Below, piece by piece: positions 1 to 64,000 of a stretch of DNA of 64,000 bases (positions are counted from its first letter, which is position 1; each line of letters opens with the position of its first letter). A program made the position numbers and the translations under genes. Source of the stretch: a virus. Taxonomy: Duplodnaviria > Heunggongvirae > Uroviricota > Caudoviricetes. The stretch is taken from the IMG/VR virus record IMGVR_UViG_3300012346_000561, positions 14,358 to 78,357 of that record, one strand, 5' to 3'. The notes beneath the pieces are model-generated. The model ran no database searches, was not told the origin of the DNA, and saw only the letters and a program-made list of their open reading frames with translations.

Positions 1-447
1 CTTAGCCCAAGGAATAACTCCTTCTGATTGACCTGTTTCTCCGTTTCCAATCTTAACTCCTCTTCCTCTTACTCTTCCAAGTCCAATTCCTACTCCTCCT
101 CCTAAAGAGGTAAGTCTCATTAGCTCTGCATTGGTTAATCCTATACCTCTGATTGAATCAGGAGTATCTATACCGAAACATGAAATTGGTAATCCTTTAT
201 CAGTTCCTGTATTTGATAATACTGGAGAGGCTAAGTTTAACCAACCTTTCCACATATACTTAAAAAACTTATTTGCTAGATCTGGACGATCTAATCTTTT
301 TGCTACTGCATCTGCAACTCTTTTGTAAGCTTTCTTTGGATTCTCATCAGGCAATAAATACCCGTTTGAGATTGTAGCCAAAGATACTTCATTCATCCAT
401 TCCGGATAATCTACACCTGGTTTCCAGGTACTGTAATCTACTCCCAT
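1..447 (-). CDS. nrdA: Ribonucleotide reductase class Ia alpha subunit, N-terminal part (continues past window start; absent from ORF track)
   Basis: Manual translation from ATG at 447: MGVDYSTWKPGVDYPEWMNEVSLATIS...NLASPVLSNTGTDKGLPISCF...SLGGGVG; open to base 1; directly follows nrdB. Confidence 0.93.
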   Translation of the reverse strand, partial: MGVDYSTWKPGVDYPEWMNEVSLATISNGYLLPDENPKKAYKRVADAVAKRLDRPDLANKFFKYMWKGWLNLASPVLSNTGTDKGLPISCFGIDTPDSIRGIGLTNAELMRLTSLGGGVGIGLGRVRGRGVKIGNGETGQSEGVIPWAK

Positions 448-456
448 AAAATTAAA

Positions 457-1434
457 TTAAAATGCGTTGTCCCAATCCATATGCCCTTTAGCATAATTTG
501 TTACTCTATTTGCAAAGAAATCTGTATGCTGTTTACCTGCTACTACAGCATCAAACCACAACATTTGTTTCAAAGCTCCTTTATCGATTTGATCTGAAGG
601 TATTAATGGTTTTAATCCTAAATCTCCCATCTTAGTGTTTACTCTGTGTTTGATAAAGTTTTTAAGATCTTCTTTAGATAAGTTCTCTAAATCTCCCATT
701 TCAAATACTTTATCAATAAAATTAAACTCTAACTCTAAAGCAAGCGTTGCTGCTTCTCTAATATCGTTAATAAGTTTTTCTGTTTTTAATTCTGGATATT
801 CTTCCATTAAAGTTCTGAATAACCAACATCCTGCTTCTGAGTGAAGTGATTCATCTCTCACAGACCATTCTACAATTTGTCCTACTCCTTTTAATTTGTT
901 TCTCATTTTAAACGATAACAATACCGCAAAAGAAGAAAATAGGTTTACTCCTTCAGTAAATGCTGAGAATATAGCAAGTGATCTAGCTGCTTCGTGCCAG
1001 TCTGTTTCCTTACCATGACCATCTCTAACATCCATTAAAGATTGAATTTTAGCTGCAGTTGATTCATCTTCTAAGAATTCTGCAAAATTATCCAAACCTA
1101 ACTGCTCATTTAATAGAGCATACGCCTCAGCATGGATTGTTTCGAAAGCTCCAAAGGTGGTAGCCATCATAATAACTTCAGGTTTTCTAAACCATTTTGT
1201 TACTAGGGATGTCCAGTAATCGTTCACTACTGTTTCTGTTTGTGCAAATCCTTTTAGGATTCCTCCTATAAGATTCTTTTCGTGTGGTTTGAGATTTGAG
1301 TTCCAATCTGTTACGTCTTGTGACATTGGAACCTCTGTGTGCAACCAGTGTGCTTGGTGAGCTTTAAGCCAATAATCGTGGGCTTGTGGATACTCAAAGG
1401 GCTTGTAAACTATGCGTTCGTCTTTCAGACTCAT
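457..1434 (-). CDS. nrdB: Ribonucleotide reductase class Ia beta subunit
   Basis: Di-iron and radical motifs ETIHAEAY, TEGVNLFSSF, RDESLH; N-terminal YKPFEYP. Confidence 0.96.
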   Translation of the reverse strand: MSLKDERIVYKPFEYPQAHDYWLKAHQAHWLHTEVPMSQDVTDWNSNLKPHEKNLIGGILKGFAQTETVVNDYWTSLVTKWFRKPEVIMMATTFGAFETIHAEAYALLNEQLGLDNFAEFLEDESTAAKIQSLMDVRDGHGKETDWHEAARSLAIFSAFTEGVNLFSSFAVLLSFKMRNKLKGVGQIVEWSVRDESLHSEAGCWLFRTLMEEYPELKTEKLINDIREAATLALELEFNFIDKVFEMGDLENLSKEDLKNFIKHRVNTKMGDLGLKPLIPSDQIDKGALKQMLWFDAVVAGKQHTDFFANRVTNYAKGHMDWDNAF

Positions 1435-1497
1435 ATTCGCTTTTTTAAAATGGTTATAAAAATTTTTGCAATGTAGAAATAAATAGATTATATATTG

Positions 1498-2844
1498 CTA
1501 TTTTGGATTCTCTAAATTAAAGAACTTATTGGCAACATCTTTGTATCCTCCTCTTGGCTTATCATTAGGATCATCAAGAATCATATTACCTAAAAGTTCA
1601 ATGTGTCCGTTGTTTGTATCAACTTTAGCATCGTAGGTCATACCATCCATTCCGTATCTATTTTTCATTATATGGAAACGTCCTGTACCTAAAACTTTGT
1701 CTTCTTTCTTTCTTGATAACGATATACAAATATCAGCTACCATCATCTTATCGTACGAACCTGCTGCTTTATCTCCTTCAATAACATCATCCTTTGCTCC
1801 CATTCTGTTTACCTGAGATGGTGTTAGGATTGGTATTTGAAGTTCTTTGGCTAATCCTTTTGTTGCAATGAACACATCGTCGATTTCATCTTTTCTTTCT
1901 GTAAAACGAGATTTAGAAGGTGGTTTCAAATAATCAACGTAATCGATAATAACTAAATCAGGTTTATGATCCATGTCGATACACTTCTGTATGTGAGACT
2001 TGATTGAGTTTACTGATGCTCCTTTTGGTGGGTATTCTTTAACAATTAGTTTTCCTGGTAGGTTGTTTACGATTTTCTCTACTTCAACTCGATGTTTGTT
2101 TACCTCTTCAATTCCGTATCCTGTGAAGTAGCAGTCAAATCTCTTCCCTACATAATCTTCTCCTAATTCTAATGTGTAGTAGTTGACATTAAATCCTAAC
2201 TGCACTGCATGACCTGCTGCTGCAACCATTGTCCAAGACTTTCCTCCTCCAGGATTACCAAACACAATTACCAAATCTCCAGGTCCCCATCCTCCTTGAA
2301 TTCCTTCATTCAGTAATGGCCAAGGTGTTGGAATGGTTGGTCTGTAATCTGTTCTGTATCTACTTTCAATATCTTTGTTATACTCGTGTCCAATACTTTT
2401 ATCCATACCAGCTCTCATTGCTCTTTCGATCAACCCTCTGATACCGTCAAAGTCTCCTTGGTTTAATAAGTCTGCTGAGTTTAGTAATGCTGTTTTTAGT
2501 TCTTGGTTTTTTGCAAATGTTGTAAACTCTTCTACTACGTATGCTAAATCTTCTTGAGTAGATTCGTAACATCCTCTTAGTTCAGACTTAACTGCTGTCT
2601 GTAAAATGTCATTCTCTACTTTTTGAATCTCTATTTTCAAAGCCTCCATTGAGATCGTTGTATGGTACTTGTCAAAGTACTTTACTGTTGCTTCTAATAT
2701 CCACTTATGTGCATCTGAATCAAAGTAATCTGTTCTAAGTAAATCTCGGGTGTTAAGTAAGAACTTCTTATCTGTTAAAAGTGCTCCTAACACCTTTAGT
2801 TGAAATCCTTTTCCGTACTGTGATAATTTTGCTAGGCTTGTCAA
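1498..2844 (-). CDS. Replicative DnaB/T4 gp41-like helicase
   Basis: Walker A GNPGGGKS, YYTLEL, IIDYVDY, SQVNR, KNRYG motifs of SF4 helicases. Confidence 0.92.
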   Translation of the reverse strand: MTSLAKLSQYGKGFQLKVLGALLTDKKFLLNTRDLLRTDYFDSDAHKWILEATVKYFDKYHTTISMEALKIEIQKVENDILQTAVKSELRGCYESTQEDLAYVVEEFTTFAKNQELKTALLNSADLLNQGDFDGIRGLIERAMRAGMDKSIGHEYNKDIESRYRTDYRPTIPTPWPLLNEGIQGGWGPGDLVIVFGNPGGGKSWTMVAAAGHAVQLGFNVNYYTLELGEDYVGKRFDCYFTGYGIEEVNKHRVEVEKIVNNLPGKLIVKEYPPKGASVNSIKSHIQKCIDMDHKPDLVIIDYVDYLKPPSKSRFTERKDEIDDVFIATKGLAKELQIPILTPSQVNRMGAKDDVIEGDKAAGSYDKMMVADICISLSRKKEDKVLGTGRFHIMKNRYGMDGMTYDAKVDTNNGHIELLGNMILDDPNDKPRGGYKDVANKFFNLENPK

Positions 2845-2872
2845 TTTTCTATAACTTTTTAATTAATAACTC

Positions 2873-3895
2873 TTATTTTTTGTACGTCGTAAGTGGTCTG
2901 AAAACTTCTAACCATCCTTCTACGTTTTTATTCAATCCTTCAATTTTATCCATCTCAAGCATGTGCAAGAATGGTCCTGACTGTAAGGTTTGTGCTGGTT
3001 GAGATAACTTCTCTCTTACTCCTTCGATTTCTTCATCAGTAACTCTAGGTTGCTGTATGTTCATCATATCGTAGTTGAGTTGTACCCTGTCCCAGTTATA
3101 TATAATATTAGCGAATATTTTTTTAGTTTGCAACTTTTGTTCACAAATATCATAAACATTTTGTAAACAGAATGTTGGATCCTGCTTTATGTCTGAGAAC
3201 TCTTTGAAGATTGTTTTATCCCCAAGTCCTTTTATTCCTGCTAGGTTGTCTGAATTGTCCCCTAATAGTGCTTTTACAATTAGATAATTCTTTGGAATGG
3301 TTCCTACTTTTGCAATCACCTCATCTACTCCGTACATCTTTTTCTCAATTGGAGAATATACCTGGATGTTTGGTGATACTATTTGTAAGAAATCTTTATC
3401 CGACGATACTATCGTTACCTTTTTTCCTGCAGCTGCAAATTGCTGTGCTATGTACGAAATGATATCATCTGCCTCAACTTTATCTACTGATATTAGTGTT
3501 GCAGGTAGGCATTGTAAGTATTCTACCAATCTATGCATTTGCATTGTCATTGATGCATACTCGTCATCCTTACTATCGAATATTTCCCAATTAGTTATCC
3601 TTTTTATGTTACGATTTGCTTTGTAATCCGCATTCATGTTCTTCCTGTTGATGGAAGAACCTGGTCCGTCAAATACACAGATCATTCTTGTAGGATCTAT
3701 CGTACGCATTAAGAATCCTATCGATCTTAAAAATCCAACAAGGCCACCAGTGTGATGGCCCTGTGAATTTACAGATTGTAACATTGCAAAACTTCTCATG
3801 AACGTATTCATGGAATCTACAAGGAGTACATGATCGTTGAGCTTTCTATCAGGTTTTCGTTCTATGTTATTTAGAAGATCTAGATAGTTACTCAT
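2873..3895 (-). CDS. 5'-3' exonuclease (T4 RNase H / PolI N-terminal FEN family)
   Basis: LLVDSMN, VFDG, YKANR, EADD, SSDKDFLQ, GDNSDNLAGIKGLG (H3TH) motifs. Confidence 0.92.
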   Translation of the reverse strand: MSNYLDLLNNIERKPDRKLNDHVLLVDSMNTFMRSFAMLQSVNSQGHHTGGLVGFLRSIGFLMRTIDPTRMICVFDGPGSSINRKNMNADYKANRNIKRITNWEIFDSKDDEYASMTMQMHRLVEYLQCLPATLISVDKVEADDIISYIAQQFAAAGKKVTIVSSDKDFLQIVSPNIQVYSPIEKKMYGVDEVIAKVGTIPKNYLIVKALLGDNSDNLAGIKGLGDKTIFKEFSDIKQDPTFCLQNVYDICEQKLQTKKIFANIIYNWDRVQLNYDMMNIQQPRVTDEEIEGVREKLSQPAQTLQSGPFLHMLEMDKIEGLNKNVEGWLEVFRPLTTYKK

Positions 3896-4967
3896 CGCTT
3901 AATCCAATATCTCTAATATCTTCTCCTACTTCAGCTTCAACAGCTACTTCAAAATCTACTGATCCTAAAATGTTTGCCCAAGTCCCTTTGTAAGTGTCCT
4001 TATAGTTGTCGATTGCTTTTTTCTCATCCTCAATGAAACCGTGTTGTGTCATTACGATTGATCCTCTTGACTGGATTCCGTTGATGTGATTCTTTTCAAT
4101 TTGTACTTTAGTCTTCTTAGCAAATTCATACTCCTTACCTTTAGCGATTGCTTTAATTTTAGAAGTACCAGGGTTTGTTATATTTCCAAAAGTAATAATT
4201 AATGTAGCATCATACCACATTGCCATCCCTCCTTTGTTCTGAAGTTTTGGTTGTCCCATTGGATGCTCAGGTTTCATAGTCCACACTTTGTTGATTGCAA
4301 CTAAAGTATTTGTATATTTGTTTCCTTCTTTTCTTGATAATAGAATCTTTTGATTCAAATTATTTCCGAATTGAGTAGACATTGCTCCTGCATTCCATTC
4401 GTTGTTATTCTTATTCGACTTAACTGATAATTCACATGGAACTGATCCTACTGAATCCCAGAAGAAGCATAAGTCATAAGGAAGGTTTCCTTTTTTCTGC
4501 TCATCTAATAAATCTAAAATGTATGCTGCTACATCCTCGATAGTGTTCAATGTTCCTCTATCTGCGTATAAGAAAAATCCTTGATAATCAGTAATCTCTC
4601 CTGTTGTTTCATCCACAACCTCTTCAACTTCAAGTCCCATAGTTTTGGCATGAGGCCATGACCATTTCATCTCGGTAATAATGAATACAGGTAGTACTCC
4701 TTTCTTTTGTGCATTTACTGCAGCTTCTAACAACAACGTTGTCTTACCTGTATCAGAATGTCCTCGTAGAAGGGTAATGTGTCCTGCTGGGATACCTGGA
4801 AGTGATGTTATTTCTTGGAATGCCTTCGATACTGGGATCCAGTCCTGTTCTTTGAACTTAACCGAAGCATTGCTAAAACCTTTGTTCTTTTTGAACTTGT
4901 CTAGGCTAAAGCCGCTTTTGATTATCTCTCCAGCGGCTTGTGATGCACTTTTTTTGGTAACTGCCAT
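3888..4967 (-). CDS. recA: RecA/UvsX-like recombinase
   Basis: Walker A GHSDTGKT, FWDSVGS, KGG..WY motifs; 359 aa. Confidence 0.88.
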   Translation of the reverse strand: MAVTKKSASQAAGEIIKSGFSLDKFKKNKGFSNASVKFKEQDWIPVSKAFQEITSLPGIPAGHITLLRGHSDTGKTTLLLEAAVNAQKKGVLPVFIITEMKWSWPHAKTMGLEVEEVVDETTGEITDYQGFFLYADRGTLNTIEDVAAYILDLLDEQKKGNLPYDLCFFWDSVGSVPCELSVKSNKNNNEWNAGAMSTQFGNNLNQKILLSRKEGNKYTNTLVAINKVWTMKPEHPMGQPKLQNKGGMAMWYDATLIITFGNITNPGTSKIKAIAKGKEYEFAKKTKVQIEKNHINGIQSRGSIVMTQHGFIEDEKKAIDNYKDTYKGTWANILGSVDFEVAVEAEVGEDIRDIGLSDE

Positions 4968-4972
4968 TTATC

Positions 4973-5800
4973 TTAGTTGAATAAATCGTCAAATTTGTTA
5001 ACTGTGCTTTTGTTTCCTACAGTTGCATTTTCAAAATTGTACCCTTTCTCTTCCATAATTCCTGTTCCTGGTACTGCAGATGGTTGTGGTGCTGCAGCTG
5101 GTTCAGAAGGCTCTGTTGGTTCAGCAGGTGCTTGTGCAACTTCCTCACCTGGAGATAGATACTGTTGTAATTGTTTTTTGATGTATTCGTAATCAAACTC
5201 AGTAAATGACTCAATTGGGTTTGGTTGTTCTTTTAACCATAAATCAACTTCTTCATTCTTTGCAGATAATGCAGTAGTTTTAGGTTTGATACGAACTGTT
5301 GTTGTTGGATAAGGGTTTCCTGGTGTTTGCTCAACTACCATGTCGTAACCGTTCATTACGTCTGTGTAATCTCCGATATCTTCATCCTCTGCTAATGCTA
5401 ACAATGCTTTGTAGATGTTTGTACCGAATGACCATAAACGTACTCCTTTGTCTTCTTCTCCTCTTACGATTACTGGAGCGAATACTCTTGTCTTAGGTGA
5501 CAATTTTCCTGATAATGACCAATTGTCTTTGTCAGATGTTTTTCTTAGTTCTTTTACAAATTCTTCAATTGGATCTTGCTTACCGAAGTTTGATAAAGCG
5601 ATCATTGGGAATTTACCGATGTTGTAGTGAAATTTTAATTCCTTGAATGGGAATGATGGATCGTAAACTGATGGTACAATTCTTACATTGTGTTTTCCAT
5701 TAGTTGGTTTCCAGAAGATTTTGTCATAGTCAATTTTCTCTCTTTCTTGACCGTTGTTGTTTAATCCTGCCAGCTTGGCTTTGATTTGATCTAAATTCAT
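4973..5800 (-). CDS. Single-stranded DNA-binding protein (gp32-like)
   Basis: FWKP..G...VRIVP, DPIEEF, GVRLWSFG..IY, DYTD...GYD; Pro/Ala linker and acidic-aromatic FDDLFN tail; replication context. Confidence 0.8.
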   Translation of the reverse strand: MNLDQIKAKLAGLNNNGQEREKIDYDKIFWKPTNGKHNVRIVPSVYDPSFPFKELKFHYNIGKFPMIALSNFGKQDPIEEFVKELRKTSDKDNWSLSGKLSPKTRVFAPVIVRGEEDKGVRLWSFGTNIYKALLALAEDEDIGDYTDVMNGYDMVVEQTPGNPYPTTTVRIKPKTTALSAKNEEVDLWLKEQPNPIESFTEFDYEYIKKQLQQYLSPGEEVAQAPAEPTEPSEPAAAPQPSAVPGTGIMEEKGYNFENATVGNKSTVNKFDDLFN

Positions 5801-5822
5801 TTTTCTACTTTTTTTAATTTAA

Positions 5823-5866
5823 CTTGCTTTTTACTTGCTTAATTGTTTCTTGCGTTTTACTTGCTT
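5823..5866 (-). repeat. Two copies of an 18-nt A-rich repeat in the SSB leader
   Basis: cttgc[t/g]ttttacttgctt at 5823-5840 and 5849-5866 (sense AAGCAAGTAAAA[A/C]GCAAG). Confidence 0.85.
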
Positions 5867-5877
5867 CTAACTTTTAT

Positions 5878-5906
5878 AATATATGAATTTTTTTTCTTAA
5901 ATACAA
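5878..5906 (-). promoter_or_regulatory. Host-type promoter upstream of SSB
   Basis: Sense TTGTAT-N17-TATATT; same spacing recurs at several other sites. Confidence 0.6.
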
Positions 5907-5938
5907 CTACTCCTTTCTTTATTTTTTTTTAAATTAAT

Positions 5939-5998
5939 ACTCCGTGATCTAACTCTAATAGATGGGGAGAGCTACCATTTAGGTAGCTTTCTCCGCAT
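5939..5998 (-). other. GC-enriched two-hairpin element, possibly a terminator or ncRNA
   Basis: GGAG-AA-AGCUACC/GGUAGCU-CUCC stem followed by AUCUA/UAGAU stem. Confidence 0.45.
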
Positions 5999-6017
5999 TT
6001 TACTTTATGTTTATGTG

Positions 6018-6473
6018 TTACAATTCCACTATTCTAAATAGTTTTGTATTCACTCTTTTTAGTTCTGCTCCTTTTGTTAGAAGTATGCAGTTTTGATAGT
6101 CATTCCAATTTACTTTATAATTTGTATCAAGTACTCCTCCATTCAGAGATTCGATTAAACGATTCAACGAATTGATTGTATATAGTGTATTTGATTCTTT
6201 TTTTCTATGTACTAATATAGTGTTGTCTAAAAAGTTTGAAACATTACCAAACTCCACATTATAGGTACATATGTATTCATCCTGACTCTTTGAGTATAGG
6301 ACAAAAATCTTATTATAGATGATATTGTATTTGTTCTTTATTGTACTTAGTATTTCCTCTAGGTTTTCCTCTGAGGAGAAAGTACAGAATAACTTGTTGC
6401 TCATATCTGCTGCATTGAAATTGTATTCGATATCGTAATCGAACTTTACTGGCGTTACATGTGATTGTATCAT
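6018..6473 (-). CDS. Hypothetical protein between PolA and SSB
   Basis: 151-aa ORF with coding-strand composition; true start may be Met25 (MSNKLFCTF, 6401). Confidence 0.8.
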   Translation of the reverse strand: MIQSHVTPVKFDYDIEYNFNAADMSNKLFCTFSSEENLEEILSTIKNKYNIIYNKIFVLYSKSQDEYICTYNVEFGNVSNFLDNTILVHRKKESNTLYTINSLNRLIESLNGGVLDTNYKVNWNDYQNCILLTKGAELKRVNTKLFRIVEL

Positions 6474-6492
6474 TTATAAATATGATTTTATT

Positions 6493-7818
6493 TTATAAAA
6501 CTAAATTAGTACTGTATTTAAACTTTACTGGGTATTTTCCTCCCTGATTTAATATGTTTTGTAGATCCTCCAGTACGTGTTTACCATCTCGTTTGTCGAA
6601 ATCAAATACGATAGCATCGTATGTGTAAAGTGCTACTTTTGTCTTCTTGTCTTGCAGATATCTAAGCACATCTTTTAATATCACAATATTTCTTGAAGTT
6701 TCCAACGATTGCATCATATAGTTCATTAACTTCTGTGGATGCATCTCTGGTAACTGCTGTGTAAATCTTTTACCTGATATTGGATCTTGTACGTATCCGT
6801 GTTCGTTAAATTGCTTCCATAGTCCATTTATATAATTCTGGATCTTTTCGAATATTTCTAGGAAGGCAAATTCAGGAGGGATCTTTCCATAAATTGCATG
6901 GAAGTTTGTTTGTTTTGCTTTTGCGTATTCTTCTTCTGTTATCTCATCCTTTCCAAAGTACAATCTTGCCAACTGAATGTGTGCAGATTCATCTGTCAAC
7001 TCATATCCTATTTGTTCGCATAACAATCTTAAATGGTATCCATCAAAATCAAATTCTACAAAATAATCATTTTGAGGAATGATTGCTTTTCTAAATTCTG
7101 GTGCTTTTGGTATTGCTGCAAAATTTATTGAATTGAAAGCATTAGTAGGTCTTGATGTTATGTTATTTAGGTTGTAAGATGTATATGCTATGTTATCTTC
7201 AATATTATAAACAGGATTATTTGGTTTAAATAAATCTACAAATGCTTGGTAAGTTACTCTCAATCCTGATCTCTCTATCAAATAAAATACTGATGTTGCT
7301 GTTTTGTTGTAGAAGTCAAATCCATTTGGTATTGCATATTGCAATATTGGATATAGGTGCTTAAAATTTTCTTCACACTTTTCATACAATTTTGTTATTG
7401 GTATGATTGTATTTAACTCTGCATACTCTGACATTCTGTTGTAATACCAGTTGTAGGTTGTGTTGGTCTTCGCTAGATCTTTTCTATCGTAATTTGTCAT
7501 TGTATTTAGCAAAGACAAGTCCAGAACTTCCGGTAATACAAAGTGATACAACAATTGTTTCTTATCATACGTATAAAGTGTGTCAAATTGTTTTAGCATG
7601 TCGTAGACACAGTTTTTGTCAACGTTCAATCCTTCGGTATGGTTTATAGGAATGATAAATCCTTCAAAGCACTCTAAAGGTCGAATGTATACTGCAGCTG
7701 TGTATGTGAGAATAGGGTGGTAGTTGTCGTTGGAAGAAATTACCTCGACATAAGCTCCTTGGCTTGCATAACCCTTTAATCGATCAATCTGATCTTGTGA
7801 TTCAACTATATAAAACAT
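6493..7818 (-). CDS. Compact family A DNA polymerase with divergent motifs
   Basis: TSRPTNAFNSINFAAIP (cf. TGRLSS..PNLQNIP), motif A DFDGYHLRLL, motif B AKQTNFHAIYG, motif C YTYDAIVFD. Confidence 0.85.
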   Translation of the reverse strand: MFYIVESQDQIDRLKGYASQGAYVEVISSNDNYHPILTYTAAVYIRPLECFEGFIIPINHTEGLNVDKNCVYDMLKQFDTLYTYDKKQLLYHFVLPEVLDLSLLNTMTNYDRKDLAKTNTTYNWYYNRMSEYAELNTIIPITKLYEKCEENFKHLYPILQYAIPNGFDFYNKTATSVFYLIERSGLRVTYQAFVDLFKPNNPVYNIEDNIAYTSYNLNNITSRPTNAFNSINFAAIPKAPEFRKAIIPQNDYFVEFDFDGYHLRLLCEQIGYELTDESAHIQLARLYFGKDEITEEEYAKAKQTNFHAIYGKIPPEFAFLEIFEKIQNYINGLWKQFNEHGYVQDPISGKRFTQQLPEMHPQKLMNYMMQSLETSRNIVILKDVLRYLQDKKTKVALYTYDAIVFDFDKRDGKHVLEDLQNILNQGGKYPVKFKYSTNLVL

Positions 7819-7838
7819 TTACTTAAAACCTTTATTTC

Positions 7839-7870
7839 AATATACAAAAAAAGACTTGCGAAAGCAAGCC
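7839..7870 (-). terminator. Intrinsic terminator overlapping a promoter for PolA
   Basis: GGCUUGC-UUUC-GCAAGUC-U7; the same bases read TTGCTT-N17-TATATT. Confidence 0.75.
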
Positions 7871-7877
7871 TTATTTG

Positions 7878-8558
7878 TTATTTTCTTAAATCGAAATTTG
7901 CCTTTCGAGAATTTTCCAACACTGTGTCTTTATCTTGTATTGTTGTTGTCGTTGTTGATAGTTGATTTGCTGTTAGAGCAATTGGCTCTTCTACCAATAG
8001 TGCGTAGTCTGTGATAAAGGTTGATATGCCTGGTATTTGTTTTTCTATTGCAGCTATTGCTTTTTTATTTCGAGTGGCTGCTCCTTCATACGGATATCCA
8101 TTAATCATCTTATCTTCAGCTGGTCCTTTTATCGTCCAGTCTACTGTTGCAAATGTGTGATTGACTAGTTGCTGATTTGCTTGGTCGTAGGTTGGCTTAT
8201 CTACTTCGATTATTTTATTGGTTCTATTATTTCTAATAAAATACCTCTTAGTTACTCCCTTCAAGCTATCTCCTTTTTTTGGTTTAGGCTTAAATAATCC
8301 TCTTAACAGTCCTGGTATTATCAATGCTAGTGGCATTAGATCTTCCCAGTAGTTTGCTGTAAGTTTTTCTAATTCCACACCATTGTCTTGAGGTTTTGTT
8401 CCACTATAGTACTTACCTGTTGAGGTTTCAAAGTACATTCCTTTATACTCCTCTCCTGTTTTCTTTACTACATACTGTCCTCCTGAGGTTGATTTTGGTT
8501 TTTTGCAGGCAAACTCAGGTTGATATCTTTGTTGTTTTAATTTTTTATCCCTTATCAT
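7878..8558 (-). CDS. Hypothetical protein, last gene of baseplate block
   Basis: 226-aa ORF starting 3 nt after the upstream stop. Confidence 0.75.
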   Translation of the reverse strand: MIRDKKLKQQRYQPEFACKKPKSTSGGQYVVKKTGEEYKGMYFETSTGKYYSGTKPQDNGVELEKLTANYWEDLMPLALIIPGLLRGLFKPKPKKGDSLKGVTKRYFIRNNRTNKIIEVDKPTYDQANQQLVNHTFATVDWTIKGPAEDKMINGYPYEGAATRNKKAIAAIEKQIPGISTFITDYALLVEEPIALTANQLSTTTTTIQDKDTVLENSRKANFDLRK

Positions 8559-8561
8559 ATC

Positions 8562-11396
8562 CTACGTATTTTGATATTCCCAATGCCAAGCTTCACTTGC
8601 AATTCTTCTAAATCCATACTTATCTCCATTTGCAGCTAACCATTTATATTCAGAAAAACTTTCTGCCATTTTTTTACCATCTGCTCTTGCAAAATCGACA
8701 GCTAATCCAAATCCGTGATTAGATGTACCTGGGGTTGCTGTTGGTGGTTTACAAACTCCTCCTGAACAATTCTGGTCATACACTCTTTCCTGGTCAGTAA
8801 CTGTTCTGTATGCTGAGTTTATCTTGAATGTTACTCCTGCTGCAGTTGCTGCGGCTAGTAGGCTGTCTAGCGATCTTGATGCTTTGTCGTACAATCTAAT
8901 ACGTCCACCGTCACTTGATATTGCTCCTTTGTAGGATCTCCAGTTATTTATGTATCGTAATTTGTTATCAGGGATCTCTCCATTGGTGTATTTTACTCCT
9001 TCAATTACTCTAGTTTTTCCTCCCACTACTTTTCTTGCCGTAGGTGGTCTTTTTTGTGGAGGAGTGCTTGCTTTGTTTGATGAACTACTTCCTGCAATAT
9101 TTGCTGATGTTTTGCTTCCCTGTATGTTGTAGAATAGTGTTGATATTGAAGTTTCCCATCTGTTGTCTGCTCCTATCGTATGCTCTAACCCTGTTACTAT
9201 GTATCCAAATTTATCTTGGTAGTTTCTTGGAAGTATTCCCTGTGATATTTTAAAAGCTTCTCCTATCTTTATTCCACCCAGTCCATCTAGTTTAAGTGAA
9301 AGTTCTACCGGGATTAGTCCTGGTACAGCTTCTCCTTGCATCGCTTTATACTTCTGTGCTACGTTCTCAACTGTCCACTCTGCATGCATTGTCTTTGCTG
9401 CTTCAAGATCTTCCTGATCGTATCCTTCCCAATCCCCATTAAATAGATCATAAAACTCTTCTACATCATCAAACCAATCTTCAGTTCTTTCTCTCTTTTC
9501 TTCAGTCTGCTTAGTATCCTCTTCAGATGGTGATGGTTGTTTTGTTGACGTATCCTTTACCGGTCTAATTCTATCTACTATAGAAGGATTCCATCGTATA
9601 ATATTCTCCACATTGTCTGTGTAGTTCAGTGCTGAGCCTTGTGCTGCAATACTGATTTGTGAACCCATTTCATTAGATATCTTACTACTAATTTCTACTC
9701 CTGTAAAAATGCTGTCCAATCCTGTTAGTGGCATTTCTGGGTATTGTGATGAATTGGCTGGTGTTGCATTTCTATCTACTAGGTAGTATGTCGATTCGTC
9801 CTCATCGTATATGAAGTCAAAATCATTTATTCCTCCTAATGCTGTTTCAATTCCATCAAGCATAGCCTTGAAGATATCATGCACACTTTTTGTTCTTTTA
9901 CCATCTGCATCCAATACTTCGTCAATCTTAGCTATTAAGAACGGAACAGCTACTAGAATGTTAAGTACATCGTTTGCTGTAGAGCTTTCTGGTAGTTCTA
10001 TATTATCGTGAATAGAGTCAACTCGAATAGTGTACTCCGCTCCATCCAATACATATCTGTCATTGTATACGTTTACTAATCCCCCTCCAAGTCCACCAAC
10101 GGGTGGTAGCAATGTTGCAAGCCAGTCTATACTTGGCACTACTACTTCAGCTTCAGTTGCAAGTGCACATACATTTGGATCTATTGAAAAATGTTCAGGA
10201 CTTGTTACAAAACTAGAAGATTTTGTATAATCTGTATTAAATTTTAAATATGCATAGTCTGGGTCATCAGGAGATTTTGTTGAATCTATTACTGATATGT
10301 GTTTATTGAATATGTCAAAAATAGTACGTAGAGTTACCCAATGTGTTGGGCTATCTTCATCAAGTATTCCTGTATCGTCATGCTGTACTTTGTGAAAGTA
10401 TCCTCTAAAGTCCAGTAGTGGTTTCATTAGATCTGCTGCTGTTGCACTAACATCTCCCTTGGTAAACGTATCGTCCGTATACTCCTGCAATCTCTCGTAG
10501 AAGTAATGGTACATACTTTTTTTTGCAAGCTTTCCTAAAGTTGAGTCTGGATCAGATACTTGGTCTATTGGAATTCTTTGAGCAGGGTCAAATCTCATTC
10601 CCATCGATTCTATTATCTCTCCTGTTGATATAATGGATACTGTACATTCATATCCTCCACTCTTTGTGTAATTCCATGAAAAGTTTTTAACGTACCCTAT
10701 CATGGCTTCGTAGTTGTAGCTATTTTTTTCTCGTAAACTTTTAATTTCACTTAAAAGTTTTTCCATTTTTATTCCGCTACTAAAAAAGTCTTCTGAAACT
10801 GTTTGAGGAACTGTTTGTACCTTTCCTGCGTTATCCAAATAGATGGTGTGTCCCCACTCAAGTAAAATTGTGAATCCTGGTCTTAGATACAGTTTTTCTA
10901 TTAATTCAAAATCCTCCAACGTCCATACCGACAACTTCACATCTGCTTCCCTTAGTGTTCCGTATGTATTTTTGGATTTTACATTCATGCTAGTAATACC
11001 TGGCATTGGACGTAACCCTGTCGTATCACTTCTGTTGCTGTACGCTGTTGTTGGTGATCCTATATCAGTGTCTGCTATTGCTCTACTGTAATCTGTGTAA
11101 TCAAGACCTTGTCTCAATTTTCCACTTGGTGATAGTAATCCTCCTTGTAGTACAGTTGCTTTTGCTAATTCACTGTTACCTGTTATTGTCGTTCTACCTT
11201 TTGCTTTTCGTAGTGTAGCAACTTCTTGCTCAGTTATCGTATTTACTCCAGAAGACATCTTTACCCAGCCTGTCTTACTATTTAGGTATAGTTGATCCTT
11301 ATCAGTCTTTCCTGATGCTTTTCCTATAATTTCCTTTCTTCTTTGTATCTGTTCAAATACTTTATCTGAAAGTGGACTACCTATACCTCCTGCCAT
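8562..11396 (-). CDS. Baseplate hub-like protein with C-terminal M15B (VanY-like) zinc peptidase, putative tail-associated lysin
   Basis: C-terminal INSAYRT..Q, PGTSNHGFGLAVD (SxHxxGxAxD), EAWHWEY; hub role inferred from position. Confidence 0.75.
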   Translation of the reverse strand: MAGGIGSPLSDKVFEQIQRRKEIIGKASGKTDKDQLYLNSKTGWVKMSSGVNTITEQEVATLRKAKGRTTITGNSELAKATVLQGGLLSPSGKLRQGLDYTDYSRAIADTDIGSPTTAYSNRSDTTGLRPMPGITSMNVKSKNTYGTLREADVKLSVWTLEDFELIEKLYLRPGFTILLEWGHTIYLDNAGKVQTVPQTVSEDFFSSGIKMEKLLSEIKSLREKNSYNYEAMIGYVKNFSWNYTKSGGYECTVSIISTGEIIESMGMRFDPAQRIPIDQVSDPDSTLGKLAKKSMYHYFYERLQEYTDDTFTKGDVSATAADLMKPLLDFRGYFHKVQHDDTGILDEDSPTHWVTLRTIFDIFNKHISVIDSTKSPDDPDYAYLKFNTDYTKSSSFVTSPEHFSIDPNVCALATEAEVVVPSIDWLATLLPPVGGLGGGLVNVYNDRYVLDGAEYTIRVDSIHDNIELPESSTANDVLNILVAVPFLIAKIDEVLDADGKRTKSVHDIFKAMLDGIETALGGINDFDFIYDEDESTYYLVDRNATPANSSQYPEMPLTGLDSIFTGVEISSKISNEMGSQISIAAQGSALNYTDNVENIIRWNPSIVDRIRPVKDTSTKQPSPSEEDTKQTEEKRERTEDWFDDVEEFYDLFNGDWEGYDQEDLEAAKTMHAEWTVENVAQKYKAMQGEAVPGLIPVELSLKLDGLGGIKIGEAFKISQGILPRNYQDKFGYIVTGLEHTIGADNRWETSISTLFYNIQGSKTSANIAGSSSSNKASTPPQKRPPTARKVVGGKTRVIEGVKYTNGEIPDNKLRYINNWRSYKGAISSDGGRIRLYDKASRSLDSLLAAATAAGVTFKINSAYRTVTDQERVYDQNCSGGVCKPPTATPGTSNHGFGLAVDFARADGKKMAESFSEYKWLAANGDKYGFRRIASEAWHWEYQNT

Positions 11397-11698
11397 TATC
11401 TGCCGTTGTTTATTTTATTGTATAACTGAATTACTTGCTCCTTGTTGCCTGGTATTCTTATTTGAATTCCTGGTGTAGGTATTAAGGATGCTTGCTCTGC
11501 TGTATTTGCTGCTGCAATGATCCACCATAACGATGCATCTCCATAAAACTGTGAAGCTAGGATATCGTACCTATCTCCTGCGGTTGTTCTCACATAGAAA
11601 TCACTTTCTGATGGAGGTACTTCGGGATAGATTGTGTTTATCTTATGTGTTACTCCTTTTGCAGATTTGATTTCTCGTATATCTTGATATCTGTTCAT
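11396..11698 (-). CDS. LysM-like baseplate protein (gp53/tail X-like)
   Basis: GDRYDILASQFYGDASLWWIIAAAN...G.QIRIP. Confidence 0.8.
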   Translation of the reverse strand: MNRYQDIREIKSAKGVTHKINTIYPEVPPSESDFYVRTTAGDRYDILASQFYGDASLWWIIAAANTAEQASLIPTPGIQIRIPGNKEQVIQLYNKINNGR

Positions 11699-11723
11699 AA
11701 TTTAATATACTAAAATGTTTGGG

Positions 11724-13778
11724 TTAGAAAAACCTTGGATTTTCTTTTCCGTTAGTAAAATAGTGATACAATCCTGTTTGAGGTGCAAAGTCGTGAATTG
11801 GTTTGAAAGTAACACTACACTGTAGTCCCATTGGCAGTACTTGTGAATCTGGTTCTACTCCTTCTGGCTGTCCCATTGCGATTTCCCAAGGCATTCCATC
11901 TATTAAGCTGTACTTTACACTTTGTATTATTCCTGGCATTTGATCCAAGTAAGATCCCACTGTAAGTTTTGTGAATGTACCTCTCATAAATTTAGAATAA
12001 ACTCCTCCATAGGTTGGAGCTGTTGTCGATGCTAAAAATACCATCTTTTTATATAAAGGTTTCATCTCAGCTCTTGTAGCTGCAGCTATTTTAAAGTCTA
12101 ACGTAATTGTTCTGTTAAATCCACCATAAGTATAAAACTCCTCTGCTCTACCAACGTATCTATGTCCTTGCCACTCTGCTCCATAATCATCGCTAAGATT
12201 GTCTATATGTGCTCTAAAGTATAGAAACTGAGAAGCTGCTTCTGGATCAACTGGTAGTATTTCAAAATACAGTTTAGCTAAGTCTCTACCTGCTCCTACT
12301 CCATCTGGTTTTGCTGTTGTTACGTCTATACTGTTTATTTGGTCTATTTCTGTTATAGATGGCTTTGTCCAGTAATTAACACCTGCCTTCGATGATGCAC
12401 CTTGATCTCCTAATGCTACTCTTCTTTCCTTAGCTGCGTACTTTTTACTAGCTCCTATCTTTCTGTTTTTCTGCTCTGCAGTATAGGTACTTTTATCAGA
12501 GTAGGTGCGTGCTAGCTCTTGTACACTTTGCTCTGCAGTTCCTTTATTACCCTCTGCAATACTTTTTGAATTTTGTATCTCAGAGTTTTCATTTTTATAT
12601 TTTGTAAATGGAATAGAACCTGCACTAGCTGCTTTGGTTATAGCATCGCTAACACCTGTATAAGTTGAGTCTGCTGTATAGCTATTTTTAGGTAGGTTAT
12701 CCTCTGATAGTGGTAGCCCACTTCCTTGTACTCCTTGGTTGGATACACTTCCTTGTACTGCTGCTGTTGTTTCGCTTGCTCCTTCAGACTTTACTGGAAT
12801 TGCTGACCCTGATAATGCGTTTGATATGTTACTAGCTGTACCGTTCTTTGCTTTTGTAGTCTGATCCTCTTCTTTGAAAGGTTTTATATCCGGTTGTTGA
12901 AGTTGAGATATATCTCCTGCTACGTCCCTGTTTGATATACCTAGTGACCCAGGTGTACGTGTAGTGTCATCTGAATTTAATGGATTGGGTACAAACAGTG
13001 TTGTTGAGTTTGTAACCTCTCCTGTATCTGCATTTGTTTGTTTTGCTGGTACTGGTGCTGATCTGTTTACTGGGATTGCTTTACCTAGTTTACTATACTC
13101 ACGTGAAGATTCTCTTGGTATAGTTTCTACTATCTGTGCATTCTTTTTCTCATTCCAGTTAGTGCCTCCATCTCCATCCTGATTTACAGGTGAATTGTAT
13201 GCAAATTTTGGATCACTACCATTTGGAGAACCTGCCTCTCCTCTGTTGTTAATAAACTGAGTAGTGGCTTTCCCTGGTACTTCTTTTCCTTTCAGTGCAA
13301 AAGGTGCTCCCTCTACTCCTCCTGCTCCAAAGAATTGAGCAAACGCAGATCTTGTGTTTCCTCCTGAGGGTTGCAAATATGTGTCAGTTCTAAATGCGTA
13401 CACAAAGTGTGTACCTGTTCCATTAACTGGAACTTGTGCAATTGTAGAACCCAGTATCTGAGCTGTTTTCTTTATTGTGCTTAGTCCTTGTTGTATAAGA
13501 GCACCTCCAAAGGTCTTACCATTATCTCTGCTCTTTTGCAACTTGTCTTGAACATCTACTTGTTGAAGTAGTGCTTGGTTTCCTATAAACTTTAATCCAG
13601 GACGATCAATAAGCATTTGAGCGATTCTAGATAAATCATCTACACGCTTTAGTATTTGCATACCGGTTTGGTTACTAGTAGGAGGGTTATTTATGTCCTT
13701 AGTAATATACGGCTTATCGCTTCCGTAACGCAGACTTTTGAGGTCTGTTTGCAGATCTATTAATCTTGGTCCTGCCAT
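11724..13778 (-). CDS. Baseplate / tail tube initiator-like protein with low-complexity central linker
   Basis: C-terminal FRAHIDNLSDDY.AEW...YVGRAE.FY.YGGFNRTITLDF typical of contractile-tail tube initiators; follows tape measure. Confidence 0.6.
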   Translation of the reverse strand: MAGPRLIDLQTDLKSLRYGSDKPYITKDINNPPTSNQTGMQILKRVDDLSRIAQMLIDRPGLKFIGNQALLQQVDVQDKLQKSRDNGKTFGGALIQQGLSTIKKTAQILGSTIAQVPVNGTGTHFVYAFRTDTYLQPSGGNTRSAFAQFFGAGGVEGAPFALKGKEVPGKATTQFINNRGEAGSPNGSDPKFAYNSPVNQDGDGGTNWNEKKNAQIVETIPRESSREYSKLGKAIPVNRSAPVPAKQTNADTGEVTNSTTLFVPNPLNSDDTTRTPGSLGISNRDVAGDISQLQQPDIKPFKEEDQTTKAKNGTASNISNALSGSAIPVKSEGASETTAAVQGSVSNQGVQGSGLPLSEDNLPKNSYTADSTYTGVSDAITKAASAGSIPFTKYKNENSEIQNSKSIAEGNKGTAEQSVQELARTYSDKSTYTAEQKNRKIGASKKYAAKERRVALGDQGASSKAGVNYWTKPSITEIDQINSIDVTTAKPDGVGAGRDLAKLYFEILPVDPEAASQFLYFRAHIDNLSDDYGAEWQGHRYVGRAEEFYTYGGFNRTITLDFKIAAATRAEMKPLYKKMVFLASTTAPTYGGVYSKFMRGTFTKLTVGSYLDQMPGIIQSVKYSLIDGMPWEIAMGQPEGVEPDSQVLPMGLQCSVTFKPIHDFAPQTGLYHYFTNGKENPRFF

Positions 13779-13789
13779 GTTGGTTTATT

Positions 13790-13999
13790 TTATCCTGGAG
13801 GGTTATCTAAGTACTTTGGAGGTGTTACTCCGTCTAAATCCAATACGGATGGAGCTGGCGTAGGTGGTGCCTCAACTGGTACTCCGTTGATCGAGTATTC
13901 GTAGTGCATAGTTGAGTTTACATTTGCACTCGGTACTTGTGGTGGAGTTGTTCCTTGTAGTCCTAAGTTACTTGATGGTAGTAAATCTATTAATCCCAT
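13790..13999 (-). CDS. Small Pro-rich hypothetical virion protein
   Basis: 69-aa ORF with upstream TATTTAT motif. Confidence 0.65.
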   Translation of the reverse strand: MGLIDLLPSSNLGLQGTTPPQVPSANVNSTMHYEYSINGVPVEAPPTPAPSVLDLDGVTPPKYLDNPPG

Positions 14000-14023
14000 T
14001 TCTATTCTGTTTTTAAGTTTATT

Positions 14024-14030
14024 ATAAATA
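14024..14030 (-). promoter_or_regulatory. Putative late promoter TATTTAT
   Basis: Recurrent intergenic heptamer upstream of a structural gene. Confidence 0.55.
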
Positions 14031-14036
14031 GTTTAT

Positions 14037-16802
14037 TTACGAAGATTTATAAGATCCTAATGCTAGGGATTTCCCTACTCTATTAGAATCCATATAAATG
14101 TCTCCAGTTTTGTTTACTAAAGTTTTTAACAATCCTGACATTTCATTTCTCATCTGTTTGATTTCGTTACTACTGTCTGTCTGTCTTGCTGCATTTGACA
14201 TTGCTGATGGACGTCCTCCTGGTATGGTTGCTCCTGCTTTGATCTTCTCGTCTCCTCCTAGATTTGTACCTACTTTGATTTTTCCATCTGCTCCGTACAT
14301 CGCTTTATCGTTTGGATCTAGTTGTACCGAACCAAACTCCCCTGTCATTACAGGTCCTTTTTTAGGATCTACAATACCATCCTTCATCATATACTTAGCC
14401 CCTAGTCCAACAACTGTCGCGGCAGCGGCTAACCCTAAAGCCCAACCTACTACAGGTATGCTAGATAAGGATTGTATTACTCCCATAGCTGCTTTTCCTA
14501 TACTCATGCCCAGGTCTTTCATACTCATTATCAATCCCCTCTTCTTTATAGCTTCCATTGTTGCTTCATACCCTACCTGGGCTGCTTTCCAAAGTGTTTT
14601 TCCTCTTTCCCATATGTAAGCTATTCCGTCGTAGGTATTCATGATAACTTTTCTTCCTAAACTCTTTTCATCTAGAGTAGCAGCAAATGTCTTTATTCCG
14701 ACTATTCCCTGTTCTGATATCAGCCCGGCTAGTAGTTGTAAGTTGTAAGCTACTCTTGTTCCTAAGCTTTGTCTCTCCATGATACCTTGCACACCTTTTT
14801 CACGAGTAATAAAAGCTTCTTGTCCCATTGACATAGCCTTAAGTGCATAATTTGCTCGGTTTGCTGCTAATGTTGCTGTTGTTATTATCTGTATACTCTT
14901 ATATAGTCCGTACACAAATAGTAGGGGTTTTATCATAGAGCTTATTCCTGTTGCTATATATCCTATCACCATAGCTACCGGCTGTAGTACGGTTGACAGT
15001 GTTTCTATAATTGGAACAATTGCTTCTCCAATAGGTGCAAATGCTTGAGCTAGCTTATCTACCACTTTTGCCATTCTTTCTTGAATGTCCATGCTCTGCA
15101 TCTGCTCCTTAGTAACTCCCATTACTGCAGCTCTTTGCTCCAGTGTTGCATTTTTAGATGCTTCTTGTGCAAGAATTGACTTTGCAAGCTGCTCTCTATT
15201 CATTCCTAGAGCTTTTGCTAAAGCATCTTGCTCCAATCTATTCATTTTAGAAAACTCTGCTGCTGTAGCTCCATTAGCGGCTAATTCTTTTGACAATCCC
15301 TCTAAGTCATTTGTAAGAGCTAATTCCCTAGCTCTTTCTAAGTTTAGACTCTTTCCTGTCATCAACTCTGCTTCTAGTTCTGCTGAGATTGAATCTTCAA
15401 AGTTTAGTAGTCCTGCTGCTACATCGCTAACCTGTTGCAATGACATTCCAAAGGCTCTTGCTGCAACACCAGCTCGTCCCAAAGCTTCCGGATTGTTTCC
15501 AAGTGCCATTGTTACATCTAGCGATGTATTTAAAATATCCTGCATTGCAACTCCCGGTGCCACTAATGATCCGTTAAGTTGGTTTCCTGCAGAAACTCCT
15601 TTTAATAAATTGTCCTGAAAGCTGTCTATGTTTGTGTTTGCAAGTTTGCTTTGAATTCCTAGACTTCCAGCTTGTTCTGCTGACAATCCTAGTAAATTCT
15701 TTGCTTCTGCTAATCCTGCGATAGTGTCGTTGTCAAATATCGATGTTGCAGACATTCCTAACTGGTTGGTTAGTTCTGCTGCTACTTCTAAATACTCTAC
15801 TGATGTTGCTAATCGACTGTTTAGTGCTGCTTGATTTGTTGCATTTGTACCAGACAGTCTTGTGTATGCTACCGCTGCTTTATTTACTGCAAAAAAGCTT
15901 GTAACTATTTTATCTATTATTACAGCAGGATCTGTTAGAGCTTTTTTAAATCCTCTTAGAATTGGATTCACACCTGCTAGCATTACCTGCAGCCTTCCTC
16001 CCGATTTAACACCTGCTTCTATCTGCATTGCCATATCTTCCATGGCTTGGTTTGCTTCTTGGATAGCATCCCCCATTATCCCGGAATCTATTCCCAGACC
16101 TGTCATAAATGTTCCTAATCCTTTTAATGCAGCACCACTAAGGCCTAGTAAGTCATTTATTCTCTTTTCCTTATCTATCCTCATATCCAGTTTTTTCTCT
16201 AACTGGAGTAGTGCGTCGTTTTGGTCGTAGTATAGTTGTAATAGTGCCTGCTCTTCTGGTCTTAGGTTTGTTTTTACGTTCTTTAAGTAGTCTGTAACAA
16301 AATCATTTATATCCTGCTGACTAGCTCCCATTGCATGGAACTGTGCTACTTCTGCATCTAACGCCTTTGTTACATTATCTCTAGTTACTAACATCTTAGC
16401 TTCTTGTTTAAGTAGCTCACTGTTTTTCTTAGCTTTTTCCTGTAACTTATGTAACTGAGATATGTTAAGTTTATTTATTTCTTGTTCGTCGAACTTTAAA
16501 TCCTGTACTGCATCTTCTAATTGTCTAAATGCAGTTCGAGTTTTTGTTATAGTTGTCTGCTGACCTCTGTACTCTGCTGTTATTGCTCTCAGGGTAGTGT
16601 ATAGACTGGATACACTGTCTGACATATTATCTAACTGTTTACGTGCTTGGTCAATGTACCCTGGCAGGTCTTTGTACTGTTTCAATAGCTCTGCGTCTCC
16701 AAAAGAAAATGGAGTTTCATTCAACTTAGCTTTTAATAAGTTTAGCTCTTGTAATAATTTCTTAGCTTTTACTAAGTCTGCTGGACTGTTTTGATCGGCC
16801 AT
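14037..16802 (-). CDS. Tail tape measure protein
   Basis: 921 aa, Ala/Leu-rich helical, hydrophobic stretches, between tail chaperone and baseplate. Confidence 0.8.
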   Translation of the reverse strand: MADQNSPADLVKAKKLLQELNLLKAKLNETPFSFGDAELLKQYKDLPGYIDQARKQLDNMSDSVSSLYTTLRAITAEYRGQQTTITKTRTAFRQLEDAVQDLKFDEQEINKLNISQLHKLQEKAKKNSELLKQEAKMLVTRDNVTKALDAEVAQFHAMGASQQDINDFVTDYLKNVKTNLRPEEQALLQLYYDQNDALLQLEKKLDMRIDKEKRINDLLGLSGAALKGLGTFMTGLGIDSGIMGDAIQEANQAMEDMAMQIEAGVKSGGRLQVMLAGVNPILRGFKKALTDPAVIIDKIVTSFFAVNKAAVAYTRLSGTNATNQAALNSRLATSVEYLEVAAELTNQLGMSATSIFDNDTIAGLAEAKNLLGLSAEQAGSLGIQSKLANTNIDSFQDNLLKGVSAGNQLNGSLVAPGVAMQDILNTSLDVTMALGNNPEALGRAGVAARAFGMSLQQVSDVAAGLLNFEDSISAELEAELMTGKSLNLERARELALTNDLEGLSKELAANGATAAEFSKMNRLEQDALAKALGMNREQLAKSILAQEASKNATLEQRAAVMGVTKEQMQSMDIQERMAKVVDKLAQAFAPIGEAIVPIIETLSTVLQPVAMVIGYIATGISSMIKPLLFVYGLYKSIQIITTATLAANRANYALKAMSMGQEAFITREKGVQGIMERQSLGTRVAYNLQLLAGLISEQGIVGIKTFAATLDEKSLGRKVIMNTYDGIAYIWERGKTLWKAAQVGYEATMEAIKKRGLIMSMKDLGMSIGKAAMGVIQSLSSIPVVGWALGLAAAATVVGLGAKYMMKDGIVDPKKGPVMTGEFGSVQLDPNDKAMYGADGKIKVGTNLGGDEKIKAGATIPGGRPSAMSNAARQTDSSNEIKQMRNEMSGLLKTLVNKTGDIYMDSNRVGKSLALGSYKSS

Positions 16803-16820
16803 GTGATAATACGGTTTATT

Positions 16821-16827
16821 ATAAATA
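16821..16827 (-). promoter_or_regulatory. Putative late promoter TATTTAT (tape measure)
   Basis: 18 nt upstream of ATG. Confidence 0.55.
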
Positions 16828-16841
16828 GTAAAGACTCGTAG

Positions 16842-17129
16842 TTATTTACGAGCCTTTGTGCTATAGTCAGGTGCCTTTAGTACTCCATCCTGTAATAGTG
16901 ATTGATTTCCTTGAGCTTGCTGTGCTTGTTTGTTTTCATTTTCATAGAACTCAAGCATTGTTCTGTGTATGTATTTTCTTAACCAAATTGGAAAATTATA
17001 CACTTCACTAAACGTATATCCTCCTTTTCCATGAAAACATATATCATGCAATTGTGAGAATACTACACCCCTATATTGCGGCGTCAGGCCAAAGAAAGGT
17101 AATTCCAATTGGAATATCGACCCCTCCAT
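16842..17129 (-). CDS. Overlapping +1-frame ORF, probable frameshift extension of the tail assembly chaperone (GT-like)
   Basis: Overlaps the last 59 nt of the chaperone; FFGLTPQYR...Y.FPIWLRKY; directly upstream of tape measure. Confidence 0.6.
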   Translation of the reverse strand: MEGSIFQLELPFFGLTPQYRGVVFSQLHDICFHGKGGYTFSEVYNFPIWLRKYIHRTMLEFYENENKQAQQAQGNQSLLQDGVLKAPDYSTKARK

Positions 17130-17811
17130 CTGGTCCGTTCTCAGGATAGAACTTTAAGTCAACATCTGGTTGAATACTTTTTACATATTCTCTAAATGCT
17201 CTTGCGTCTCTTGCTAATAGGAAGTTGTCTACGAAATCTCTAATTACAGAAGGTGCTGTATCTCCTTCTACAGATGTTATAATTCTTTTTAATCTTGTAG
17301 ATAGTTCTGCTGAGGATTCTTTGTTAAGTTTTTTTAATCCTTTTACTTCTTGGTCTACTGCTTGTTCATCTGCATGAGTTAACAGTTTAAAAGTAATGGT
17401 TGTACCTGATGTTTGTGTTTTATATGTGAAGTTGTTTTCTCCTTGTTTGTATAAGGATTCATCCAATTCCTTATGCTTTACTAAAGATAAGTCAACAACT
17501 TGCGTCTCTCCTGCATAATCAAATTCATAATCTTTTCCGTACCCTAAAATACGAGAAGCTACAAGAATTGCATTCTTATCTCCTACAAGCAAATCTCCGT
17601 AGTTGATTGGAGTTACGATTAGTGATTGTAGTAGTTTGTCTATTACAGTTCCGTTTTGAATGTAGTTCTGATTTGTTAAGATGTCTTCCTCTCGAGCTGT
17701 CATATATTTCATCTCGATTTTACCTTCCGAGAGTATTGAATCTTTTGAGTAAAGAAGTCCTTTTGAAGGAAGTTCTACCATTTCGGTAGGAAATTTGTGT
17801 TTTTGTTCCAT
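17071..17811 (-). CDS. Tail assembly chaperone / baseplate hub assembly protein (gp26-like)
   Basis: ELPSKGLLY, KYMTAREEDIL, GDKNAILVASRILGYG; between tube and tape measure. Confidence 0.7.
   Translation of the reverse strand: MEQKHKFPTEMVELPSKGLLYSKDSILSEGKIEMKYMTAREEDILTNQNYIQNGTVIDKLLQSLIVTPINYGDLLVGDKNAILVASRILGYGKDYEFDYAGETQVVDLSLVKHKELDESLYKQGENNFTYKTQTSGTTITFKLLTHADEQAVDQEVKGLKKLNKESSAELSTRLKRIITSVEGDTAPSVIRDFVDNFLLARDARAFREYVKSIQPDVDLKFYPENGPDGGVDIPIGITFLWPDAAI
17089..17100 (-). other. Candidate +1 ribosomal slippage site ACC-UUU-CUU-UGG
   Basis: UUU to UUC or CUU to UUU re-pairing enters the frame of ORF 16842..17129. Confidence 0.45.
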
Positions 17812-17845
17812 AAATTTTATTTGTTAGTAACTAGTTCTATATATA

Positions 17846-17874
17846 AATATATCAAAAAAACTTTTTTAAAACAA
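17846..17874 (-). promoter_or_regulatory. Host-type promoter overlapping TATTTAT motif upstream of tail chaperone
   Basis: TTGTTT-N17-TATATT, continuing TATATTTAT. Confidence 0.55.
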
Positions 17875-17875
17875 C

Positions 17876-17899
17876 AAAGCCTGACTTTCATCAGGCTTG
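17876..17899 (-). terminator. Intrinsic terminator after tail tube
   Basis: AGCCUGA-UGAAAG-UCAGGCU followed by UUGUUGUUUU. Confidence 0.75.
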
Positions 17900-17920
17900 T
17901 TAATTTTATTTGAATGCTTA

Positions 17921-18409
17921 TTAGTAATTTAATACACAATAATCCATTGCTACTGAAATCTGAATTTCTACTAATCCATCTGCTGAAGTCCAGTCGAATT
18001 GTCCAAAGTCACCTTTTGTTAAGAAAGCTCCTTTGATAATCCACTCTCCTACAATATCCCCTACAGGACCTAAGATGTTAAGAGTTAAATCTTTTTTGTA
18101 GAAATCTGAGTAACCTGCTCTACCGGTTACTGATTCATATCCTAAACGAGCCCATTCCATTACTGATTGAGCTCCAGAAGGAGTAATTGGTGAATATAAA
18201 GTCATATCCATATCCTGCCACTCTCTTTTTCCTCTTATTTTTCTGTAAGAGTTGATGTGGTCAAGTTTGATCATTCCATCTTGAAAAGTTGGAGCTTTAA
18301 CATTCTTAACCATGAATGCTGGGATATTGTCTATATACATTACGAACCTGTGTTGAACCATTGGTTCAAAAGCTCTAAACATTATTTCATTAGGATCTAA
18401 TACTGCCAT
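17921..18409 (-). CDS. Tail tube protein (gp19-like)
   Basis: 162 aa after sheath; RFVMYID, W.DM..TLY..I.PSGAQ.VMEW, VAMDYC. Confidence 0.88.
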   Translation of the reverse strand: MAVLDPNEIMFRAFEPMVQHRFVMYIDNIPAFMVKNVKAPTFQDGMIKLDHINSYRKIRGKREWQDMDMTLYSPITPSGAQSVMEWARLGYESVTGRAGYSDFYKKDLTLNILGPVGDIVGEWIIKGAFLTKGDFGQFDWTSADGLVEIQISVAMDYCVLNY

Positions 18410-18431
18410 TTTATTTTCTTATTATTTAATT

Positions 18432-18438
18432 ATAAATA
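18432..18438 (-). promoter_or_regulatory. Putative late promoter TATTTAT (tail tube)
   Basis: 22 nt upstream of ATG. Confidence 0.55.
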
Positions 18439-18454
18439 TCTACTGTTTAGATTC

Positions 18455-20599
18455 TTAGGCAAATGTTGCTCCTGTTGGTTCAACTGTGAAATCTAACACC
18501 ACAAATTCGATTGTTTTTGCTGGTTGTATGAAGATTTGTCCTACTAATTGATTTCTGTCAATAACATCTGCTGTATTGTTTGAATCATCCATTACAACTC
18601 TGTAAGCATATAGACCTTGTCTTTGTACTACAGATTCTAAATAAGGGTTTACTGTTGCTAAGAATCTGTTTCTAGTTGCGATAGTATTTTGTTCGAATAC
18701 TAAGTTTCTAGCTTGATCTCCAATAAACTTCTTAAGTTCAATTAACAATCTTCTTACATTTACTCTATCTAAAGCAGATGCTTTTGTTTGTAGAGTTTTT
18801 TGTCCGAATACTGATATACCTGTTCCTGGGAATGTTGCGATTGGGTTAACTTTTGCTGCATAAAGAGTATCTCTTTGAGCTTTGGTTAATTTCAATTCTG
18901 TTTGGATTACTCCTGAAATTCCTCCTCTTACTAAACCTGCTGGTGCAAACCATGGTGCTGTTGCTGCATCTGTGAATGCATATACTCCTGGAATTACTAC
19001 TGAAGCTGGTACCCATACTGTTTTGTTAGCTGCTGACTGTACTTGTAACCAAGGCCAGTAAGATGCTGCGTAAGATGTATTCAAGTCTGCTGCTTGTGTA
19101 GTTGCTGTTGATAGTGTTGCGTTGTGGTTTGTTAAATCTACAACTGCGATACAGTCTCCTCTAGTTTCTGCTAAAGATACGATTGAATCTACTACTGTTC
19201 CGTGACTTGCATTTGTAAGACCTGGTGCTGCAATAACATTGAATTGGTATTCATCTTTATTTTCTAATAAAGTAATTGCATTTGAATAGTTTTCTGCTAC
19301 CAATCCTTGAGTTTGTGTAGAGATGTTGTGGTATAGATTAGCTCCATTTTTAACTGCTCCTGTAGCTCCGTAGAAAGATCCTGATGATACAATTGGTAAT
19401 GATGCTGAGTAAGAAACTCCTGATGCATCTACGTTCACTGTTAATCCATCATTTGCTAAGTAGTTTATTGTTGGTAAACTTACTGAATCTACTACAATGT
19501 AGTTTGATCTGTTTGGATACTCTCCTGATAATCTGTTTACACTTCCGTCAAACGATAATGTTTGATTTCCTATTACTCTCTCAATGTAGTTGTCTGAGTT
19601 TGGATCTAATGAAAGGTTGTTAAATGTTTCTAGGATTACTTTGTTTCCTGTATTATCGTCACCTCTTCTTACAAGTAATGAGAATGTACCTAAATCATCA
19701 TTAACATTTGCAACTTCCCATCTTAGGTTATCTACTGATCCTGATGCTAAAGATCCATCTGCTAAATGTAATCCTGCGTCAGTTGCTGCTGTTGAGTTGT
19801 TGTATAAAGCTCCTTCTCCTATAGTTTTAAGAGTAAACACGTTTGAACTAACTGATGCTTCTCCTCCTCCTAAAATTGCTGCTGGAGTTGCTGATCCTGT
19901 TGCTTGTCCGTATCCTAAGTCTGTGAAGATTCTTAATCCTTCAAGAGCTACTGATCCTGTGAATTGTAACAAGTTAGCTGTACCTGTTACTACTGTTAGT
20001 CCAATCTCTGTTGCTAGGTTGTTCACCATATTTGCAAAAGATGCTGTCCATTGAGCTTTTGTGTACCCTTCTCCTGCACCTGGGCTGAAGTATCCTTGAT
20101 CTGTTTGTGCGTTGTATTGGTTGTAGTCATTTCCTGTTCCCCATGCTACTGATGTTAAGTAGTAGTAGTTATGGTTAGGGTCTACAATTGCGATTGTTTC
20201 ATACGATCCTGTTTCTGTGTTAGTCCATGAACTTATGTTAATCGATGCTGTTGAGAATTTACCTGCTACTTCGTCAACATCGCTTCCGATCTTAGTACTA
20301 GTTGCTTGTGTGTACGATCCTGATACAACTCTTGTTATTAATGCGGTTTGACCTCCTTGACCAAAGTAATTTCTAACAGCCATTGAGGTAAAAAACTCAT
20401 GGTTATCTGATCCTGATTGGAATACAGCTCCAAATTTTCTTACATAATCGTTGTATGAAGTTACAATAGTAGGCTGTTCAATTGGACCTTTTACTGCTGG
20501 TCCTATAAAAGCAGCTCCCGCTGCTATTGGAGCAGGTTGGATAAATGAAATATCATTTTCTCTTGTGTATACTCCTGGAGAGATAATTGATTCTGCCAT
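18455..20599 (-). CDS. Tail sheath protein (gp18-like)
   Basis: SPGVYTRE.D, FIGPAVKGP, PWFAPAG..RG, NPIATFPG, GQKTLQ, RVNVRRL, EFVVLDF. Confidence 0.95.
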   Translation of the reverse strand: MAESIISPGVYTRENDISFIQPAPIAAGAAFIGPAVKGPIEQPTIVTSYNDYVRKFGAVFQSGSDNHEFFTSMAVRNYFGQGGQTALITRVVSGSYTQATSTKIGSDVDEVAGKFSTASINISSWTNTETGSYETIAIVDPNHNYYYLTSVAWGTGNDYNQYNAQTDQGYFSPGAGEGYTKAQWTASFANMVNNLATEIGLTVVTGTANLLQFTGSVALEGLRIFTDLGYGQATGSATPAAILGGGEASVSSNVFTLKTIGEGALYNNSTAATDAGLHLADGSLASGSVDNLRWEVANVNDDLGTFSLLVRRGDDNTGNKVILETFNNLSLDPNSDNYIERVIGNQTLSFDGSVNRLSGEYPNRSNYIVVDSVSLPTINYLANDGLTVNVDASGVSYSASLPIVSSGSFYGATGAVKNGANLYHNISTQTQGLVAENYSNAITLLENKDEYQFNVIAAPGLTNASHGTVVDSIVSLAETRGDCIAVVDLTNHNATLSTATTQAADLNTSYAASYWPWLQVQSAANKTVWVPASVVIPGVYAFTDAATAPWFAPAGLVRGGISGVIQTELKLTKAQRDTLYAAKVNPIATFPGTGISVFGQKTLQTKASALDRVNVRRLLIELKKFIGDQARNLVFEQNTIATRNRFLATVNPYLESVVQRQGLYAYRVVMDDSNNTADVIDRNQLVGQIFIQPAKTIEFVVLDFTVEPTGATFA

Positions 20600-20628
20600 G
20601 TTTTTTAATTAAATTGTTTTGGTTTATA

Positions 20629-20635
20629 ATAAATA
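20629..20635 (-). promoter_or_regulatory. Putative late promoter TATTTAT (tail sheath)
   Basis: 29 nt upstream of ATG. Confidence 0.55.
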
Positions 20636-20696
20636 TCTAAGAATTTTGATAAACCATTTATGCTTATGTGTGGTCTATTTTCTCTAATAAATAGGA

Positions 20697-20718
20697 AAGG
20701 AGAGTCGAAACCCTCCTT
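20697..20718 (-). terminator. UUCG-loop hairpin, likely terminator
   Basis: AAGGAGGGU-UUCG-ACUCUCCUU then UCCUAUUUAUU. Confidence 0.6.
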
Positions 20719-20747
20719 ACATTTTTCCAATAAAAGCAAATATGCAA

Positions 20748-21014
20748 TTACTCTTGCACTTTTTCCTCAGAAGGGATAAACTCCCCTTTTTCAAGATTGA
20801 TTACTCCTTTACCATAAGTAGCTTCTAATGATTGAGCTAACTCACTTTCTTGTTGTTTTAATTCTGCCAAAAAGCTGTTAGCTAATTCTTTTCTTGCCTT
20901 TAGTGCAAGTTTTTGAATTTCAATATTACCAAACTCTTGAGCAACTGCTTGATACTTTTGTTGAATGTCTGTGATTTGATCTAACTGCTCTTGTGTCAAT
21001 TTTGTACTTTCCAT
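20748..21014 (-). CDS. Small coiled-coil protein (possible fibre assembly chaperone)
   Basis: 88 aa, heptad Q/E/L/K-rich. Confidence 0.75.
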   Translation of the reverse strand: MESTKLTQEQLDQITDIQQKYQAVAQEFGNIEIQKLALKARKELANSFLAELKQQESELAQSLEATYGKGVINLEKGEFIPSEEKVQE

Positions 21015-21048
21015 GAAACTTATTTTTATGTTAATCGATTAATACTAT

Positions 21049-21077
21049 ACTATATAAAATTATTCTTCAGTATCCAA
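21049..21077 (-). promoter_or_regulatory. Host-type promoter
   Basis: TTGGAT-N17-TATAGT. Confidence 0.5.
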
Positions 21078-21095
21078 CACTACTTCTTCTTCAAC

Positions 21096-21431
21096 TTACT
21101 CTTCCACTACTGGTGTGTTCCATGGAGCAGGTAGAGTTGCTGTTACTGGGTTTTTGATTAGGTTAATTTGAGAGTCGATGTTTGCTTTGATAGCATCCAT
21201 ATCCATTACAGCCTCTAACCATCCTTCTGCTTGTTCTGGAGAGATTTCCAAGAAGGGAGTGAAGTTTTCTGGGTTAGGAGCTCCTACAGATTGTGCTCCA
21301 TATGTCTCAGCTGTTATACCATCTTCGTCAGTACCTCTGTATCTCCAGTGTATTGTTGTTACTACTTTTTGCATGTTATCTTCGTTTAAGATGCAATCGA
21401 ATGGCCCGATGGCCCATGTGTAATTTATCAT
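21096..21431 (-). CDS. Hypothetical fibre-associated protein
   Basis: 111 aa; YTW.I, VVTTIHWRY, F..F.EI...Q..GW, LPAPW; fibre-module context. Confidence 0.75.
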   Translation of the reverse strand: MINYTWAIGPFDCILNEDNMQKVVTTIHWRYRGTDEDGITAETYGAQSVGAPNPENFTPFLEISPEQAEGWLEAVMDMDAIKANIDSQINLIKNPVTATLPAPWNTPVVEE

Positions 21432-21450
21432 AATTTATTTTGTTTTTTTG

Positions 21451-22146
21451 TTATACTCCTAATACTTTACTTATATTAATTTTAGCTATTGCATCTACAC
21501 TCTGGTAGCTGGCAGCAATTATTCCATTTACTGTTTGTCCATATCCTGTAACCATTGTGTAGTCTAGGTACGGTACAAAACCTGCTTCATTATTGTAAAA
21601 CTCCATATACCCATTTCCTGGAGGGTCTGTGAGGTTTGTGTATAGTTCAGCGTCATAATATGAATCTCTCAATACAAGTGCCATTTCATTTTCGGTCTCA
21701 GCTACAGATAGTGCTGTAGCATTCAGTCCTATATTTTCCCAGGTACTTCCTACTGATGTGAATGGATCTGATGCTTGAGCTCCCCAGAATCCGTAATCTG
21801 TTGTAGCTAGTGCTGTACTCAGGGTTGGAGTTACACCTCCAAGATATACAACAGCATTTGGAGTGTAGACTAAATCGAATATTCCTGTGCAGAATATGTT
21901 TAGGGAAATTGCTGTGAGAGTTCCTGTAATCACAGACGTGTCAAACACTAGGTAACCTCTACTACATGACCATGTTGCACTTCTACCTCCTGCATAGCTA
22001 GCTTGGGTGTATATGAGTTGTCCGTTACTATCTATGGTGGTAGCAGTTCCAAAAGCGTAACATGTCTCTTCCCATGTAGTAAGTGCTTCAGCTTTGGTAT
22101 TCTTTAAGTACCCTCCTTGACTTGTTGTTGCATCTATTGTTGGCAT
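21451..22146 (-). CDS. Beta-rich Thr/Gly virion or fibre-tip protein
   Basis: 231 aa, aromatic/Thr-rich; overlaps MTase stop. Confidence 0.7.
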   Translation of the reverse strand: MPTIDATTSQGGYLKNTKAEALTTWEETCYAFGTATTIDSNGQLIYTQASYAGGRSATWSCSRGYLVFDTSVITGTLTAISLNIFCTGIFDLVYTPNAVVYLGGVTPTLSTALATTDYGFWGAQASDPFTSVGSTWENIGLNATALSVAETENEMALVLRDSYYDAELYTNLTDPPGNGYMEFYNNEAGFVPYLDYTMVTGYGQTVNGIIAASYQSVDAIAKINISKVLGV

Positions 22147-22742
22147 TATAACTGTATTTTTGGTAAGTAGTAAACGTTGTGTTTAAAGTAGTCGTTATCC
22201 GGTATATACGTTTCTGATAGATCTATAACATCGTATGTAACTTCTCCGTTTTGTATCTTTTGCTCATTACCAAATGGATATGGTAGTGGATTCCATAAAG
22301 TAAATCTTCCTCCTTTATTTAATATTGAAGTGCAAAAATCTACTAACCGTCCTATATTATCATCTCCGTATGCATCATAGAAGATTCCATCAAAAGGACC
22401 TCTTTCTTCTATTTGTCCTTTTATCTTATACCAATCTCCTTCTAAAACTGTTACGCCTTCTTGTTTCCTTCCCCAGCCACTTGCTACTCTAGCAATCTCT
22501 GGATGTATCTCAACTATGGTATGGGCTCTAGGTCTGAAGGATTGAATATATCCTGCCGATATTCCCATCCCGTATCCTATCTCTAAAATATTTCCTCCAT
22601 TCTCTGCTACGTACTGTGCTGAAGCATACATGATAGGAGCTTCCCAATCCATCATTACTGCTTTCTCTCCGGTAGGTGATGTAGCGTCTGCGAAGTATAT
22701 CTTACTTTCTTGAAATACTAATTCCCTCTCTATATATCCCAT
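22146..22742 (-). CDS. Class I SAM-dependent methyltransferase, GAMT/Rmt2-like
   Basis: VMMDWEAPIM, GGNILEIGYGMGISA (motif I), HTIVEIHP, EGDW, FDGIFYDAY, GG.FT.WN. Confidence 0.85.
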   Translation of the reverse strand: MGYIERELVFQESKIYFADATSPTGEKAVMMDWEAPIMYASAQYVAENGGNILEIGYGMGISAGYIQSFRPRAHTIVEIHPEIARVASGWGRKQEGVTVLEGDWYKIKGQIEERGPFDGIFYDAYGDDNIGRLVDFCTSILNKGGRFTLWNPLPYPFGNEQKIQNGEVTYDVIDLSETYIPDNDYFKHNVYYLPKIQL

Positions 22743-22743
22743 A

Positions 22744-23991
22744 TTATGCTAATGTAACAAAAGTGTTATCTGGACAGAAGTAAATTTGATCATTTGATAC
22801 ACTTTGAACATATCCAATTATTCTGACAACGTCTCCCGTACCTGATGGTGCTGTTTGTGTGAATCCTCCTGCTGTTACAGAAACATATAATTTTGCACCA
22901 ATTGTTGTAACTCCTGTGTATAGTGAATTTGCTGTAAATCTAGCATGACCTCTCAAAAGCATTCCTACTGTTGAAGCAGTTCCTGTACCGGCTGCAATAC
23001 CTAACAAACCTGTTGATGTTGACTCAAAATCTGCATCTGCAGCTGACCATGTTCCTGTTGAATCGTAGTAGTATAAGTTTCCTGCTGTTACCGATCCTGC
23101 CCCCCAATATGCTATTTCTCCATTTACGTTAGCAGTAGAGATTGAAGCTACATTATAGGTAAGACCGGCAGTTGTTGATAGTATTCCTGCAGTTGTTATA
23201 CTTGCTACAACCTGTCCACTACCTACAGCTTTGAAGGAAGCTATGTTTGTTGCATTAGCTCCTCCTATGACTTGCAAAGCATTTGCTTGAGATGATGAAA
23301 CTATTAATGTATTTCCACTAGTACTCATTAACGTAGTTCCTACTACAGTTAAAGTGTCACTTGGACTTGTCGTTCCAATTCCTACGTTACCTGCGGAAGT
23401 GATTCGCATACGTTCTGTTACTGCGGATGAACCTGCTGTAGTTCCAAACAGTAAAGCTCCATTCCAACTACTAGCACTTCCTTCTTTAATACCTTGAATT
23501 TTTCCAAAAACATATGGAGTAGTTCCTCCTGTAGAATTTGTTCCTCCTAATGCTATTGCTCCTCCTATATCAGCTGCTGCTGTATTGGTCGTAAATATGT
23601 TAACATTTCCGTAACTATCAAATGTTTTATTTGTGTCTGAGATATGTAGTTTAGCTGTTGGTGCTGCTGTTCCTATTCCTACGTTACTTCCAGTTACTAC
23701 TAGTACATTTTGTCCGTACTGTCCTAATACTACTGTATTATTTGCAAATGCTTCTATTACAGGTAAACCTGCAATCGTATTTACTGAGAATAAAGAATCA
23801 GATAGATCATCAGATACTGAGAATAGTCTTCCGTTATTTCCATCTATTGAAAATAAATCTGTTCTTCCAGTTGATCCTGAACCGTATAGGGTTAGTGATC
23901 CAGAAGGATCTTGTGTTAACTTTTCTATGTAATTTAACGAGCTTGTAAAGCTCATTATGCTACTTGCGGGTACTATTCTAATATCTGCCAT
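22744..23991 (-). CDS. Tail fibre-like protein
   Basis: Repeated GNVGIGTT.P...L, ERMRIT..GNVGIG; C-terminal GDVVRIIGY...IYFCPD. Confidence 0.8.
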   Translation of the reverse strand: MADIRIVPASSIMSFTSSLNYIEKLTQDPSGSLTLYGSGSTGRTDLFSIDGNNGRLFSVSDDLSDSLFSVNTIAGLPVIEAFANNTVVLGQYGQNVLVVTGSNVGIGTAAPTAKLHISDTNKTFDSYGNVNIFTTNTAAADIGGAIALGGTNSTGGTTPYVFGKIQGIKEGSASSWNGALLFGTTAGSSAVTERMRITSAGNVGIGTTSPSDTLTVVGTTLMSTSGNTLIVSSSQANALQVIGGANATNIASFKAVGSGQVVASITTAGILSTTAGLTYNVASISTANVNGEIAYWGAGSVTAGNLYYYDSTGTWSAADADFESTSTGLLGIAAGTGTASTVGMLLRGHARFTANSLYTGVTTIGAKLYVSVTAGGFTQTAPSGTGDVVRIIGYVQSVSNDQIYFCPDNTFVTLA

Positions 23992-23992
23992 C

Positions 23993-24334
23993 TTAGTCTA
24001 AGATTTGTAAAGGTGCTGTCCACTCCTCAGTTGATAATATACTAAGAATTTGTTCATGATCATACTCTGTATCACCTTCCTGGTAAATGCTTGGTCTTCC
24101 GTATACTCCTGCAGGAGTTGTATGAGTTTCCTCTTGTCCTGTTTCAAGATTAAGTCCTGTATAAATTTGATCTTCCAGTAGTTCGTTGATTTCGTATTTA
24201 ACAAAAGTCTTAGTACCATCTACAGATAGTCTTAAACTCTCTGGTGATGATTCTAATATCTCATTAAAATTGATTGATCCTGTCATACTGGTTGGTATAA
24301 TCAACCATCTTCTATTTGGAAATTGTGTACTCAT
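23993..24334 (-). CDS. Hypothetical fibre-associated protein
   Basis: 113 aa; SLRLSVDGTKTFVKY, ILS.EEWT. Confidence 0.75.
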   Translation of the reverse strand: MSTQFPNRRWLIIPTSMTGSINFNEILESSPESLRLSVDGTKTFVKYEINELLEDQIYTGLNLETGQEETHTTPAGVYGRPSIYQEGDTEYDHEQILSILSTEEWTAPLQILD

Positions 24335-24346
24335 ATATAATAAATA

Positions 24347-25528
24347 TTAACTTAAGTTGAATCTTGTTTTATAATGTAAATAATTCTGTCTTATTTCTGC
24401 TGCTGAGAGTGTTCTAGTGTATAGTTTGGCTACAGGTATTTTTATAGCAGAACTGTATGCTCCATCATTTCTTGCTCCTAAGTAGAAAGGTGAAAATTTA
24501 CCTCCATTATATGCACCCCTACTAGTGTCTGTATGAAATAGACTACCGTTAATGTATATGTTAGTAGTGCCGTTGGTAAATTGCCAAATAATGTGATTAA
24601 AATTTTGAGGATTAAAACCTATTGTAGAAGTATTTGTATTTGTCCATCCTGTAGTAGCATTTTGAATTCTATAGTGAAAATATTCGTTATTATAAAGAGA
24701 GAACAAGTACTGCTCTCCAGAGTATGCACCTCCCTGGGTGGATCCTTCAGCCCATACTAATCCTTGGTAGGTACTCTGTATACTTGTAAATTTTACTACC
24801 ATCTCCCAGGTAAAGGAAGGTTGAAAATAGTTACCATCTTGATCTATTCTGATAGAATCACTTGTTCCGTCTAATGATATTTGAGCATCGGAGTCAAAAG
24901 AGGTGCTTGTTAAGTCTATTGTAGAGTTACTCACTAATGGTAAAAGTCCTTGTGTTGCTGAACGAGTGGTATTGGCAGCTGTAAAAGAAGTAGCATGGGA
25001 CTTAGCCTCTACTTGCCAATCTGCTACATAACATGTTCCGTATTGAGTAGTTGTAAAACCTGTTAAATATACCGGAGAAGATGTACCGCTACTTGTTGTT
25101 TGACATAAATACCATCCATCTCCTATTGCAGTAACCGTTACTCCTGGGTAGAAATAACTTGCATCTGTGTAGATATATCCGTTAGAGAAAGCCGGTACTC
25201 TTCCATCAGACCATTTCATTTTCCATGAAAATGTGAATGTTGTACTACTAGTTGCTGTATAGTTTCCTGATCTAGGGTATTTATATAAATTCCACGTTCC
25301 TGTAGATATGCATCTTAACGATGGCCTTCCTCTGTAGGTCACACTGTAGTCAGCTGTTTGACTGGTAAGGGCTACGTAGTCGGCATTGAAAGTTATGCCT
25401 GAAACAACATTAAAAAGTGCTAGGTTAGTTGTAGGTTCTCCTTTAAAACTATTTACAGTATCTGCTACATCGTAAGCAAATACCGATCCTGATGTTATTG
25501 TTTTTCCGTATCCTTGTGCTACTGCCAT
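24347..25528 (-). CDS. LamG/concanavalin A-like lectin protein with inserted carbohydrate-binding-like domain
   Basis: LDGTSDSI, FTWEMVVK, NHIIW, IYING, YTRTLSAAEIRQNY...KTRFNL. Confidence 0.75.
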   Translation of the reverse strand: MAVAQGYGKTITSGSVFAYDVADTVNSFKGEPTTNLALFNVVSGITFNADYVALTSQTADYSVTYRGRPSLRCISTGTWNLYKYPRSGNYTATSSTTFTFSWKMKWSDGRVPAFSNGYIYTDASYFYPGVTVTAIGDGWYLCQTTSSGTSSPVYLTGFTTTQYGTCYVADWQVEAKSHATSFTAANTTRSATQGLLPLVSNSTIDLTSTSFDSDAQISLDGTSDSIRIDQDGNYFQPSFTWEMVVKFTSIQSTYQGLVWAEGSTQGGAYSGEQYLFSLYNNEYFHYRIQNATTGWTNTNTSTIGFNPQNFNHIIWQFTNGTTNIYINGSLFHTDTSRGAYNGGKFSPFYLGARNDGAYSSAIKIPVAKLYTRTLSAAEIRQNYLHYKTRFNLS

Positions 25529-25529
25529 A

Positions 25530-26795
25530 TTATAAACCGTATTTAGCTTTATGCATTTTAAAATTAGCTTCTATCTCAGATGGAGTAAGTGCTACATTGT
25601 GTACTGCAACTTGTGAGATTAAAGTACCTGCTGGTGCTGGGTTACTTCCGTTGTTTGCGTTTCCAATCATAAGAGGTACGTTATTGTTCCAAGTATGTGT
25701 TCCTCCTGAATAGCTTGATGTTCTTAATCCTTGAGCATCCCATACGTAGATGTATCTAGTACTTCCTAACTGCACAGCATTTAGGTAAACCCATTTTCCG
25801 TAATCTCTTCCTGCATCTTTAACAATATACGGAGCATTTGCACTATTCCAAGCCAAAGCCATAAACCCATTTCCTCCCCATCCGTACCCTAAAGCCATTC
25901 CGTATACAGAAGATGAAGACTTTCCTACTATACCACAACTTGCGTCTGACGGTAAGTTTACCCAGCAAGAAAGTGTTTTGTCTCCTGCTATATCTAAAGC
26001 TGTTGAATCTGTTACAGAAACGTAATCGTTACTTCCATCAAAATACATTGATCCTCTTGCTTTAATTGGAAGACCTATATTCATATGTGCTACGTACCCT
26101 GGATTGGTTGTGTAGTTTTCGTATACCCATCCAAAAGCATTTCCTGTTCCTAGACCTGGTTTTCCTACTAAGATCCATTCTGGTGCTCCTATGTAATCTG
26201 AATCAATATACCCTGTAGGCATTCCTAAATCGTATAGGACATTTCTCAGTGTAGATGTGTACCTATCCGCTCTATGTGAACCTACTACAATGTAAGTACA
26301 GTTTGGAAAAGTACTTTTAATTGTATTATAATCTGAGATGAATAGCCCTATTTCGGTGTTATATCCGTTTTCAGCTCCTGTATAGTTGTCGTAACAATGT
26401 CCAAAAAGTCTAAATCCATGAAAATAAGAGTCGGCTATCCACGTTCTGGTATCGTTATTGTATACCCATAGGTGCAATGCTCTACTTGTGTCGTAGGTCT
26501 TTGTTCCTGATCTAACGTCGTACCCTGCTGTAAGTCCGCTTCTTCCAGCTGCATCTCCTCCATAAGAGCTTTCAGGATAGTCGATAGCAAAAGCTGTAAA
26601 AAAATCTCTTCCAGTCAACTTCATACCATTTGCAAATTGGTAAATTGTTCCATCTAGAATATTTTTTATACCCTGATTGGCTGTAGTAAAACCTCCACAC
26701 CCTAAAGGAGTTATTCCCAAAGTAGTATCATTAGTATCTGCTAAAAATACTAAACTCTGTTTTGCTGATATTTTAGGTCCTGATGATGATGGCAT
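25530..26795 (-). CDS. LamG-like lectin protein with inserted domain (possibly ILEI/GG-type)
   Basis: FDGSNDYV, TLSCWV, W.YL.AV, HNVALTPSEIEANF...KAKYGL; insert has IVVGSH and WILVGKPG. Confidence 0.7.
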   Translation of the reverse strand: MPSSSGPKISAKQSLVFLADTNDTTLGITPLGCGGFTTANQGIKNILDGTIYQFANGMKLTGRDFFTAFAIDYPESSYGGDAAGRSGLTAGYDVRSGTKTYDTSRALHLWVYNNDTRTWIADSYFHGFRLFGHCYDNYTGAENGYNTEIGLFISDYNTIKSTFPNCTYIVVGSHRADRYTSTLRNVLYDLGMPTGYIDSDYIGAPEWILVGKPGLGTGNAFGWVYENYTTNPGYVAHMNIGLPIKARGSMYFDGSNDYVSVTDSTALDIAGDKTLSCWVNLPSDASCGIVGKSSSSVYGMALGYGWGGNGFMALAWNSANAPYIVKDAGRDYGKWVYLNAVQLGSTRYIYVWDAQGLRTSSYSGGTHTWNNNVPLMIGNANNGSNPAPAGTLISQVAVHNVALTPSEIEANFKMHKAKYGL

Positions 26796-26796
26796 G

Positions 26797-27510
26797 TTAT
26801 AATCCGTATCTTGTTTTAGTTGCGTTGTAATTTTGTAAAATCTCTTGAGAGGTCAACACTTTGTTGTACATTTGAAACTGGTAGATGTTTCCTATGAATC
26901 TCCAACCTACATTGTTTCCAAATTGAATGCTTCCGTTTGCTACATATATAGTACCTGTAGTTGAAGCTGCAGTTACTGTCCCTATCAGTTGCCCGTTTAC
27001 GTAGTACTTTGTTACTACTCCTGATGCTCTGTCTACTGTGAATACTCTATGGTATATTGTGTTTGTTGTGGCAGTTGTATATGCATATCCTTGTGTGTAA
27101 TTAGTTCCATCACTGGCTTCTATTTGCATATATGAGTTAGAAATTCCCTCTCCTGCCATCCAACCTTTTGCCCCTGATGTTGGATTTCCATAAATTGCAA
27201 AAGGATGAGCACTTCTTGGGTATACTAAATTCGTAGCTTCTACTACTGAGATTAGTGTAAAACTGTTAGAAGGTAGTGTTGAATTTAGTATGGAAGAGCC
27301 AAATGTTATTGTCTCATCCCCTCCATCCATAGTAAAAGCTCCTCTACGTAGTGTACTATATGCAAGTCCATTTACAAGAGTCCCATTACTTCCATTACCA
27401 CTTAAATCGTACCAAGTAGTTCCAGATCCTGGGTATGAATTTATATCTGCTGCATCCAGATGCATGATTAATCCATCCTTTACTATTTTTGGTCCGTATA
27501 CTTCAGCCAT
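26797..27510 (-). CDS. LamG-like lectin protein
   Basis: GL..HLDA....SYPGSGTTWYDLSGNG..GTLVNG, YYVNG, YNKVLTSQEILQNYNATKTRYGL. Confidence 0.85.
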   Translation of the reverse strand: MAEVYGPKIVKDGLIMHLDAADINSYPGSGTTWYDLSGNGSNGTLVNGLAYSTLRRGAFTMDGGDETITFGSSILNSTLPSNSFTLISVVEATNLVYPRSAHPFAIYGNPTSGAKGWMAGEGISNSYMQIEASDGTNYTQGYAYTTATTNTIYHRVFTVDRASGVVTKYYVNGQLIGTVTAASTTGTIYVANGSIQFGNNVGWRFIGNIYQFQMYNKVLTSQEILQNYNATKTRYGL

Positions 27511-30500
27511 TACTTATCGAATTCTGTTATCAATTTCTCAATATCTTTTCTCTCAGCAAATACTGTGTAGAAACAGTTTATTTCATTTTCTGATCCTATT
27601 TTAATTTCATGAGCATTTACTTCCTCAACCCATAAATCTTGTTTCTTACCTATTGAAGTTAAGTTTACAGTAATTGTATCCTCATCAACAAGAGCGTGCC
27701 AGTGATCCGGTAATACGATGGTATTCTCATTTGTCAGTCTTCCTCTTACGTATACTGAATGTTCTGGTCCCTCTAATACTCCGTACTGAAGTTTTTTACC
27801 TTTTTTGGTTGGGTGATCAATGATGAACGATTTTACAGTTGCTGTAAGAGTTCCTATTACATTTGTATCTCCGTTTACATTTAGCTTATAGGGACTAATT
27901 GTAGTTGTTCCTATACCTACACCTGTTGAATCTATCCTCACAGCTGCTGAGTTGGCTATGTAGAAGTCGTGTTTTCCGTTTGAATGGTACTGTACATCTG
28001 AAGCACTTCCTACTGAGAATCCGTACTGCTCTGTTCCTGAGTTGTATAGGTACACTTTTAGCTTATCCCTAGTACTACCGTTACTGTAGTCGTTTCCTAA
28101 CCAAATGTAACTCGGTGTCGCAGTTGCTCCTGCTGTACTTGTGTATTTAATATTACCTCCTACCTGTAGTAGCGAACCATCAAATGTTAAATTTGATTCA
28201 CCATTTATTGTTGAACCTCCTGTAGCAGTTAGTACGTAATTATTAGTATTATTAGCAACATTTGAAGAGATACTTCCTACTGTTGTTGCAAATGAAGCTG
28301 TTGTTGCTGTTGCTGCATTTCCTGAAATACCTATTCCCCAAGTACCTGTTGCTCCTGTACCTGCAGTGTCTACTAACTGTTTCCAAGATTGCCAAACTCC
28401 ACCTGTTTTTGTTCTTGTGTATACTATATTAGCGGTATTACCTGATCCAAAAGAGGTTGCTGTTTGGTGACACCATCCTGCATCTGCTGTATACCTTTCT
28501 ACTGTTACCCAGAACCATCCACTATCTGGAGCATTAGTCATGCCAGATCCGTTGTAGAATCCCGCTGTAGTGTAGTCGTTAAGATTCGCACTAGTTATGT
28601 CTATTGCTTTTGTGTACTGTAGTTCATTTACAAGTGTTCTACCGTTTACCTCTAGTTTGTTTCCTGAGGCAGGTGAAGCTCCAATTCCTACATTACCATT
28701 ACCATCTATTCTCATTTTTTCAGAATAGGTTAGTCCAGTTGGACTGCTTCCGTAAGAAGTTCCATTTGTAGAAACTTCAAAAGATAGTACAACTCCACCA
28801 GTTCCATTTTTAGCAAAAGTTCTCCAAGATCTTTGGTCACTACCAGCATCTCCAGATAAGATTAGTCCACTACCATATTGAGATGAAGTATCTGAAAAGA
28901 AAGTGTTGTAATATCCGTCAACTATTGATAGTTTACCTGCTGGACTTGTTGTTCCTATGCCTACGTATCCACCGCTTAGTATTGTTAACCCGTTAGTTCC
29001 ATTTGGCATTAGTTTTATACCCTCTCCTGATGCTCCTTGAAGAATGGCATATCCAGCTTCGCTGTACATGTAGGCTTTGGCTGTTCCACTTATGGAGCTA
29101 ATGATACCTCCACCGTATGTTGTCGTTCCTTCCAATGTCAGCCACTTAGCAGCACCTCCTGCCGATATTGGACTAGTAGTTCCTATTCCCACACTAGTAC
29201 CATTATCGTATATTAAACTATTTTCTAAAGCAGATGTTCCGTTAAATCTTGGTATATAGTTATCTGTACCTGTTCCTGTTATTCCTCCTGCTACAGATCC
29301 TGCTGTTGATGCATAAGAAGCTGTTACTGCGTAAGAAGCAGAAGTAACGTTGTTAACTGTTACTGTTGATAGTGTTGAACCATTACTTGATAATAACCTT
29401 ACTTGGTTATTGGCAGGTGATGATAAACTAGCTCCTAATGTAGTTGAATAGGATGCAGTAGCTGCTGTTGTTGCAGATGTTGCAGTTGAAGCGTTTCCTA
29501 GTAAAGATCCTGTGAACGAGGTGGAAGTTACTGATGATAATCCCGCTATAGTAGTAGCCGAAGATCCCAATGAAATTGAAGTAGATCCTACTGTGATACT
29601 ACTATTTGCTAAATTAGCATTAGTAATTCCAGCTGTACCTGATAAGTTGGAATTTGTTAATCCCGATATAGATCCTCCTAGAGTTATTGTTCCAGTTGAA
29701 GTTATGGTTCCACCAGTTAATGTAATACCTGATACTGTACCAGATGTTGCTACTGAGGTTACTCCATTATTTACTACATTTGTAGCCCAAGAAGATGTTG
29801 ATGCAAATGAAGCACTTGTTGCTGTAGATGCATTACCTGTCAGTGCTCCTACAAAAGTTGTAGAAGTAACACTTGATAATCCTGCAATTGTTGTTGCTGA
29901 TGATCCTAATGAGATTGATGTAGATCCTACAGTTATTGCGCTATTGGCAAGATTTGCATTTGTAATACCTGCTGTACCTGATAAGTTTGAGTTTGTAAGA
30001 CCTGTTATCTGTGCTGATCCTGAAAATACTCCTGTTCCAGATAATATAGTTGCAGCAGAAATTGAACCTCCTAATGAAGTCGAAGTACCTGCTATTGTAA
30101 TAGCTGAATTTGCTAAATTAGCATTTGTAATTCCAGCAGTTCCTGATAGGTTAGAATTTGTTAATCCTGATATTGTTCCTGATAGTGTAAGGGTTCCTGT
30201 AGAAGTGATCGGTCCTCCTCCTAATGTGATTCCACTTACAGTTCCTGATGCTGATACAGAAGTAACTCCGTTATTCACCACATTTGTAGCCCATGAGGCT
30301 GTTGAAGCAAAAGAAGCCGAAGTTGCCGTAGCAGCATTTCCTGAAATTCCTATTCCCCAAGTACCTGTTGCTCCTGTACCTCCTGTTGAAGGTGCTCCTA
30401 CTGTATTATAAGATATAGTTCTTGCTGTTGATCCATTGAACGATGTTCCTGATGCATCTCCTGAACCTCCATTGTTAAATGTTACTGCTGCTGTTGTTTG

Positions 30501-33248
30501 TGTAGCTGTTGTAGCATTACTAGCCCAAGATGAAGTTCCAAATAAAGAACCTGTAAATGAAGTTGCCCAAACATTTCCATTTACTGTTAAAGAGGCCGAA
30601 GATGGATTTGTTGTTCCTATTCCAAGTTTGCTACCTGAACCGTATAATACTGGTCCGTTGCTTCCTAATTTTATAGCTCCTACAGTTGAATTTTGTACAC
30701 CATAAATACCCATATGATCTGCTATGTTGATATCATAAAGTGCAGCATCATCTCCCCCTTGGAAGTACATACCTCCATTTGGTTGAGCATAAATTATACC
30801 TGTTGTAGTTAATGAACCTGTTATAACTGCATTTCCTGTGTATGGGAAGACTGATCCTCCTGATGTAGATACTGTTATAACATTTCCACCAGAATCTACT
30901 GCTAGATTAGCAGTTGCTGTTCCAGGGAATGAAGAAGCTGCAGTATAACCTGGAAGACTCATTTGAGTGGTGTGTATATCCCATTGAGCTATTAATCCTG
31001 TACTTGTGGTATTATTTCCTTTTAGTAGTCTAGCTTTATTTTGCCAGTTATCAATAAATGATGCTGAAGTATAAGTACCTCCTGGTGCATTAAATCCTAT
31101 TTGACCTCCTTCATTTACATTATCTCTAGCTCCTAGAGTTATTGTGTTTTCACTTGCTCCAGCTGATGAAGCTCCTATCGTTGCTGATCCTGTTATAAGT
31201 ACGTTTTGGTTTAACGTATTTACAAATGATGCTGTTAAAGCATTTGAAGAACTTATTGCGTAGGAAGAACTTACTACGAAAGATGCTGTTAAAGCATTTG
31301 AAGATGAAACTGCCCATGATGAAGTTCCAAATAATGAACCTGTTATACCTTGAGTTACAGTTAAAGATCCTGTCATAACAGAAGTACCTGTTACTTGAAG
31401 TGCTCCTGATACAGAGTTAGATGCTGAGATTTGTAATCGATATCCTTTATCTGTATATGTTCCTCCGTTTTGAAATAATACATGTCCGTTTGCAAGGAAT
31501 CGAGTGGACTCTACTCCATTGGTTGGATATACACCAATGTATTTACCTCCATCTGTTTTAATAGTTCCGAAAGTAGTACCAACACCTAGAACTAAATCCT
31601 GTAATTGGAATGTTCTTCCTGCAGCATATATGTCACCTGTCATTGTACCTCCTGCCAATGGTAGGTAGGAAGGAGCTAATATAGCCATAGAAGCACTTAC
31701 AGCTCTAGAACTTGATACAGCAAAAGATGCTGTTAACGCATTTGATGAGCTTACTGCGTAAGAAGCAGAGGTTGCGTTTAAAGGCGTTCCGTTTACCCAG
31801 GTACCGCTACTGTATACTAAGGCTTGTCCGTCAGTTGGAGTTGTTACAGTTACATCAGAAAGATTATCCAAAGCTAAAGATACTGTACCAGTAGAGGCTG
31901 AGCCTCCTGCTGTATTTCTAAAAATACCTGATTGTATTATTGTATTTTCAGTATCTGTTAAATCTGTTGTGTTACCTTTTAGCACTAAATATCCTGCAAA
32001 TATCAATGATTTAGCTGTAAATTCTCCTTCAGTAAATGGATCTGTATTTAGGTACTGTAGTGCATTTAATTGGGTTGTGTATCTAGTATGACCATAGTAT
32101 ACCACTACTCTACCACTTACAGGATTAACAAATACTCTTTGTATTGTCCAGTTTCCTGTTCCTGTATTTTGTAATACACCTGATCCATCGTCATATTTTG
32201 TCGGGTCTACTGTTGTATAGAAAGCTCCTGCATTATTATCTAAGTAGATACCTGATCCACTTCTATACGCTCTTGCTATTGAAGCAGTTGGAAAAGCAGG
32301 TGAAGTATGATCACTTGGGTGTTCAGGATTTTGTGGATAGAATCCTCCTAAATTATATGATTGGCCTGCTCCTATATTTACTCTTAAAGTAGTTGCTTGA
32401 CCTGTTACTGTAAGTCCACTTATTTTTAAAGGACCAAATGCTCTAATAAAATCATTTTGCTGTGCGTCAGAATCATATGTTGTTTGAACATTTGAACCAA
32501 CACCTGTAATGGTGGTATAATTTGCATGAGTTGCTCTTCCTAAACAAATTGCCTCTTGGTATTGTGTTTCAGCAAAATAGTTTGGTTGTTGGTGAACTAC
32601 TCCTGTATCGTCTACATATATGAAAGTATTTTGAGAAGATGTTAAAAAAGTGGCTGATGCTGAGTAAGCATTCCAGGTTACGTATTTGAATGTAGGACTT
32701 ATTTCTTGAGATAGACTTGCATTTGAAGTCATAATAAGTCCTGATCCTGAACTAACATAAATTGTTGTTCCTGAAGCTGATACTACTCCTCCGTATAGAA
32801 GACCTGTTGAAAGCCCTCCTTCAAGCCATTTGAATTTAGCTAGATTTCCATCCTGTCTATAATATAAATCATATCCTTGAGCAGTGTTAGAGGCTGATGT
32901 AAATAGGAATGATGCGGTTGCATTAGTGCTTCCTGGGTCCTGAGCTGGATCCAGTCTTAAAGTACCTCCTATGGTTACATTTGCATTTGCTTGCATTGTA
33001 CCTGATACAATAATTGATCCTGATAGGTTTGTTTGGCCTAACAAATTGTTAGTTCCAATTTGTGTTGTAGAACCACTTACGTTAAAAGATCCTGTTAATA
33101 CCAAAGTTTGGTTTAAAGGATTAAGGTAAGAAGCTGTTACGGCATTTGAGGCAGTTCCGAATAGTGAACCTGTTATTCCGTTTGATACGGTAAGAGAGTT
33201 TAAAGCAGCATCCGAGCCGCTAAGTATGACTTTTTTCCAACTTGGCAT
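27510..33248 (-). CDS. Long tail fibre (1912 aa) with internal repeats, knob-like domain and putative C-terminal chaperone domain
   Basis: Ser/Thr/Gly-rich; ASFA/SASYA repeats; GNVGIG repeats; NLNDYTTAGFY...W.SWKQL knob-like segment; C-terminal KSF.IDHP....L....LEGPE..VY.RG. Confidence 0.9.
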   Translation of the reverse strand: MPSWKKVILSGSDAALNSLTVSNGITGSLFGTASNAVTASYLNPLNQTLVLTGSFNVSGSTTQIGTNNLLGQTNLSGSIIVSGTMQANANVTIGGTLRLDPAQDPGSTNATASFLFTSASNTAQGYDLYYRQDGNLAKFKWLEGGLSTGLLYGGVVSASGTTIYVSSGSGLIMTSNASLSQEISPTFKYVTWNAYSASATFLTSSQNTFIYVDDTGVVHQQPNYFAETQYQEAICLGRATHANYTTITGVGSNVQTTYDSDAQQNDFIRAFGPLKISGLTVTGQATTLRVNIGAGQSYNLGGFYPQNPEHPSDHTSPAFPTASIARAYRSGSGIYLDNNAGAFYTTVDPTKYDDGSGVLQNTGTGNWTIQRVFVNPVSGRVVVYYGHTRYTTQLNALQYLNTDPFTEGEFTAKSLIFAGYLVLKGNTTDLTDTENTIIQSGIFRNTAGGSASTGTVSLALDNLSDVTVTTPTDGQALVYSSGTWVNGTPLNATSASYAVSSSNALTASFAVSSSRAVSASMAILAPSYLPLAGGTMTGDIYAAGRTFQLQDLVLGVGTTFGTIKTDGGKYIGVYPTNGVESTRFLANGHVLFQNGGTYTDKGYRLQISASNSVSGALQVTGTSVMTGSLTVTQGITGSLFGTSSWAVSSSNALTASFVVSSSYAISSSNALTASFVNTLNQNVLITGSATIGASSAGASENTITLGARDNVNEGGQIGFNAPGGTYTSASFIDNWQNKARLLKGNNTTSTGLIAQWDIHTTQMSLPGYTAASSFPGTATANLAVDSGGNVITVSTSGGSVFPYTGNAVITGSLTTTGIIYAQPNGGMYFQGGDDAALYDINIADHMGIYGVQNSTVGAIKLGSNGPVLYGSGSKLGIGTTNPSSASLTVNGNVWATSFTGSLFGTSSWASNATTATQTTAAVTFNNGGSGDASGTSFNGSTARTISYNTVGAPSTGGTGATGTWGIGISGNAATATSASFASTASWATNVVNNGVTSVSASGTVSGITLGGGPITSTGTLTLSGTISGLTNSNLSGTAGITNANLANSAITIAGTSTSLGGSISAATILSGTGVFSGSAQITGLTNSNLSGTAGITNANLANSAITVGSTSISLGSSATTIAGLSSVTSTTFVGALTGNASTATSASFASTSSWATNVVNNGVTSVATSGTVSGITLTGGTITSTGTITLGGSISGLTNSNLSGTAGITNANLANSSITVGSTSISLGSSATTIAGLSSVTSTSFTGSLLGNASTATSATTAATASYSTTLGASLSSPANNQVRLLSSNGSTLSTVTVNNVTSASYAVTASYASTAGSVAGGITGTGTDNYIPRFNGTSALENSLIYDNGTSVGIGTTSPISAGGAAKWLTLEGTTTYGGGIISSISGTAKAYMYSEAGYAILQGASGEGIKLMPNGTNGLTILSGGYVGIGTTSPAGKLSIVDGYYNTFFSDTSSQYGSGLILSGDAGSDQRSWRTFAKNGTGGVVLSFEVSTNGTSYGSSPTGLTYSEKMRIDGNGNVGIGASPASGNKLEVNGRTLVNELQYTKAIDITSANLNDYTTAGFYNGSGMTNAPDSGWFWVTVERYTADAGWCHQTATSFGSGNTANIVYTRTKTGGVWQSWKQLVDTAGTGATGTWGIGISGNAATATTASFATTVGSISSNVANNTNNYVLTATGGSTINGESNLTFDGSLLQVGGNIKYTSTAGATATPSYIWLGNDYSNGSTRDKLKVYLYNSGTEQYGFSVGSASDVQYHSNGKHDFYIANSAAVRIDSTGVGIGTTTISPYKLNVNGDTNVIGTLTATVKSFIIDHPTKKGKKLQYGVLEGPEHSVYVRGRLTNENTIVLPDHWHALVDEDTITVNLTSIGKKQDLWVEEVNAHEIKIGSENEINCFYTVFAERKDIEKLITEFDK
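28315..28362. repeat. 48-bp direct repeat, copy 1
   Basis: gcatttcctgaaatacctattccccaagtacctgttgctcctgtacct; 47/48 identical to 30334-30381. Confidence 0.9.
29500..30330 (-). repeat. Protein-level repeats in long fibre
   Basis: Three copies of GLTNSNLSGTAGITNANLANS.IT; two of WATNVVNNGVTSV..SGTVSGITL; two of VGSTSISLGSSATTIAGLSSVTST; synonymous divergence at DNA level. Confidence 0.9.
30334..30381. repeat. 48-bp direct repeat, copy 2
   Basis: gcatttcctgaaattcctattccccaagtacctgttgctcctgtacct; 2019 bp (673 codons) from copy 1. Confidence 0.9.
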
Positions 33249-33263
33249 ATTAAGTAGTATTAT

Positions 33264-33303
33264 GATTGGTTACCGGATTGCCGGCCCACTTCCTTTTCAG
33301 GTC
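33264..33303 (-). ncRNA. Candidate structured 5' leader of long fibre gene
   Basis: GC-rich island: CCU-GAAA-AGG hairpin, then UGG-GCCGG-CAAU-CCGGU-AA-CCA hairpin, 15 nt upstream of ATG. Confidence 0.4.
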
Positions 33304-33326
33304 TATAATATATAATAATAAATATA

Positions 33327-33551
33327 CTACGATTGTGCTTTTGCAGCTTTCTCAATCCTTGCTATACCTGCTTGCTTTTTTGCTTCTTCTTGAGCAACCA
33401 TTTGCATGATTTGTGCCAATTCATTATCTAATTTGATTTGCAAGTTTGCAATAAATTGTGCTGATGTTCCTTTGATTTCTATTACGTTTAGTGACTGTCT
33501 CAGTACTTTGATTTCTTCAACAGTTAAATTTTCAATTGTGAATACGTTCAT
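33327..33551 (-). CDS. Small coiled-coil protein (start revised to ATG at 33551, 74 aa)
   Basis: MNVFTIENLTVEEIKVLRQSL...; the track's upstream TTG start lies inside the predicted promoter. Confidence 0.7.
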   Translation of the reverse strand: MNVFTIENLTVEEIKVLRQSLNVIEIKGTSAQFIANLQIKLDNELAQIMQMVAQEEAKKQAGIARIEKAAKAQS

Positions 33552-33567
33552 TATGTTTTTTCTTTTT

Positions 33568-33596
33568 AAGTTATGTATTTTTTTTGACAAAAACAA
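33568..33596 (-). promoter_or_regulatory. Host-type promoter directly after a terminator
   Basis: TTGTTT-N17-TAACTT. Confidence 0.5.
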
Positions 33597-33600
33597 CCCA

Positions 33601-33624
33601 AAAAAAAAGAGCCATAAGGCTCTT
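33601..33624 (-). terminator. Intrinsic terminator
   Basis: AAGAGCC-UUAU-GGCUCUU followed by U-run. Confidence 0.8.
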
Positions 33625-33629
33625 AATTT

Positions 33630-33812
33630 TTATTTAGATTTTAATGTCTCTAATTCTTTTACTAACTTTAAGTAAATCTTGTAAAACATTTCAAACTCTT
33701 CTCCTTTATAATCTGCACTTCTCATTTTTATTAGAAGAAATTCTAATTCTTGTTGTGTTAGGTTTGGTTCTTCCTGCTTTACTTCTTGTTTACCTTTTGA
33801 TAATAACCCCAT
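33630..33812 (-). CDS. Small hypothetical protein
   Basis: 60 aa; LTQQELEFLLIKM...F.GEE.E..Y.I..KL. Confidence 0.7.
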   Translation of the reverse strand: MGLLSKGKQEVKQEEPNLTQQELEFLLIKMRSADYKGEEFEMFYKIYLKLVKELETLKSK

Positions 33813-33827
33813 TTTTAAAAAAATTTA

Positions 33828-34886
33828 TTATGAATATATGAAAATATCTCCTGATGTTGCTGTGTATATTGCTCCAGCTGCTACAAACTCTCCTGATGTT
33901 GGAGCTGATGTGTGGCTTGCTTCTGTGAACACATATCCTGCAAATGCACTATTTCCGTCTGTACCGATTGTAAGGCTGGATGCTGAATCTGTTAATCCGC
34001 TTTGGTATCCCCATCTGTCTGTTACTGAATCATATCCAAATGCTATATTTCCTGCTGCATCCGATCCTCTGTCTATGATAATACCTGCATCTCCTGCTGT
34101 TGCTGATCCTGATGCTAATAGTATAAATTTATCCTCTACGTATAAGTCTGTAGTATTTACGTACGTTGCTGTACCTTGTATCTCTAGGTTTCCAGTAATA
34201 ACAACGTTGTCATCAATTGTTGTTGTACCACCTGCAGAATTAATTGTTAAGTTACCTGTAGATGTGTTGATTGTATTATCTGTTGTAACACCTACTGTAA
34301 CGTTACCTGCTGTTACTCCTGCGAATGTTGGACTGTCTGTTGTTTCTAATCCTAAATCAACTGTAGAACCTGCTACACCATTTGTAGTAAGGACTGCTGT
34401 ACCTTGAGTTGCTGATGAAAGAACTGAAGCTGATACAATTCCTGATGGTATTCCTGTGATTCCTGAATAGGTAATTTGAGAAGATCCAGATACTGTTCCT
34501 GCTGGAAGTAGGGCTGTTACTTGAGCTGATCCTGATACTACTCCTGTACTTGCTAGTATTGTTGCTGCTGATATTGAACCTCCTAGTGAAGTTGAAGTAC
34601 CTGCTATTGTGATTGCTGAATTTGCTAAAGATGCATTTGGAATAGCTGATAAGCCAAATGTCAGAGTATCTGTTCCTGCATTAGCTGAGATTGCTAAACC
34701 TTGTCCTGATGAAGAAGCAAAATTTAAAGATCCAGAAGCTGAGTCCGCTAATAGGTTAGTTCCATTAAAGGAAGCGGTTGAAAATGCATTTGTAGATACG
34801 ACGGTTGCTGAAGTTAAATATCCTGCGTCGTTGTTTAACTGAGAGACGTTACTCCCCGATACTACGACTTTTTTCCAAGTTGCCAT
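33828..34886 (-). CDS. Short tail fibre-like virion protein
   Basis: MATWKKVVVSGS; ITGNLEIQGTATYVNT..L.VEDKFILL; shares a module with the long fibre. Confidence 0.8.
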   Translation of the reverse strand: MATWKKVVVSGSNVSQLNNDAGYLTSATVVSTNAFSTASFNGTNLLADSASGSLNFASSSGQGLAISANAGTDTLTFGLSAIPNASLANSAITIAGTSTSLGGSISAATILASTGVVSGSAQVTALLPAGTVSGSSQITYSGITGIPSGIVSASVLSSATQGTAVLTTNGVAGSTVDLGLETTDSPTFAGVTAGNVTVGVTTDNTINTSTGNLTINSAGGTTTIDDNVVITGNLEIQGTATYVNTTDLYVEDKFILLASGSATAGDAGIIIDRGSDAAGNIAFGYDSVTDRWGYQSGLTDSASSLTIGTDGNSAFAGYVFTEASHTSAPTSGEFVAAGAIYTATSGDIFIYS

Positions 34887-34919
34887 GTTATGTTGTGTTT
34901 ATTTTATTAATAAATATAT

Positions 34920-36041
34920 TTAGTTTTCAAATCCAAAGTAAAAAGCATCGCTTGAACTATAGAATATTCCTCCTGCTACCGGTGTTGGTGTTGCACTTTG
35001 TGAGATGAATTGTACTGTTCCTTCAGTGTTTACTTTTATTTTTTGTGATCCTGATGTTGATATTGTAAATTGATCTTCAACTCCATCCAAATTAACATCT
35101 AAAGATCCTGTTATTCTTATATTATTGGTAGTACTCCAAAATGATCCTGTTTGTCTAAACAGTCCTGCTTTAAGCACTCCATCCATAAACTTGAAAGATC
35201 CAGTTGCAATTCCTACAAAGTCGTTTACGATTTCTGTTCCGTATGTTGTAGATGTGTTTACTGATAACGTTAAGTCTCCATTCTCTCCTCCTCCTAATAA
35301 CCCACTTCCTGCAAGTACTGCTGTTACATCTCCATCATTAATACTTCCTGCTATTCCTGATAAGTCTATGCTGATGTTTCCATCACCTCTGTACAGTGTT
35401 AAAGTTGTTCCTGCTGTTGCAAAAGATCCACTATATACAAATGATCCTGTTGGTGTATCTGGTACAATTGCTCCTAAGTCTACTAAATCTGCATCTCCAT
35501 TTTGTCTTGTAAACATCAAGTAGTTTCCTTGAACTGTTGACTCAACATACGCTTGCCCCATTACGTTCTGTACATTTGTAGCAAAGTTTACTATCGAGCC
35601 AGTTGTAATTGGTAGTATTTGTGCAGAAGAACTTATAAGTCCTGCTGGTATGTTTGATAGTTGTAGGAAATTTACTTGAGAAGATCCTGATACTGCTCCT
35701 GTTGGTAGTAGTGATATTACTTGTGCTGAGGAACTTACAAGTCCTGCAGGTAAAAAGCTGTCTGCTGCTGAGATTGTTACTGTTTGTCCTACTTGGTTTA
35801 TTGTAATGTTATCTCCTGCTACAAATGATCCTGAAAATAAGCTGGTTGGTTTATTTACAATTGTGCTCCAGTCATTACTTCCTGTCACAAGTTGGGTTAC
35901 TATAAAATCTTCTAGTAATTGCCCATTGTAGTAAATTGACCCTGTTGTACCAAAAGAGCCAGATACTGTAAGACTACCTGTTAAATATTCACCTCCTGTT
36001 GGAAGTTGATCTCGTATTTGTTCCCAAAAAATTTGAGCCAT
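34920..36041 (-). CDS. Fibre or collar-like virion protein
   Basis: 373 aa; SSSAQ/SGSSQ repeats, ITGSL motifs. Confidence 0.75.
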   Translation of the reverse strand: MAQIFWEQIRDQLPTGGEYLTGSLTVSGSFGTTGSIYYNGQLLEDFIVTQLVTGSNDWSTIVNKPTSLFSGSFVAGDNITINQVGQTVTISAADSFLPAGLVSSSAQVISLLPTGAVSGSSQVNFLQLSNIPAGLISSSAQILPITTGSIVNFATNVQNVMGQAYVESTVQGNYLMFTRQNGDADLVDLGAIVPDTPTGSFVYSGSFATAGTTLTLYRGDGNISIDLSGIAGSINDGDVTAVLAGSGLLGGGENGDLTLSVNTSTTYGTEIVNDFVGIATGSFKFMDGVLKAGLFRQTGSFWSTTNNIRITGSLDVNLDGVEDQFTISTSGSQKIKVNTEGTVQFISQSATPTPVAGGIFYSSSDAFYFGFEN

Positions 36042-37312
36042 TAAATTATAAATTTACCTACTGCGGTTATTTCCATTCCATTTACTATAGTATAACCTAA
36101 ATTGTTGCTGAATGTTATTTCAACATTACCTGTATTTTCTATTATTGATGTTATTGCTGATGGTTCTACAGCAAGTCCATTTATAAATATTTTGTAATCA
36201 TCTACTGTTAGTGCTGGGAATCCTGATGGAGGTGTTGCTATCGTTACTCCTATAAAGGTAACTTTATTAAGTCCTGAGTTTATGTTGTAAGACGTGTTTG
36301 TTGTGTCTATTACAACTGTCAGCGATAAGTAATCTCTCTCTTCTGGTGTTAATCCACTTCCTGTTACAAATGTTTGATTTATCGTATTGTTGTTTACAAC
36401 CTTACCTGCATTCTGATCAAAGAATCTGCTTGGTGCTTCTTTTTGTGCTGTACCTGCTGCTGCATTCAGTACCTCTAAAGTACCTGCTGTTTCTAATCCA
36501 AATTTTAATGCTGACTTTGAGAAGAACTTGTTAGAATTTCCTATGTTTGCATTAATTGTATTTGGAATTATGTATCCTGCCAATTTAATTTGGAAAGTTG
36601 TTTTTACGTTTCGATCTTCTCCTTGTGTTACTTCAACTGCTGTTGTGTAATTGTCAATAGATGCTCTAAAGTTAAATCTTTGTGGATCTCCCCAATATGA
36701 ATCTGATGCAAAGTTTATACCTTCTACTATTGGATTCATCTGCTCAGTATATTCTGTAAAAATTGTACAAGAGTATACTAAATTAACGTAGTCAGGAATA
36801 ATTACTCCGTAGTACTCTTTAGCTGGTTCTCTATTTGATAATGCTGAGAATCTGTCATATACGTTTTTCTTTGAGTATCTTTTTTCAAAAATACCAAAGT
36901 GGATTGGATTATTTGCATCCATTTTGTTACCAATCGATCTATTCTTTTCAACAGAATCTCGTTTAAACATGATAAGTGGTACTTGAATCTTACCATTCTT
37001 ATCTCTGTAGAAACCATCCTTCTGTGCTGATGCCCACTTTTCAGGGGATCCATATACAATTGGTACGTTTACTTTTACTCCGTTTTGAATTACTGAGGGA
37101 CGTATTACGTTGTTAAAGTAGTACATAATCGCAGTATCTATGTCAGTTAATCCTACTGTAAAGTCCTTTACTGTATCATTAGCTCTAGTTCTTTGATTCT
37201 CTCTTCTCTTATTTGCAGGCACAGGTGCTTTACCCGAAGAATCATACGGCTGTATAGTGTCTTGTGAAAGCTCTACTTGTGTTTTCGGTATTGGGTTTCT
37301 CCTTGTTGCCAT
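36041..37312 (-). CDS. Tail terminator / sheath stabiliser (gp15-like) with C-terminal extension
   Basis: VPIVYGSPEKW, PLIMFKR, PDYVNLVY...I.T....QMN.IVE; follows neck genes. Confidence 0.65.
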   Translation of the reverse strand: MATRRNPIPKTQVELSQDTIQPYDSSGKAPVPANKRRENQRTRANDTVKDFTVGLTDIDTAIMYYFNNVIRPSVIQNGVKVNVPIVYGSPEKWASAQKDGFYRDKNGKIQVPLIMFKRDSVEKNRSIGNKMDANNPIHFGIFEKRYSKKNVYDRFSALSNREPAKEYYGVIIPDYVNLVYSCTIFTEYTEQMNPIVEGINFASDSYWGDPQRFNFRASIDNYTTAVEVTQGEDRNVKTTFQIKLAGYIIPNTINANIGNSNKFFSKSALKFGLETAGTLEVLNAAAGTAQKEAPSRFFDQNAGKVVNNNTINQTFVTGSGLTPEERDYLSLTVVIDTTNTSYNINSGLNKVTFIGVTIATPPSGFPALTVDDYKIFINGLAVEPSAITSIIENTGNVEITFSNNLGYTIVNGMEITAVGKFII

Positions 37313-37318
37313 TTAATT

Positions 37319-37804
37319 TTATCTCGCTACTGTAATTCCTACTTTATCTGCTCTTGTTAAGTGACAGTCTACTATTATTGATACTGATGCTCCAAATTGT
37401 TCTCCGTATGGAGTGAAGTTATAAGCATTATCTTTTCCTAAGAATAATTGATTCTCTTTTACCGTATCTACCTCGTAGTAATTCTCATGCCACAACACAA
37501 TGTCACCTACCTCAGGTACTACCTGCACATCCACTAAATCCTCTCTTAGAAACGCAAACGAAGATTGTCTTGTAAGGTCTGGTCCAAAATCATCTACAGA
37601 TACTACTTGCTCTCCTCTTGTTATTAGACAGTTTAGTTTAATTGGATTGAAGAAAATCTTATCAACCCCTTCACCGTATATATTTGTTCTTGATTGTTGT
37701 AGTGAGAATTTGTAGTAAAGAATCTCTTGCTCCACTACGCTTGATAGCAGTTCTCTGTTTATGTTTACAAACAAACTAAAATCTTTTTGGCTACCAAATA
37801 TCAT
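37319..37804 (-). CDS. Head closure / neck protein (gp14-like)
   Basis: NIYGE...K.F..PI.L, PEVGDIV.W...YYEV; position after gp13-like gene. Confidence 0.7.
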   Translation of the reverse strand: MIFGSQKDFSLFVNINRELLSSVVEQEILYYKFSLQQSRTNIYGEGVDKIFFNPIKLNCLITRGEQVVSVDDFGPDLTRQSSFAFLREDLVDVQVVPEVGDIVLWHENYYEVDTVKENQLFLGKDNAYNFTPYGEQFGASVSIIVDCHLTRADKVGITVAR

Positions 37805-38112
37805 TATCCTAAACTTTCTATTGATTGTTGTGAAATCTCTACCTTCTTTATATTAGGTACTAACCTAAATGCATCTTTTTGTAATTTATCAAATACCTGT
37901 GTTCCTGATTTGGCTGTTAGTATTTTTACTCTCAAAACTACGACGTGAATGTCCTCATTAGAGTCCACAGCACTTACTCTAGTTACTCCTGGCATTGCTC
38001 TTACGAAATCTGCAACCTCTGAGGCTGTTATCTCCTCAGTGTGCTTTATTCGTACTAACCCCTGGTATAGCGTAAATGTTTTCTCTTCGTTTAATATATT
38101 TCTTAATCTCAT
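37804..38112 (-). CDS. Small protein with N-terminal LRNILNE motif, possible ferredoxin-like fold
   Basis: 102 aa; alternating strand/helix pattern, VRAMPGVTRV. Confidence 0.7.
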   Translation of the reverse strand: MRLRNILNEEKTFTLYQGLVRIKHTEEITASEVADFVRAMPGVTRVSAVDSNEDIHVVVLRVKILTAKSGTQVFDKLQKDAFRLVPNIKKVEISQQSIESLG

Positions 38113-39314
38113 TATCCTACAAAAATTAACATTGGAACTCCTTGCAACGCATCATTTATATACTGAGTGTTTGTTGCTTGTAGTTGTAATTGATTTGTCA
38201 TAGAAGCTGTTTGCATTGTTGCTTTCAGTGTTTCTATCAGGGTTTGTTTTTCTGTTCTAGCATCGGATAGTAAATCTGCTGCATTTAATCTTGCTTCTGA
38301 TCCTGGGATTGGTACTGTTTCGTACTTACCTCTTACGTATGCTAATATCTCTTTAGATGTTGCAGCTGCATATTTGTATATCCACTGACGTCCTATTGCA
38401 TTTATTTCAGAATACACTAAATTTTGTGCATTAGCATTTGAAATGTTAGTTGTTATTCCTGAAGAAGATGTACCACCTCCTGATCCTTGAACACTTCCAC
38501 CACTATTAGCTGATGCTGCAATGCTAACTGTATCATCAATGTAGCTGTTTACTTTATCTGAAATTTTGTAGTACTGTATTTTCAACTTTCCTGCTACCTT
38601 TGGTACTGGGAATAGTGTCAATTCATTATTGTGTACTTCGAAAGAATATCCTGCTTTTCTGATTTGATCATTGAATTCAATAGCTTGTATCCTAGCTACA
38701 TCAAATGATGCTGGCATTAATAAGAAGTTCACACCTGGTGAGTATGCTCCAAATCCAAAACTATCCATTAACGATTGCACTCCTGTTCCTGTTCCTGCAT
38801 AAGGATCGAAATATCTAAGAATTGCTGGTGGTGCTTCGTAGAAAATTTTTCTAATTTCTATAGGACCTTCATTTACTAATGTCGTTAAGTCGTACTTTTG
38901 TTGATTTGCAACTAAGTCAATCATCTTATCTCTAAGAGTGATCGGTCCTCCTACACCTGCCTCAGTACCATATTGTGCACTAAATTGAATTGTTCTCTGT
39001 AAGCTAGGTCTGAATATTGTCTGGTTTACTGCATTACCACTAGCACTTCCTCCTAATTGAGATGAGATTGTCTCAGCTGTGATAGCTTCAATTACCTCTT
39101 TTCCATATGCTGTTACTGCTTCTTCGAATGCAGTGTAGAATTGTCTCTCATCTAGCTCAACATCTAATACAGGCCATCCTAGTTTCTCTGCACAATAACG
39201 TGCTACTTTAGGAGCATCCTCTTGGAATGACAAATCATCGTCATAAAATCCAAACGGAGTTGACTGTCCTGCTATGAAGTTGGTAGTTCCATTCCATATC
39301 TGTACGTTTGCCAT
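38112..39314 (-). CDS. Head-tail adaptor / neck protein (gp13-like)
   Basis: TPFGFYD, LGWPVLDVEL...Q...A.EEA, W...YA.A..KE.L..VRGKY..VPIPG....LN. Confidence 0.75.
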   Translation of the reverse strand: MANVQIWNGTTNFIAGQSTPFGFYDDDLSFQEDAPKVARYCAEKLGWPVLDVELDERQFYTAFEEAVTAYGKEVIEAITAETISSQLGGSASGNAVNQTIFRPSLQRTIQFSAQYGTEAGVGGPITLRDKMIDLVANQQKYDLTTLVNEGPIEIRKIFYEAPPAILRYFDPYAGTGTGVQSLMDSFGFGAYSPGVNFLLMPASFDVARIQAIEFNDQIRKAGYSFEVHNNELTLFPVPKVAGKLKIQYYKISDKVNSYIDDTVSIAASANSGGSVQGSGGGTSSSGITTNISNANAQNLVYSEINAIGRQWIYKYAAATSKEILAYVRGKYETVPIPGSEARLNAADLLSDARTEKQTLIETLKATMQTASMTNQLQLQATNTQYINDALQGVPMLIFVG

Positions 39315-39327
39315 AATTGCTGTTGTA

Positions 39328-39747
39328 TTAAGTTGTTGCTATAAAGTATCCAATAGTTGCTTCACTGTCTTCTGGTGTTGCTTTTATTGATCTAAGGTCC
39401 CCGTACTCAAAATTTGAAAATGTTTCGTTAACATATTCAGAGCTAAACATAAAACTTCCACTTCCTTGAAGTAAAAAGTTAAACTGTGCTGTAGATCCTG
39501 ATACTTGTAAATTTATTGATCCTGTTGAGAAGTTGGTTACCCTAGCATATCTAACACTACTTGAAACAAATGTACCTGCTCCTGGAAGTGCTGCTAAGTT
39601 TAGTATTTCAGTAACTGATCCTGAGGGTATCTGCATGACTCTGCTGTCTGCATATTTTATGTCATCTATTGATGTCTCAAAGTTTGTACCTCTTTCAACT
39701 CCGTTTAATTTAACCCTTTCTCTTATAAAGTATGTAAATTTTGCCAT
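39328..39747 (-). CDS. Hypothetical beta-rich virion protein
   Basis: 139 aa; VRYARVTN; preceded by TATTTAT. Confidence 0.75.
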   Translation of the reverse strand: MAKFTYFIRERVKLNGVERGTNFETSIDDIKYADSRVMQIPSGSVTEILNLAALPGAGTFVSSSVRYARVTNFSTGSINLQVSGSTAQFNFLLQGSGSFMFSSEYVNETFSNFEYGDLRSIKATPEDSEATIGYFIATT

Positions 39748-39781
39748 TACAAAATAGTTTATTTATAAATAGCAACTTACT

Positions 39782-40468
39782 TTAGTCCCTGAAGTCTTGG
39801 TAGACTTTTAGGATTGGAGATACTATTTCGTGTCTATGGTTCTGTTTTAATGCAAAGATTCTGAATCCTGCTACTTGTTCTTCCACTCTTGTTAGGAAAG
39901 AAAACCCTGTTTCTTTCTTTACTTTTAAATCTATTTGAGCTAAGTCTCCACATATTACCATCTTGGATCCTTTACCAAGTCTTCCTAGTACTGTTTCCAT
40001 TTGGTCTTGAGTAACATTTTGTGCTTCATCTACAATTACAAATGCATTAACAAATGTTCTACCTCTCATAAATGCGAATGGTACAATTTCTATGTTACCG
40101 TATTCTATTTCCTTATCTACCTTATCCTTACCATACAGCATATATAAGTTGTGATATATCGGTGCTAACCACGGATCCATCTTTTCTTTAAGATCTCCTG
40201 GTAGGAATCCTAACTCTTCCTTAGCTACGGTGGGTCTGGTTATGATAATCTTTTCTACCTCTCTGCTAAACAACATGTCGAGGGCTGCTTGTACTGCTAC
40301 TAAAGTTTTTCCTGAACCTGCCATTCCTTTTAGAACGACTACTGGATTTTCTACGATAAGTGCTTTTGCTAGTTTTTGTTCTTCATTAAGTTGGAGTTGG
40401 AACTTAATTGGGTTTTTCGGTTTTCTCTTTGGAGTGAAAACTTCATCAGTGTGATGGTTTGAAGCCAT
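39782..40468 (-). CDS. phoH: PhoH-like ATPase
   Basis: GMAGSGKT, ITRP, GFLPGDLKEKMDPW, FMRGRTF, DEAQN, GD..Q.D, NHR. Confidence 0.95.
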   Translation of the reverse strand: MASNHHTDEVFTPKRKPKNPIKFQLQLNEEQKLAKALIVENPVVVLKGMAGSGKTLVAVQAALDMLFSREVEKIIITRPTVAKEELGFLPGDLKEKMDPWLAPIYHNLYMLYGKDKVDKEIEYGNIEIVPFAFMRGRTFVNAFVIVDEAQNVTQDQMETVLGRLGKGSKMVICGDLAQIDLKVKKETGFSFLTRVEEQVAGFRIFALKQNHRHEIVSPILKVYQDFRD

Positions 40469-40516
40469 ATTGAAACGTTTATTTGTTTCTAATAAATATA
40501 CGAAACTTTCTTATAT

Positions 40517-40543
40517 AAAAAAAGAGGACCGAAGTCCTCTTTA
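40517..40543 (-). terminator. Intrinsic terminator after major capsid gene
   Basis: AAAGAGGAC-UUCG-GUCCUCUUU followed by U-run. Confidence 0.9.
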
Positions 40544-40563
40544 GTTATTTATTCTGTTATAAA

Positions 40564-42237
40564 TTATACAGTAGCTAAGTCGCTAACGAATACTTTACCG
40601 TAGAATTCTGGTCTGATCATTTTCTTAGCGTAACGAGTCATGATACCTTTTCTTGGAGTGAAGGTTTCTGGATCGTATACTAATGGAGTCATGATCAATG
40701 GAACGTATGGAGAATAAACAGCTCCTGTTTCCAAGAATTGAGATCCTCTGTAACCCATTAAGATTACGTTTTCAGTCATGTAAGGGTTTTTGTAAACTTT
40801 ATATCTAGAGTTTAAGTTACCTACTTTCTGAACTCCCATTGCGAATTCTAATTTGTCACCGTTTGTATCAGCTGCATATCCAGGAATTGATTCTAAGATA
40901 GTAGCTACAGTTGGAGAACATACTAAGAAGTTAGCTCCACCTCTTAAAGTTTTTTGGTGAATTTTGTTAGATACTTTTTGGATTTTAGTTCCTAAAGTTT
41001 GGAACCATTGTCCTTGAGTATTGTAGAAATCAGATCCAGCTGTTGACCAAGTTGATCCGTTCCATACTTTGTTATTCTCAGCTGACCATCTTTCAGTTGT
41101 AGCTGCATCTTGGATTAACATATCTAATAACTCTAAATCGATCTCCATAGAGATGTACTCAGATAATAATGATGTTAATTCTGCTTCAGCATCAATTGAA
41201 TGGTAAGCATTCAAATCTTGTGCGAACTCTGGAGTCCATTGAGCTTTTAATTTTCTTGTTTTAGCAACAATTGCTTCAGAAGCTAATGATACGTTGATTT
41301 CTGGGATAGAAATTGGAGCACCAGATGTGTTGTTTGATTCGTCTTCGAAATCACCTCTTGTAGTGTCAGTTGGTTGAGCAATATATTTCAAGCCTAAAGC
41401 TGTATTTGCATCAATATCTGTACTTCCTACAGTAATGAAAGAAATTGCACTTGTTGCAGAATTGTATTTAGTGTACTCATTGTAAACTGTTCCGAAATCT
41501 GTTGCAGCGTTTGTTGATGTTAAGATAAATGCTCTAACAGCTTCTAAGTCAGGACGAGTTAAGTCTGTCGCTAAGATAGTTACTTTTTTAACGTTAGCTC
41601 CGTTTCCTGCTGCAGCAATAGATGCTGAGAAGTCTACATCGTATCCGAAGTCTGAGAAGTTTGTGTTTAAGTTAACTGATGCAGTTGTGAATTTACCTGT
41701 AGCTAATGTTGCGTTTAACCCTGTAGCAGCAATTGCAAATGATGCAGTGTTGATAGAGTATCCGAATTTTCCTGCTCCGTAAAGACCTTCTGATACTTCT
41801 TCGTCAACTGACATTTTAGCGTTAGCGTTAGAAACATTACCATATAAGCTTTCTGAAGTTGTTCTTCCTTGTACTGCTGTACCATATTTGAAGTCTAAGT
41901 AGAATACTAGACCTGAAGGTAAGTTCATTGGTTGAACAGAAACGAAATCTTTAGAAGCGATTTGAGCGAATACTTTACGTACTAATGGTAAAGCAACTCC
42001 AGCCCATTGTTCAGCGTTAGCTGTACCTGTACCCATTGCACCGTTTCCAGTTACGTTAGCTTCAGATACTAATTGTTTTGCTTGATTCTCAAGAATCATA
42101 GCCATGTTGTTTTTCTCGATTTCATTAGAAATTCCTTCTAATAAACCTGTAGCACCCCATTTACCAGATAAACGAGCAGCATCTGCTTGTAAAGTCTTGT
42201 AGTTGTTAGAGCTCTCTAATAATTGATTTAATTCCAT
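40564..42237 (-). CDS. Major capsid protein (gp23-like)
   Basis: LPLVRKVF, VSVQPMNLPSGLVFYLDF, AKTRKLKAQWTPEFAQDL.AYH.IDAEAEL, YSPYVPL, TRYA. Confidence 0.97.
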   Translation of the reverse strand: MELNQLLESSNNYKTLQADAARLSGKWGATGLLEGISNEIEKNNMAMILENQAKQLVSEANVTGNGAMGTGTANAEQWAGVALPLVRKVFAQIASKDFVSVQPMNLPSGLVFYLDFKYGTAVQGRTTSESLYGNVSNANAKMSVDEEVSEGLYGAGKFGYSINTASFAIAATGLNATLATGKFTTASVNLNTNFSDFGYDVDFSASIAAAGNGANVKKVTILATDLTRPDLEAVRAFILTSTNAATDFGTVYNEYTKYNSATSAISFITVGSTDIDANTALGLKYIAQPTDTTRGDFEDESNNTSGAPISIPEINVSLASEAIVAKTRKLKAQWTPEFAQDLNAYHSIDAEAELTSLLSEYISMEIDLELLDMLIQDAATTERWSAENNKVWNGSTWSTAGSDFYNTQGQWFQTLGTKIQKVSNKIHQKTLRGGANFLVCSPTVATILESIPGYAADTNGDKLEFAMGVQKVGNLNSRYKVYKNPYMTENVILMGYRGSQFLETGAVYSPYVPLIMTPLVYDPETFTPRKGIMTRYAKKMIRPEFYGKVFVSDLATV

Positions 42238-42267
42238 TTTGTTTAATTGAATTTTTGAGATTTGTTG

Positions 42268-43665
42268 TTATTTTATAATTCCTGCTAATTTTTGCCATCT
42301 AGCTACTTGCTCAGATACTTCAGAAATAATTTCTTTCTTACCTGCAGTTGCTGCAGTACCTGCTGCTTTAGATGCAAATGATTTGTGTTCCTTAATAGCT
42401 GCTGGTTTTGCAACTACATTTTTAGAAACTGTTTCGAAAACTAATTTTACTTCTTTAACTGTCTCTGCTTTGTCAAATGCTGCGACAACATTTACTTTTT
42501 GAGATTCAGTTAAATTGTTTGCTTTGAATACTTTATTTACATAAAGTAATTTAGCGTTTAGAAGGTTAACTTCTTGAAGTTGAGTTCTTAATTCTGCTAC
42601 TGTTTCCAATGCTTCCTCTAGTTCTGCTCCTTCTCTTTGTTGAGTAACGTCTGCTGCTGCTGATCCTAATTTTTCAAGGCTCTGAGCTCCTGCTTGTGTT
42701 CTCTTACCGAAGATTCCTTTTTTTGCCATATCATTCACTTTAGACATAACAGCTGTTGCTGTTGTAAGTCCCATAGCTCCTAATACTCCAAGAATCATCT
42801 CTGCTTGAGAATTAGTTACTCCTAACAAGTCAACTACTTGTCCCATAAGACTTTCGTTTAAGACTGCTTCGTCAACTCCTTCTTTTTGTTGAGTAGTGTC
42901 TCCTGCTGCTTTACCTAATTTGGCAAGTCCTTCAGCTTTAGCTTTTATGCTTGGACCAAAAACTCCTTTTAGAGCCATATCCTGAACTTTAGCCATTGCT
43001 GCAGATGCACCTGTAAGTCCCATAGCTCCAATAACACCTAGTATCATTTGTGCTTGAGAGTTACTTACTCCTAATAAGTCAACTACTGAACCTAAAAGGC
43101 TTTCGTTTACCATTTCTTCTTCAACTTCACCGTCCATTTCAGCTAATTCAGCTAAAAGTTCGTTAATGTCGATCTCTTCTTCAGAATCCATTCCTACCAT
43201 ATCTTCACCTCCTTCTGGAGCTTCTTCACCTGGTAATTCTTCTTCTGATTCTTCGTGACCAATTTCTTGAGCTACGATATCTCTAACTAAGTCTTTGAAT
43301 TCCTCAACAGACATGTTTTCAAGATCTAACTCTTCTTCTTCTTCAGCTTCTTCGCCTTCTTCTTCACCCTCTTCTTCAGCTTCTTCGCCTTCTGCTTCTT
43401 CTGCTCCTTCTTCTTCCTCTTCAGCTTCTGCTACGTTTCCGTGTGCAGTATCACCTTCAGGGTCGTTGATCATATCCTCTTCATTTACAATTTCTTCTTC
43501 CATGTCATCTGCTTTGTCTTCCATTTCTTGAAGTTTTTGAGCTAACATTTCTTTTAAATGAGGTGTCAATGATTCTTCTAAAGCTTCTTTAGCATTAGCA
43601 ATTGCAGCTTCACGAATAGTTTTAGCTTCAGCAATAGCTTGCTTAAATAAATCTTTGTTTGACAT
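42268..43665 (-). CDS. Prohead scaffold protein (gp22-like) with internal duplicated module
   Basis: Very acidic coiled-coil; C-terminal EVNLLNAKLLY.NK.F and RWQKLAGI; directly upstream of MCP. Confidence 0.85.
   Translation of the reverse strand: MSNKDLFKQAIAEAKTIREAAIANAKEALEESLTPHLKEMLAQKLQEMEDKADDMEEEIVNEEDMINDPEGDTAHGNVAEAEEEEEGAEEAEGEEAEEEGEEEGEEAEEEEELDLENMSVEEFKDLVRDIVAQEIGHEESEEELPGEEAPEGGEDMVGMDSEEEIDINELLAELAEMDGEVEEEMVNESLLGSVVDLLGVSNSQAQMILGVIGAMGLTGASAAMAKVQDMALKGVFGPSIKAKAEGLAKLGKAAGDTTQQKEGVDEAVLNESLMGQVVDLLGVTNSQAEMILGVLGAMGLTTATAVMSKVNDMAKKGIFGKRTQAGAQSLEKLGSAAADVTQQREGAELEEALETVAELRTQLQEVNLLNAKLLYVNKVFKANNLTESQKVNVVAAFDKAETVKEVKLVFETVSKNVVAKPAAIKEHKSFASKAAGTAATAGKKEIISEVSEQVARWQKLAGIIK
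42628..43113 (-). repeat. Tandem about 83-aa (249-bp period) hydrophobic module inside scaffold
   Basis: NESL.G.VVDLLGV.NSQA.MILGV.GAMGLT.A.A.M.KV.DMA.KG.FG...LGxAA.D.TQQ.EG twice. Confidence 0.9.
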
Positions 43666-43684
43666 AATTTTTGTTTGTTTGTCG

Positions 43685-43757
43685 TACGCTTATTGTAGAA
43701 TTTTGAAGCGTAATAATGTTTTACTTTGTAGTAGATATCACATAAGGATCGTGATAT
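43685..43757 (-). promoter_or_regulatory. Two-hairpin 5' leader of scaffold-capsid operon
   Basis: AUAUCAC/GUGAUAU stem (43735-43757) and UACGCUU/AAGCGUA stem (43685-43712), just downstream of TATTTAT at 43766-43772. Confidence 0.45.
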
Positions 43758-43765
43758 ATTCTTAA

Positions 43766-43772
43766 ATAAATA
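43766..43772 (-). promoter_or_regulatory. Putative late promoter TATTTAT (scaffold and capsid)
   Basis: Follows a terminator and precedes a structured leader. Confidence 0.55.
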
Positions 43773-43792
43773 TATACTGTTTTACAAAACAT

Positions 43793-43818
43793 AAAAAACC
43801 CACCTTTTTGGGGTGGGT
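43793..43818 (-). terminator. Intrinsic terminator
   Basis: ACCCACC-CCAAAAA-GGUGGGU then U-run; near-identical to 50333-50359. Confidence 0.85.
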
Positions 43819-43825
43819 GTGTTTA

Positions 43826-44062
43826 TTATTTTACAAGGTCTAATGTCGTAATCACTTCCTCTAACGTGGCCTCAATGTCGTTGAATTCACTTTCATTTGA
43901 AGGTATTTGATTCTGCTGCTTGTATTGCTCTAGTGTTGCTAAGGCAGATTGTAAATGCTTTTGTACCTGTTGAGCTGTAATGGCTTGAGCTGACTCCTCG
44001 TTTAGAATTGATTTATTTAAGTAGTTTGCTTGCCACTTATGTATGTCAAAATTACTTTCCAT
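43826..44062 (-). CDS. Small putative head protein
   Basis: 78 aa; FDIHKWQANYL..SILNEE N-terminus. Confidence 0.7.
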   Translation of the reverse strand: MESNFDIHKWQANYLNKSILNEESAQAITAQQVQKHLQSALATLEQYKQQNQIPSNESEFNDIEATLEEVITTLDLVK

Positions 44063-44643
44063 TATGCTCTTAGTATGTTGTTAATGATAGAATCTAATCT
44101 ATCGTATTTTCCTACTTGTACTTTTCCTTCGTTTAGTGAAATTGGATTCATGAAAGCTCCTTGTGTAGAAGGATTAGAAACGAAATCCCAGCATACTAAT
44201 TCAAAGTCTGGTTGAACCATTAAAGTTCCTTCGTTTGTTTGTGATACTGATCCTGTTCCTCTTGAAGAGATTCCTATTGTATGTCCTCCTCTTAATATCT
44301 CTTTTACGATATTTCCTGAAGGTGTGTTTAGTAATTCTACTTTACCCATTAAGTCATCACCTTCCCACCATAAGTCTTTTACAACGTGGGATGCATTCTT
44401 TAAAGATACGATTGCTGATTCTGGGTGATCTAATTCTCCATAAGCATTTCCAACTTTAACAAAGTTTTCTACGTAGGCTCTTACTTGATCTTCAAGTATT
44501 TCTCTTTTGTAGATTCTTCCGTTTTGGTTCTTAGCTCCTGCTCTTTGCATAATTCCTACTACCTCAAAAACACCTGGTTTGGTTTTTGATTCGGTAAGAA
44601 GTCCTTTGAAAGGAGTTACGTTTATTAATAGTGGATTGTTCAT
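44062..44643 (-). CDS. Prohead protease (gp21-like)
   Basis: NQNGRIY, AYGELDHPE, SH, G.V.LL.TPSG.I, GISSRGTGS, WDFVSNPST..A. Confidence 0.93.
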   Translation of the reverse strand: MNNPLLINVTPFKGLLTESKTKPGVFEVVGIMQRAGAKNQNGRIYKREILEDQVRAYVENFVKVGNAYGELDHPESAIVSLKNASHVVKDLWWEGDDLMGKVELLNTPSGNIVKEILRGGHTIGISSRGTGSVSQTNEGTLMVQPDFELVCWDFVSNPSTQGAFMNPISLNEGKVQVGKYDRLDSIINNILRA

Positions 44644-45722
44644 TATAGTAAATCTTTTAATGATACTGTTTCAAATAAGTCTTCAAAACTTTCTTCATCA
44701 CTAGCTTCTTCATAACCTCTTGGGTGGGATACATCATCTTCTTCTTCATCTGGTTGATTCATCCAGTGTTGATCATAAGGATAGTCTGCATAGATGCTTT
44801 CGATTGCTCTAGTGTATCCGTAGATTCCTTCTTCTTTTAAGTAATCTTCTAATCTCTCTAATGCATCAGCTTCATCTGGACCTGTCATTATGTCGTGAAT
44901 TCTGTCTGTATATCCGTAGATTTGATTATCATCTAGGTAATCTGCTAATTCACTTTTGTATTCTGAATCTTCTTTTGGTCCTTGCATTTCGTAAACATCC
45001 TCTTCATTTTCCATCAAAGCTTTTTTGATAAGGTTTTTAATTCCTTCTTTTAAAACGCTTTCAGTCAATCCTTGTTTGTTGTTTTGAGAATCTGCGTACT
45101 CTTTAGCTTCTTCTTTTGTAGCAAATCCTTTTACTCTTGTCTCACCTTCCCAAACAGCCCAAGGCTCTTTTTTGTTTTTACAAGGACGAACAACATATTT
45201 GTCGTCTGGATTTTTAGAATGATCCTCTTTAAGGTCTTTTAGTTTCTTCATTCCATTGAACGTATCTACAGTGTTTTTTGCTGTTACTGCGACCATTTTA
45301 TCGTGAAGATCTACTTTCTTATTATTACCTGCTAATTGGTTTGTATAAAAGATTGAATCTTTTGCTAAGTTTTTAGATACTTTTGCTAATGCTTTTGCAT
45401 ACTCATCTGCTGATGGAGTACCTTGAACTCCCATTACTTCAAGCTCAACTCTTAATCCTCTTAAGATTTGTTCGTATGGATACTTGTCCATTTCGTTGGT
45501 TGGCTTGTATCTATAATCTGCTAAGTTGTTTTTTGTAAGTCTAGCCTCTTCCACTACTGCTTCTTGAATCATTCCTCTGTTCTTAAGGATCTGAACGGCA
45601 TCATCATATCCATTGAATCGAGTTACGAATTGTGGGTGTTGCATTCTAGCTTCTACTAGGAATTGCTCTTTAGAGAAGTTCCCCTCTTGAATTGCATTAT
45701 ATTTTTCTTGTAAAGTTCTCAT
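44643..45722 (-). CDS. Putative head protein with multiple [LIVM]-x-E sites
   Basis: 359 aa; RTLQE, MIQE, LKE, LTE, LME; NL.KD..FYT motif; acidic tail. Confidence 0.7.
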   Translation of the reverse strand: MRTLQEKYNAIQEGNFSKEQFLVEARMQHPQFVTRFNGYDDAVQILKNRGMIQEAVVEEARLTKNNLADYRYKPTNEMDKYPYEQILRGLRVELEVMGVQGTPSADEYAKALAKVSKNLAKDSIFYTNQLAGNNKKVDLHDKMVAVTAKNTVDTFNGMKKLKDLKEDHSKNPDDKYVVRPCKNKKEPWAVWEGETRVKGFATKEEAKEYADSQNNKQGLTESVLKEGIKNLIKKALMENEEDVYEMQGPKEDSEYKSELADYLDDNQIYGYTDRIHDIMTGPDEADALERLEDYLKEEGIYGYTRAIESIYADYPYDQHWMNQPDEEEDDVSHPRGYEEASDEESFEDLFETVSLKDLL

Positions 45723-45723
45723 A

Positions 45724-45945
45724 TTATTTATTTTCGTCTAAGTAATCAAACATTTTTGTATGTGAAGGTCTTTTTGGTCTCGCAACTGTTTTATATCCTA
45801 GTCTTTCTGCTGTCTTTGTTGCTGCATTCTTTCCTTGTCCTTTTTTTGAAAAAGCTTTTGGAGTTAGATATCCTCCTATAGCTCCTGTGACACTCATTTC
45901 GTCTAGTACTTCTTTAATTATTTCAGCTACTTGTGACTTTTTCAT
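45724..45945 (-). CDS. Small basic putative head protein
   Basis: MKKSQVAEIIKEVLDEMSVTGAIGGYLTPKAF. Confidence 0.75.
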   Translation of the reverse strand: MKKSQVAEIIKEVLDEMSVTGAIGGYLTPKAFSKKGQGKNAATKTAERLGYKTVARPKRPSHTKMFDYLDENK

Positions 45946-46796
45946 AGTACTGCTAATTCATTTACCAAGTCGTAATACTGCATTAGAGATACCAAGTGGC
46001 TATCATCTACTTTTTGAGTATTCTTAACAGTGTGCATTCCTTTGTGAATTTCTTCTAATTTGATTCGAACAACACTATCGGTTACTTTTTCTTTCAACTG
46101 CTCAACAGTATTTCTTAATATTTCAATTTGCTCATTAACTACATTTCGTAATCTAGTAGAAGAACTTGCTGCTGTTATGAATTCTTTTAAAATATTTTTC
46201 TGTTCTGGGAGTAGATCTTTGTATCTGTCGTTAAATTTCTCTAGTAAAATTTTATACGTAAGAAGTCTTAGGTCTTTGTCAAATTTAGAATACTCTTCTA
46301 TAAGTGTGTCTGTTACCTTTCCTTGTGACTGTTTTGTCTGTGTAAGGTGCTCTAAGATTGTAGTCTTATTGTTAACAAATACAGCTGGGTCTAGTAATGT
46401 TGGAGTATTTTGTGCTTCTAGTAAACAGTAAAGTGCTGCTAATGGTTTATAGTTTTCCACTTTCATCGAAAAGAATTCCTCCAAGTTATAGTGGGATTTA
46501 AGTTCTTTAATTAACTCGTACTTTTGTTTTTTCAAAGCCTCGTTATCTAATTTTCTTGAAATCTCAACAATAGTAGACACAATTGTATCTGCTTTTCTTG
46601 AACCTACTCCTTTATTTTTTAATACAAAGTCGTATAGTTTAAACTCTTTTACTAATGCAGTATTTCCTGTATAGAATTTTTTGATTACTTTTATTGCCGG
46701 TGATTCTTTCCTAGATAAGGTGTCTGCTGCCACTTGTTTTACAAGTAGTTCGAATATCAATCCAGTATTCTTATATTTCGAATGTTTTATCTTCAC
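45942..46796 (-). CDS. Prohead core-like protein downstream of portal
   Basis: 284 aa helical; MKIKHSKYKNTGLIFELL; position portal > this gene > protease. Confidence 0.65.
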   Translation of the reverse strand: MKIKHSKYKNTGLIFELLVKQVAADTLSRKESPAIKVIKKFYTGNTALVKEFKLYDFVLKNKGVGSRKADTIVSTIVEISRKLDNEALKKQKYELIKELKSHYNLEEFFSMKVENYKPLAALYCLLEAQNTPTLLDPAVFVNNKTTILEHLTQTKQSQGKVTDTLIEEYSKFDKDLRLLTYKILLEKFNDRYKDLLPEQKNILKEFITAASSSTRLRNVVNEQIEILRNTVEQLKEKVTDSVVRIKLEEIHKGMHTVKNTQKVDDSHLVSLMQYYDLVNELAVL

Positions 46797-46822
46797 AGTA
46801 TTTATGTGTTTGTTATAAATAT

Positions 46823-48691
46823 CTATTGATTATCTAAATCTTTAATATTATCTTCGTTAAGTAAATCTGACTCGCTTTCTTGTGCTTTTTCGAAAATTAA
46901 TTTCTTAGTTGAATGAAAGATATCTTTATTTCTTAAGAACACTGCTTGAGTATTGTTTAGTCCTTCTTTTACATTTTCTGCATCACTTGGATTGCCACCT
47001 TTCATTCCCTGTACTCCTAATCTGTCTCTTCCTCCTGCTGGATCAGCTTGTGTTCCTAGTATTGACATTTTTTCTCTTGGTCGGCCTTCTGGTTGTGCAT
47101 CTCTTTCATCATATCCTGTAGGAACTTCTCCTCTTGGTCTGTCTCCATATAAAGAAGCTAGATCGTGAGGTGTTCCATAAGATTGTCCTGATACAATTGG
47201 ATCGTTTCCTTCGTTCTCAATCTGAGATATTCTAAACTCTCTCTTAGCATCTTCTCTTACAAGCTCTCTCATTTCGTTGTAAGTATCTTCTGATAAGTTG
47301 AAGATGTTATCGTAAATATAATCTGAAGAGAACAGTTTTGTTTCTTGCATTTGACGAGCAAGATCAATCTTCTCTTTTAGTAGAGCTACTTTCTCTTGTT
47401 CAAAAATTATAGATGGATTTGTTAATTTAATCTCAAAGTTGGTTAAAGATTCACCTTTAAATCCTTGAGCATATAAGTGTACTAATCCAATTTTAGTTAA
47501 TTCACTTTCTATAATTCTTTGAATTCTTTCTACTGATCTAGCAAATCGAATATCTTCTGCTGCTAAAGTTGCTTTACCTGTTAGATCTTTTTCAAATCCA
47601 AAGTATGCTTTTGGCACTTTTAATGCAGCAAAAAGTTTATCTCTTAAGTACTCGATATCATTTGTACCATCGTACTCAAGTCCTTTTGTAGTCTCAATTC
47701 TTGTAGTTGCATCCCCTCCTCTTACTGGTATGTAGAAGTCTTCCATCATGTTTTGCATGTTGAAACGTAAATTGTACTGTCCTGTTTGAGGATCTACATA
47801 AGGAGTTTTCTTAATGTTGCTGATAGTCTTTTGCATGAACTGCTCAACTTCATTTGGTGGAATTTGTCCTACATTAACAAAGAACGTTCTCTTTTCAGGA
47901 GCTCTCATGATTCTGTGAATCAACATTGCATCCTCCATAAGAGTTAATTGTTTGTAAATTTTACGAGCTGGTTCAATATAAGATCGACCGTATGGTAGGT
48001 AATTTGTATCTGATATTAATCTGAAGTGAGCAACTTCGTAGTTGTCAAGTGTGATTACTTGTCTGTTTGAGTTTGGGATGTAGTTTGGATCTGCTGATGA
48101 TGCTAATCCGTCTGGGTCAATTACAAACTGTACTTTTGTTGGGTTGTCTTTGTCAACTCCTTCAAATCTTGACATGTGGTACACTGTATATGGTAACACA
48201 TTGTATACTCCAAACTCTTCTGATATTTCTAATTTTAAAAAGAAGTCACCATACTTACACATATTACGTGTCCAAGACCATAGGTTAAATTCTATATTAA
48301 GAATGTCGTAGTATAGGTTATATAAAACTCTTTGAATGTTTTCGTCTGATGATTTAATGGATAAAACCTCACCCATGTCATTCTTTAAACTTGCCTCATC
48401 TGCTAAAATGTCTAATGTTGATGCAATAAGTGGATCAGTGTCCATTGCTTCATAGTCTGAGTATAGTTGAACCCTTAGTGTTTGGTAGTTTAAGTTTGGA
48501 TTAAATATATTCTTGTTATTGTATATGTATAATCTCGAAAATCTATCAAGTAGTGCATTTGTTTGATACTTTCCTGTAGTTTGTATATTGTTAGTATCTG
48601 CAATCTTCAATTGATCTCCTCCTACATTCCTTACAAGTATGTCTGTAGAGAACAGTCTCTGTAAAGACGAGAATAGATTTGTTTCTGCCAT
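46823..48691 (-). CDS. Portal protein (gp20-like)
   Basis: YEAMDTDP.I...LDI.ADE, MEDAMLIHRIMRAPEKR.F, EDF.IP.RG, T.I.T, L..AL.VP. Confidence 0.95.
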   Translation of the reverse strand: MAETNLFSSLQRLFSTDILVRNVGGDQLKIADTNNIQTTGKYQTNALLDRFSRLYIYNNKNIFNPNLNYQTLRVQLYSDYEAMDTDPLIASTLDILADEASLKNDMGEVLSIKSSDENIQRVLYNLYYDILNIEFNLWSWTRNMCKYGDFFLKLEISEEFGVYNVLPYTVYHMSRFEGVDKDNPTKVQFVIDPDGLASSADPNYIPNSNRQVITLDNYEVAHFRLISDTNYLPYGRSYIEPARKIYKQLTLMEDAMLIHRIMRAPEKRTFFVNVGQIPPNEVEQFMQKTISNIKKTPYVDPQTGQYNLRFNMQNMMEDFYIPVRGGDATTRIETTKGLEYDGTNDIEYLRDKLFAALKVPKAYFGFEKDLTGKATLAAEDIRFARSVERIQRIIESELTKIGLVHLYAQGFKGESLTNFEIKLTNPSIIFEQEKVALLKEKIDLARQMQETKLFSSDYIYDNIFNLSEDTYNEMRELVREDAKREFRISQIENEGNDPIVSGQSYGTPHDLASLYGDRPRGEVPTGYDERDAQPEGRPREKMSILGTQADPAGGRDRLGVQGMKGGNPSDAENVKEGLNNTQAVFLRNKDIFHSTKKLIFEKAQESESDLLNEDNIKDLDNQ

Positions 48692-48709
48692 TTGTGAATT
48701 TGTTTATTT

Positions 48710-48716
48710 ATAAATA
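48710..48716 (-). promoter_or_regulatory. Putative late promoter TATTTAT (portal)
   Basis: 18 nt upstream of ATG. Confidence 0.55.
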
Positions 48717-48721
48717 GTGCT

Positions 48722-50299
48722 TTATCCTAATAGCCATCGAAGATCCTCTTCACCATTGGCTGTCTTCATAAGATACGGATTGTTTTGCATTGGTGCAACG
48801 TTGTAGACAGCATTATTAGTTCTTTGGTTGATATTTGTGAAAGATGATAGCTGTGCTCTTGCTAAATCCATCCCTTGCTGTCTCATTCTAACTGCAGTAT
48901 CTCTAACATATAGAGCTGTTGCTAATGCCATTACTAAGTCATCATTGTATCCTACCTGTGCTTGAGCTTTTCCATTTTTCCATACAAATACTCGTAGTTC
49001 TGATACAGATCTTTTTGATTGTATGATTACTGATTTCTCTCTGACGTATTCTGTAAGTTTGGCAATTACTAGAGGTCTCGACTTCATTGACATTGTAAAT
49101 CCAGGTACTAATTTGTCTCTTTCGAATTTAGCCATATAAGATTCAACTGTTTCAGTCTCTGATCTCGATGAGTAGTATAGATTTTTATATTCTCTTTCCA
49201 ATACTTGTTCAATAGTTGCCCATCCTATGTTTGCATTCTCTATTACCAGTAGTGCATCATTGTATTCTGAGGCTATTCCTACTAATACGTTTCCAAATTC
49301 TTTTGGTGATATTTTTCCTTTGTACTCTCCTACCTGTACACAATTCTCTATATCAAATATGTGAAAGGTTGAGTAGTCAGTAGAGTCCCCTCTAGAAACG
49401 TCGGCTACTACCATATACGATTTTTGGTAGTCAGGTGATTCCCATATCCACAAATTACCATCCACTCCTCTTCTTTCTGTTGGATCTTTTACATAAGTTT
49501 CTTCATAGAACGAAAGTATCTCTGGTTCTACAACAGAGTCTCCTGATGATAGGAAGTCACAATCACATTCCTGTGCTGCCATTCTAGGTCCTAAATCCGC
49601 ATCTTGTCTGTCTCTCCAAGATTGATCTCTTTCAGGGTGAACTGTCCATGGTAGTTTTACTGGTACAAATGAATTCTCTCCTCCTTCTGCTTTTTCCCAT
49701 GTTTTGTGAAACCAGTTACCAATACCGTTTGGAGTTGAAAGTGCCATACATTGACCCCCTGTTGCAAGAGTCTGTTGTGCTGCAGTAAACGTTTCTTCAA
49801 TGTTATCGATGAAAGCTGCCTCATCAATTAACAAAAGTGATACCGCTTCAGAACGAGCTGCATCAGAGTTTGACGATTTAGCAGTTATTTTAGAACCATT
49901 TTTAAGTCTAAGTGATAACTTATTCTTTTCCGTAAAAGGTAATTGTAACCACTTTGGTAAATTCTCATACATGAAAATTGTTTTGGTTACAAGGTTTCTA
50001 GCTGTTGCTTGGGTTGTTGCTAGTGCTAGTACGTTTTTATCTTTATGGAATAACATCAGCCATAGCGAGTATCCTGATGCTAGTGTTGAAATACCAAGTT
50101 GTCTTGATTTTAATGTGACAATGTTTTGACTGTCTCTGAAAAGTTGTAGAACTCCTTCCTGGAATGGGTATAGGTTGAATAGGATCCTACCTCGAGTTGG
50201 ATGTTGTATGTGACAATACTTCTTCATGAAGTAGGCCGGATCCTTAGAACATTTTAAATACTCTTGAGCTACTATCTGTTTTATATCTTGTTGACTCAT
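48722..50299 (-). CDS. terL: Terminase large subunit (gp17-like)
   Basis: LKSRQLGIST (Walker A), LLLIDEAAFI (Walker B), STPNG, ADVSRG...DYS, NDDLVMA. Confidence 0.95.
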   Translation of the reverse strand: MSQQDIKQIVAQEYLKCSKDPAYFMKKYCHIQHPTRGRILFNLYPFQEGVLQLFRDSQNIVTLKSRQLGISTLASGYSLWLMLFHKDKNVLALATTQATARNLVTKTIFMYENLPKWLQLPFTEKNKLSLRLKNGSKITAKSSNSDAARSEAVSLLLIDEAAFIDNIEETFTAAQQTLATGGQCMALSTPNGIGNWFHKTWEKAEGGENSFVPVKLPWTVHPERDQSWRDRQDADLGPRMAAQECDCDFLSSGDSVVEPEILSFYEETYVKDPTERRGVDGNLWIWESPDYQKSYMVVADVSRGDSTDYSTFHIFDIENCVQVGEYKGKISPKEFGNVLVGIASEYNDALLVIENANIGWATIEQVLEREYKNLYYSSRSETETVESYMAKFERDKLVPGFTMSMKSRPLVIAKLTEYVREKSVIIQSKRSVSELRVFVWKNGKAQAQVGYNDDLVMALATALYVRDTAVRMRQQGMDLARAQLSSFTNINQRTNNAVYNVAPMQNNPYLMKTANGEEDLRWLLG

Positions 50300-50317
50300 A
50301 TTATATACTTATATATA

Positions 50318-50324
50318 ATAAATA
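50318..50324 (-). promoter_or_regulatory. Putative late promoter TATTTAT (terminase)
   Basis: 18 nt upstream of ATG, after terminator. Confidence 0.55.
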
Positions 50325-50332
50325 GTGGAAAT

Positions 50333-50359
50333 AAAAAAACCCACCTTTAAGGGGTGGGC
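50333..50359 (-). terminator. Intrinsic terminator
   Basis: GCCCACC-CCUUAAA-GGUGGGU then U-run. Confidence 0.85.
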
Positions 50360-50377
50360 TTGTCTATTATTTGAGAA

Positions 50378-51358
50378 TTACTTCTCTTCTTTTTTGTCTT
50401 CTTTTTTAGCAAATTTTTTCTCATACTCTTTTTCAAGTTTTTCAGCTTGCTTTCTTAAAGTCATGATATCTTTTTTCATTTGCTTTACTTTTTTAGCATC
50501 TACGAAATCTGCTCCTTCACCTTCTTCTAAAGATCCTACTTTAGCTTCTAAGACCTCAGCAATTTCTTTCATTCTTTTCATTTTATAAGAATGTGCTGCT
50601 TCGTTAGTACCTGCTTCAATCTCTTGCATTAATTTTTCGATGTTCTCATATTTTGGAAGAGGTTGTTCATCTACCATTTCATCTCCTTCAGGTAAGCCGT
50701 TTTTCATCATATCGATAGCCATGTCTGTAGAATCATTAGGTACATTTGGGTCTGCATTTTGATGTGCTTCTTTAGTTACTCCTAAAGCATCTTGAACCAT
50801 CTCTACTAAACGTCTTTCTTTAGCAGTTAGAGTAGCTTCCATTACTGGTTTCTTTTTACCTTCATAAAGTGATTGAGCAGCCATGTCTCCTAACTCTCCT
50901 GATTGGTATAATTCGTCTGTTAATTGCTCCAACTCTTCCTCACTTAAAGGAGTTCCATCTTCAAATTCTGCAGATACAATATATGCATCTACAAAGTCAG
51001 GATAATCGTCTGGGTCGATTCCATCTATCTGAATAGATTTATAATTTACCCCTTCTAATCCTGGTTGTGGTTCTGCTTGTGGTTTAGCAGCTGGTACTTG
51101 GTAAGGTTGTACTGATTTTATTGACTGTACAAAGTCTGGGTTGTCTGCAAAGATATCTGCAAAAGCCTCTTCTGCTTGTTCTGGTGTTTCTGCATTTAGT
51201 ATTCTAGAGTCTCCTCCTCCGTATTTGTTTACGAAGCTTACTTGGAAAGCTTTTTGATTCTCATCAAATCCGTCTACTCTTGCTTCTTTAACAAGCTTTG
51301 CGTTTTTTGTAAGTTTATTCTCTGTTAAGAATGATCTTAAATTAAAATTATCTGCCAT
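50378..51358 (-). CDS. Modular putative head protein
   Basis: MADNFNLRSFLTE; modules separated by LVKE, LYE, VME; DYPDFVDAYI module; coiled-coil C-terminus. Confidence 0.7.
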   Translation of the reverse strand: MADNFNLRSFLTENKLTKNAKLVKEARVDGFDENQKAFQVSFVNKYGGGDSRILNAETPEQAEEAFADIFADNPDFVQSIKSVQPYQVPAAKPQAEPQPGLEGVNYKSIQIDGIDPDDYPDFVDAYIVSAEFEDGTPLSEEELEQLTDELYQSGELGDMAAQSLYEGKKKPVMEATLTAKERRLVEMVQDALGVTKEAHQNADPNVPNDSTDMAIDMMKNGLPEGDEMVDEQPLPKYENIEKLMQEIEAGTNEAAHSYKMKRMKEIAEVLEAKVGSLEEGEGADFVDAKKVKQMKKDIMTLRKQAEKLEKEYEKKFAKKEDKKEEK

Positions 51359-51385
51359 TGTAGTTTATTTTTGTTTATAAATAGT

Positions 51386-52459
51386 TTATTTTTCCGTTGT
51401 CACTTTTGTAAATGATAATCTAGGTACCAAATCTGAGAATGCTGTTACAAATACATCTGTACCTACTGCAGCTGCTATATCGTCTTCTGTGTAGAATATT
51501 TTATAGTCTCTGTCTTCATTAAAAAAGAATATTGGTTCATTGATAGTCTTTATGTAATCTTTAGCAAGTTCCTTTGCTATCTGCGATCTAACGGCAGTTA
51601 CTGATGTCGTGTCTGCATCACCTATCTTAATTGCACCTTTATAGAACTTGTCTAATACTTTCTGAATTTGTGATTTATCTTGAGTGTGTCTAATCAACTT
51701 GTCAGTCCAAACTCCTCCTCCTTGTTTAAAACTTGCCACTTCATCTTCAGGGACATCCAACACTCTAGCCATATCCGTCAATATCTTATCAGCTGTGTAG
51801 CCTCTTGATATATGTTTTGCTACTGCAAGGATTGCATCTTTTCCTTTAAACTCAATAACCTTACTACCTGCTTGCACATCTCCTTTTTTTGGACTACTTG
51901 TGTCGTGTAAAAATGCTATTACTGCAATCTCTCCTTTACCTACAGATTTTTGTCCTGCTCCTACTGTCAATCCTATTATTGCATTTATGTAGGTAGCATC
52001 TATACCAGTTAGTTGTTGCAGCTTTGTTGATAGATTACCTTCTGATCCTAAGCTGTCAAATGTGTTGGCAGGATTGTTGATTGAGTCAAGTACTTTATCT
52101 TCAAAGTGATACTTATCTGCGTAGCTTGCCACAATTAGTGCTTGTTGATGGTTTAATTTCTTAGTTTGCTCTAAAGCAGTTAAAAGTGACTTAGTATATC
52201 CATTTCCTGTCTTACTTACAATCTTATACAGGTTGTTTATCTGATCTTGTGTTAGCTCTGTCTTTCTGGCATCAATAAGATCTTGTAAATTTTGAAAAGA
52301 TATATTGTTTTGTTGAGGTTGGTCCTCTTCGTTCAGTCTGATACCAAATTCGGAATAAATCTCTTTCAATATTTTCATATCGTCAGGATTATTCACGTCT
52401 GGGTATCCTTTCTTACAGCGGAAGGCCCATTCTGTAACTATCTTATCTACTACGTTCAT
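51386..52459 (-). CDS. Putative head protein with PD-(D/E)XK nuclease-like C-terminal domain
   Basis: N-terminal KIVTEWAFRCKKGYP; C-terminal GKGE...GDVQAGSKVIEFK. Confidence 0.55.
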   Translation of the reverse strand: MNVVDKIVTEWAFRCKKGYPDVNNPDDMKILKEIYSEFGIRLNEEDQPQQNNISFQNLQDLIDARKTELTQDQINNLYKIVSKTGNGYTKSLLTALEQTKKLNHQQALIVASYADKYHFEDKVLDSINNPANTFDSLGSEGNLSTKLQQLTGIDATYINAIIGLTVGAGQKSVGKGEIAVIAFLHDTSSPKKGDVQAGSKVIEFKGKDAILAVAKHISRGYTADKILTDMARVLDVPEDEVASFKQGGGVWTDKLIRHTQDKSQIQKVLDKFYKGAIKIGDADTTSVTAVRSQIAKELAKDYIKTINEPIFFFNEDRDYKIFYTEDDIAAAVGTDVFVTAFSDLVPRLSFTKVTTEK

Positions 52460-53421
52460 TATAGTGATGTTGGTGTTTCATCTTCTGCTCCTCCTGCTTC
52501 TGCTCCTGGTTCTTCTGCTCCAAAATCTGCTGGTGCTTCTTCTGCTCCTCCTGCTGCAGGTGCTGCTGCATCTACTGGTGGTTCAGCTGCAAAAGCATCT
52601 CCTCCTGGCTCTTCACCTTGTGAGATTGGTCCGTCTTTAAGTATTCTGTTAATACTATCAAGAGCTTGTTGGTAATCTGATGTGTTGTTTAGGAAATATC
52701 TTTTGCCTTCAATGTTTGCTTCGAATCCTTTTCCTGTCCATCTTAAGTCAAATGTCTGTCCATTTTTAAGAGCAACCATAAAAGTAGATGGTTTTGGAAC
52801 TGTCCATTTTACATCTTCTACGAACTCATCAAATTCGTGTGTGAATAAAGATACTAAAGTTTTCTTTACTGTTGGAAATTTTCCTAAGATTTCTTGCGTT
52901 GATGTTTTTAGTACAGGTGCTTCTACTTCTGTAAGAGCTTGTACATATGCTTCTATTATTATGTTCCTTAATTGTGCTTTATTCATCTTATTCTCTTTTA
53001 CAGGTGCTACAAAGTGTCCTTTATATTTCTTTTTTAAATATTCTTCGAATCTTACATTTATATCAAACGAATTATCTAAAGGAGTTTCATCTGGTATTCT
53101 CGATATCGTGTCTGATAGTTCTTGGAAGAATCCTGCTTCAACAGTATCATCTACTATCGCTGCTGTTTGATCATCTATATCTAATTTATCTAGCCAAGTA
53201 TTTGTCTTTTGTGTGTCTGGTTTACTTCCTATTGCTTTGAAAATGTCCCATGTTTTTTTCGCAGCTCCTATTCCCGGTATTACAGCTCCTAGTAAGTCGA
53301 CAGCTATGTCTACTCCTTGGTCCTGCAGTGTTCCTTTAACATTATTAAACAAATTCTTTTTTGTGAGTTTGTTTATTATGTTTTTTATATCACCATATGT
53401 CTTTAGCTCTACTTTAGCCAT
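52459..53421 (-). CDS. Two-module putative head protein (apparent fusion)
   Basis: Internal [18 protein letters not shown] resembles free N-termini of neighbouring genes. Confidence 0.7.
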
Positions 53422-54683
53422 TATTTGTATCCTAAATTAACAAAAGATTTTCTAATTGCAGCCTCTAACGATCCTCTTCCAATTTTTCCTGGAGGTACTC
53501 CTGTTGATTTTATCCACTCCTCGAATGCTGCTTGAAACTCTGTTATATTGTTTATGTTCTTTAGTTTAGATTGTACTGAGGTTGCTGATTGTTGTGCTTT
53601 TTGCAAGGCTGCTACATCTGCTGGTGCTGCTGCTTCATCTACTTTGTCGTATTTACAGTTTTGTTTACCTGTGAAGTATGGAGTAGGGTGTGGTGTTCCT
53701 TTTACATGAACATGTCCACATTTGTGACAGCAAGTACCTTTCTTTTCGTTCAACGCCATAGTTGCCACTACTGTATTGTCCATCTGTTGTACTTTCTCTT
53801 CACCATCTAAGTATCCGTAAGCTGCTTGAAGGTAATCGTATGCTTTTATAATTTTTGCTTGCCACCAGTGTGGAAAATCTACCTCCTGTTCGTTATCGTA
53901 GTTGTCAAGTTGCTTGTATAACATAGAAGCCATCTTAGCAATTCGATAAACATCTTTCTTAAGCATTGCAGGTTCATCATCCTGATGTCCTACATCTAGA
54001 TCTTCGTTTTTAAATTTAACTCCTCTTCCTTTTAGTACATCCGCTCTAGTTATTTCACCATCTCCTGTTAGGTCTTCTAACTTCTTTTCATTCAACTCTC
54101 TTGCAAGCTGTGAAGGATCTGTTGGTGTTTGCATTGCTGCCATATCATCATACTCTTCATCTGAAGGTTGCGATACATATTTTACCATCGCATCTGATAA
54201 TTTATCCTCTAATGCTGGCGTTGGAAGTGATACTTCATTTCCTTGAGTGATTATGAAATCTGATAATTGAATATCCTCATTTCCTAAATCTAGGTGGATT
54301 GCTTTGGTGTCTGGGTTTAGTGTAAATCTGAACGTGTCTTGACCTTTGTCTTGTCCATACTCAACGTGGATGTTGAATTTGTTTACTCCTAATCCTGTTA
54401 GTTTAATACTTTTTAGCTCATCTCCTTGAGCTCTTAGAACTTTAATTAATGATTTAGCTACTTCTTTTCCCACAGCTGCAGATTCTTGAGTAGTGTAAGT
54501 TCCTCCTACTTGCTCTTTAATCTTCTTACCATCTCCAGTACTTATTGACTTAATATCTTGATTGTCTTTTATGTCTTTTAGATCTTGATCAGATTTGTAG
54601 TCAATTGTTTTCTTTTCACCTTTTGATGTTTGTATAAAGGCTGTTTTTTCTCCTGCTTCAAGTAGTTGCATTAATTTTTTCAT
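53421..54683 (-). CDS. Multi-module putative head protein
   Basis: MKKLMQLLE; [12 protein letters not shown] loop; DDEPAML...WWQAKI..A.DYL module; CCHKCGHVH metal-binding motif. Confidence 0.7.
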
Positions 54684-54759
54684 ATTGTAATATCTAAAGA
54701 TAGTTATTTTTAATCATATATACAAATAAATAGTAATTTTTTATGTAAGTATATAAATA

Positions 54760-55152
54760 CTATTCTATTGAAGAAAGTTTATCGTAATATTTAGGATCTT
54801 CATACACATGGTCAAAAGCTATTTCCATAGCAATATCCAAATCTGTTGTGTGTTCTGATTCTACCTTTACTCCTTTTATTATTTGCTTTATGATTTGATC
54901 TAAAGGAAGTTTGTGCATTGCAGCTAAATCTCCTATAGTGGCATGTTGTGCTAGACCTCCTGGTATGTTGTTGGGAGCAGGTGTCGAAGCATCCAGACTT
55001 TCTTCTGTAATTTTTATACAGATGTCTTTCCCGTCTTTTGTACCTCCATACCTGTACCCTTTCCAACAAGCCTTACCATCTGATCCTTTTGCTTTTTCGC
55101 TAAGAACTTCTTTTAGTACTTGCTGTAGGTATGTGTTATTTACCTTGCCCAC
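54760..55152 (-). CDS. Putative head protein with CWKGY module and KGVKVESEH module (DUF5661-like)
   Basis: VLKEVLSE; CWKGYRYGGTKDGKDIC; KGVKVESEHT.D...A.EIA.DH..EDP.YY.KL; GTG start overlaps the upstream small ORF. Confidence 0.65.
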   Translation of the reverse strand: MGKVNNTYLQQVLKEVLSEKAKGSDGKACWKGYRYGGTKDGKDICIKITEESLDASTPAPNNIPGGLAQHATIGDLAAMHKLPLDQIIKQIIKGVKVESEHTTDLDIAMEIAFDHVYEDPKYYDKLSSIE

Positions 55153-55279
55153 GGTAAAGTTTTTTATAGTTTTTAGAACTCTTTAACGAAGATGTTTTAG
55201 ATTTAGCGTGAACACCTGGTCTTGATACTTTCGGTTTATCTACTTTTGTAACTGTAGAAGCTGCTTTTACTTTTGCCAT
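55136..55279 (-). CDS. Small very basic protein (47 aa), below ORF-track cutoff
   Basis: MAKVKAASTVTKVDKPKVSRPGVHAKSKTSSLKSSKNYKKLYRGQGK; ATG 20 nt after TATTTAT motif. Confidence 0.75.
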   Translation of the reverse strand: MAKVKAASTVTKVDKPKVSRPGVHAKSKTSSLKSSKNYKKLYRGQGK

Positions 55280-55308
55280 GAGAATTTATCTTTTTACAAT
55301 AAATATCT

Positions 55309-55887
55309 CTAATCTTCTAAATGCTTTTTAACGTGTTGTAGAAATTCTTTAAGATCTTGTGTTAGTTTTGTATCTGTATGATGTTTGTTACTGTTCCAGT
55401 TTTCAATATCTCCTTGCTCTGTTACAAATGTGTCAACGTCGCTTATGCTATCTAATACAAATTGCTCTACATCTCTCATGAAAGCTCTTAAGCTGCCTTG
55501 TATCATTGCCTTTTCGTATGCATCATAAAGTCCTGCTCTTTTCAACTGTGCTTCGTAATCTATGACACAATTAAAACACATCTTATGAATCTTATACATT
55601 TTCTGGCTGAGGTGGTAATTCATTGGACCTCCACACTTTGGACATGCTAGTGGTATCTGCATTGCTTTTTTAGCAGCATCTAGCTTTGTTATATTCTGTC
55701 TGATTCCATTTTTGATTGTCCAGGTTCTTCCGTTCTCTTCCCACACATCACCCTCTTTGTACGCAACTTGTGCTTTGGAGTATCCTATTCCATCTACTGT
55801 CTTTGCTGAGTAATCCTTTGATATTAAATTTCTAGCTCTGTTTACGTCTCTTGATTTGAATTCTTTTTTAAGTAAGCTTTCGCCCAT
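55309..55887 (-). CDS. Zinc-finger protein of unknown function
   Basis: YKEGDVWEENG..W..KNG; CPKC...CFNC. Confidence 0.75.
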   Translation of the reverse strand: MGESLLKKEFKSRDVNRARNLISKDYSAKTVDGIGYSKAQVAYKEGDVWEENGRTWTIKNGIRQNITKLDAAKKAMQIPLACPKCGGPMNYHLSQKMYKIHKMCFNCVIDYEAQLKRAGLYDAYEKAMIQGSLRAFMRDVEQFVLDSISDVDTFVTEQGDIENWNSNKHHTDTKLTQDLKEFLQHVKKHLED

Positions 55888-56455
55888 AACCGAGTTGTTT
55901 TAATTTATTAATAACCGATTGGATTTCTCCATCTTTTACCTCTAATGCTATCCCTCCTTTACTAGCAAATGCTGATAGGTTGGAAGGTTTGTCATCTATT
56001 AATATAGCTTTTTCATTTGCAAAATCCGACTTAGCATCTCCAAATCTAAATTCTACAGGAGGAGCTGGTACTAAGTGGTCTTTTACCCACAGTCTTTTTC
56101 CAAGTCTCGAAGTATTCTGTCTCGATGGTGAAGTTAATATTGTAGGATTGTATGGTTGTATAAAATTCCACAACTGTCTACCATTTGGCATCCATTCCAT
56201 TCCTGACCAGAATTCTACTCCTAAGTGGTTGTCTATAAAGTTCCAAAACTCAGTTTCTCCTTCTAGTGCACTAAAGTGCTTAGGTCTCGTAACTTTTGCA
56301 ATTACTTCTTTTGAGTAATATTTTGGACCTTCTTGTTTTAGCATGTCAACAAATCTTTTTTCAAAATTCGTTAACACTCCATCCATATCACAGTATATCT
56401 TATACGGTGGATTGAAGTCTTCTTCTGTCAATAATAAATCTACTAAATTTCCCAT
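55868..56455 (-). CDS. HAD-family 5'(3')-deoxyribonucleotidase-like phosphatase
   Basis: Motif I CDMDGVL, motif II ILTS, conserved K, motif IV ILIDD. Confidence 0.85.
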   Translation of the reverse strand: MGNLVDLLLTEEDFNPPYKIYCDMDGVLTNFEKRFVDMLKQEGPKYYSKEVIAKVTRPKHFSALEGETEFWNFIDNHLGVEFWSGMEWMPNGRQLWNFIQPYNPTILTSPSRQNTSRLGKRLWVKDHLVPAPPVEFRFGDAKSDFANEKAILIDDKPSNLSAFASKGGIALEVKDGEIQSVINKLKQLGYGRKLT

Positions 56456-56468
56456 AACCTTTTTACTT

Positions 56469-59195
56469 TTATAATGTTTGTCTTATTCCTAATGCTGGCA
56501 TTCTGTCACGCCACAATTTTAATATTTTTTGTTTTTGTCTTGGACCTAATTCTTGTGAGTCTAAATATGTGTTGACTACATCTGCGAAAGGCTTTCTTTC
56601 TTTTTTAGCTCTGAATAGTAGTCCTTGTAGGTTTGCATCTATTTCTTTGTCTAAATGAAAGTATTGATTTCTTCTTGATTTTCTAGCTTTGATCCAATCT
56701 CTTTTCTCCGAATCATCTTCCATTCCTTTGTTTGGATTAGATGTAGGACCTCCTATATTATGTGTAAGATGTTCGATTTCATGTCTTACAATATCTTTTA
56801 GAGTCATAGAGATTTCTTCCCAACCCTCAGGTAGCATTTCTTCATCGATATCTATGTCGATTCTTATAAAATCTCCTTTCTTATCTGTTCCTGCTCCAGT
56901 TGTGTCAATAACTTCCATTTTTTCTGTTTCGAAAGTTAATTCTAGAGTTGCTTCTACATCAAACTTTCCGCCTAATGCTTCATATGTTTTTTTAAACTCT
57001 ACCCCTTCTTCTCCTGAATCTATTGCTTGTTTCCAAGCTCTAAATACATCCGAAGAAACCATGTTTGATAATTTGTCGTATTTACCTTCTGCCATAACCT
57101 GTTTATTTTGTTGTCCATATTTGCAACTATCTGTCCATTCTCTGAAAACCATGTTACCTTCTAAGTATGCCTCTCTTTCTATCTCCTGTAGATATTCATC
57201 CTCGTTTACATTACTGGTGTTAATTCTACCTCCACCTATTCTTCCTTCTAGGTTTTGAATATGGTGAATCATTTCATGAGTGAATGATCTACAAACATCT
57301 TTTGGATGTCTTCCTAATGTGTATAGTACTACTTCCATACTGTCTGGTCTGTAGTACGCTGTTTTTCCAAAGAAGTCTGAAGCTTCTTCTTGATCCTGTT
57401 TAAGTTTAATATCAGGTAAAGGTAGTATATTCATACCTCTATCAATCATAAACTCTAAGATTGATGCTATCTTTTCTGTGTAATTAAATGGCTGCTCTTC
57501 TTGCTCTTTAATTGGTTGTTGTCTTGGTGTGTAATCAAATGGAACATCTTTACCTGGTTTTGTTAGAATAACAATTCGGTCTTGTTGAAATTCCATATTG
57601 AACATATTTCTATCAACACTTGGTATTAGTGAGTTGTATAGATCTTGCAGATCACCTCTATCTTTGGATGTAATTACTGATGCAGGTTGTAAGGGTATTG
57701 CACGTCCACCTGCTTCTTTTAGTTGTTTCTTTTTAGCAGTTTGCGGAAAAAAGCTTGCAAATACTTCATCAATCGTATCTACCATCTTATCTTCAATTGA
57801 TGGTTCTTGTTGTGGCATAACAATGTCTACAACTGCTTGCTTATCTGCTTTTGATAGTACTGCTGGAGTCCATTTAGCACTTGTTAAATATTGCTCTGAC
57901 TGTCTTATTTGTGTTGCTGAGAATTTATCATCCTCTTTTGCCACTATAACAGGTAAGTCTTTCAATTCTACTTTTGGATACTTGTCAGTATTTTTAATGA
58001 TGCTTGCAAACTTTCCTTTTTCGTCTGCCATCGTTCCTGTTATAATTTTATCAACTTCTGGTTGGTTCTGATCTATCCAATCGTAGATGTCTTTGATTGG
58101 TGTAACTTGACTCAGTACAATTTCAACAGGTGTTGCTAAATACTTAGCATAAATTTCCCAAATAGCTTTTGATTGTTCTGCAGTAATTTTTACTCCTTCT
58201 CGAACTTTAGGTCCAATAAAGATTATTAATTTATCTGCATTTTGTGATAACAGTTTAGCATTTTCAAAGTGTGCTTTATGTGGTGGCTTAAATCCTCCTG
58301 CATATAGTGCAACTGTTATTGATTGATCATCCAAAGCTTCTGAAAGAGTTTGTGCTACTTTTTCAAGTGCATCTTCTTTTCCTTTTCCTTTAGCTGTTCC
58401 TACTTCTCCTGACTTAACGGATACCATTGATTTGAATATACCTGCTATTCTATTTTTAGATCTAGCATTTGTAAGTTTTCTTGAAATATCGTCCAACAAG
58501 TCTTCAAAAGATCCATCTATATTAAATCCTCTAAATAATATTTTAATAGTACCCCAATTAGTTGTTGACCAAATCTCCTCTCTTGCTACTTCTTTGAAGT
58601 TTTCAAGTTTTACTTTTCTTAAAGATAATTTTACTGATGATAGGTTGAATTCATACTCCTCTCCTTGTTCAAGTTGTGGAAGATTTGAGATACCCATTCT
58701 TCTAAATACTTCATCAGGGTTCTCCTCCAGTAAAATAACTTTTGCAAGTCCAATTAACAATCCTTGTTTTTCTGCTGGTAGATCTAAGAATGACCCCTTA
58801 AATACGGACTCTTCTTCTGTAAGTGCAATTATGTTATCTACTTGAATAAATTCATCTGCTTTTCCTTCAATTGGAAATAGTACTGAGATTAATTCTCCTG
58901 AGTTGTAGTATCTTCTTCCTGTATACTTTTCAGATTTAAAAGGAACAATTATATTGTTTGGAAGTTTTGTTACTGCATCAATAATTCTTTGCTTTACTTC
59001 CTTTTTATCATCTCCTTCAAACCAAGTGATTATGTCTAAGTCTCCAAAATCAGCTTTTGACCCTGCTTTAACAGATCCTGATAATGAAGCTTTTTTAAAT
59101 CCAGGAATATGCTTAAGTACCTCGTCTATGTATTTGTTGAACGTGGCTTGTACATCCTGCTTTAGTATTCTATTTCCTCCTGCTACTCCTGACAT
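56469..59195 (-). CDS. Multi-domain protein: Pol-beta nucleotidyltransferase, HIGH-motif cytidylyl/adenylyltransferase, two HExxH zincin-like domains
   Basis: GS(40-41)..DLD(52-54)..QVD(120); GGFKPPHKAH(300-309) and SATQIR; HEMIH(640) with EREAY; HEIEH(805) with EIDAN. Confidence 0.8.
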   Translation of the reverse strand: MSGVAGGNRILKQDVQATFNKYIDEVLKHIPGFKKASLSGSVKAGSKADFGDLDIITWFEGDDKKEVKQRIIDAVTKLPNNIIVPFKSEKYTGRRYYNSGELISVLFPIEGKADEFIQVDNIIALTEEESVFKGSFLDLPAEKQGLLIGLAKVILLEENPDEVFRRMGISNLPQLEQGEEYEFNLSSVKLSLRKVKLENFKEVAREEIWSTTNWGTIKILFRGFNIDGSFEDLLDDISRKLTNARSKNRIAGIFKSMVSVKSGEVGTAKGKGKEDALEKVAQTLSEALDDQSITVALYAGGFKPPHKAHFENAKLLSQNADKLIIFIGPKVREGVKITAEQSKAIWEIYAKYLATPVEIVLSQVTPIKDIYDWIDQNQPEVDKIITGTMADEKGKFASIIKNTDKYPKVELKDLPVIVAKEDDKFSATQIRQSEQYLTSAKWTPAVLSKADKQAVVDIVMPQQEPSIEDKMVDTIDEVFASFFPQTAKKKQLKEAGGRAIPLQPASVITSKDRGDLQDLYNSLIPSVDRNMFNMEFQQDRIVILTKPGKDVPFDYTPRQQPIKEQEEQPFNYTEKIASILEFMIDRGMNILPLPDIKLKQDQEEASDFFGKTAYYRPDSMEVVLYTLGRHPKDVCRSFTHEMIHHIQNLEGRIGGGRINTSNVNEDEYLQEIEREAYLEGNMVFREWTDSCKYGQQNKQVMAEGKYDKLSNMVSSDVFRAWKQAIDSGEEGVEFKKTYEALGGKFDVEATLELTFETEKMEVIDTTGAGTDKKGDFIRIDIDIDEEMLPEGWEEISMTLKDIVRHEIEHLTHNIGGPTSNPNKGMEDDSEKRDWIKARKSRRNQYFHLDKEIDANLQGLLFRAKKERKPFADVVNTYLDSQELGPRQKQKILKLWRDRMPALGIRQTL

Positions 59196-59196
59196 A

Positions 59197-60105
59197 TTAT
59201 TTCTGATATTGTATTAAGTTTGAATTATCTGGTAGGAATTTACCTTTCAGTGCTAACCTTTCTTGGTTGTCTATCCAGTAAGATTGTAGGTCTTCTGGTA
59301 TGTCTGCTCTTGTACTGTCTAATATTTTTAGATAAGTATCATACACTGCATGTAAATCCTGTGGAGATAATCCTGCCTCTAACGCTTCTATTAGTTTGAA
59401 ATAATCTCCTATGATATCTCTATCGAGATTTAGGTCATATAATTTGTTTAGCAACTCTATTGCCTGCTGTGGAGTGTTTGCTACTATCTCTTGAGTTTCT
59501 TTACTCTTTACACCATAGTTATGAGAAAATGTATACCCTTTATGTGAGAATAGTGATACAAGTAATTGTGTTCTATGCAATCCTTTTACGTTTCCTGAAT
59601 ACGTAGCTGAATGGTAAGCGAATTCTAACCAATCAACATCTCCTACATTTACATCTATTTGAACGTTTTGTCCTACAGCTTCTTTAGTTTCATCGTATTG
59701 AGGAAACAATAAGAACAGTGCTCCAGCTGAAGATCCTTTTACGTCTGCTATAATTTCTGTATCAGCTTGTGAAATCTTTTCTGCTACTGCTACTATAACT
59801 GATCTTTTCATTAATTGATCATCAGTAGAAGTTCTAGCTCTTTTCTTGAAACCTTCGAAAAGTTTCATGATATGATCTCTATCCAATCCCCAATCCTCAA
59901 CATCATCAAAGGATGACCCAGCAAGTGCTAGGTCGATGTCCCCTGAATAATCTTTTTTTCCTACAGATCCTAACGTCTTCATTTCTCTGAAGAATGGTTC
60001 TGCTTTTGGAAATATTGTTTTAAACTGTCTAAAGAACTCTAATAGAGTTGGTTTAATATCCTCTTTCTTTATCGGTGCTGTACTATCAAATACGTTTCCT
60101 CCCAT
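59197..60105 (-). CDS. Pol-beta-fold nucleotidyltransferase
   Basis: MGGNVF; LGSVGKKDYSGDIDL; VQID third aspartate. Confidence 0.82.
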   Translation of the reverse strand: MGGNVFDSTAPIKKEDIKPTLLEFFRQFKTIFPKAEPFFREMKTLGSVGKKDYSGDIDLALAGSSFDDVEDWGLDRDHIMKLFEGFKKRARTSTDDQLMKRSVIVAVAEKISQADTEIIADVKGSSAGALFLLFPQYDETKEAVGQNVQIDVNVGDVDWLEFAYHSATYSGNVKGLHRTQLLVSLFSHKGYTFSHNYGVKSKETQEIVANTPQQAIELLNKLYDLNLDRDIIGDYFKLIEALEAGLSPQDLHAVYDTYLKILDSTRADIPEDLQSYWIDNQERLALKGKFLPDNSNLIQYQK

Positions 60106-60126
60106 GTTATCTATTTAATGTTTGTA

Positions 60127-60155
60127 AATATACGAAGATTATTTCGAATATCCAA
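60127..60155 (-). promoter_or_regulatory. Host-type promoter upstream of nucleotidyltransferase pair
   Basis: TTGGAT-N17-TATATT; TATTTAT motif also at 60168-60174. Confidence 0.6.
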
Positions 60156-60177
60156 CGATTATATTAAATAAATAGTA

Positions 60178-60960
60178 TTAAAGTTTGATAGTAGTTGGGT
60201 ATGTAGCGAATTTTGGTTCTGTTGATGGATTATCTATTTCATACAGCTTATAGATTAACTTGAATAGTTCAAAGTTTTCCTCAATGTTATCTATTACTTT
60301 TAATTCCCATCCTTTACCTTGAATCTTTTTACCACTCTTATCTTCTCCTCGTGTTGAAGCTTTTAACCAAAGGATAGCTGTTCTATCAATTTTGATTCCT
60401 TTTGTTTCTTCAATCGACTTAGCATATGCTGCAAGTTGTAGATCGTATGACTTGTGTAAACTGTTTGATGTTTTAAAATCGATCAACCAATACTCTCCAT
60501 CTATCTTTACAACTAAATCGGCAGTACCTGCATACTTGTGTTCGTCTGAGAATGTAAACTCTTCTGTGAAGATTAACTCTGGTTTTACCATATCCCAGAA
60601 TTGTTTAAATTTAAGAATCATTCCCCACACTAATTCATTGTAGCGAGCATTACCATACTCATCCATCCATTGAACTTCTTTTCCTTCCAGTAACTCTTCA
60701 ATTGCATTGTGAACCTGAGTACCTTCGTCTCCTGCTCTTCTCATTATGATGTCTGCATTGTGTCCTACATCCTTAATCCAATTTTCAAAGAACTTATTCT
60801 TTGGCATGTGTTGTAGTACTGTTGTTACCGATGGGTAATACACCCCTTCCGATCTTTGGTAAACTCTCCTATCTAAGAAGTTTATCTGCTTAAGTTCAGG
60901 TTTAAAATCTAACCTCTTTTTCGAATGCTCCGATAAGATGTTTGCTCCTTTTTGTATCAT
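60178..60960 (-). CDS. PD-(D/E)XK exonuclease (RecB/Cas4/lambda-exo-like)
   Basis: YPSVTTVL, GTQVH, YAGTADLV, IDFKTS, QLAAY. Confidence 0.88.
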   Translation of the reverse strand: MIQKGANILSEHSKKRLDFKPELKQINFLDRRVYQRSEGVYYPSVTTVLQHMPKNKFFENWIKDVGHNADIIMRRAGDEGTQVHNAIEELLEGKEVQWMDEYGNARYNELVWGMILKFKQFWDMVKPELIFTEEFTFSDEHKYAGTADLVVKIDGEYWLIDFKTSNSLHKSYDLQLAAYAKSIEETKGIKIDRTAILWLKASTRGEDKSGKKIQGKGWELKVIDNIEENFELFKLIYKLYEIDNPSTEPKFATYPTTIKL

Positions 60961-60961
60961 G

Positions 60962-61882
60962 TTATGATAATTTATAGCGAAGAAGTTTTCCTAAGTCCAT
61001 TTCTTCTGCTTGTTGTACGTAACGAGTGAATTTTTCAAATCCCATCTCGCTTGGATCTTTGTCTTGCATATCTATTAGATATACTTTTTTTCCCATATTT
61101 AAAAACTGCTCTGTATATTGCAATGCTTTCTTAAATGCATCTTTATCCAAAGCAATGTATATGTCTTCTAATTCGCTTGATACAATCTTCTTTATAAGAG
61201 CTGTTGATAAGCTCTTACCTAAAATTGGTACTGCGTTTCTTCTCACTGCAATAGCATCAAATACTCCCTCAACTAATACTATTGGCATGTTCCAATTGAT
61301 TAAGTTTTCGAATCCTATGATATCTTTTGATGTTTCTGGATTTCTATATTTGTGGTATGCGTCTTCAAATGTTCTTGCAACAAAGAAGTTTAGCTGGTTG
61401 TTTTCATTGTATGATGGTACTATGATCCTCCCTGCATATTCTCCCGTATTGCAATATCCTATATTGTATTTTATAAAATCTTTATCTGTAAATCCTCTAT
61501 TATACAAATACTTTCTTACTTTATTTGCTATGATAGAAGTTGTTGATGCATTGTATATTGGTTGAAATTCTTTTGGAAGTTCTACTGCTTTTACAGGAGC
61601 ATACTGTCGCTCCTCTCCTCTTCCAATATACTTTAGGATTTCATGTGCTTGTTCAGCTGGTACTTGTAGTTGTTTTAGTAGAGATCGTATTGTTCTGCCT
61701 TTGAACCCACACACCCAACATTCGAAAGGATTCTCTCCTTTTTCATTTGTGTGAAAGTTTATCTCTAATTTTGGTTTATGGTGATTGCATTTAGGACAAG
61801 TGAAAGCATAGTTTTCCCTTGCTCTCTTGTGTGACTTTCCTAGAATATTTTCAATAAAACCTAATAGTATTTGACTACTCAT
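60962..61882 (-). CDS. DNA primase (DnaG-type)
   Basis: Zn finger CPKC..H...CWVC; RIIVP; TOPRIM VEGVFDA, ALDKDA, DPSE. Confidence 0.9.
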   Translation of the reverse strand: MSSQILLGFIENILGKSHKRARENYAFTCPKCNHHKPKLEINFHTNEKGENPFECWVCGFKGRTIRSLLKQLQVPAEQAHEILKYIGRGEERQYAPVKAVELPKEFQPIYNASTTSIIANKVRKYLYNRGFTDKDFIKYNIGYCNTGEYAGRIIVPSYNENNQLNFFVARTFEDAYHKYRNPETSKDIIGFENLINWNMPIVLVEGVFDAIAVRRNAVPILGKSLSTALIKKIVSSELEDIYIALDKDAFKKALQYTEQFLNMGKKVYLIDMQDKDPSEMGFEKFTRYVQQAEEMDLGKLLRYKLS

Positions 61883-61908
61883 ATTTGTATGTATACACTT
61901 TAAAATAT

Positions 61909-61940
61909 AAGATACAAAAAAAGACTTGAATAAACAAGCC
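61909..61940 (-). terminator. Intrinsic terminator overlapping a promoter for primase
   Basis: GGCUUG-UUUAUU-CAAGUC-U7; same bases read TTGTTT-N17-TATCTT; near-copy of 7839-7870. Confidence 0.75.
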
Positions 61941-61955
61941 TTTCTTTAATTATTT

Positions 61956-62396
61956 TTATACGTCTACTACCTTTATCCTACCTGCCTTATCTTGCATTAT
62001 GTTATCCATCTTAATCGAACCTCCTGGTCCTTCTAAGTCTGGGTATATTCCTAACTTTTCTGCTTCTTCCATTATATCATCGATTGGAACATCTTGTTCA
62101 GACCCTGTGAAAGGCTCTAGATTATCCATTGTGATGATTCCTAGTTTTGGATTTCTAACCTCTACATCGTATATGTATACAAAGTATTTAGTCTTTTGTC
62201 CTTTTATTTGTTGTGCATCTTCTAATTCTTCTGAATCAGTAGTTACTTTTTTTACTCTATCTCCTACTAAAAATACTGCTCCATAATCTCCTTCCCCTAA
62301 ATACTCTCCTCCTTCATCAACAATATTGTTAACAAGTTCTTGGTATTCTTGAGTTGGTGTGATTACCTCTTTTAGTATTTTATGAATGCTAATCAT
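61956..62396 (-). CDS. Minimal protein-kinase-like protein (start revised to ATG at 62396, 146 aa)
   Basis: GEGDYG loop, VKKV lysine, EELE helix, IITMDNL hinge, PDL...DNIM, KVVD; TAATG overlap with upstream stop. Confidence 0.7.
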   Translation of the reverse strand: MISIHKILKEVITPTQEYQELVNNIVDEGGEYLGEGDYGAVFLVGDRVKKVTTDSEELEDAQQIKGQKTKYFVYIYDVEVRNPKLGIITMDNLEPFTGSEQDVPIDDIMEEAEKLGIYPDLEGPGGSIKMDNIMQDKAGRIKVVDV

Positions 62397-62977
62397 TAGT
62401 CCAGTCCTCCAGTTCTTCCTGCTTCTCTTTCGCCAGCTAACCAAGATGCTTTACGTCTAGTAGATGTTTCTTTATCTGCTATGAATTCTGGGTTGTTAAT
62501 TTTTACTTTATTGAACCAGATTGTTTCTTCTGGGTAGAGTACTACCTCCACATTTCCATACTCCTCTCTAGTTCCGTCTTTCCATCTTTCTAAACTGTCT
62601 TCTGAGTTTATTTGGGTTAATGAATCGCTAGGATTAGGGAAAGATAACTGTCCGTACTTTTCTCCAAAATTTGGAAAAACTTCTTTGATCTTATCGACAG
62701 TTAAATCGTCTAACATTATAGAGACTTTATTAGAAGCTTCTTCGTAGATTGGATCTTCACCTCTAGTAATTCTAGCTACATTATCCGGATTTGCTTTATC
62801 TAAAATTGCATTTCCTCTTTCAGCATCTCCTTCGTACTCTTCTTGATCCACCTCTTTAGCTATTGCAGTTAGGATTCGCATGAACTCATCTGAAGTACCT
62901 CCTTTAGTTTTACCTATGTACTTTGAATACCCTTGTAACTGTTCTCTGATTATTTCTGCTAGTTGTGATCTTTTCAT
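62396..62977 (-). CDS. Putative head protein
   Basis: MKRSQLAEIIRE N-terminus; second module after IYEE. Confidence 0.7.
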   Translation of the reverse strand: MKRSQLAEIIREQLQGYSKYIGKTKGGTSDEFMRILTAIAKEVDQEEYEGDAERGNAILDKANPDNVARITRGEDPIYEEASNKVSIMLDDLTVDKIKEVFPNFGEKYGQLSFPNPSDSLTQINSEDSLERWKDGTREEYGNVEVVLYPEETIWFNKVKINNPEFIADKETSTRRKASWLAGEREAGRTGGLD

Positions 62978-62980
62978 TAT

Positions 62981-63070
62981 TTACTTTCTTTTATATTCCT
63001 CGATAATTAAGTACACACCTAATGCAAGCACTGCTGCTATCCAATAATAGGCTATGTCTCCTCCGTCCAT
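62981..63070 (-). CDS. Small single-TM protein (29 aa), below ORF-track cutoff
   Basis: MDGGDIAYYWIAAVLALGVYLIIEEYKRK; fills the gap; stop 3 nt before next ATG. Confidence 0.55.
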   Translation of the reverse strand: MDGGDIAYYWIAAVLALGVYLIIEEYKRK

Positions 63071-63089
63071 TAGAATGTTGTAGTTAATA

Positions 63090-63185
63090 TTACTTTTTCT
63101 TAGGTTTAATTATAAATAGTAAGGTGTTTAATAGAATTGCAAAAGCACCTAGTACTATTATTCCTGCTATTATATCTTGTACCAT
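63090..63185 (-). CDS. Small single-TM protein (31 aa), below ORF-track cutoff
   Basis: MVQDIIAGIIVLGAFAILLNTLLFIIKPKKK; TAATG coupling to upstream stop. Confidence 0.6.
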   Translation of the reverse strand: MVQDIIAGIIVLGAFAILLNTLLFIIKPKKK

Positions 63186-63442
63186 TAGTATTCTTTTATT
63201 CTTATGTTTAAATATCCTGTTCCTTTTATCAATCTATGGTACGTCTCTTTTGGTATGAATACTTTTTCTTTTAGAGGTTGAGGTAATTCATTATCAAACT
63301 GAAACATCCAATCTGTTGGTTCTAGTATTTCTACTTCCCTGTCATTCTGATCTCTGTGCCATACCAGTTCTTGCTCTGGGATGTTTTGAGTAAATTTTCT
63401 ATAAATGTACTCCTGTGTCTGTAACTGTTTATAAGGTCTCAT
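63185..63442 (-). CDS. Cupin-like small protein (start revised to ATG at 63442)
   Basis: ELVWHRD..DR.V.IL...DW.FQFDNELP..L...VFIPK..YHR.IKG. Confidence 0.65.
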   Translation of the reverse strand: MRPYKQLQTQEYIYRKFTQNIPEQELVWHRDQNDREVEILEPTDWMFQFDNELPQPLKEKVFIPKETYHRLIKGTGYLNIRIKEY

Positions 63443-63443
63443 T

Positions 63444-64000
63444 TTACCAATAACCACTAAAATTTTTATTACCTCCTAAAGACTTCCAATACCTTCCAAT
63501 ATTGCATGACCAGTATCCTGGTTTTGTTTTATCTTTTTTCTTATCACATTGGTGACGAGCTGCAAAAGCTGCTCTTGCTCCTGGTTCGTTTAGCTTTACT
63601 GTAAGGTTTCCAGAATCTCCAAAGTTCACTTTTACTACATTACCTGTTTTAGGACTCTTAACATATACATAGAACTTCTTAGGACCTCCTCTTTTTGGTT
63701 TGCTCAACGAAACATCCTTACCTCTGTATTCTGCTTCATCAAGTTCTTCATCAACCTTTGGAAGATCTAAAGGTACTTTCTGTCCTTCATACTCTCCATA
63801 TTCTCCAATATCGGTTGTTTCTATAAGAAGTAGGTCTTGTTCACTAAGAGTTATTTTACCGTCTCTTAGGGCTTGTCTTGCTTCAGCAAACAATTGTATG
63901 AACGAGTCAGAGGAATACCTGTAGACACACTCAGATAATGTCAGTTTGTTGTCTAAATGGTATTGAAGGTTTGGTAGTCCTACTATTTCCTGTAATCTTA
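63444..64000 (-). CDS. Putative head protein, 5' end beyond window
   Basis: Frame stays open upstream of the track start (RLQEIVGLPNLQYHLDNK...); EAEYRGK.V.L.KP.RG..KKF.VYV, F.ARH.C, YWSC. Confidence 0.75.
   Translation of the reverse strand, partial: RLQEIVGLPNLQYHLDNKLTLSECVYRYSSDSFIQLFAEARQALRDGKITLSEQDLLLIETTDIGEYGEYEGQKVPLDLPKVDEELDEAEYRGKDVSLSKPKRGGPKKFYVYVKSPKTGNVVKVNFGDSGNLTVKLNEPGARAAFAARHQCDKKKDKTKPGYWSCNIGRYWKSLGGNKNFSGYW

What the first reader, a model, noticed from the sequence alone, without database searches (positions are those of the whole stretch)
56469..59195. 908-aa four-enzyme protein with protease-type sites at the domain junctions: a candidate phage polyprotein
Seen: NTase (about aa 1-285), HIGH-type transferase (about 290-460), HExxH domain 1 (about 570-695) and HExxH domain 2 (about 705-908). 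The junctions fall at QTLSE-A (286), KQLKE-A (494), QPIKE-Q (564) and QVMAE-G (703), the same motif seen in capsid, scaffold and cargo leaders. I know of no described protein with this architecture, but could not search. Inference: packaged as one chain and cut by the prohead protease into separate enzymes delivered at fixed stoichiometry; the zincin-like domains could cleave host proteins.
Basis: partly seen in the sequence, partly recalled or inferred. Interest (0 to 1): 0.8.

Follow-up and report, generated by a model that had tools for sequence, protein, structure and literature searches.

The report
Protease-punctuated multi-enzyme phage cargo precursor
A T4-like Flavobacterium phage encodes one 908-residue chain of five modules (two nucleotidyltransferases, a small domain, two zinc-protease-like domains); each joint carries the cutting motif of the phage's head-maturation protease, and thousands of relatives split, fuse and reorder modules exactly at these joints, so it is probably cut into separate proteins in the capsid, though no cutting or packaging has been measured.

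Summary
The ORF is real: 56469-59195, minus strand, 908 aa.

It has five modules, not four:
- A, Pol-beta nucleotidyltransferase (1-286)
- B, HIGH-type PPAT/NMNAT-like adenylyltransferase (287-494)
- C, small unknown domain (495-564)
- D, Wss1/SprT/IrrE-like zincin (565-703)
- E, second HExxH domain, fold unresolved (704-908)

All four junction sites lie in low-confidence linkers between domains.

The decisive evidence is comparative. In 150 diverse representatives the modules occur alone, truncated, reordered or fused to other modules, and 273 of 299 internal module starts carry hydrophobic-x-Glu within 3 residues (about 15% at random positions). Asp, Gln or Lys in place of Glu gives 5-10%. 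Module A starts M|SG.AG at an N-terminus and L-x-E|SG.AG when internal (9 of 9). L/I-x-E is depleted inside modules (0.65 of expectation). The sites persist in proteins without any HExxH. Silent codon positions at the junction vary freely.

The phage, and 4 of 4 near-complete relatives, encode a gp21-type S77 prohead protease, whose known rule is L/I-x-E.

Cleavage and packaging are untested, and this protein has no N-terminal targeting leader. This scan has noted the same pattern on many other genomes.

The parts
56469..59195 (-). 908-aa precursor ORF (P0001), five modules A-B-C-D-E
   Evidence: ORF list and translation. 65% identical ortholog immuto26A_183 in Flavobacterium phage immuto.
58338..59195 (-). 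Module A, aa 1-286: Pol-beta-superfamily nucleotidyltransferase (GS at 40-41, DLD at 52-54, Asp120)
   Evidence: Pfam NTP_transf_2, DNA_pol_B_palm and Polbeta hit in 21-25 of 39 diverse members. Occurs alone as 283-300 aa proteins or at the C-terminus of other proteins.
57714..58337 (-). Module B, aa 287-494: HIGH-type (PPAT/NMNAT-like) nucleotidyltransferase plus a helical, Lys-rich tail (464-494)
   Evidence: Foldseek PPAT and archaeal NMNAT at E 1e-4 to 3e-4. Profile alignment to NadM 2qjt covers GxFxPxHxxH and SATxIR. Weak Pfam CTP_transf_like hit.
57504..57713 (-). Module C, aa 495-564: small alpha/beta module of unknown function, starts [GA]SSGTP in relatives
   Evidence: Independent HMM hits in 25 representatives. 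20 of 23 starts are preceded by [LIV]-x-E.
57087..57503 (-). Module D, aa 565-703: minimal zincin (HEMIH at 640-644, downstream E-x-E-A at 673-676)
   Evidence: AF2 pLDDT 85. VIA-align: Wss1 Z 8.1, SPRTN 7.6, PprI 7.4. BFVD: phage IrrE-like and SprT-like proteins. Weak Pfam DUF6782, Peptidase_M91, eCIS_core and MPTase-PolyVal.
56472..57086 (-). Module E, aa 704-908: second HExxH domain (RHEIEH at 804-809, conserved Glu851), fold unassigned
   Evidence: Conserved columns in A3. Standalone 206-241 aa viral relatives. Only the active-site helix resembles D.
58338..58346 (-). Junction 1 site, L284-S-E286 | A287
   Evidence: P3 hydrophobic in 97% and P1 Glu in 95% of 128 full-length relatives. Standalone A proteins end at or near this Glu. 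Low pLDDT at 283-291.
57714..57722 (-). Junction 2 site, L492-K-E494 | A495
   Evidence: Lies in a variable, gappy linker, yet P3 is hydrophobic in 92% and P1 is Glu in 94%. The 1078-aa variants insert an extra module here, flanked by L-D-E|G and L-E-E|G.
57504..57512 (-). Junction 3 site, I562-K-E564 | Q565
   Evidence: Variable linker, with P3 hydrophobic in 97% and P1 Glu in 91%. Low pLDDT at 547-568.
57087..57095 (-). Junction 4 site, M701-A-E703 | G704
   Evidence: 77 of 80 E-module starts read [LIVM]-x-E|G[RK]YD. The disordered stretch 696-702 sits just before it. Silent codon positions are free.
59197..60105 (-). Upstream neighbour, module F (P0272, 302 aa): second Pol-beta NTase-like protein that starts M|GGNVF
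   Evidence: Fused in frame with A in P0176 and P0193, where it is preceded by [LI]-N-E|GGNVF and followed by L-N-E|SGSAGG.
44062..44643 (-). gp21-type prohead serine protease (Peptidase_S77), the proposed processing enzyme
   Evidence: Pfam PF03420 at 9e-34 and phrog_207 at 4e-51.
40564..42237 (-). gp23-type major capsid protein with probable maturation site Q-L-V-S-E59|A60
   Evidence: Pfam Gp23 at 1e-82. The alignment to T4 gp23 and gp23* places the site just upstream of the first conserved block, as in T4 (E65|A66).
46823..48691 (-). gp20-type portal protein (context: T4-like head module)
   Evidence: Pfam Portal_T4 at 1e-68.

Best explanation
The gene encodes a precursor ('cargo polyprotein') of five independently folding modules: Pol-beta NTase, PPAT/NMNAT-like adenylyltransferase, a small module, an IrrE/SprT-like zincin and a second HExxH domain. 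The modules are joined by flexible linkers, and each linker carries a hydrophobic-x-Glu site.

Proposed mechanism:
1. The chain is incorporated into the prohead core. This step is inferred.
2. The phage's gp21-type S77 prohead protease cuts after Glu286, Glu494, Glu564 and Glu703. This is inferred from the motif, its evolution and the known L/I-x-E specificity of gp21.
3. The released enzymes stay in the head and enter the host with the DNA, where they act at the very start of infection. This step is inferred.

What is shown: the modules, their boundaries, the family-wide selection for the site at every module boundary and against it inside modules, and the co-occurrence with an S77 protease.
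For: - All four sites lie in predicted flexible inter-domain segments.
- In 150 representatives at no more than 50% identity, the modules occur in over 20 architectures: BDE 49, ABD 16, ABCD 12, BED 6, A alone, A C-terminal and others.
- 273 of 299 internal module starts have [LIVMF]-x-E within 3 residues, against about 15% at random positions.
- The signal is specific. [LIVMF]-x-D, -Q, -K, -N, -S, -R and -T give 3-15%, and non-hydrophobic P3 gives 4-12%.
- The pooled profile is P3 L 68% and I 18%, with P1' G, N, S or A. This matches the published gp21 rule L/I-X-E (PMC9026906).
- Module A begins M|SG.AG when N-terminal and L-x-E|SG.AG in 9 of 9 internal cases. Neighbour module F begins M|GGNVF here and [LI]-N-E|GGNVF when fused. 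Met removal and cleavage would therefore give the same mature N-terminus.
- The extra module in the 1078-aa variants is flanked by a site on each side.
- In full-length relatives the J2 and J3 linkers are variable and gappy, yet P3 stays hydrophobic in 92-97% and P1 stays Glu in 91-94%.
- L/I-x-E is depleted inside module cores, 572 observed against 880 expected (ratio 0.65). L/I-x-D, -K, -Q, -N, -R, -S and -T are at 1.0-1.2.
- The sites persist in proteins with no HExxH anywhere: P0176, P0193, P0254, P0256, P0237 and P0258.
- 45 B-first relatives carry a stereotyped 11-16 aa leader ending L-x-E, like a T4 capsid-targeting sequence.
- An S77 protease is present in this window, next to P0176's gene, and in 4 of 4 near-complete relatives' genomes.
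- The capsid protein has a matching site where T4 gp23 is cut.
Against: - There is no protein-level evidence. Neither cleavage nor presence in virions has been measured for this phage, for immuto, or for any relative found.
- This particular protein starts directly with module A and has no N-terminal targeting leader, so how it would enter the prohead is unexplained. An internal leader-like helix at 271-286 is only a suggestion.
- The gene sits between replication genes (primase, PD-(D/E)XK nuclease) and a 5'-nucleotidase, not inside the head module.
- Expression timing is unknown.
- The representatives are homologous, so the boundary counts are not independent events.
- Junctions 1 and 4 are embedded in generally conserved sequence.
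Confidence: 0.6

Rival explanations
1. The chain is cut at the same junctions, but by its own zincin modules (D and/or E) acting in cis or in trans. Cutting would happen in the cytoplasm or after injection, as proposed for the metallopeptidase domains of polyvalent proteins, and not by the prohead protease.
For: Module D has a complete zincin signature and fold, and E keeps HExxH plus a conserved Glu. Iyer et al. 2017 predicted autoprocessing of polyvalent proteins by such domains (PMC5512222). D and E are among the most frequent modules of the family.
Against: Identical junction sites occur in relatives with no HExxH motif at all, and no D or E module lies within 22 kb of P0176's gene. The site profile (L/I at P3, Glu at P1) equals the known specificity of gp21-type serine proteases and the predicted capsid maturation site. 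No Glu-specific cleavage rule is known to me for Wss1/SprT/IrrE-type zincins (own knowledge).
Confidence: 0.1
2. The protein works as an uncut, cytoplasmic multi-domain enzyme. The hydrophobic-x-Glu motif would then be a linker or helix-capping feature, or a by-product of how modules recombine, and not a cleavage site.
For: The gene neighbours are replication and nucleotide-metabolism genes. There is no N-terminal leader. N-terminal [LIVMF]-x-E motifs also occur on the primase and nuclease, so the bare motif has low specificity. An earlier scan note on another genome (e1-5339016) reported a junction fixed at the DNA level.
Against: A structural linker gives no reason for one chemically specific motif at the boundaries of at least seven unrelated modules, for the Met-to-Glu swap at module starts, or for selective depletion of L/I-x-E inside modules. 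At junction 4 the silent positions vary freely (Gly 4 codons, Arg 5, Tyr 2), so there is no conserved DNA recombination sequence in this family.
Confidence: 0.2
3. The four sites are a chance coincidence in a Glu-rich protein.
For: The protein is 8.9% Glu and has 18 [LIVMF]-x-E sites. Four of them near junctions is not significant within this one sequence.
Against: Family-wide, 91% of 299 boundaries carry the site against about 15% at random positions, and the site is specific for Glu and for a hydrophobic P3.
Confidence: 0.02

Closest known systems
T4 internal head proteins IPI, IPII, IPIII and Alt (capsid-targeting sequence, gp21 processing, injection with the DNA)
   Same: T4-type head module with an S77 protease. 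Cleavage motif L/I-x-E followed by a small residue. Relatives that start with module B have a 11-16 aa N-terminal leader ending in L-x-E. The cargo is enzymatic, as Alt is. Alt is processed at both termini (PMC9026906).
   Different: In T4 one precursor gives one mature protein after removal of short propeptides. Here one chain would give five folded products, and modules are exchanged between genes at the sites. This protein has no N-terminal leader. Nothing has been shown experimentally.
Polyvalent proteins of phages and conjugative elements (Iyer, Burroughs, Anand, de Souza, Aravind 2017, PMC5512222)
   Same: Several unrelated effector-type domains in one phage polypeptide, including Pol-beta NTases and zincin-like metallopeptidases. 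Extensive domain shuffling. Predicted head packaging and delivery at invasion.
   Different: That work proposes autoprocessing by the metallopeptidase or Hint domains. It does not describe prohead-protease sites delimiting every module. The Pfam MPTase-PolyVal model hits only 2 of 29 relatives, weakly. No MuF or portal fusion is present here.
Multi-site processing of head and inner-body proteins in giant phages phiKZ, 201phi2-1 and SPN3US by gp21-like proteases
   Same: A diverged gp21 homolog cuts many head proteins after Glu at a short motif, sometimes at several sites per protein (PMC10052503; PMC9026906).
   Different: There the extra cuts mostly fragment long propeptides. Here the sites separate recognisable enzymes, and P3 is L or I as in T4, not A, S or G.
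NMN adenylyltransferase / phosphopantetheine adenylyltransferase (HIGH-motif nucleotidyltransferase superfamily)
   Same: Module B shares the fold (Foldseek E about 1e-4) and both signature motifs, HxxH and S-x-T-x-x-R.
   Different: Sequence similarity is below Pfam's threshold (15-18 bits against a cut-off of 21). The substrate cannot be told. The genome's NAD cassette is of the PRPP-synthetase-like plus Nampt-like type, which needs no NMNAT. The public annotation of the whole 908-aa ortholog as 'NadR' covers about a fifth of it.
Minimal zincins Wss1/SPRTN, IrrE/PprI, ArdC, minigluzincins
   Same: Module D has the same core fold, with HExxH and a downstream Glu.
   Different: Z scores are 7-8, which is only moderate. 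No DNA-binding or sensor domains are attached. The substrate is unknown.

Membership tests
T4-type gp21-processed head cargo (IP/Alt-like) | The phage encodes a gp21-type (Peptidase_S77) prohead protease within a gp20/gp23 head module | tested here: met
   PF03420 at 9e-34, Portal_T4 at 1e-68 and Gp23 at 1e-82 in the window. S77 is also present in 4 of 4 near-complete relatives and in L002.
T4-type gp21-processed head cargo (IP/Alt-like) | Accessible L/I-x-E cleavage site(s) | tested here: met
   Four sites lie in low-pLDDT linkers. The family-wide profile is P3 L or I in 86%.
T4-type gp21-processed head cargo (IP/Alt-like) | N-terminal capsid-targeting sequence of about 10 residues ending at the cleavage site | tested here: not met
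   P0001 starts MSGVAGGNRI, which is the conserved start of module A, with no leader. 45 B-first relatives do have such a leader.
T4-type gp21-processed head cargo (IP/Alt-like) | Protein found in virions in processed form and ejected into the host | not testable with these tools
   No virion proteome of immuto or of any relative was found.
Polyvalent proteins (Iyer et al. 2017) | Two or more unrelated effector-type catalytic domains in one polypeptide of a portal-terminase phage, with mosaic architectures | tested here: met
   Five modules, over 20 architectures, and terminase plus portal in the window.
Polyvalent proteins (Iyer et al. 2017) | Signature domains of the class (MPTase-PolyVal, LPD domains, MuF, etc.) | tested here: inconclusive
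   MPTase-PolyVal hits 2 of 29 members at E 0.059. LPD23 appears only as an Atlas lead at 0.88. No MuF was found.
Pol-beta superfamily nucleotidyltransferase (module A) | hG[GS] followed by Dx[DE], plus a third acidic residue on a later strand | tested here: met
   G40-S41, D52-L-D54 and D120 are invariant in A4. Pfam NTP_transf_2, DNA_pol_B_palm and Polbeta hit in 21-25 of 39 members, best E 3e-6.
NMNAT/PPAT HIGH-motif nucleotidyltransferase (module B) | Rossmann-like fold with (H/T)xGH and ISxTxxR motifs | tested here: met
   Foldseek PPAT and NMNAT at 1.4e-4 to 3e-4. H306-K-A-H309 and S426-A-T-Q-I-R431 are present. The Gly of HxGH is replaced by Ala.
NMNAT/PPAT HIGH-motif nucleotidyltransferase (module B) | NMN (or NaMN) as substrate, i.e. 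a true NMN adenylyltransferase as in the public annotation | not testable with these tools
   PPAT and NMNAT score alike. Pfam CTP_transf_like is below its cut-off.
Zincin metallopeptidase (module D) | HExxH on the active-site helix, a third ligand downstream, and the zincin alpha/beta fold | tested here: met
   H640, E641 and H644 plus E673/E675 are invariant. Wss1 Z 8.1 (rmsd 3.2, 101 aligned), and all top-50 rows are zincins.
Zincin metallopeptidase (module E) | HExxH, a third ligand, and the zincin fold | tested here: inconclusive
   H805, E806, H809 and E851 are invariant. The fold-search lists were filled by module D, so E was barely tested. hhalign of D against E gives probability 18%, around the motif only.

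The most novel reading that the evidence does not exclude
In a large, mostly uncultured group of aquatic T4-like phages, the prohead-protease site serves as a universal module delimiter. Any enzyme can be fused to or split from a capsid-cargo chain at L/I-x-E without changing its mature form, because Met removal and cleavage give the same N-terminus. Phages would thus assemble and reshuffle 'cocktails' of injected enzymes as polyproteins. This would be a bacterial-virus counterpart of eukaryotic viral polyproteins, with targeting possibly supplied by internal leader-like helices and not only by an N-terminal sequence.
Probability: 0.5. Interest if true: 0.8.

Novelty: new variant of a known kind. 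Interest (0 to 1): 0.68.

Why it matters
If the chain is cut in the head, T4-type capsid targeting and processing would extend beyond trimming short leaders from single small proteins. It would be a general way to load several enzymes from one gene in fixed proportion and deliver them before any phage gene is expressed.

It would also explain why thousands of large 'hypothetical' or mis-annotated phage proteins are mosaics. The ortholog here, for example, is annotated as 'NadR'.

It gives a simple sequence rule for finding the mature units in such proteins. It also points to a set of injected nucleotidyltransferases and zinc proteases as candidate early host-takeover or counter-defence factors.

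The idea can be tested directly, because a close relative, Flavobacterium phage immuto, is in culture with its host.

Tried and rejected
- PHROGs gave no family for the whole protein.
- Profile searches of modules A, D and E against PDB sequences gave nothing significant.
- Foldseek on the whole-protein model returned only module B. That model is poor for module A (pLDDT 30-50), so A's fold was not searched structurally.
- Foldseek against PDB on the D+E model had no row below E 0.08. The ESM Atlas structural search returned only the protein's own family.
- tblastn of the whole protein and of P0176 against cultured phages found only the four immuto records. No virion proteome could therefore be consulted. 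P0161 added only an unrelated extra module shared with the Melnitz, Paraglaciecola and Sinorhizobium phiM12-group phages.
- Conservation of the four sites among 128 close full-length relatives is high (0.93-0.99). So is conservation of most intradomain [LIVMF]-x-E sites, so that test does not discriminate.
- The T4 late-promoter word TATAAATA is not informative here. The intergenic matches are on the opposite strand relative to the genes, and the count (15 against 8.1 expected) is marginal. Expression timing remains unknown.
- Only one locus (L002) showed S77 among the stored loci, because the protease lies about 12 kb away in this phage. The whole-record search replaced that test.
- The DNA-level 'fixed linker' idea from an earlier scan note was tested at junction 4 and rejected for this family.
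- I considered the B domain as the NMNAT partner of a Nampt. The genome's cassette is PRPP-synthetase-like plus Nampt-like, which does not need one, so this gives no support either way.
- Complex prediction was not used, since an enzyme with its substrate linker is not a suitable case.
Full report
**Observation.**
The window holds an uninterrupted ATG-to-stop ORF at 56469-59195 on the minus strand, 908 aa long.

The window belongs to a 156.9-kb phage record, about 81% identical in DNA to Flavobacterium myophage vB_FspM_immuto. The immuto ortholog is 65% identical and is annotated only as 'nicotinamide mononucleotide adenylyltransferase, NadR'.

The head module is of the T4 type: a gp20 portal, an S77 (gp21-like) prohead protease at 44062-44643, an acidic scaffold-like protein and a gp23-type capsid protein.

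**What the modules are.**
Natural truncations and fusions define five modules, and domain profiles built from the protein agree.
- **A (1-286)** is a Pol-beta-superfamily nucleotidyltransferase. Its catalytic Gly-Ser, Asp-x-Asp and third Asp are invariant. Of 39 diverse members, 25 hit NTP_transf_2, 23 hit DNA_pol_B_palm and 21 hit Polbeta.
- **B (287-494)** has the HIGH-motif nucleotidyltransferase fold. PPAT and archaeal NMNAT score alike (E about 1e-4), and both signature motifs align to NadM. The substrate cannot be told.
- **C (495-564)** is a small alpha/beta module of unknown function.
- **D (565-703)** was folded with a diverse alignment (pLDDT 85). It is a minimal zincin: Wss1 Z 8.1, SPRTN 7.6 and PprI/IrrE 7.4, with only zincins among the top 50. 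Phage IrrE-like and SprT-like proteins match in BFVD. Weak Pfam hits go to DUF6782, Peptidase_M91, eCIS_core and MPTase-PolyVal.
- **E (704-908)** keeps an invariant RHExEH and Glu851 and exists as standalone viral proteins. Its fold could not be assigned.

So 'four enzymes' becomes five modules: three with good enzymatic assignments, one probable, and one unknown.

**Are the junctions real?**
In the whole-chain model the low-confidence segments are 283-291, 464-474, 476-508, 547-568 and 693-704. Each of the four sites lies in one of them. In the confident D+E model the only disordered stretch is 696-702, directly before Glu703|Gly704.

**The decisive evidence is comparative.**
The family is very large: more than 2500 hits in each of two protein searches, and more than 595 loci in IMG/VR. 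Among 150 representatives of clusters at 50% identity, the modules occur in over 20 arrangements. These include BDE (49), A with other partners (24), ABD (16), ABCD (12), ABDE (9), DE (7) and BED (6).

I located each module start by profile alignment and looked at what precedes it:
- Module A starts 'M|SG[SV][AI]G' when N-terminal. In all nine internal or leader-bearing cases it is preceded by L/I-x-E, for example T-L-N-E|SGSAGG.
- Module C is preceded by [LIV]-x-E in 20 of 23 cases.
- Module E reads [LIVM]-x-E|G[RK]YD in 77 of 80 cases.
- Module D is often preceded by L-N-E|N.
- Proteins that begin with module B carry an 11-16 aa leader of the form MNxLxKxL[IV]xx[IL]LxE| (45 cases).

Overall, 273 of 299 internal starts have [LIVMF]-x-E within three residues, against about 15% at random positions in the same proteins.

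The signal is chemically specific. Replacing Glu by Asp, Gln, Lys, Asn, Ser, Arg or Thr gives 3-15%. A non-hydrophobic P3 gives 4-12%. The pooled profile is P3 Leu 68% and Ile 18%, P2 often Asn, and P1' Gly, Asn, Ser or Ala. This matches the published rule of T4 gp21, which cleaves after L/I-X-E (PMC9026906).

**Natural experiments point the same way.**
- The 302-aa gene immediately upstream (59197-60105, a second Pol-beta-like module) starts M|GGNVF and ends one base before the target's ATG. In P0176 and P0193 the same two modules are one polypeptide, joined by T-L-N-E|SGSAGG. The upstream module is itself preceded by [LI]-N-E|GGNVF.
- Seven clusters of about 1078 aa insert an extra module of about 170 aa at junction 2, with a site on each side (L-D-E|G and L-E-E|G).
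- Standalone A proteins end at or within a few residues of the junction-1 Glu.
- Ser and Gly after Met favour Met removal. The mature N-terminus of a module would therefore be the same whether it is made alone or released by cleavage. This last step is inference.

**Selection at the site.**
Among 128 full-length relatives, the J2 and J3 linkers are variable and gappy. P3 nevertheless stays hydrophobic in 92-97%, with changing identity, and P1 stays Glu in 91-94%.

Inside module cores L/I-x-E is depleted, 572 observed against 880 ± 27 in composition-preserving shuffles (ratio 0.65). L/I-x-D, -K, -Q, -N, -R, -S and -T are at 1.0-1.2. Enrichment at boundaries together with avoidance inside domains is what selection by a site-specific protease predicts.

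These counts come from homologous sequences, so they are not independent events and I give no P-value.

**Which protease?**
The sites are kept in proteins that contain no HExxH motif at all: P0176, P0193, P0254, P0256, P0237 and P0258. No D or E module lies within 22 kb of P0176's gene. Cis-autoprocessing by the zincins is therefore unlikely.

An S77 protease is in this window. It also lies 8.5 kb from P0176's gene, next to terminase and a T4-type portal. It is present in 4 of 4 near-complete IMG/VR genomes that carry D+E; the only miss is a fragment that is 68% complete.

The capsid protein aligns to T4 gp23 so that Q-L-V-S-E59|A60 lies just upstream of the first conserved block, as F-L-T-E65|A66 does in T4. 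The T4 site follows from the 65-residue difference between the deposited precursor (521 aa) and the mature chain (456 aa). The assignment of the site in this phage is by analogy.

**A rival from an earlier scan note, tested here.**
On another genome a junction was reported to be fixed even at silent positions, which suggests a DNA recombination site. At junction 4 in 65 distinct relatives Gly uses four codons, Arg five and Tyr two. In this family the constraint is therefore on the protein, not the DNA.

**What remains inferred.**
T4 gp21 acts inside the prohead (PMC9026906). Cleavage by the S77 enzyme therefore implies that the chain is a core component. Nothing measured shows this.

The target has no N-terminal leader, unlike the B-first relatives. 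The helix 271-286 that precedes junction 1 occupies the place of that leader and may substitute for it, but that is speculation.

The gene lies between a primase, a PD-(D/E)XK nuclease and an NT5C nucleotidase. This would equally fit a cytoplasmic enzyme. In P0176's phage, however, the equivalent gene is only 1.3 kb from the terminase gene.

No virion proteome exists for immuto or any relative in the libraries searched.

**Function.**
The most likely reading is a set of enzymes delivered at the start of infection: two Pol-beta NTases (counting the neighbour), a PPAT/NMNAT-like adenylyltransferase and one or two zincins. Published comparative work argues that NAD/ADP-ribose enzymes and polyvalent effectors are often head-packaged in myoviruses (PMC9503650; PMC5512222).

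The genome also carries a PRPP-synthetase-like plus Nampt-like NAD cassette. That cassette does not need an NMNAT, so B's role in NAD rescue is possible but unsupported. Specific substrates are unknown.

**Comparison and novelty.**
The closest known systems are:
- the T4 internal proteins and Alt, with a leader, gp21 cleavage and injection;
- the polyvalent proteins of Iyer et al. 2017;
- the multi-site processing of head proteins in phiKZ-like phages.

The new element is that the protease site delimits every module of a multi-enzyme chain and is the point at which genes are fused, split and reshuffled. My literature searches found no description of this.

This scan has noted the same pattern on more than 100 other genomes. 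Those are unchecked AI notes and I did not count them as evidence.

I rate this a new variant of a known kind. It is well supported as a sequence pattern and untested as biochemistry.

**Verdict.**
- Best explanation, a prohead-protease-processed capsid cargo precursor: 0.6.
- Uncut cytoplasmic enzyme: 0.2.
- Zincin-mediated processing: 0.1.
- Interest: 0.68.

Noticed in passing
window 59193-59199 (junction of genes 59197-60105 and 56469-59195): The upstream NTase-like gene ends (…LIQYQK, stop) one base before the target's ATG. In metagenomic relatives P0176 and P0193 the two are one ORF joined by T-L-N-E or K-L-N-E. This is a clean gene fission/fusion exactly at a protease-type site.
   Followed up: yes
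P0016, P0026, P0040, P0062, P0070, P0075, P0093 (relatives of about 1078 aa): An extra module of about 170 aa and unknown function is inserted at junction 2 between modules B and C, with an L-x-E|G site on each side.
   Followed up: partly
window 44643-45722 (359 aa) and 42268-43665 (465 aa): The 359-aa protein between portal and protease starts MRTLQEKYNAIQE|G, which looks like a T4 internal-protein leader. The 465-aa acidic protein after the protease has an internal duplication (two copies of about NESL.G.VVDLLGV.NSQA.MILGV.GAMGLT) and many [LIV]-x-E sites, as expected of a gp22-like scaffold.
   Followed up: no
window 46814-46821, 48709-48716, 51376-51383, 16820-16827, 18431-18438, 39764-39771: The gene-sense word TATTTATA (the reverse complement of TATAAATA) lies 17-22 nt upstream of the start codons of the portal gene, the gene after it, a 326-aa gene and several tail-region genes. 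It may be part of a late promoter or leader. The overall count is only marginally above chance (15 against 8.1).
   Followed up: partly
window 50378-64000, N-termini of ORFs: Many ORFs here start with a short leader ending in hydrophobic-x-Glu, for example MGNLVDLLLTE on the NT5C nucleotidase, [19 protein letters not shown] and MADNFNLRSFLTE. The primase and the PD-(D/E)XK nuclease do too, so the bare N-terminal motif is not specific, and each case needs comparative testing.
   Followed up: partly
L089 (G000:C1:153049-156852): Adjacent PRPP-synthetase-like (301 aa) and Nampt-like (501 aa) genes form an NAD-reconstitution pair of the kind that needs no NMNAT. A glucosaminidase-domain gene follows.
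   Followed up: partly
P0161 residues 192-314; hits H13-H24: A further shuffled module, absent from this window's protein, is shared at 39-53% identity with hypothetical proteins of the cultured Methylophilales phage Melnitz, Paraglaciecola Antarctic GD virus 1 and Sinorhizobium phages phiM12, phiM7, phiM19 and phiN3. Those phages could give experimental access to the module family.
   Followed up: no
L003 9268-10017 and L004 605-1354: In the phage that carries the B-D-E form (P0161), the gene just upstream is a Zeta_toxin/AAA_33-type kinase instead of the NTase-like module F. The slot upstream of this gene is therefore variable.
   Followed up: no
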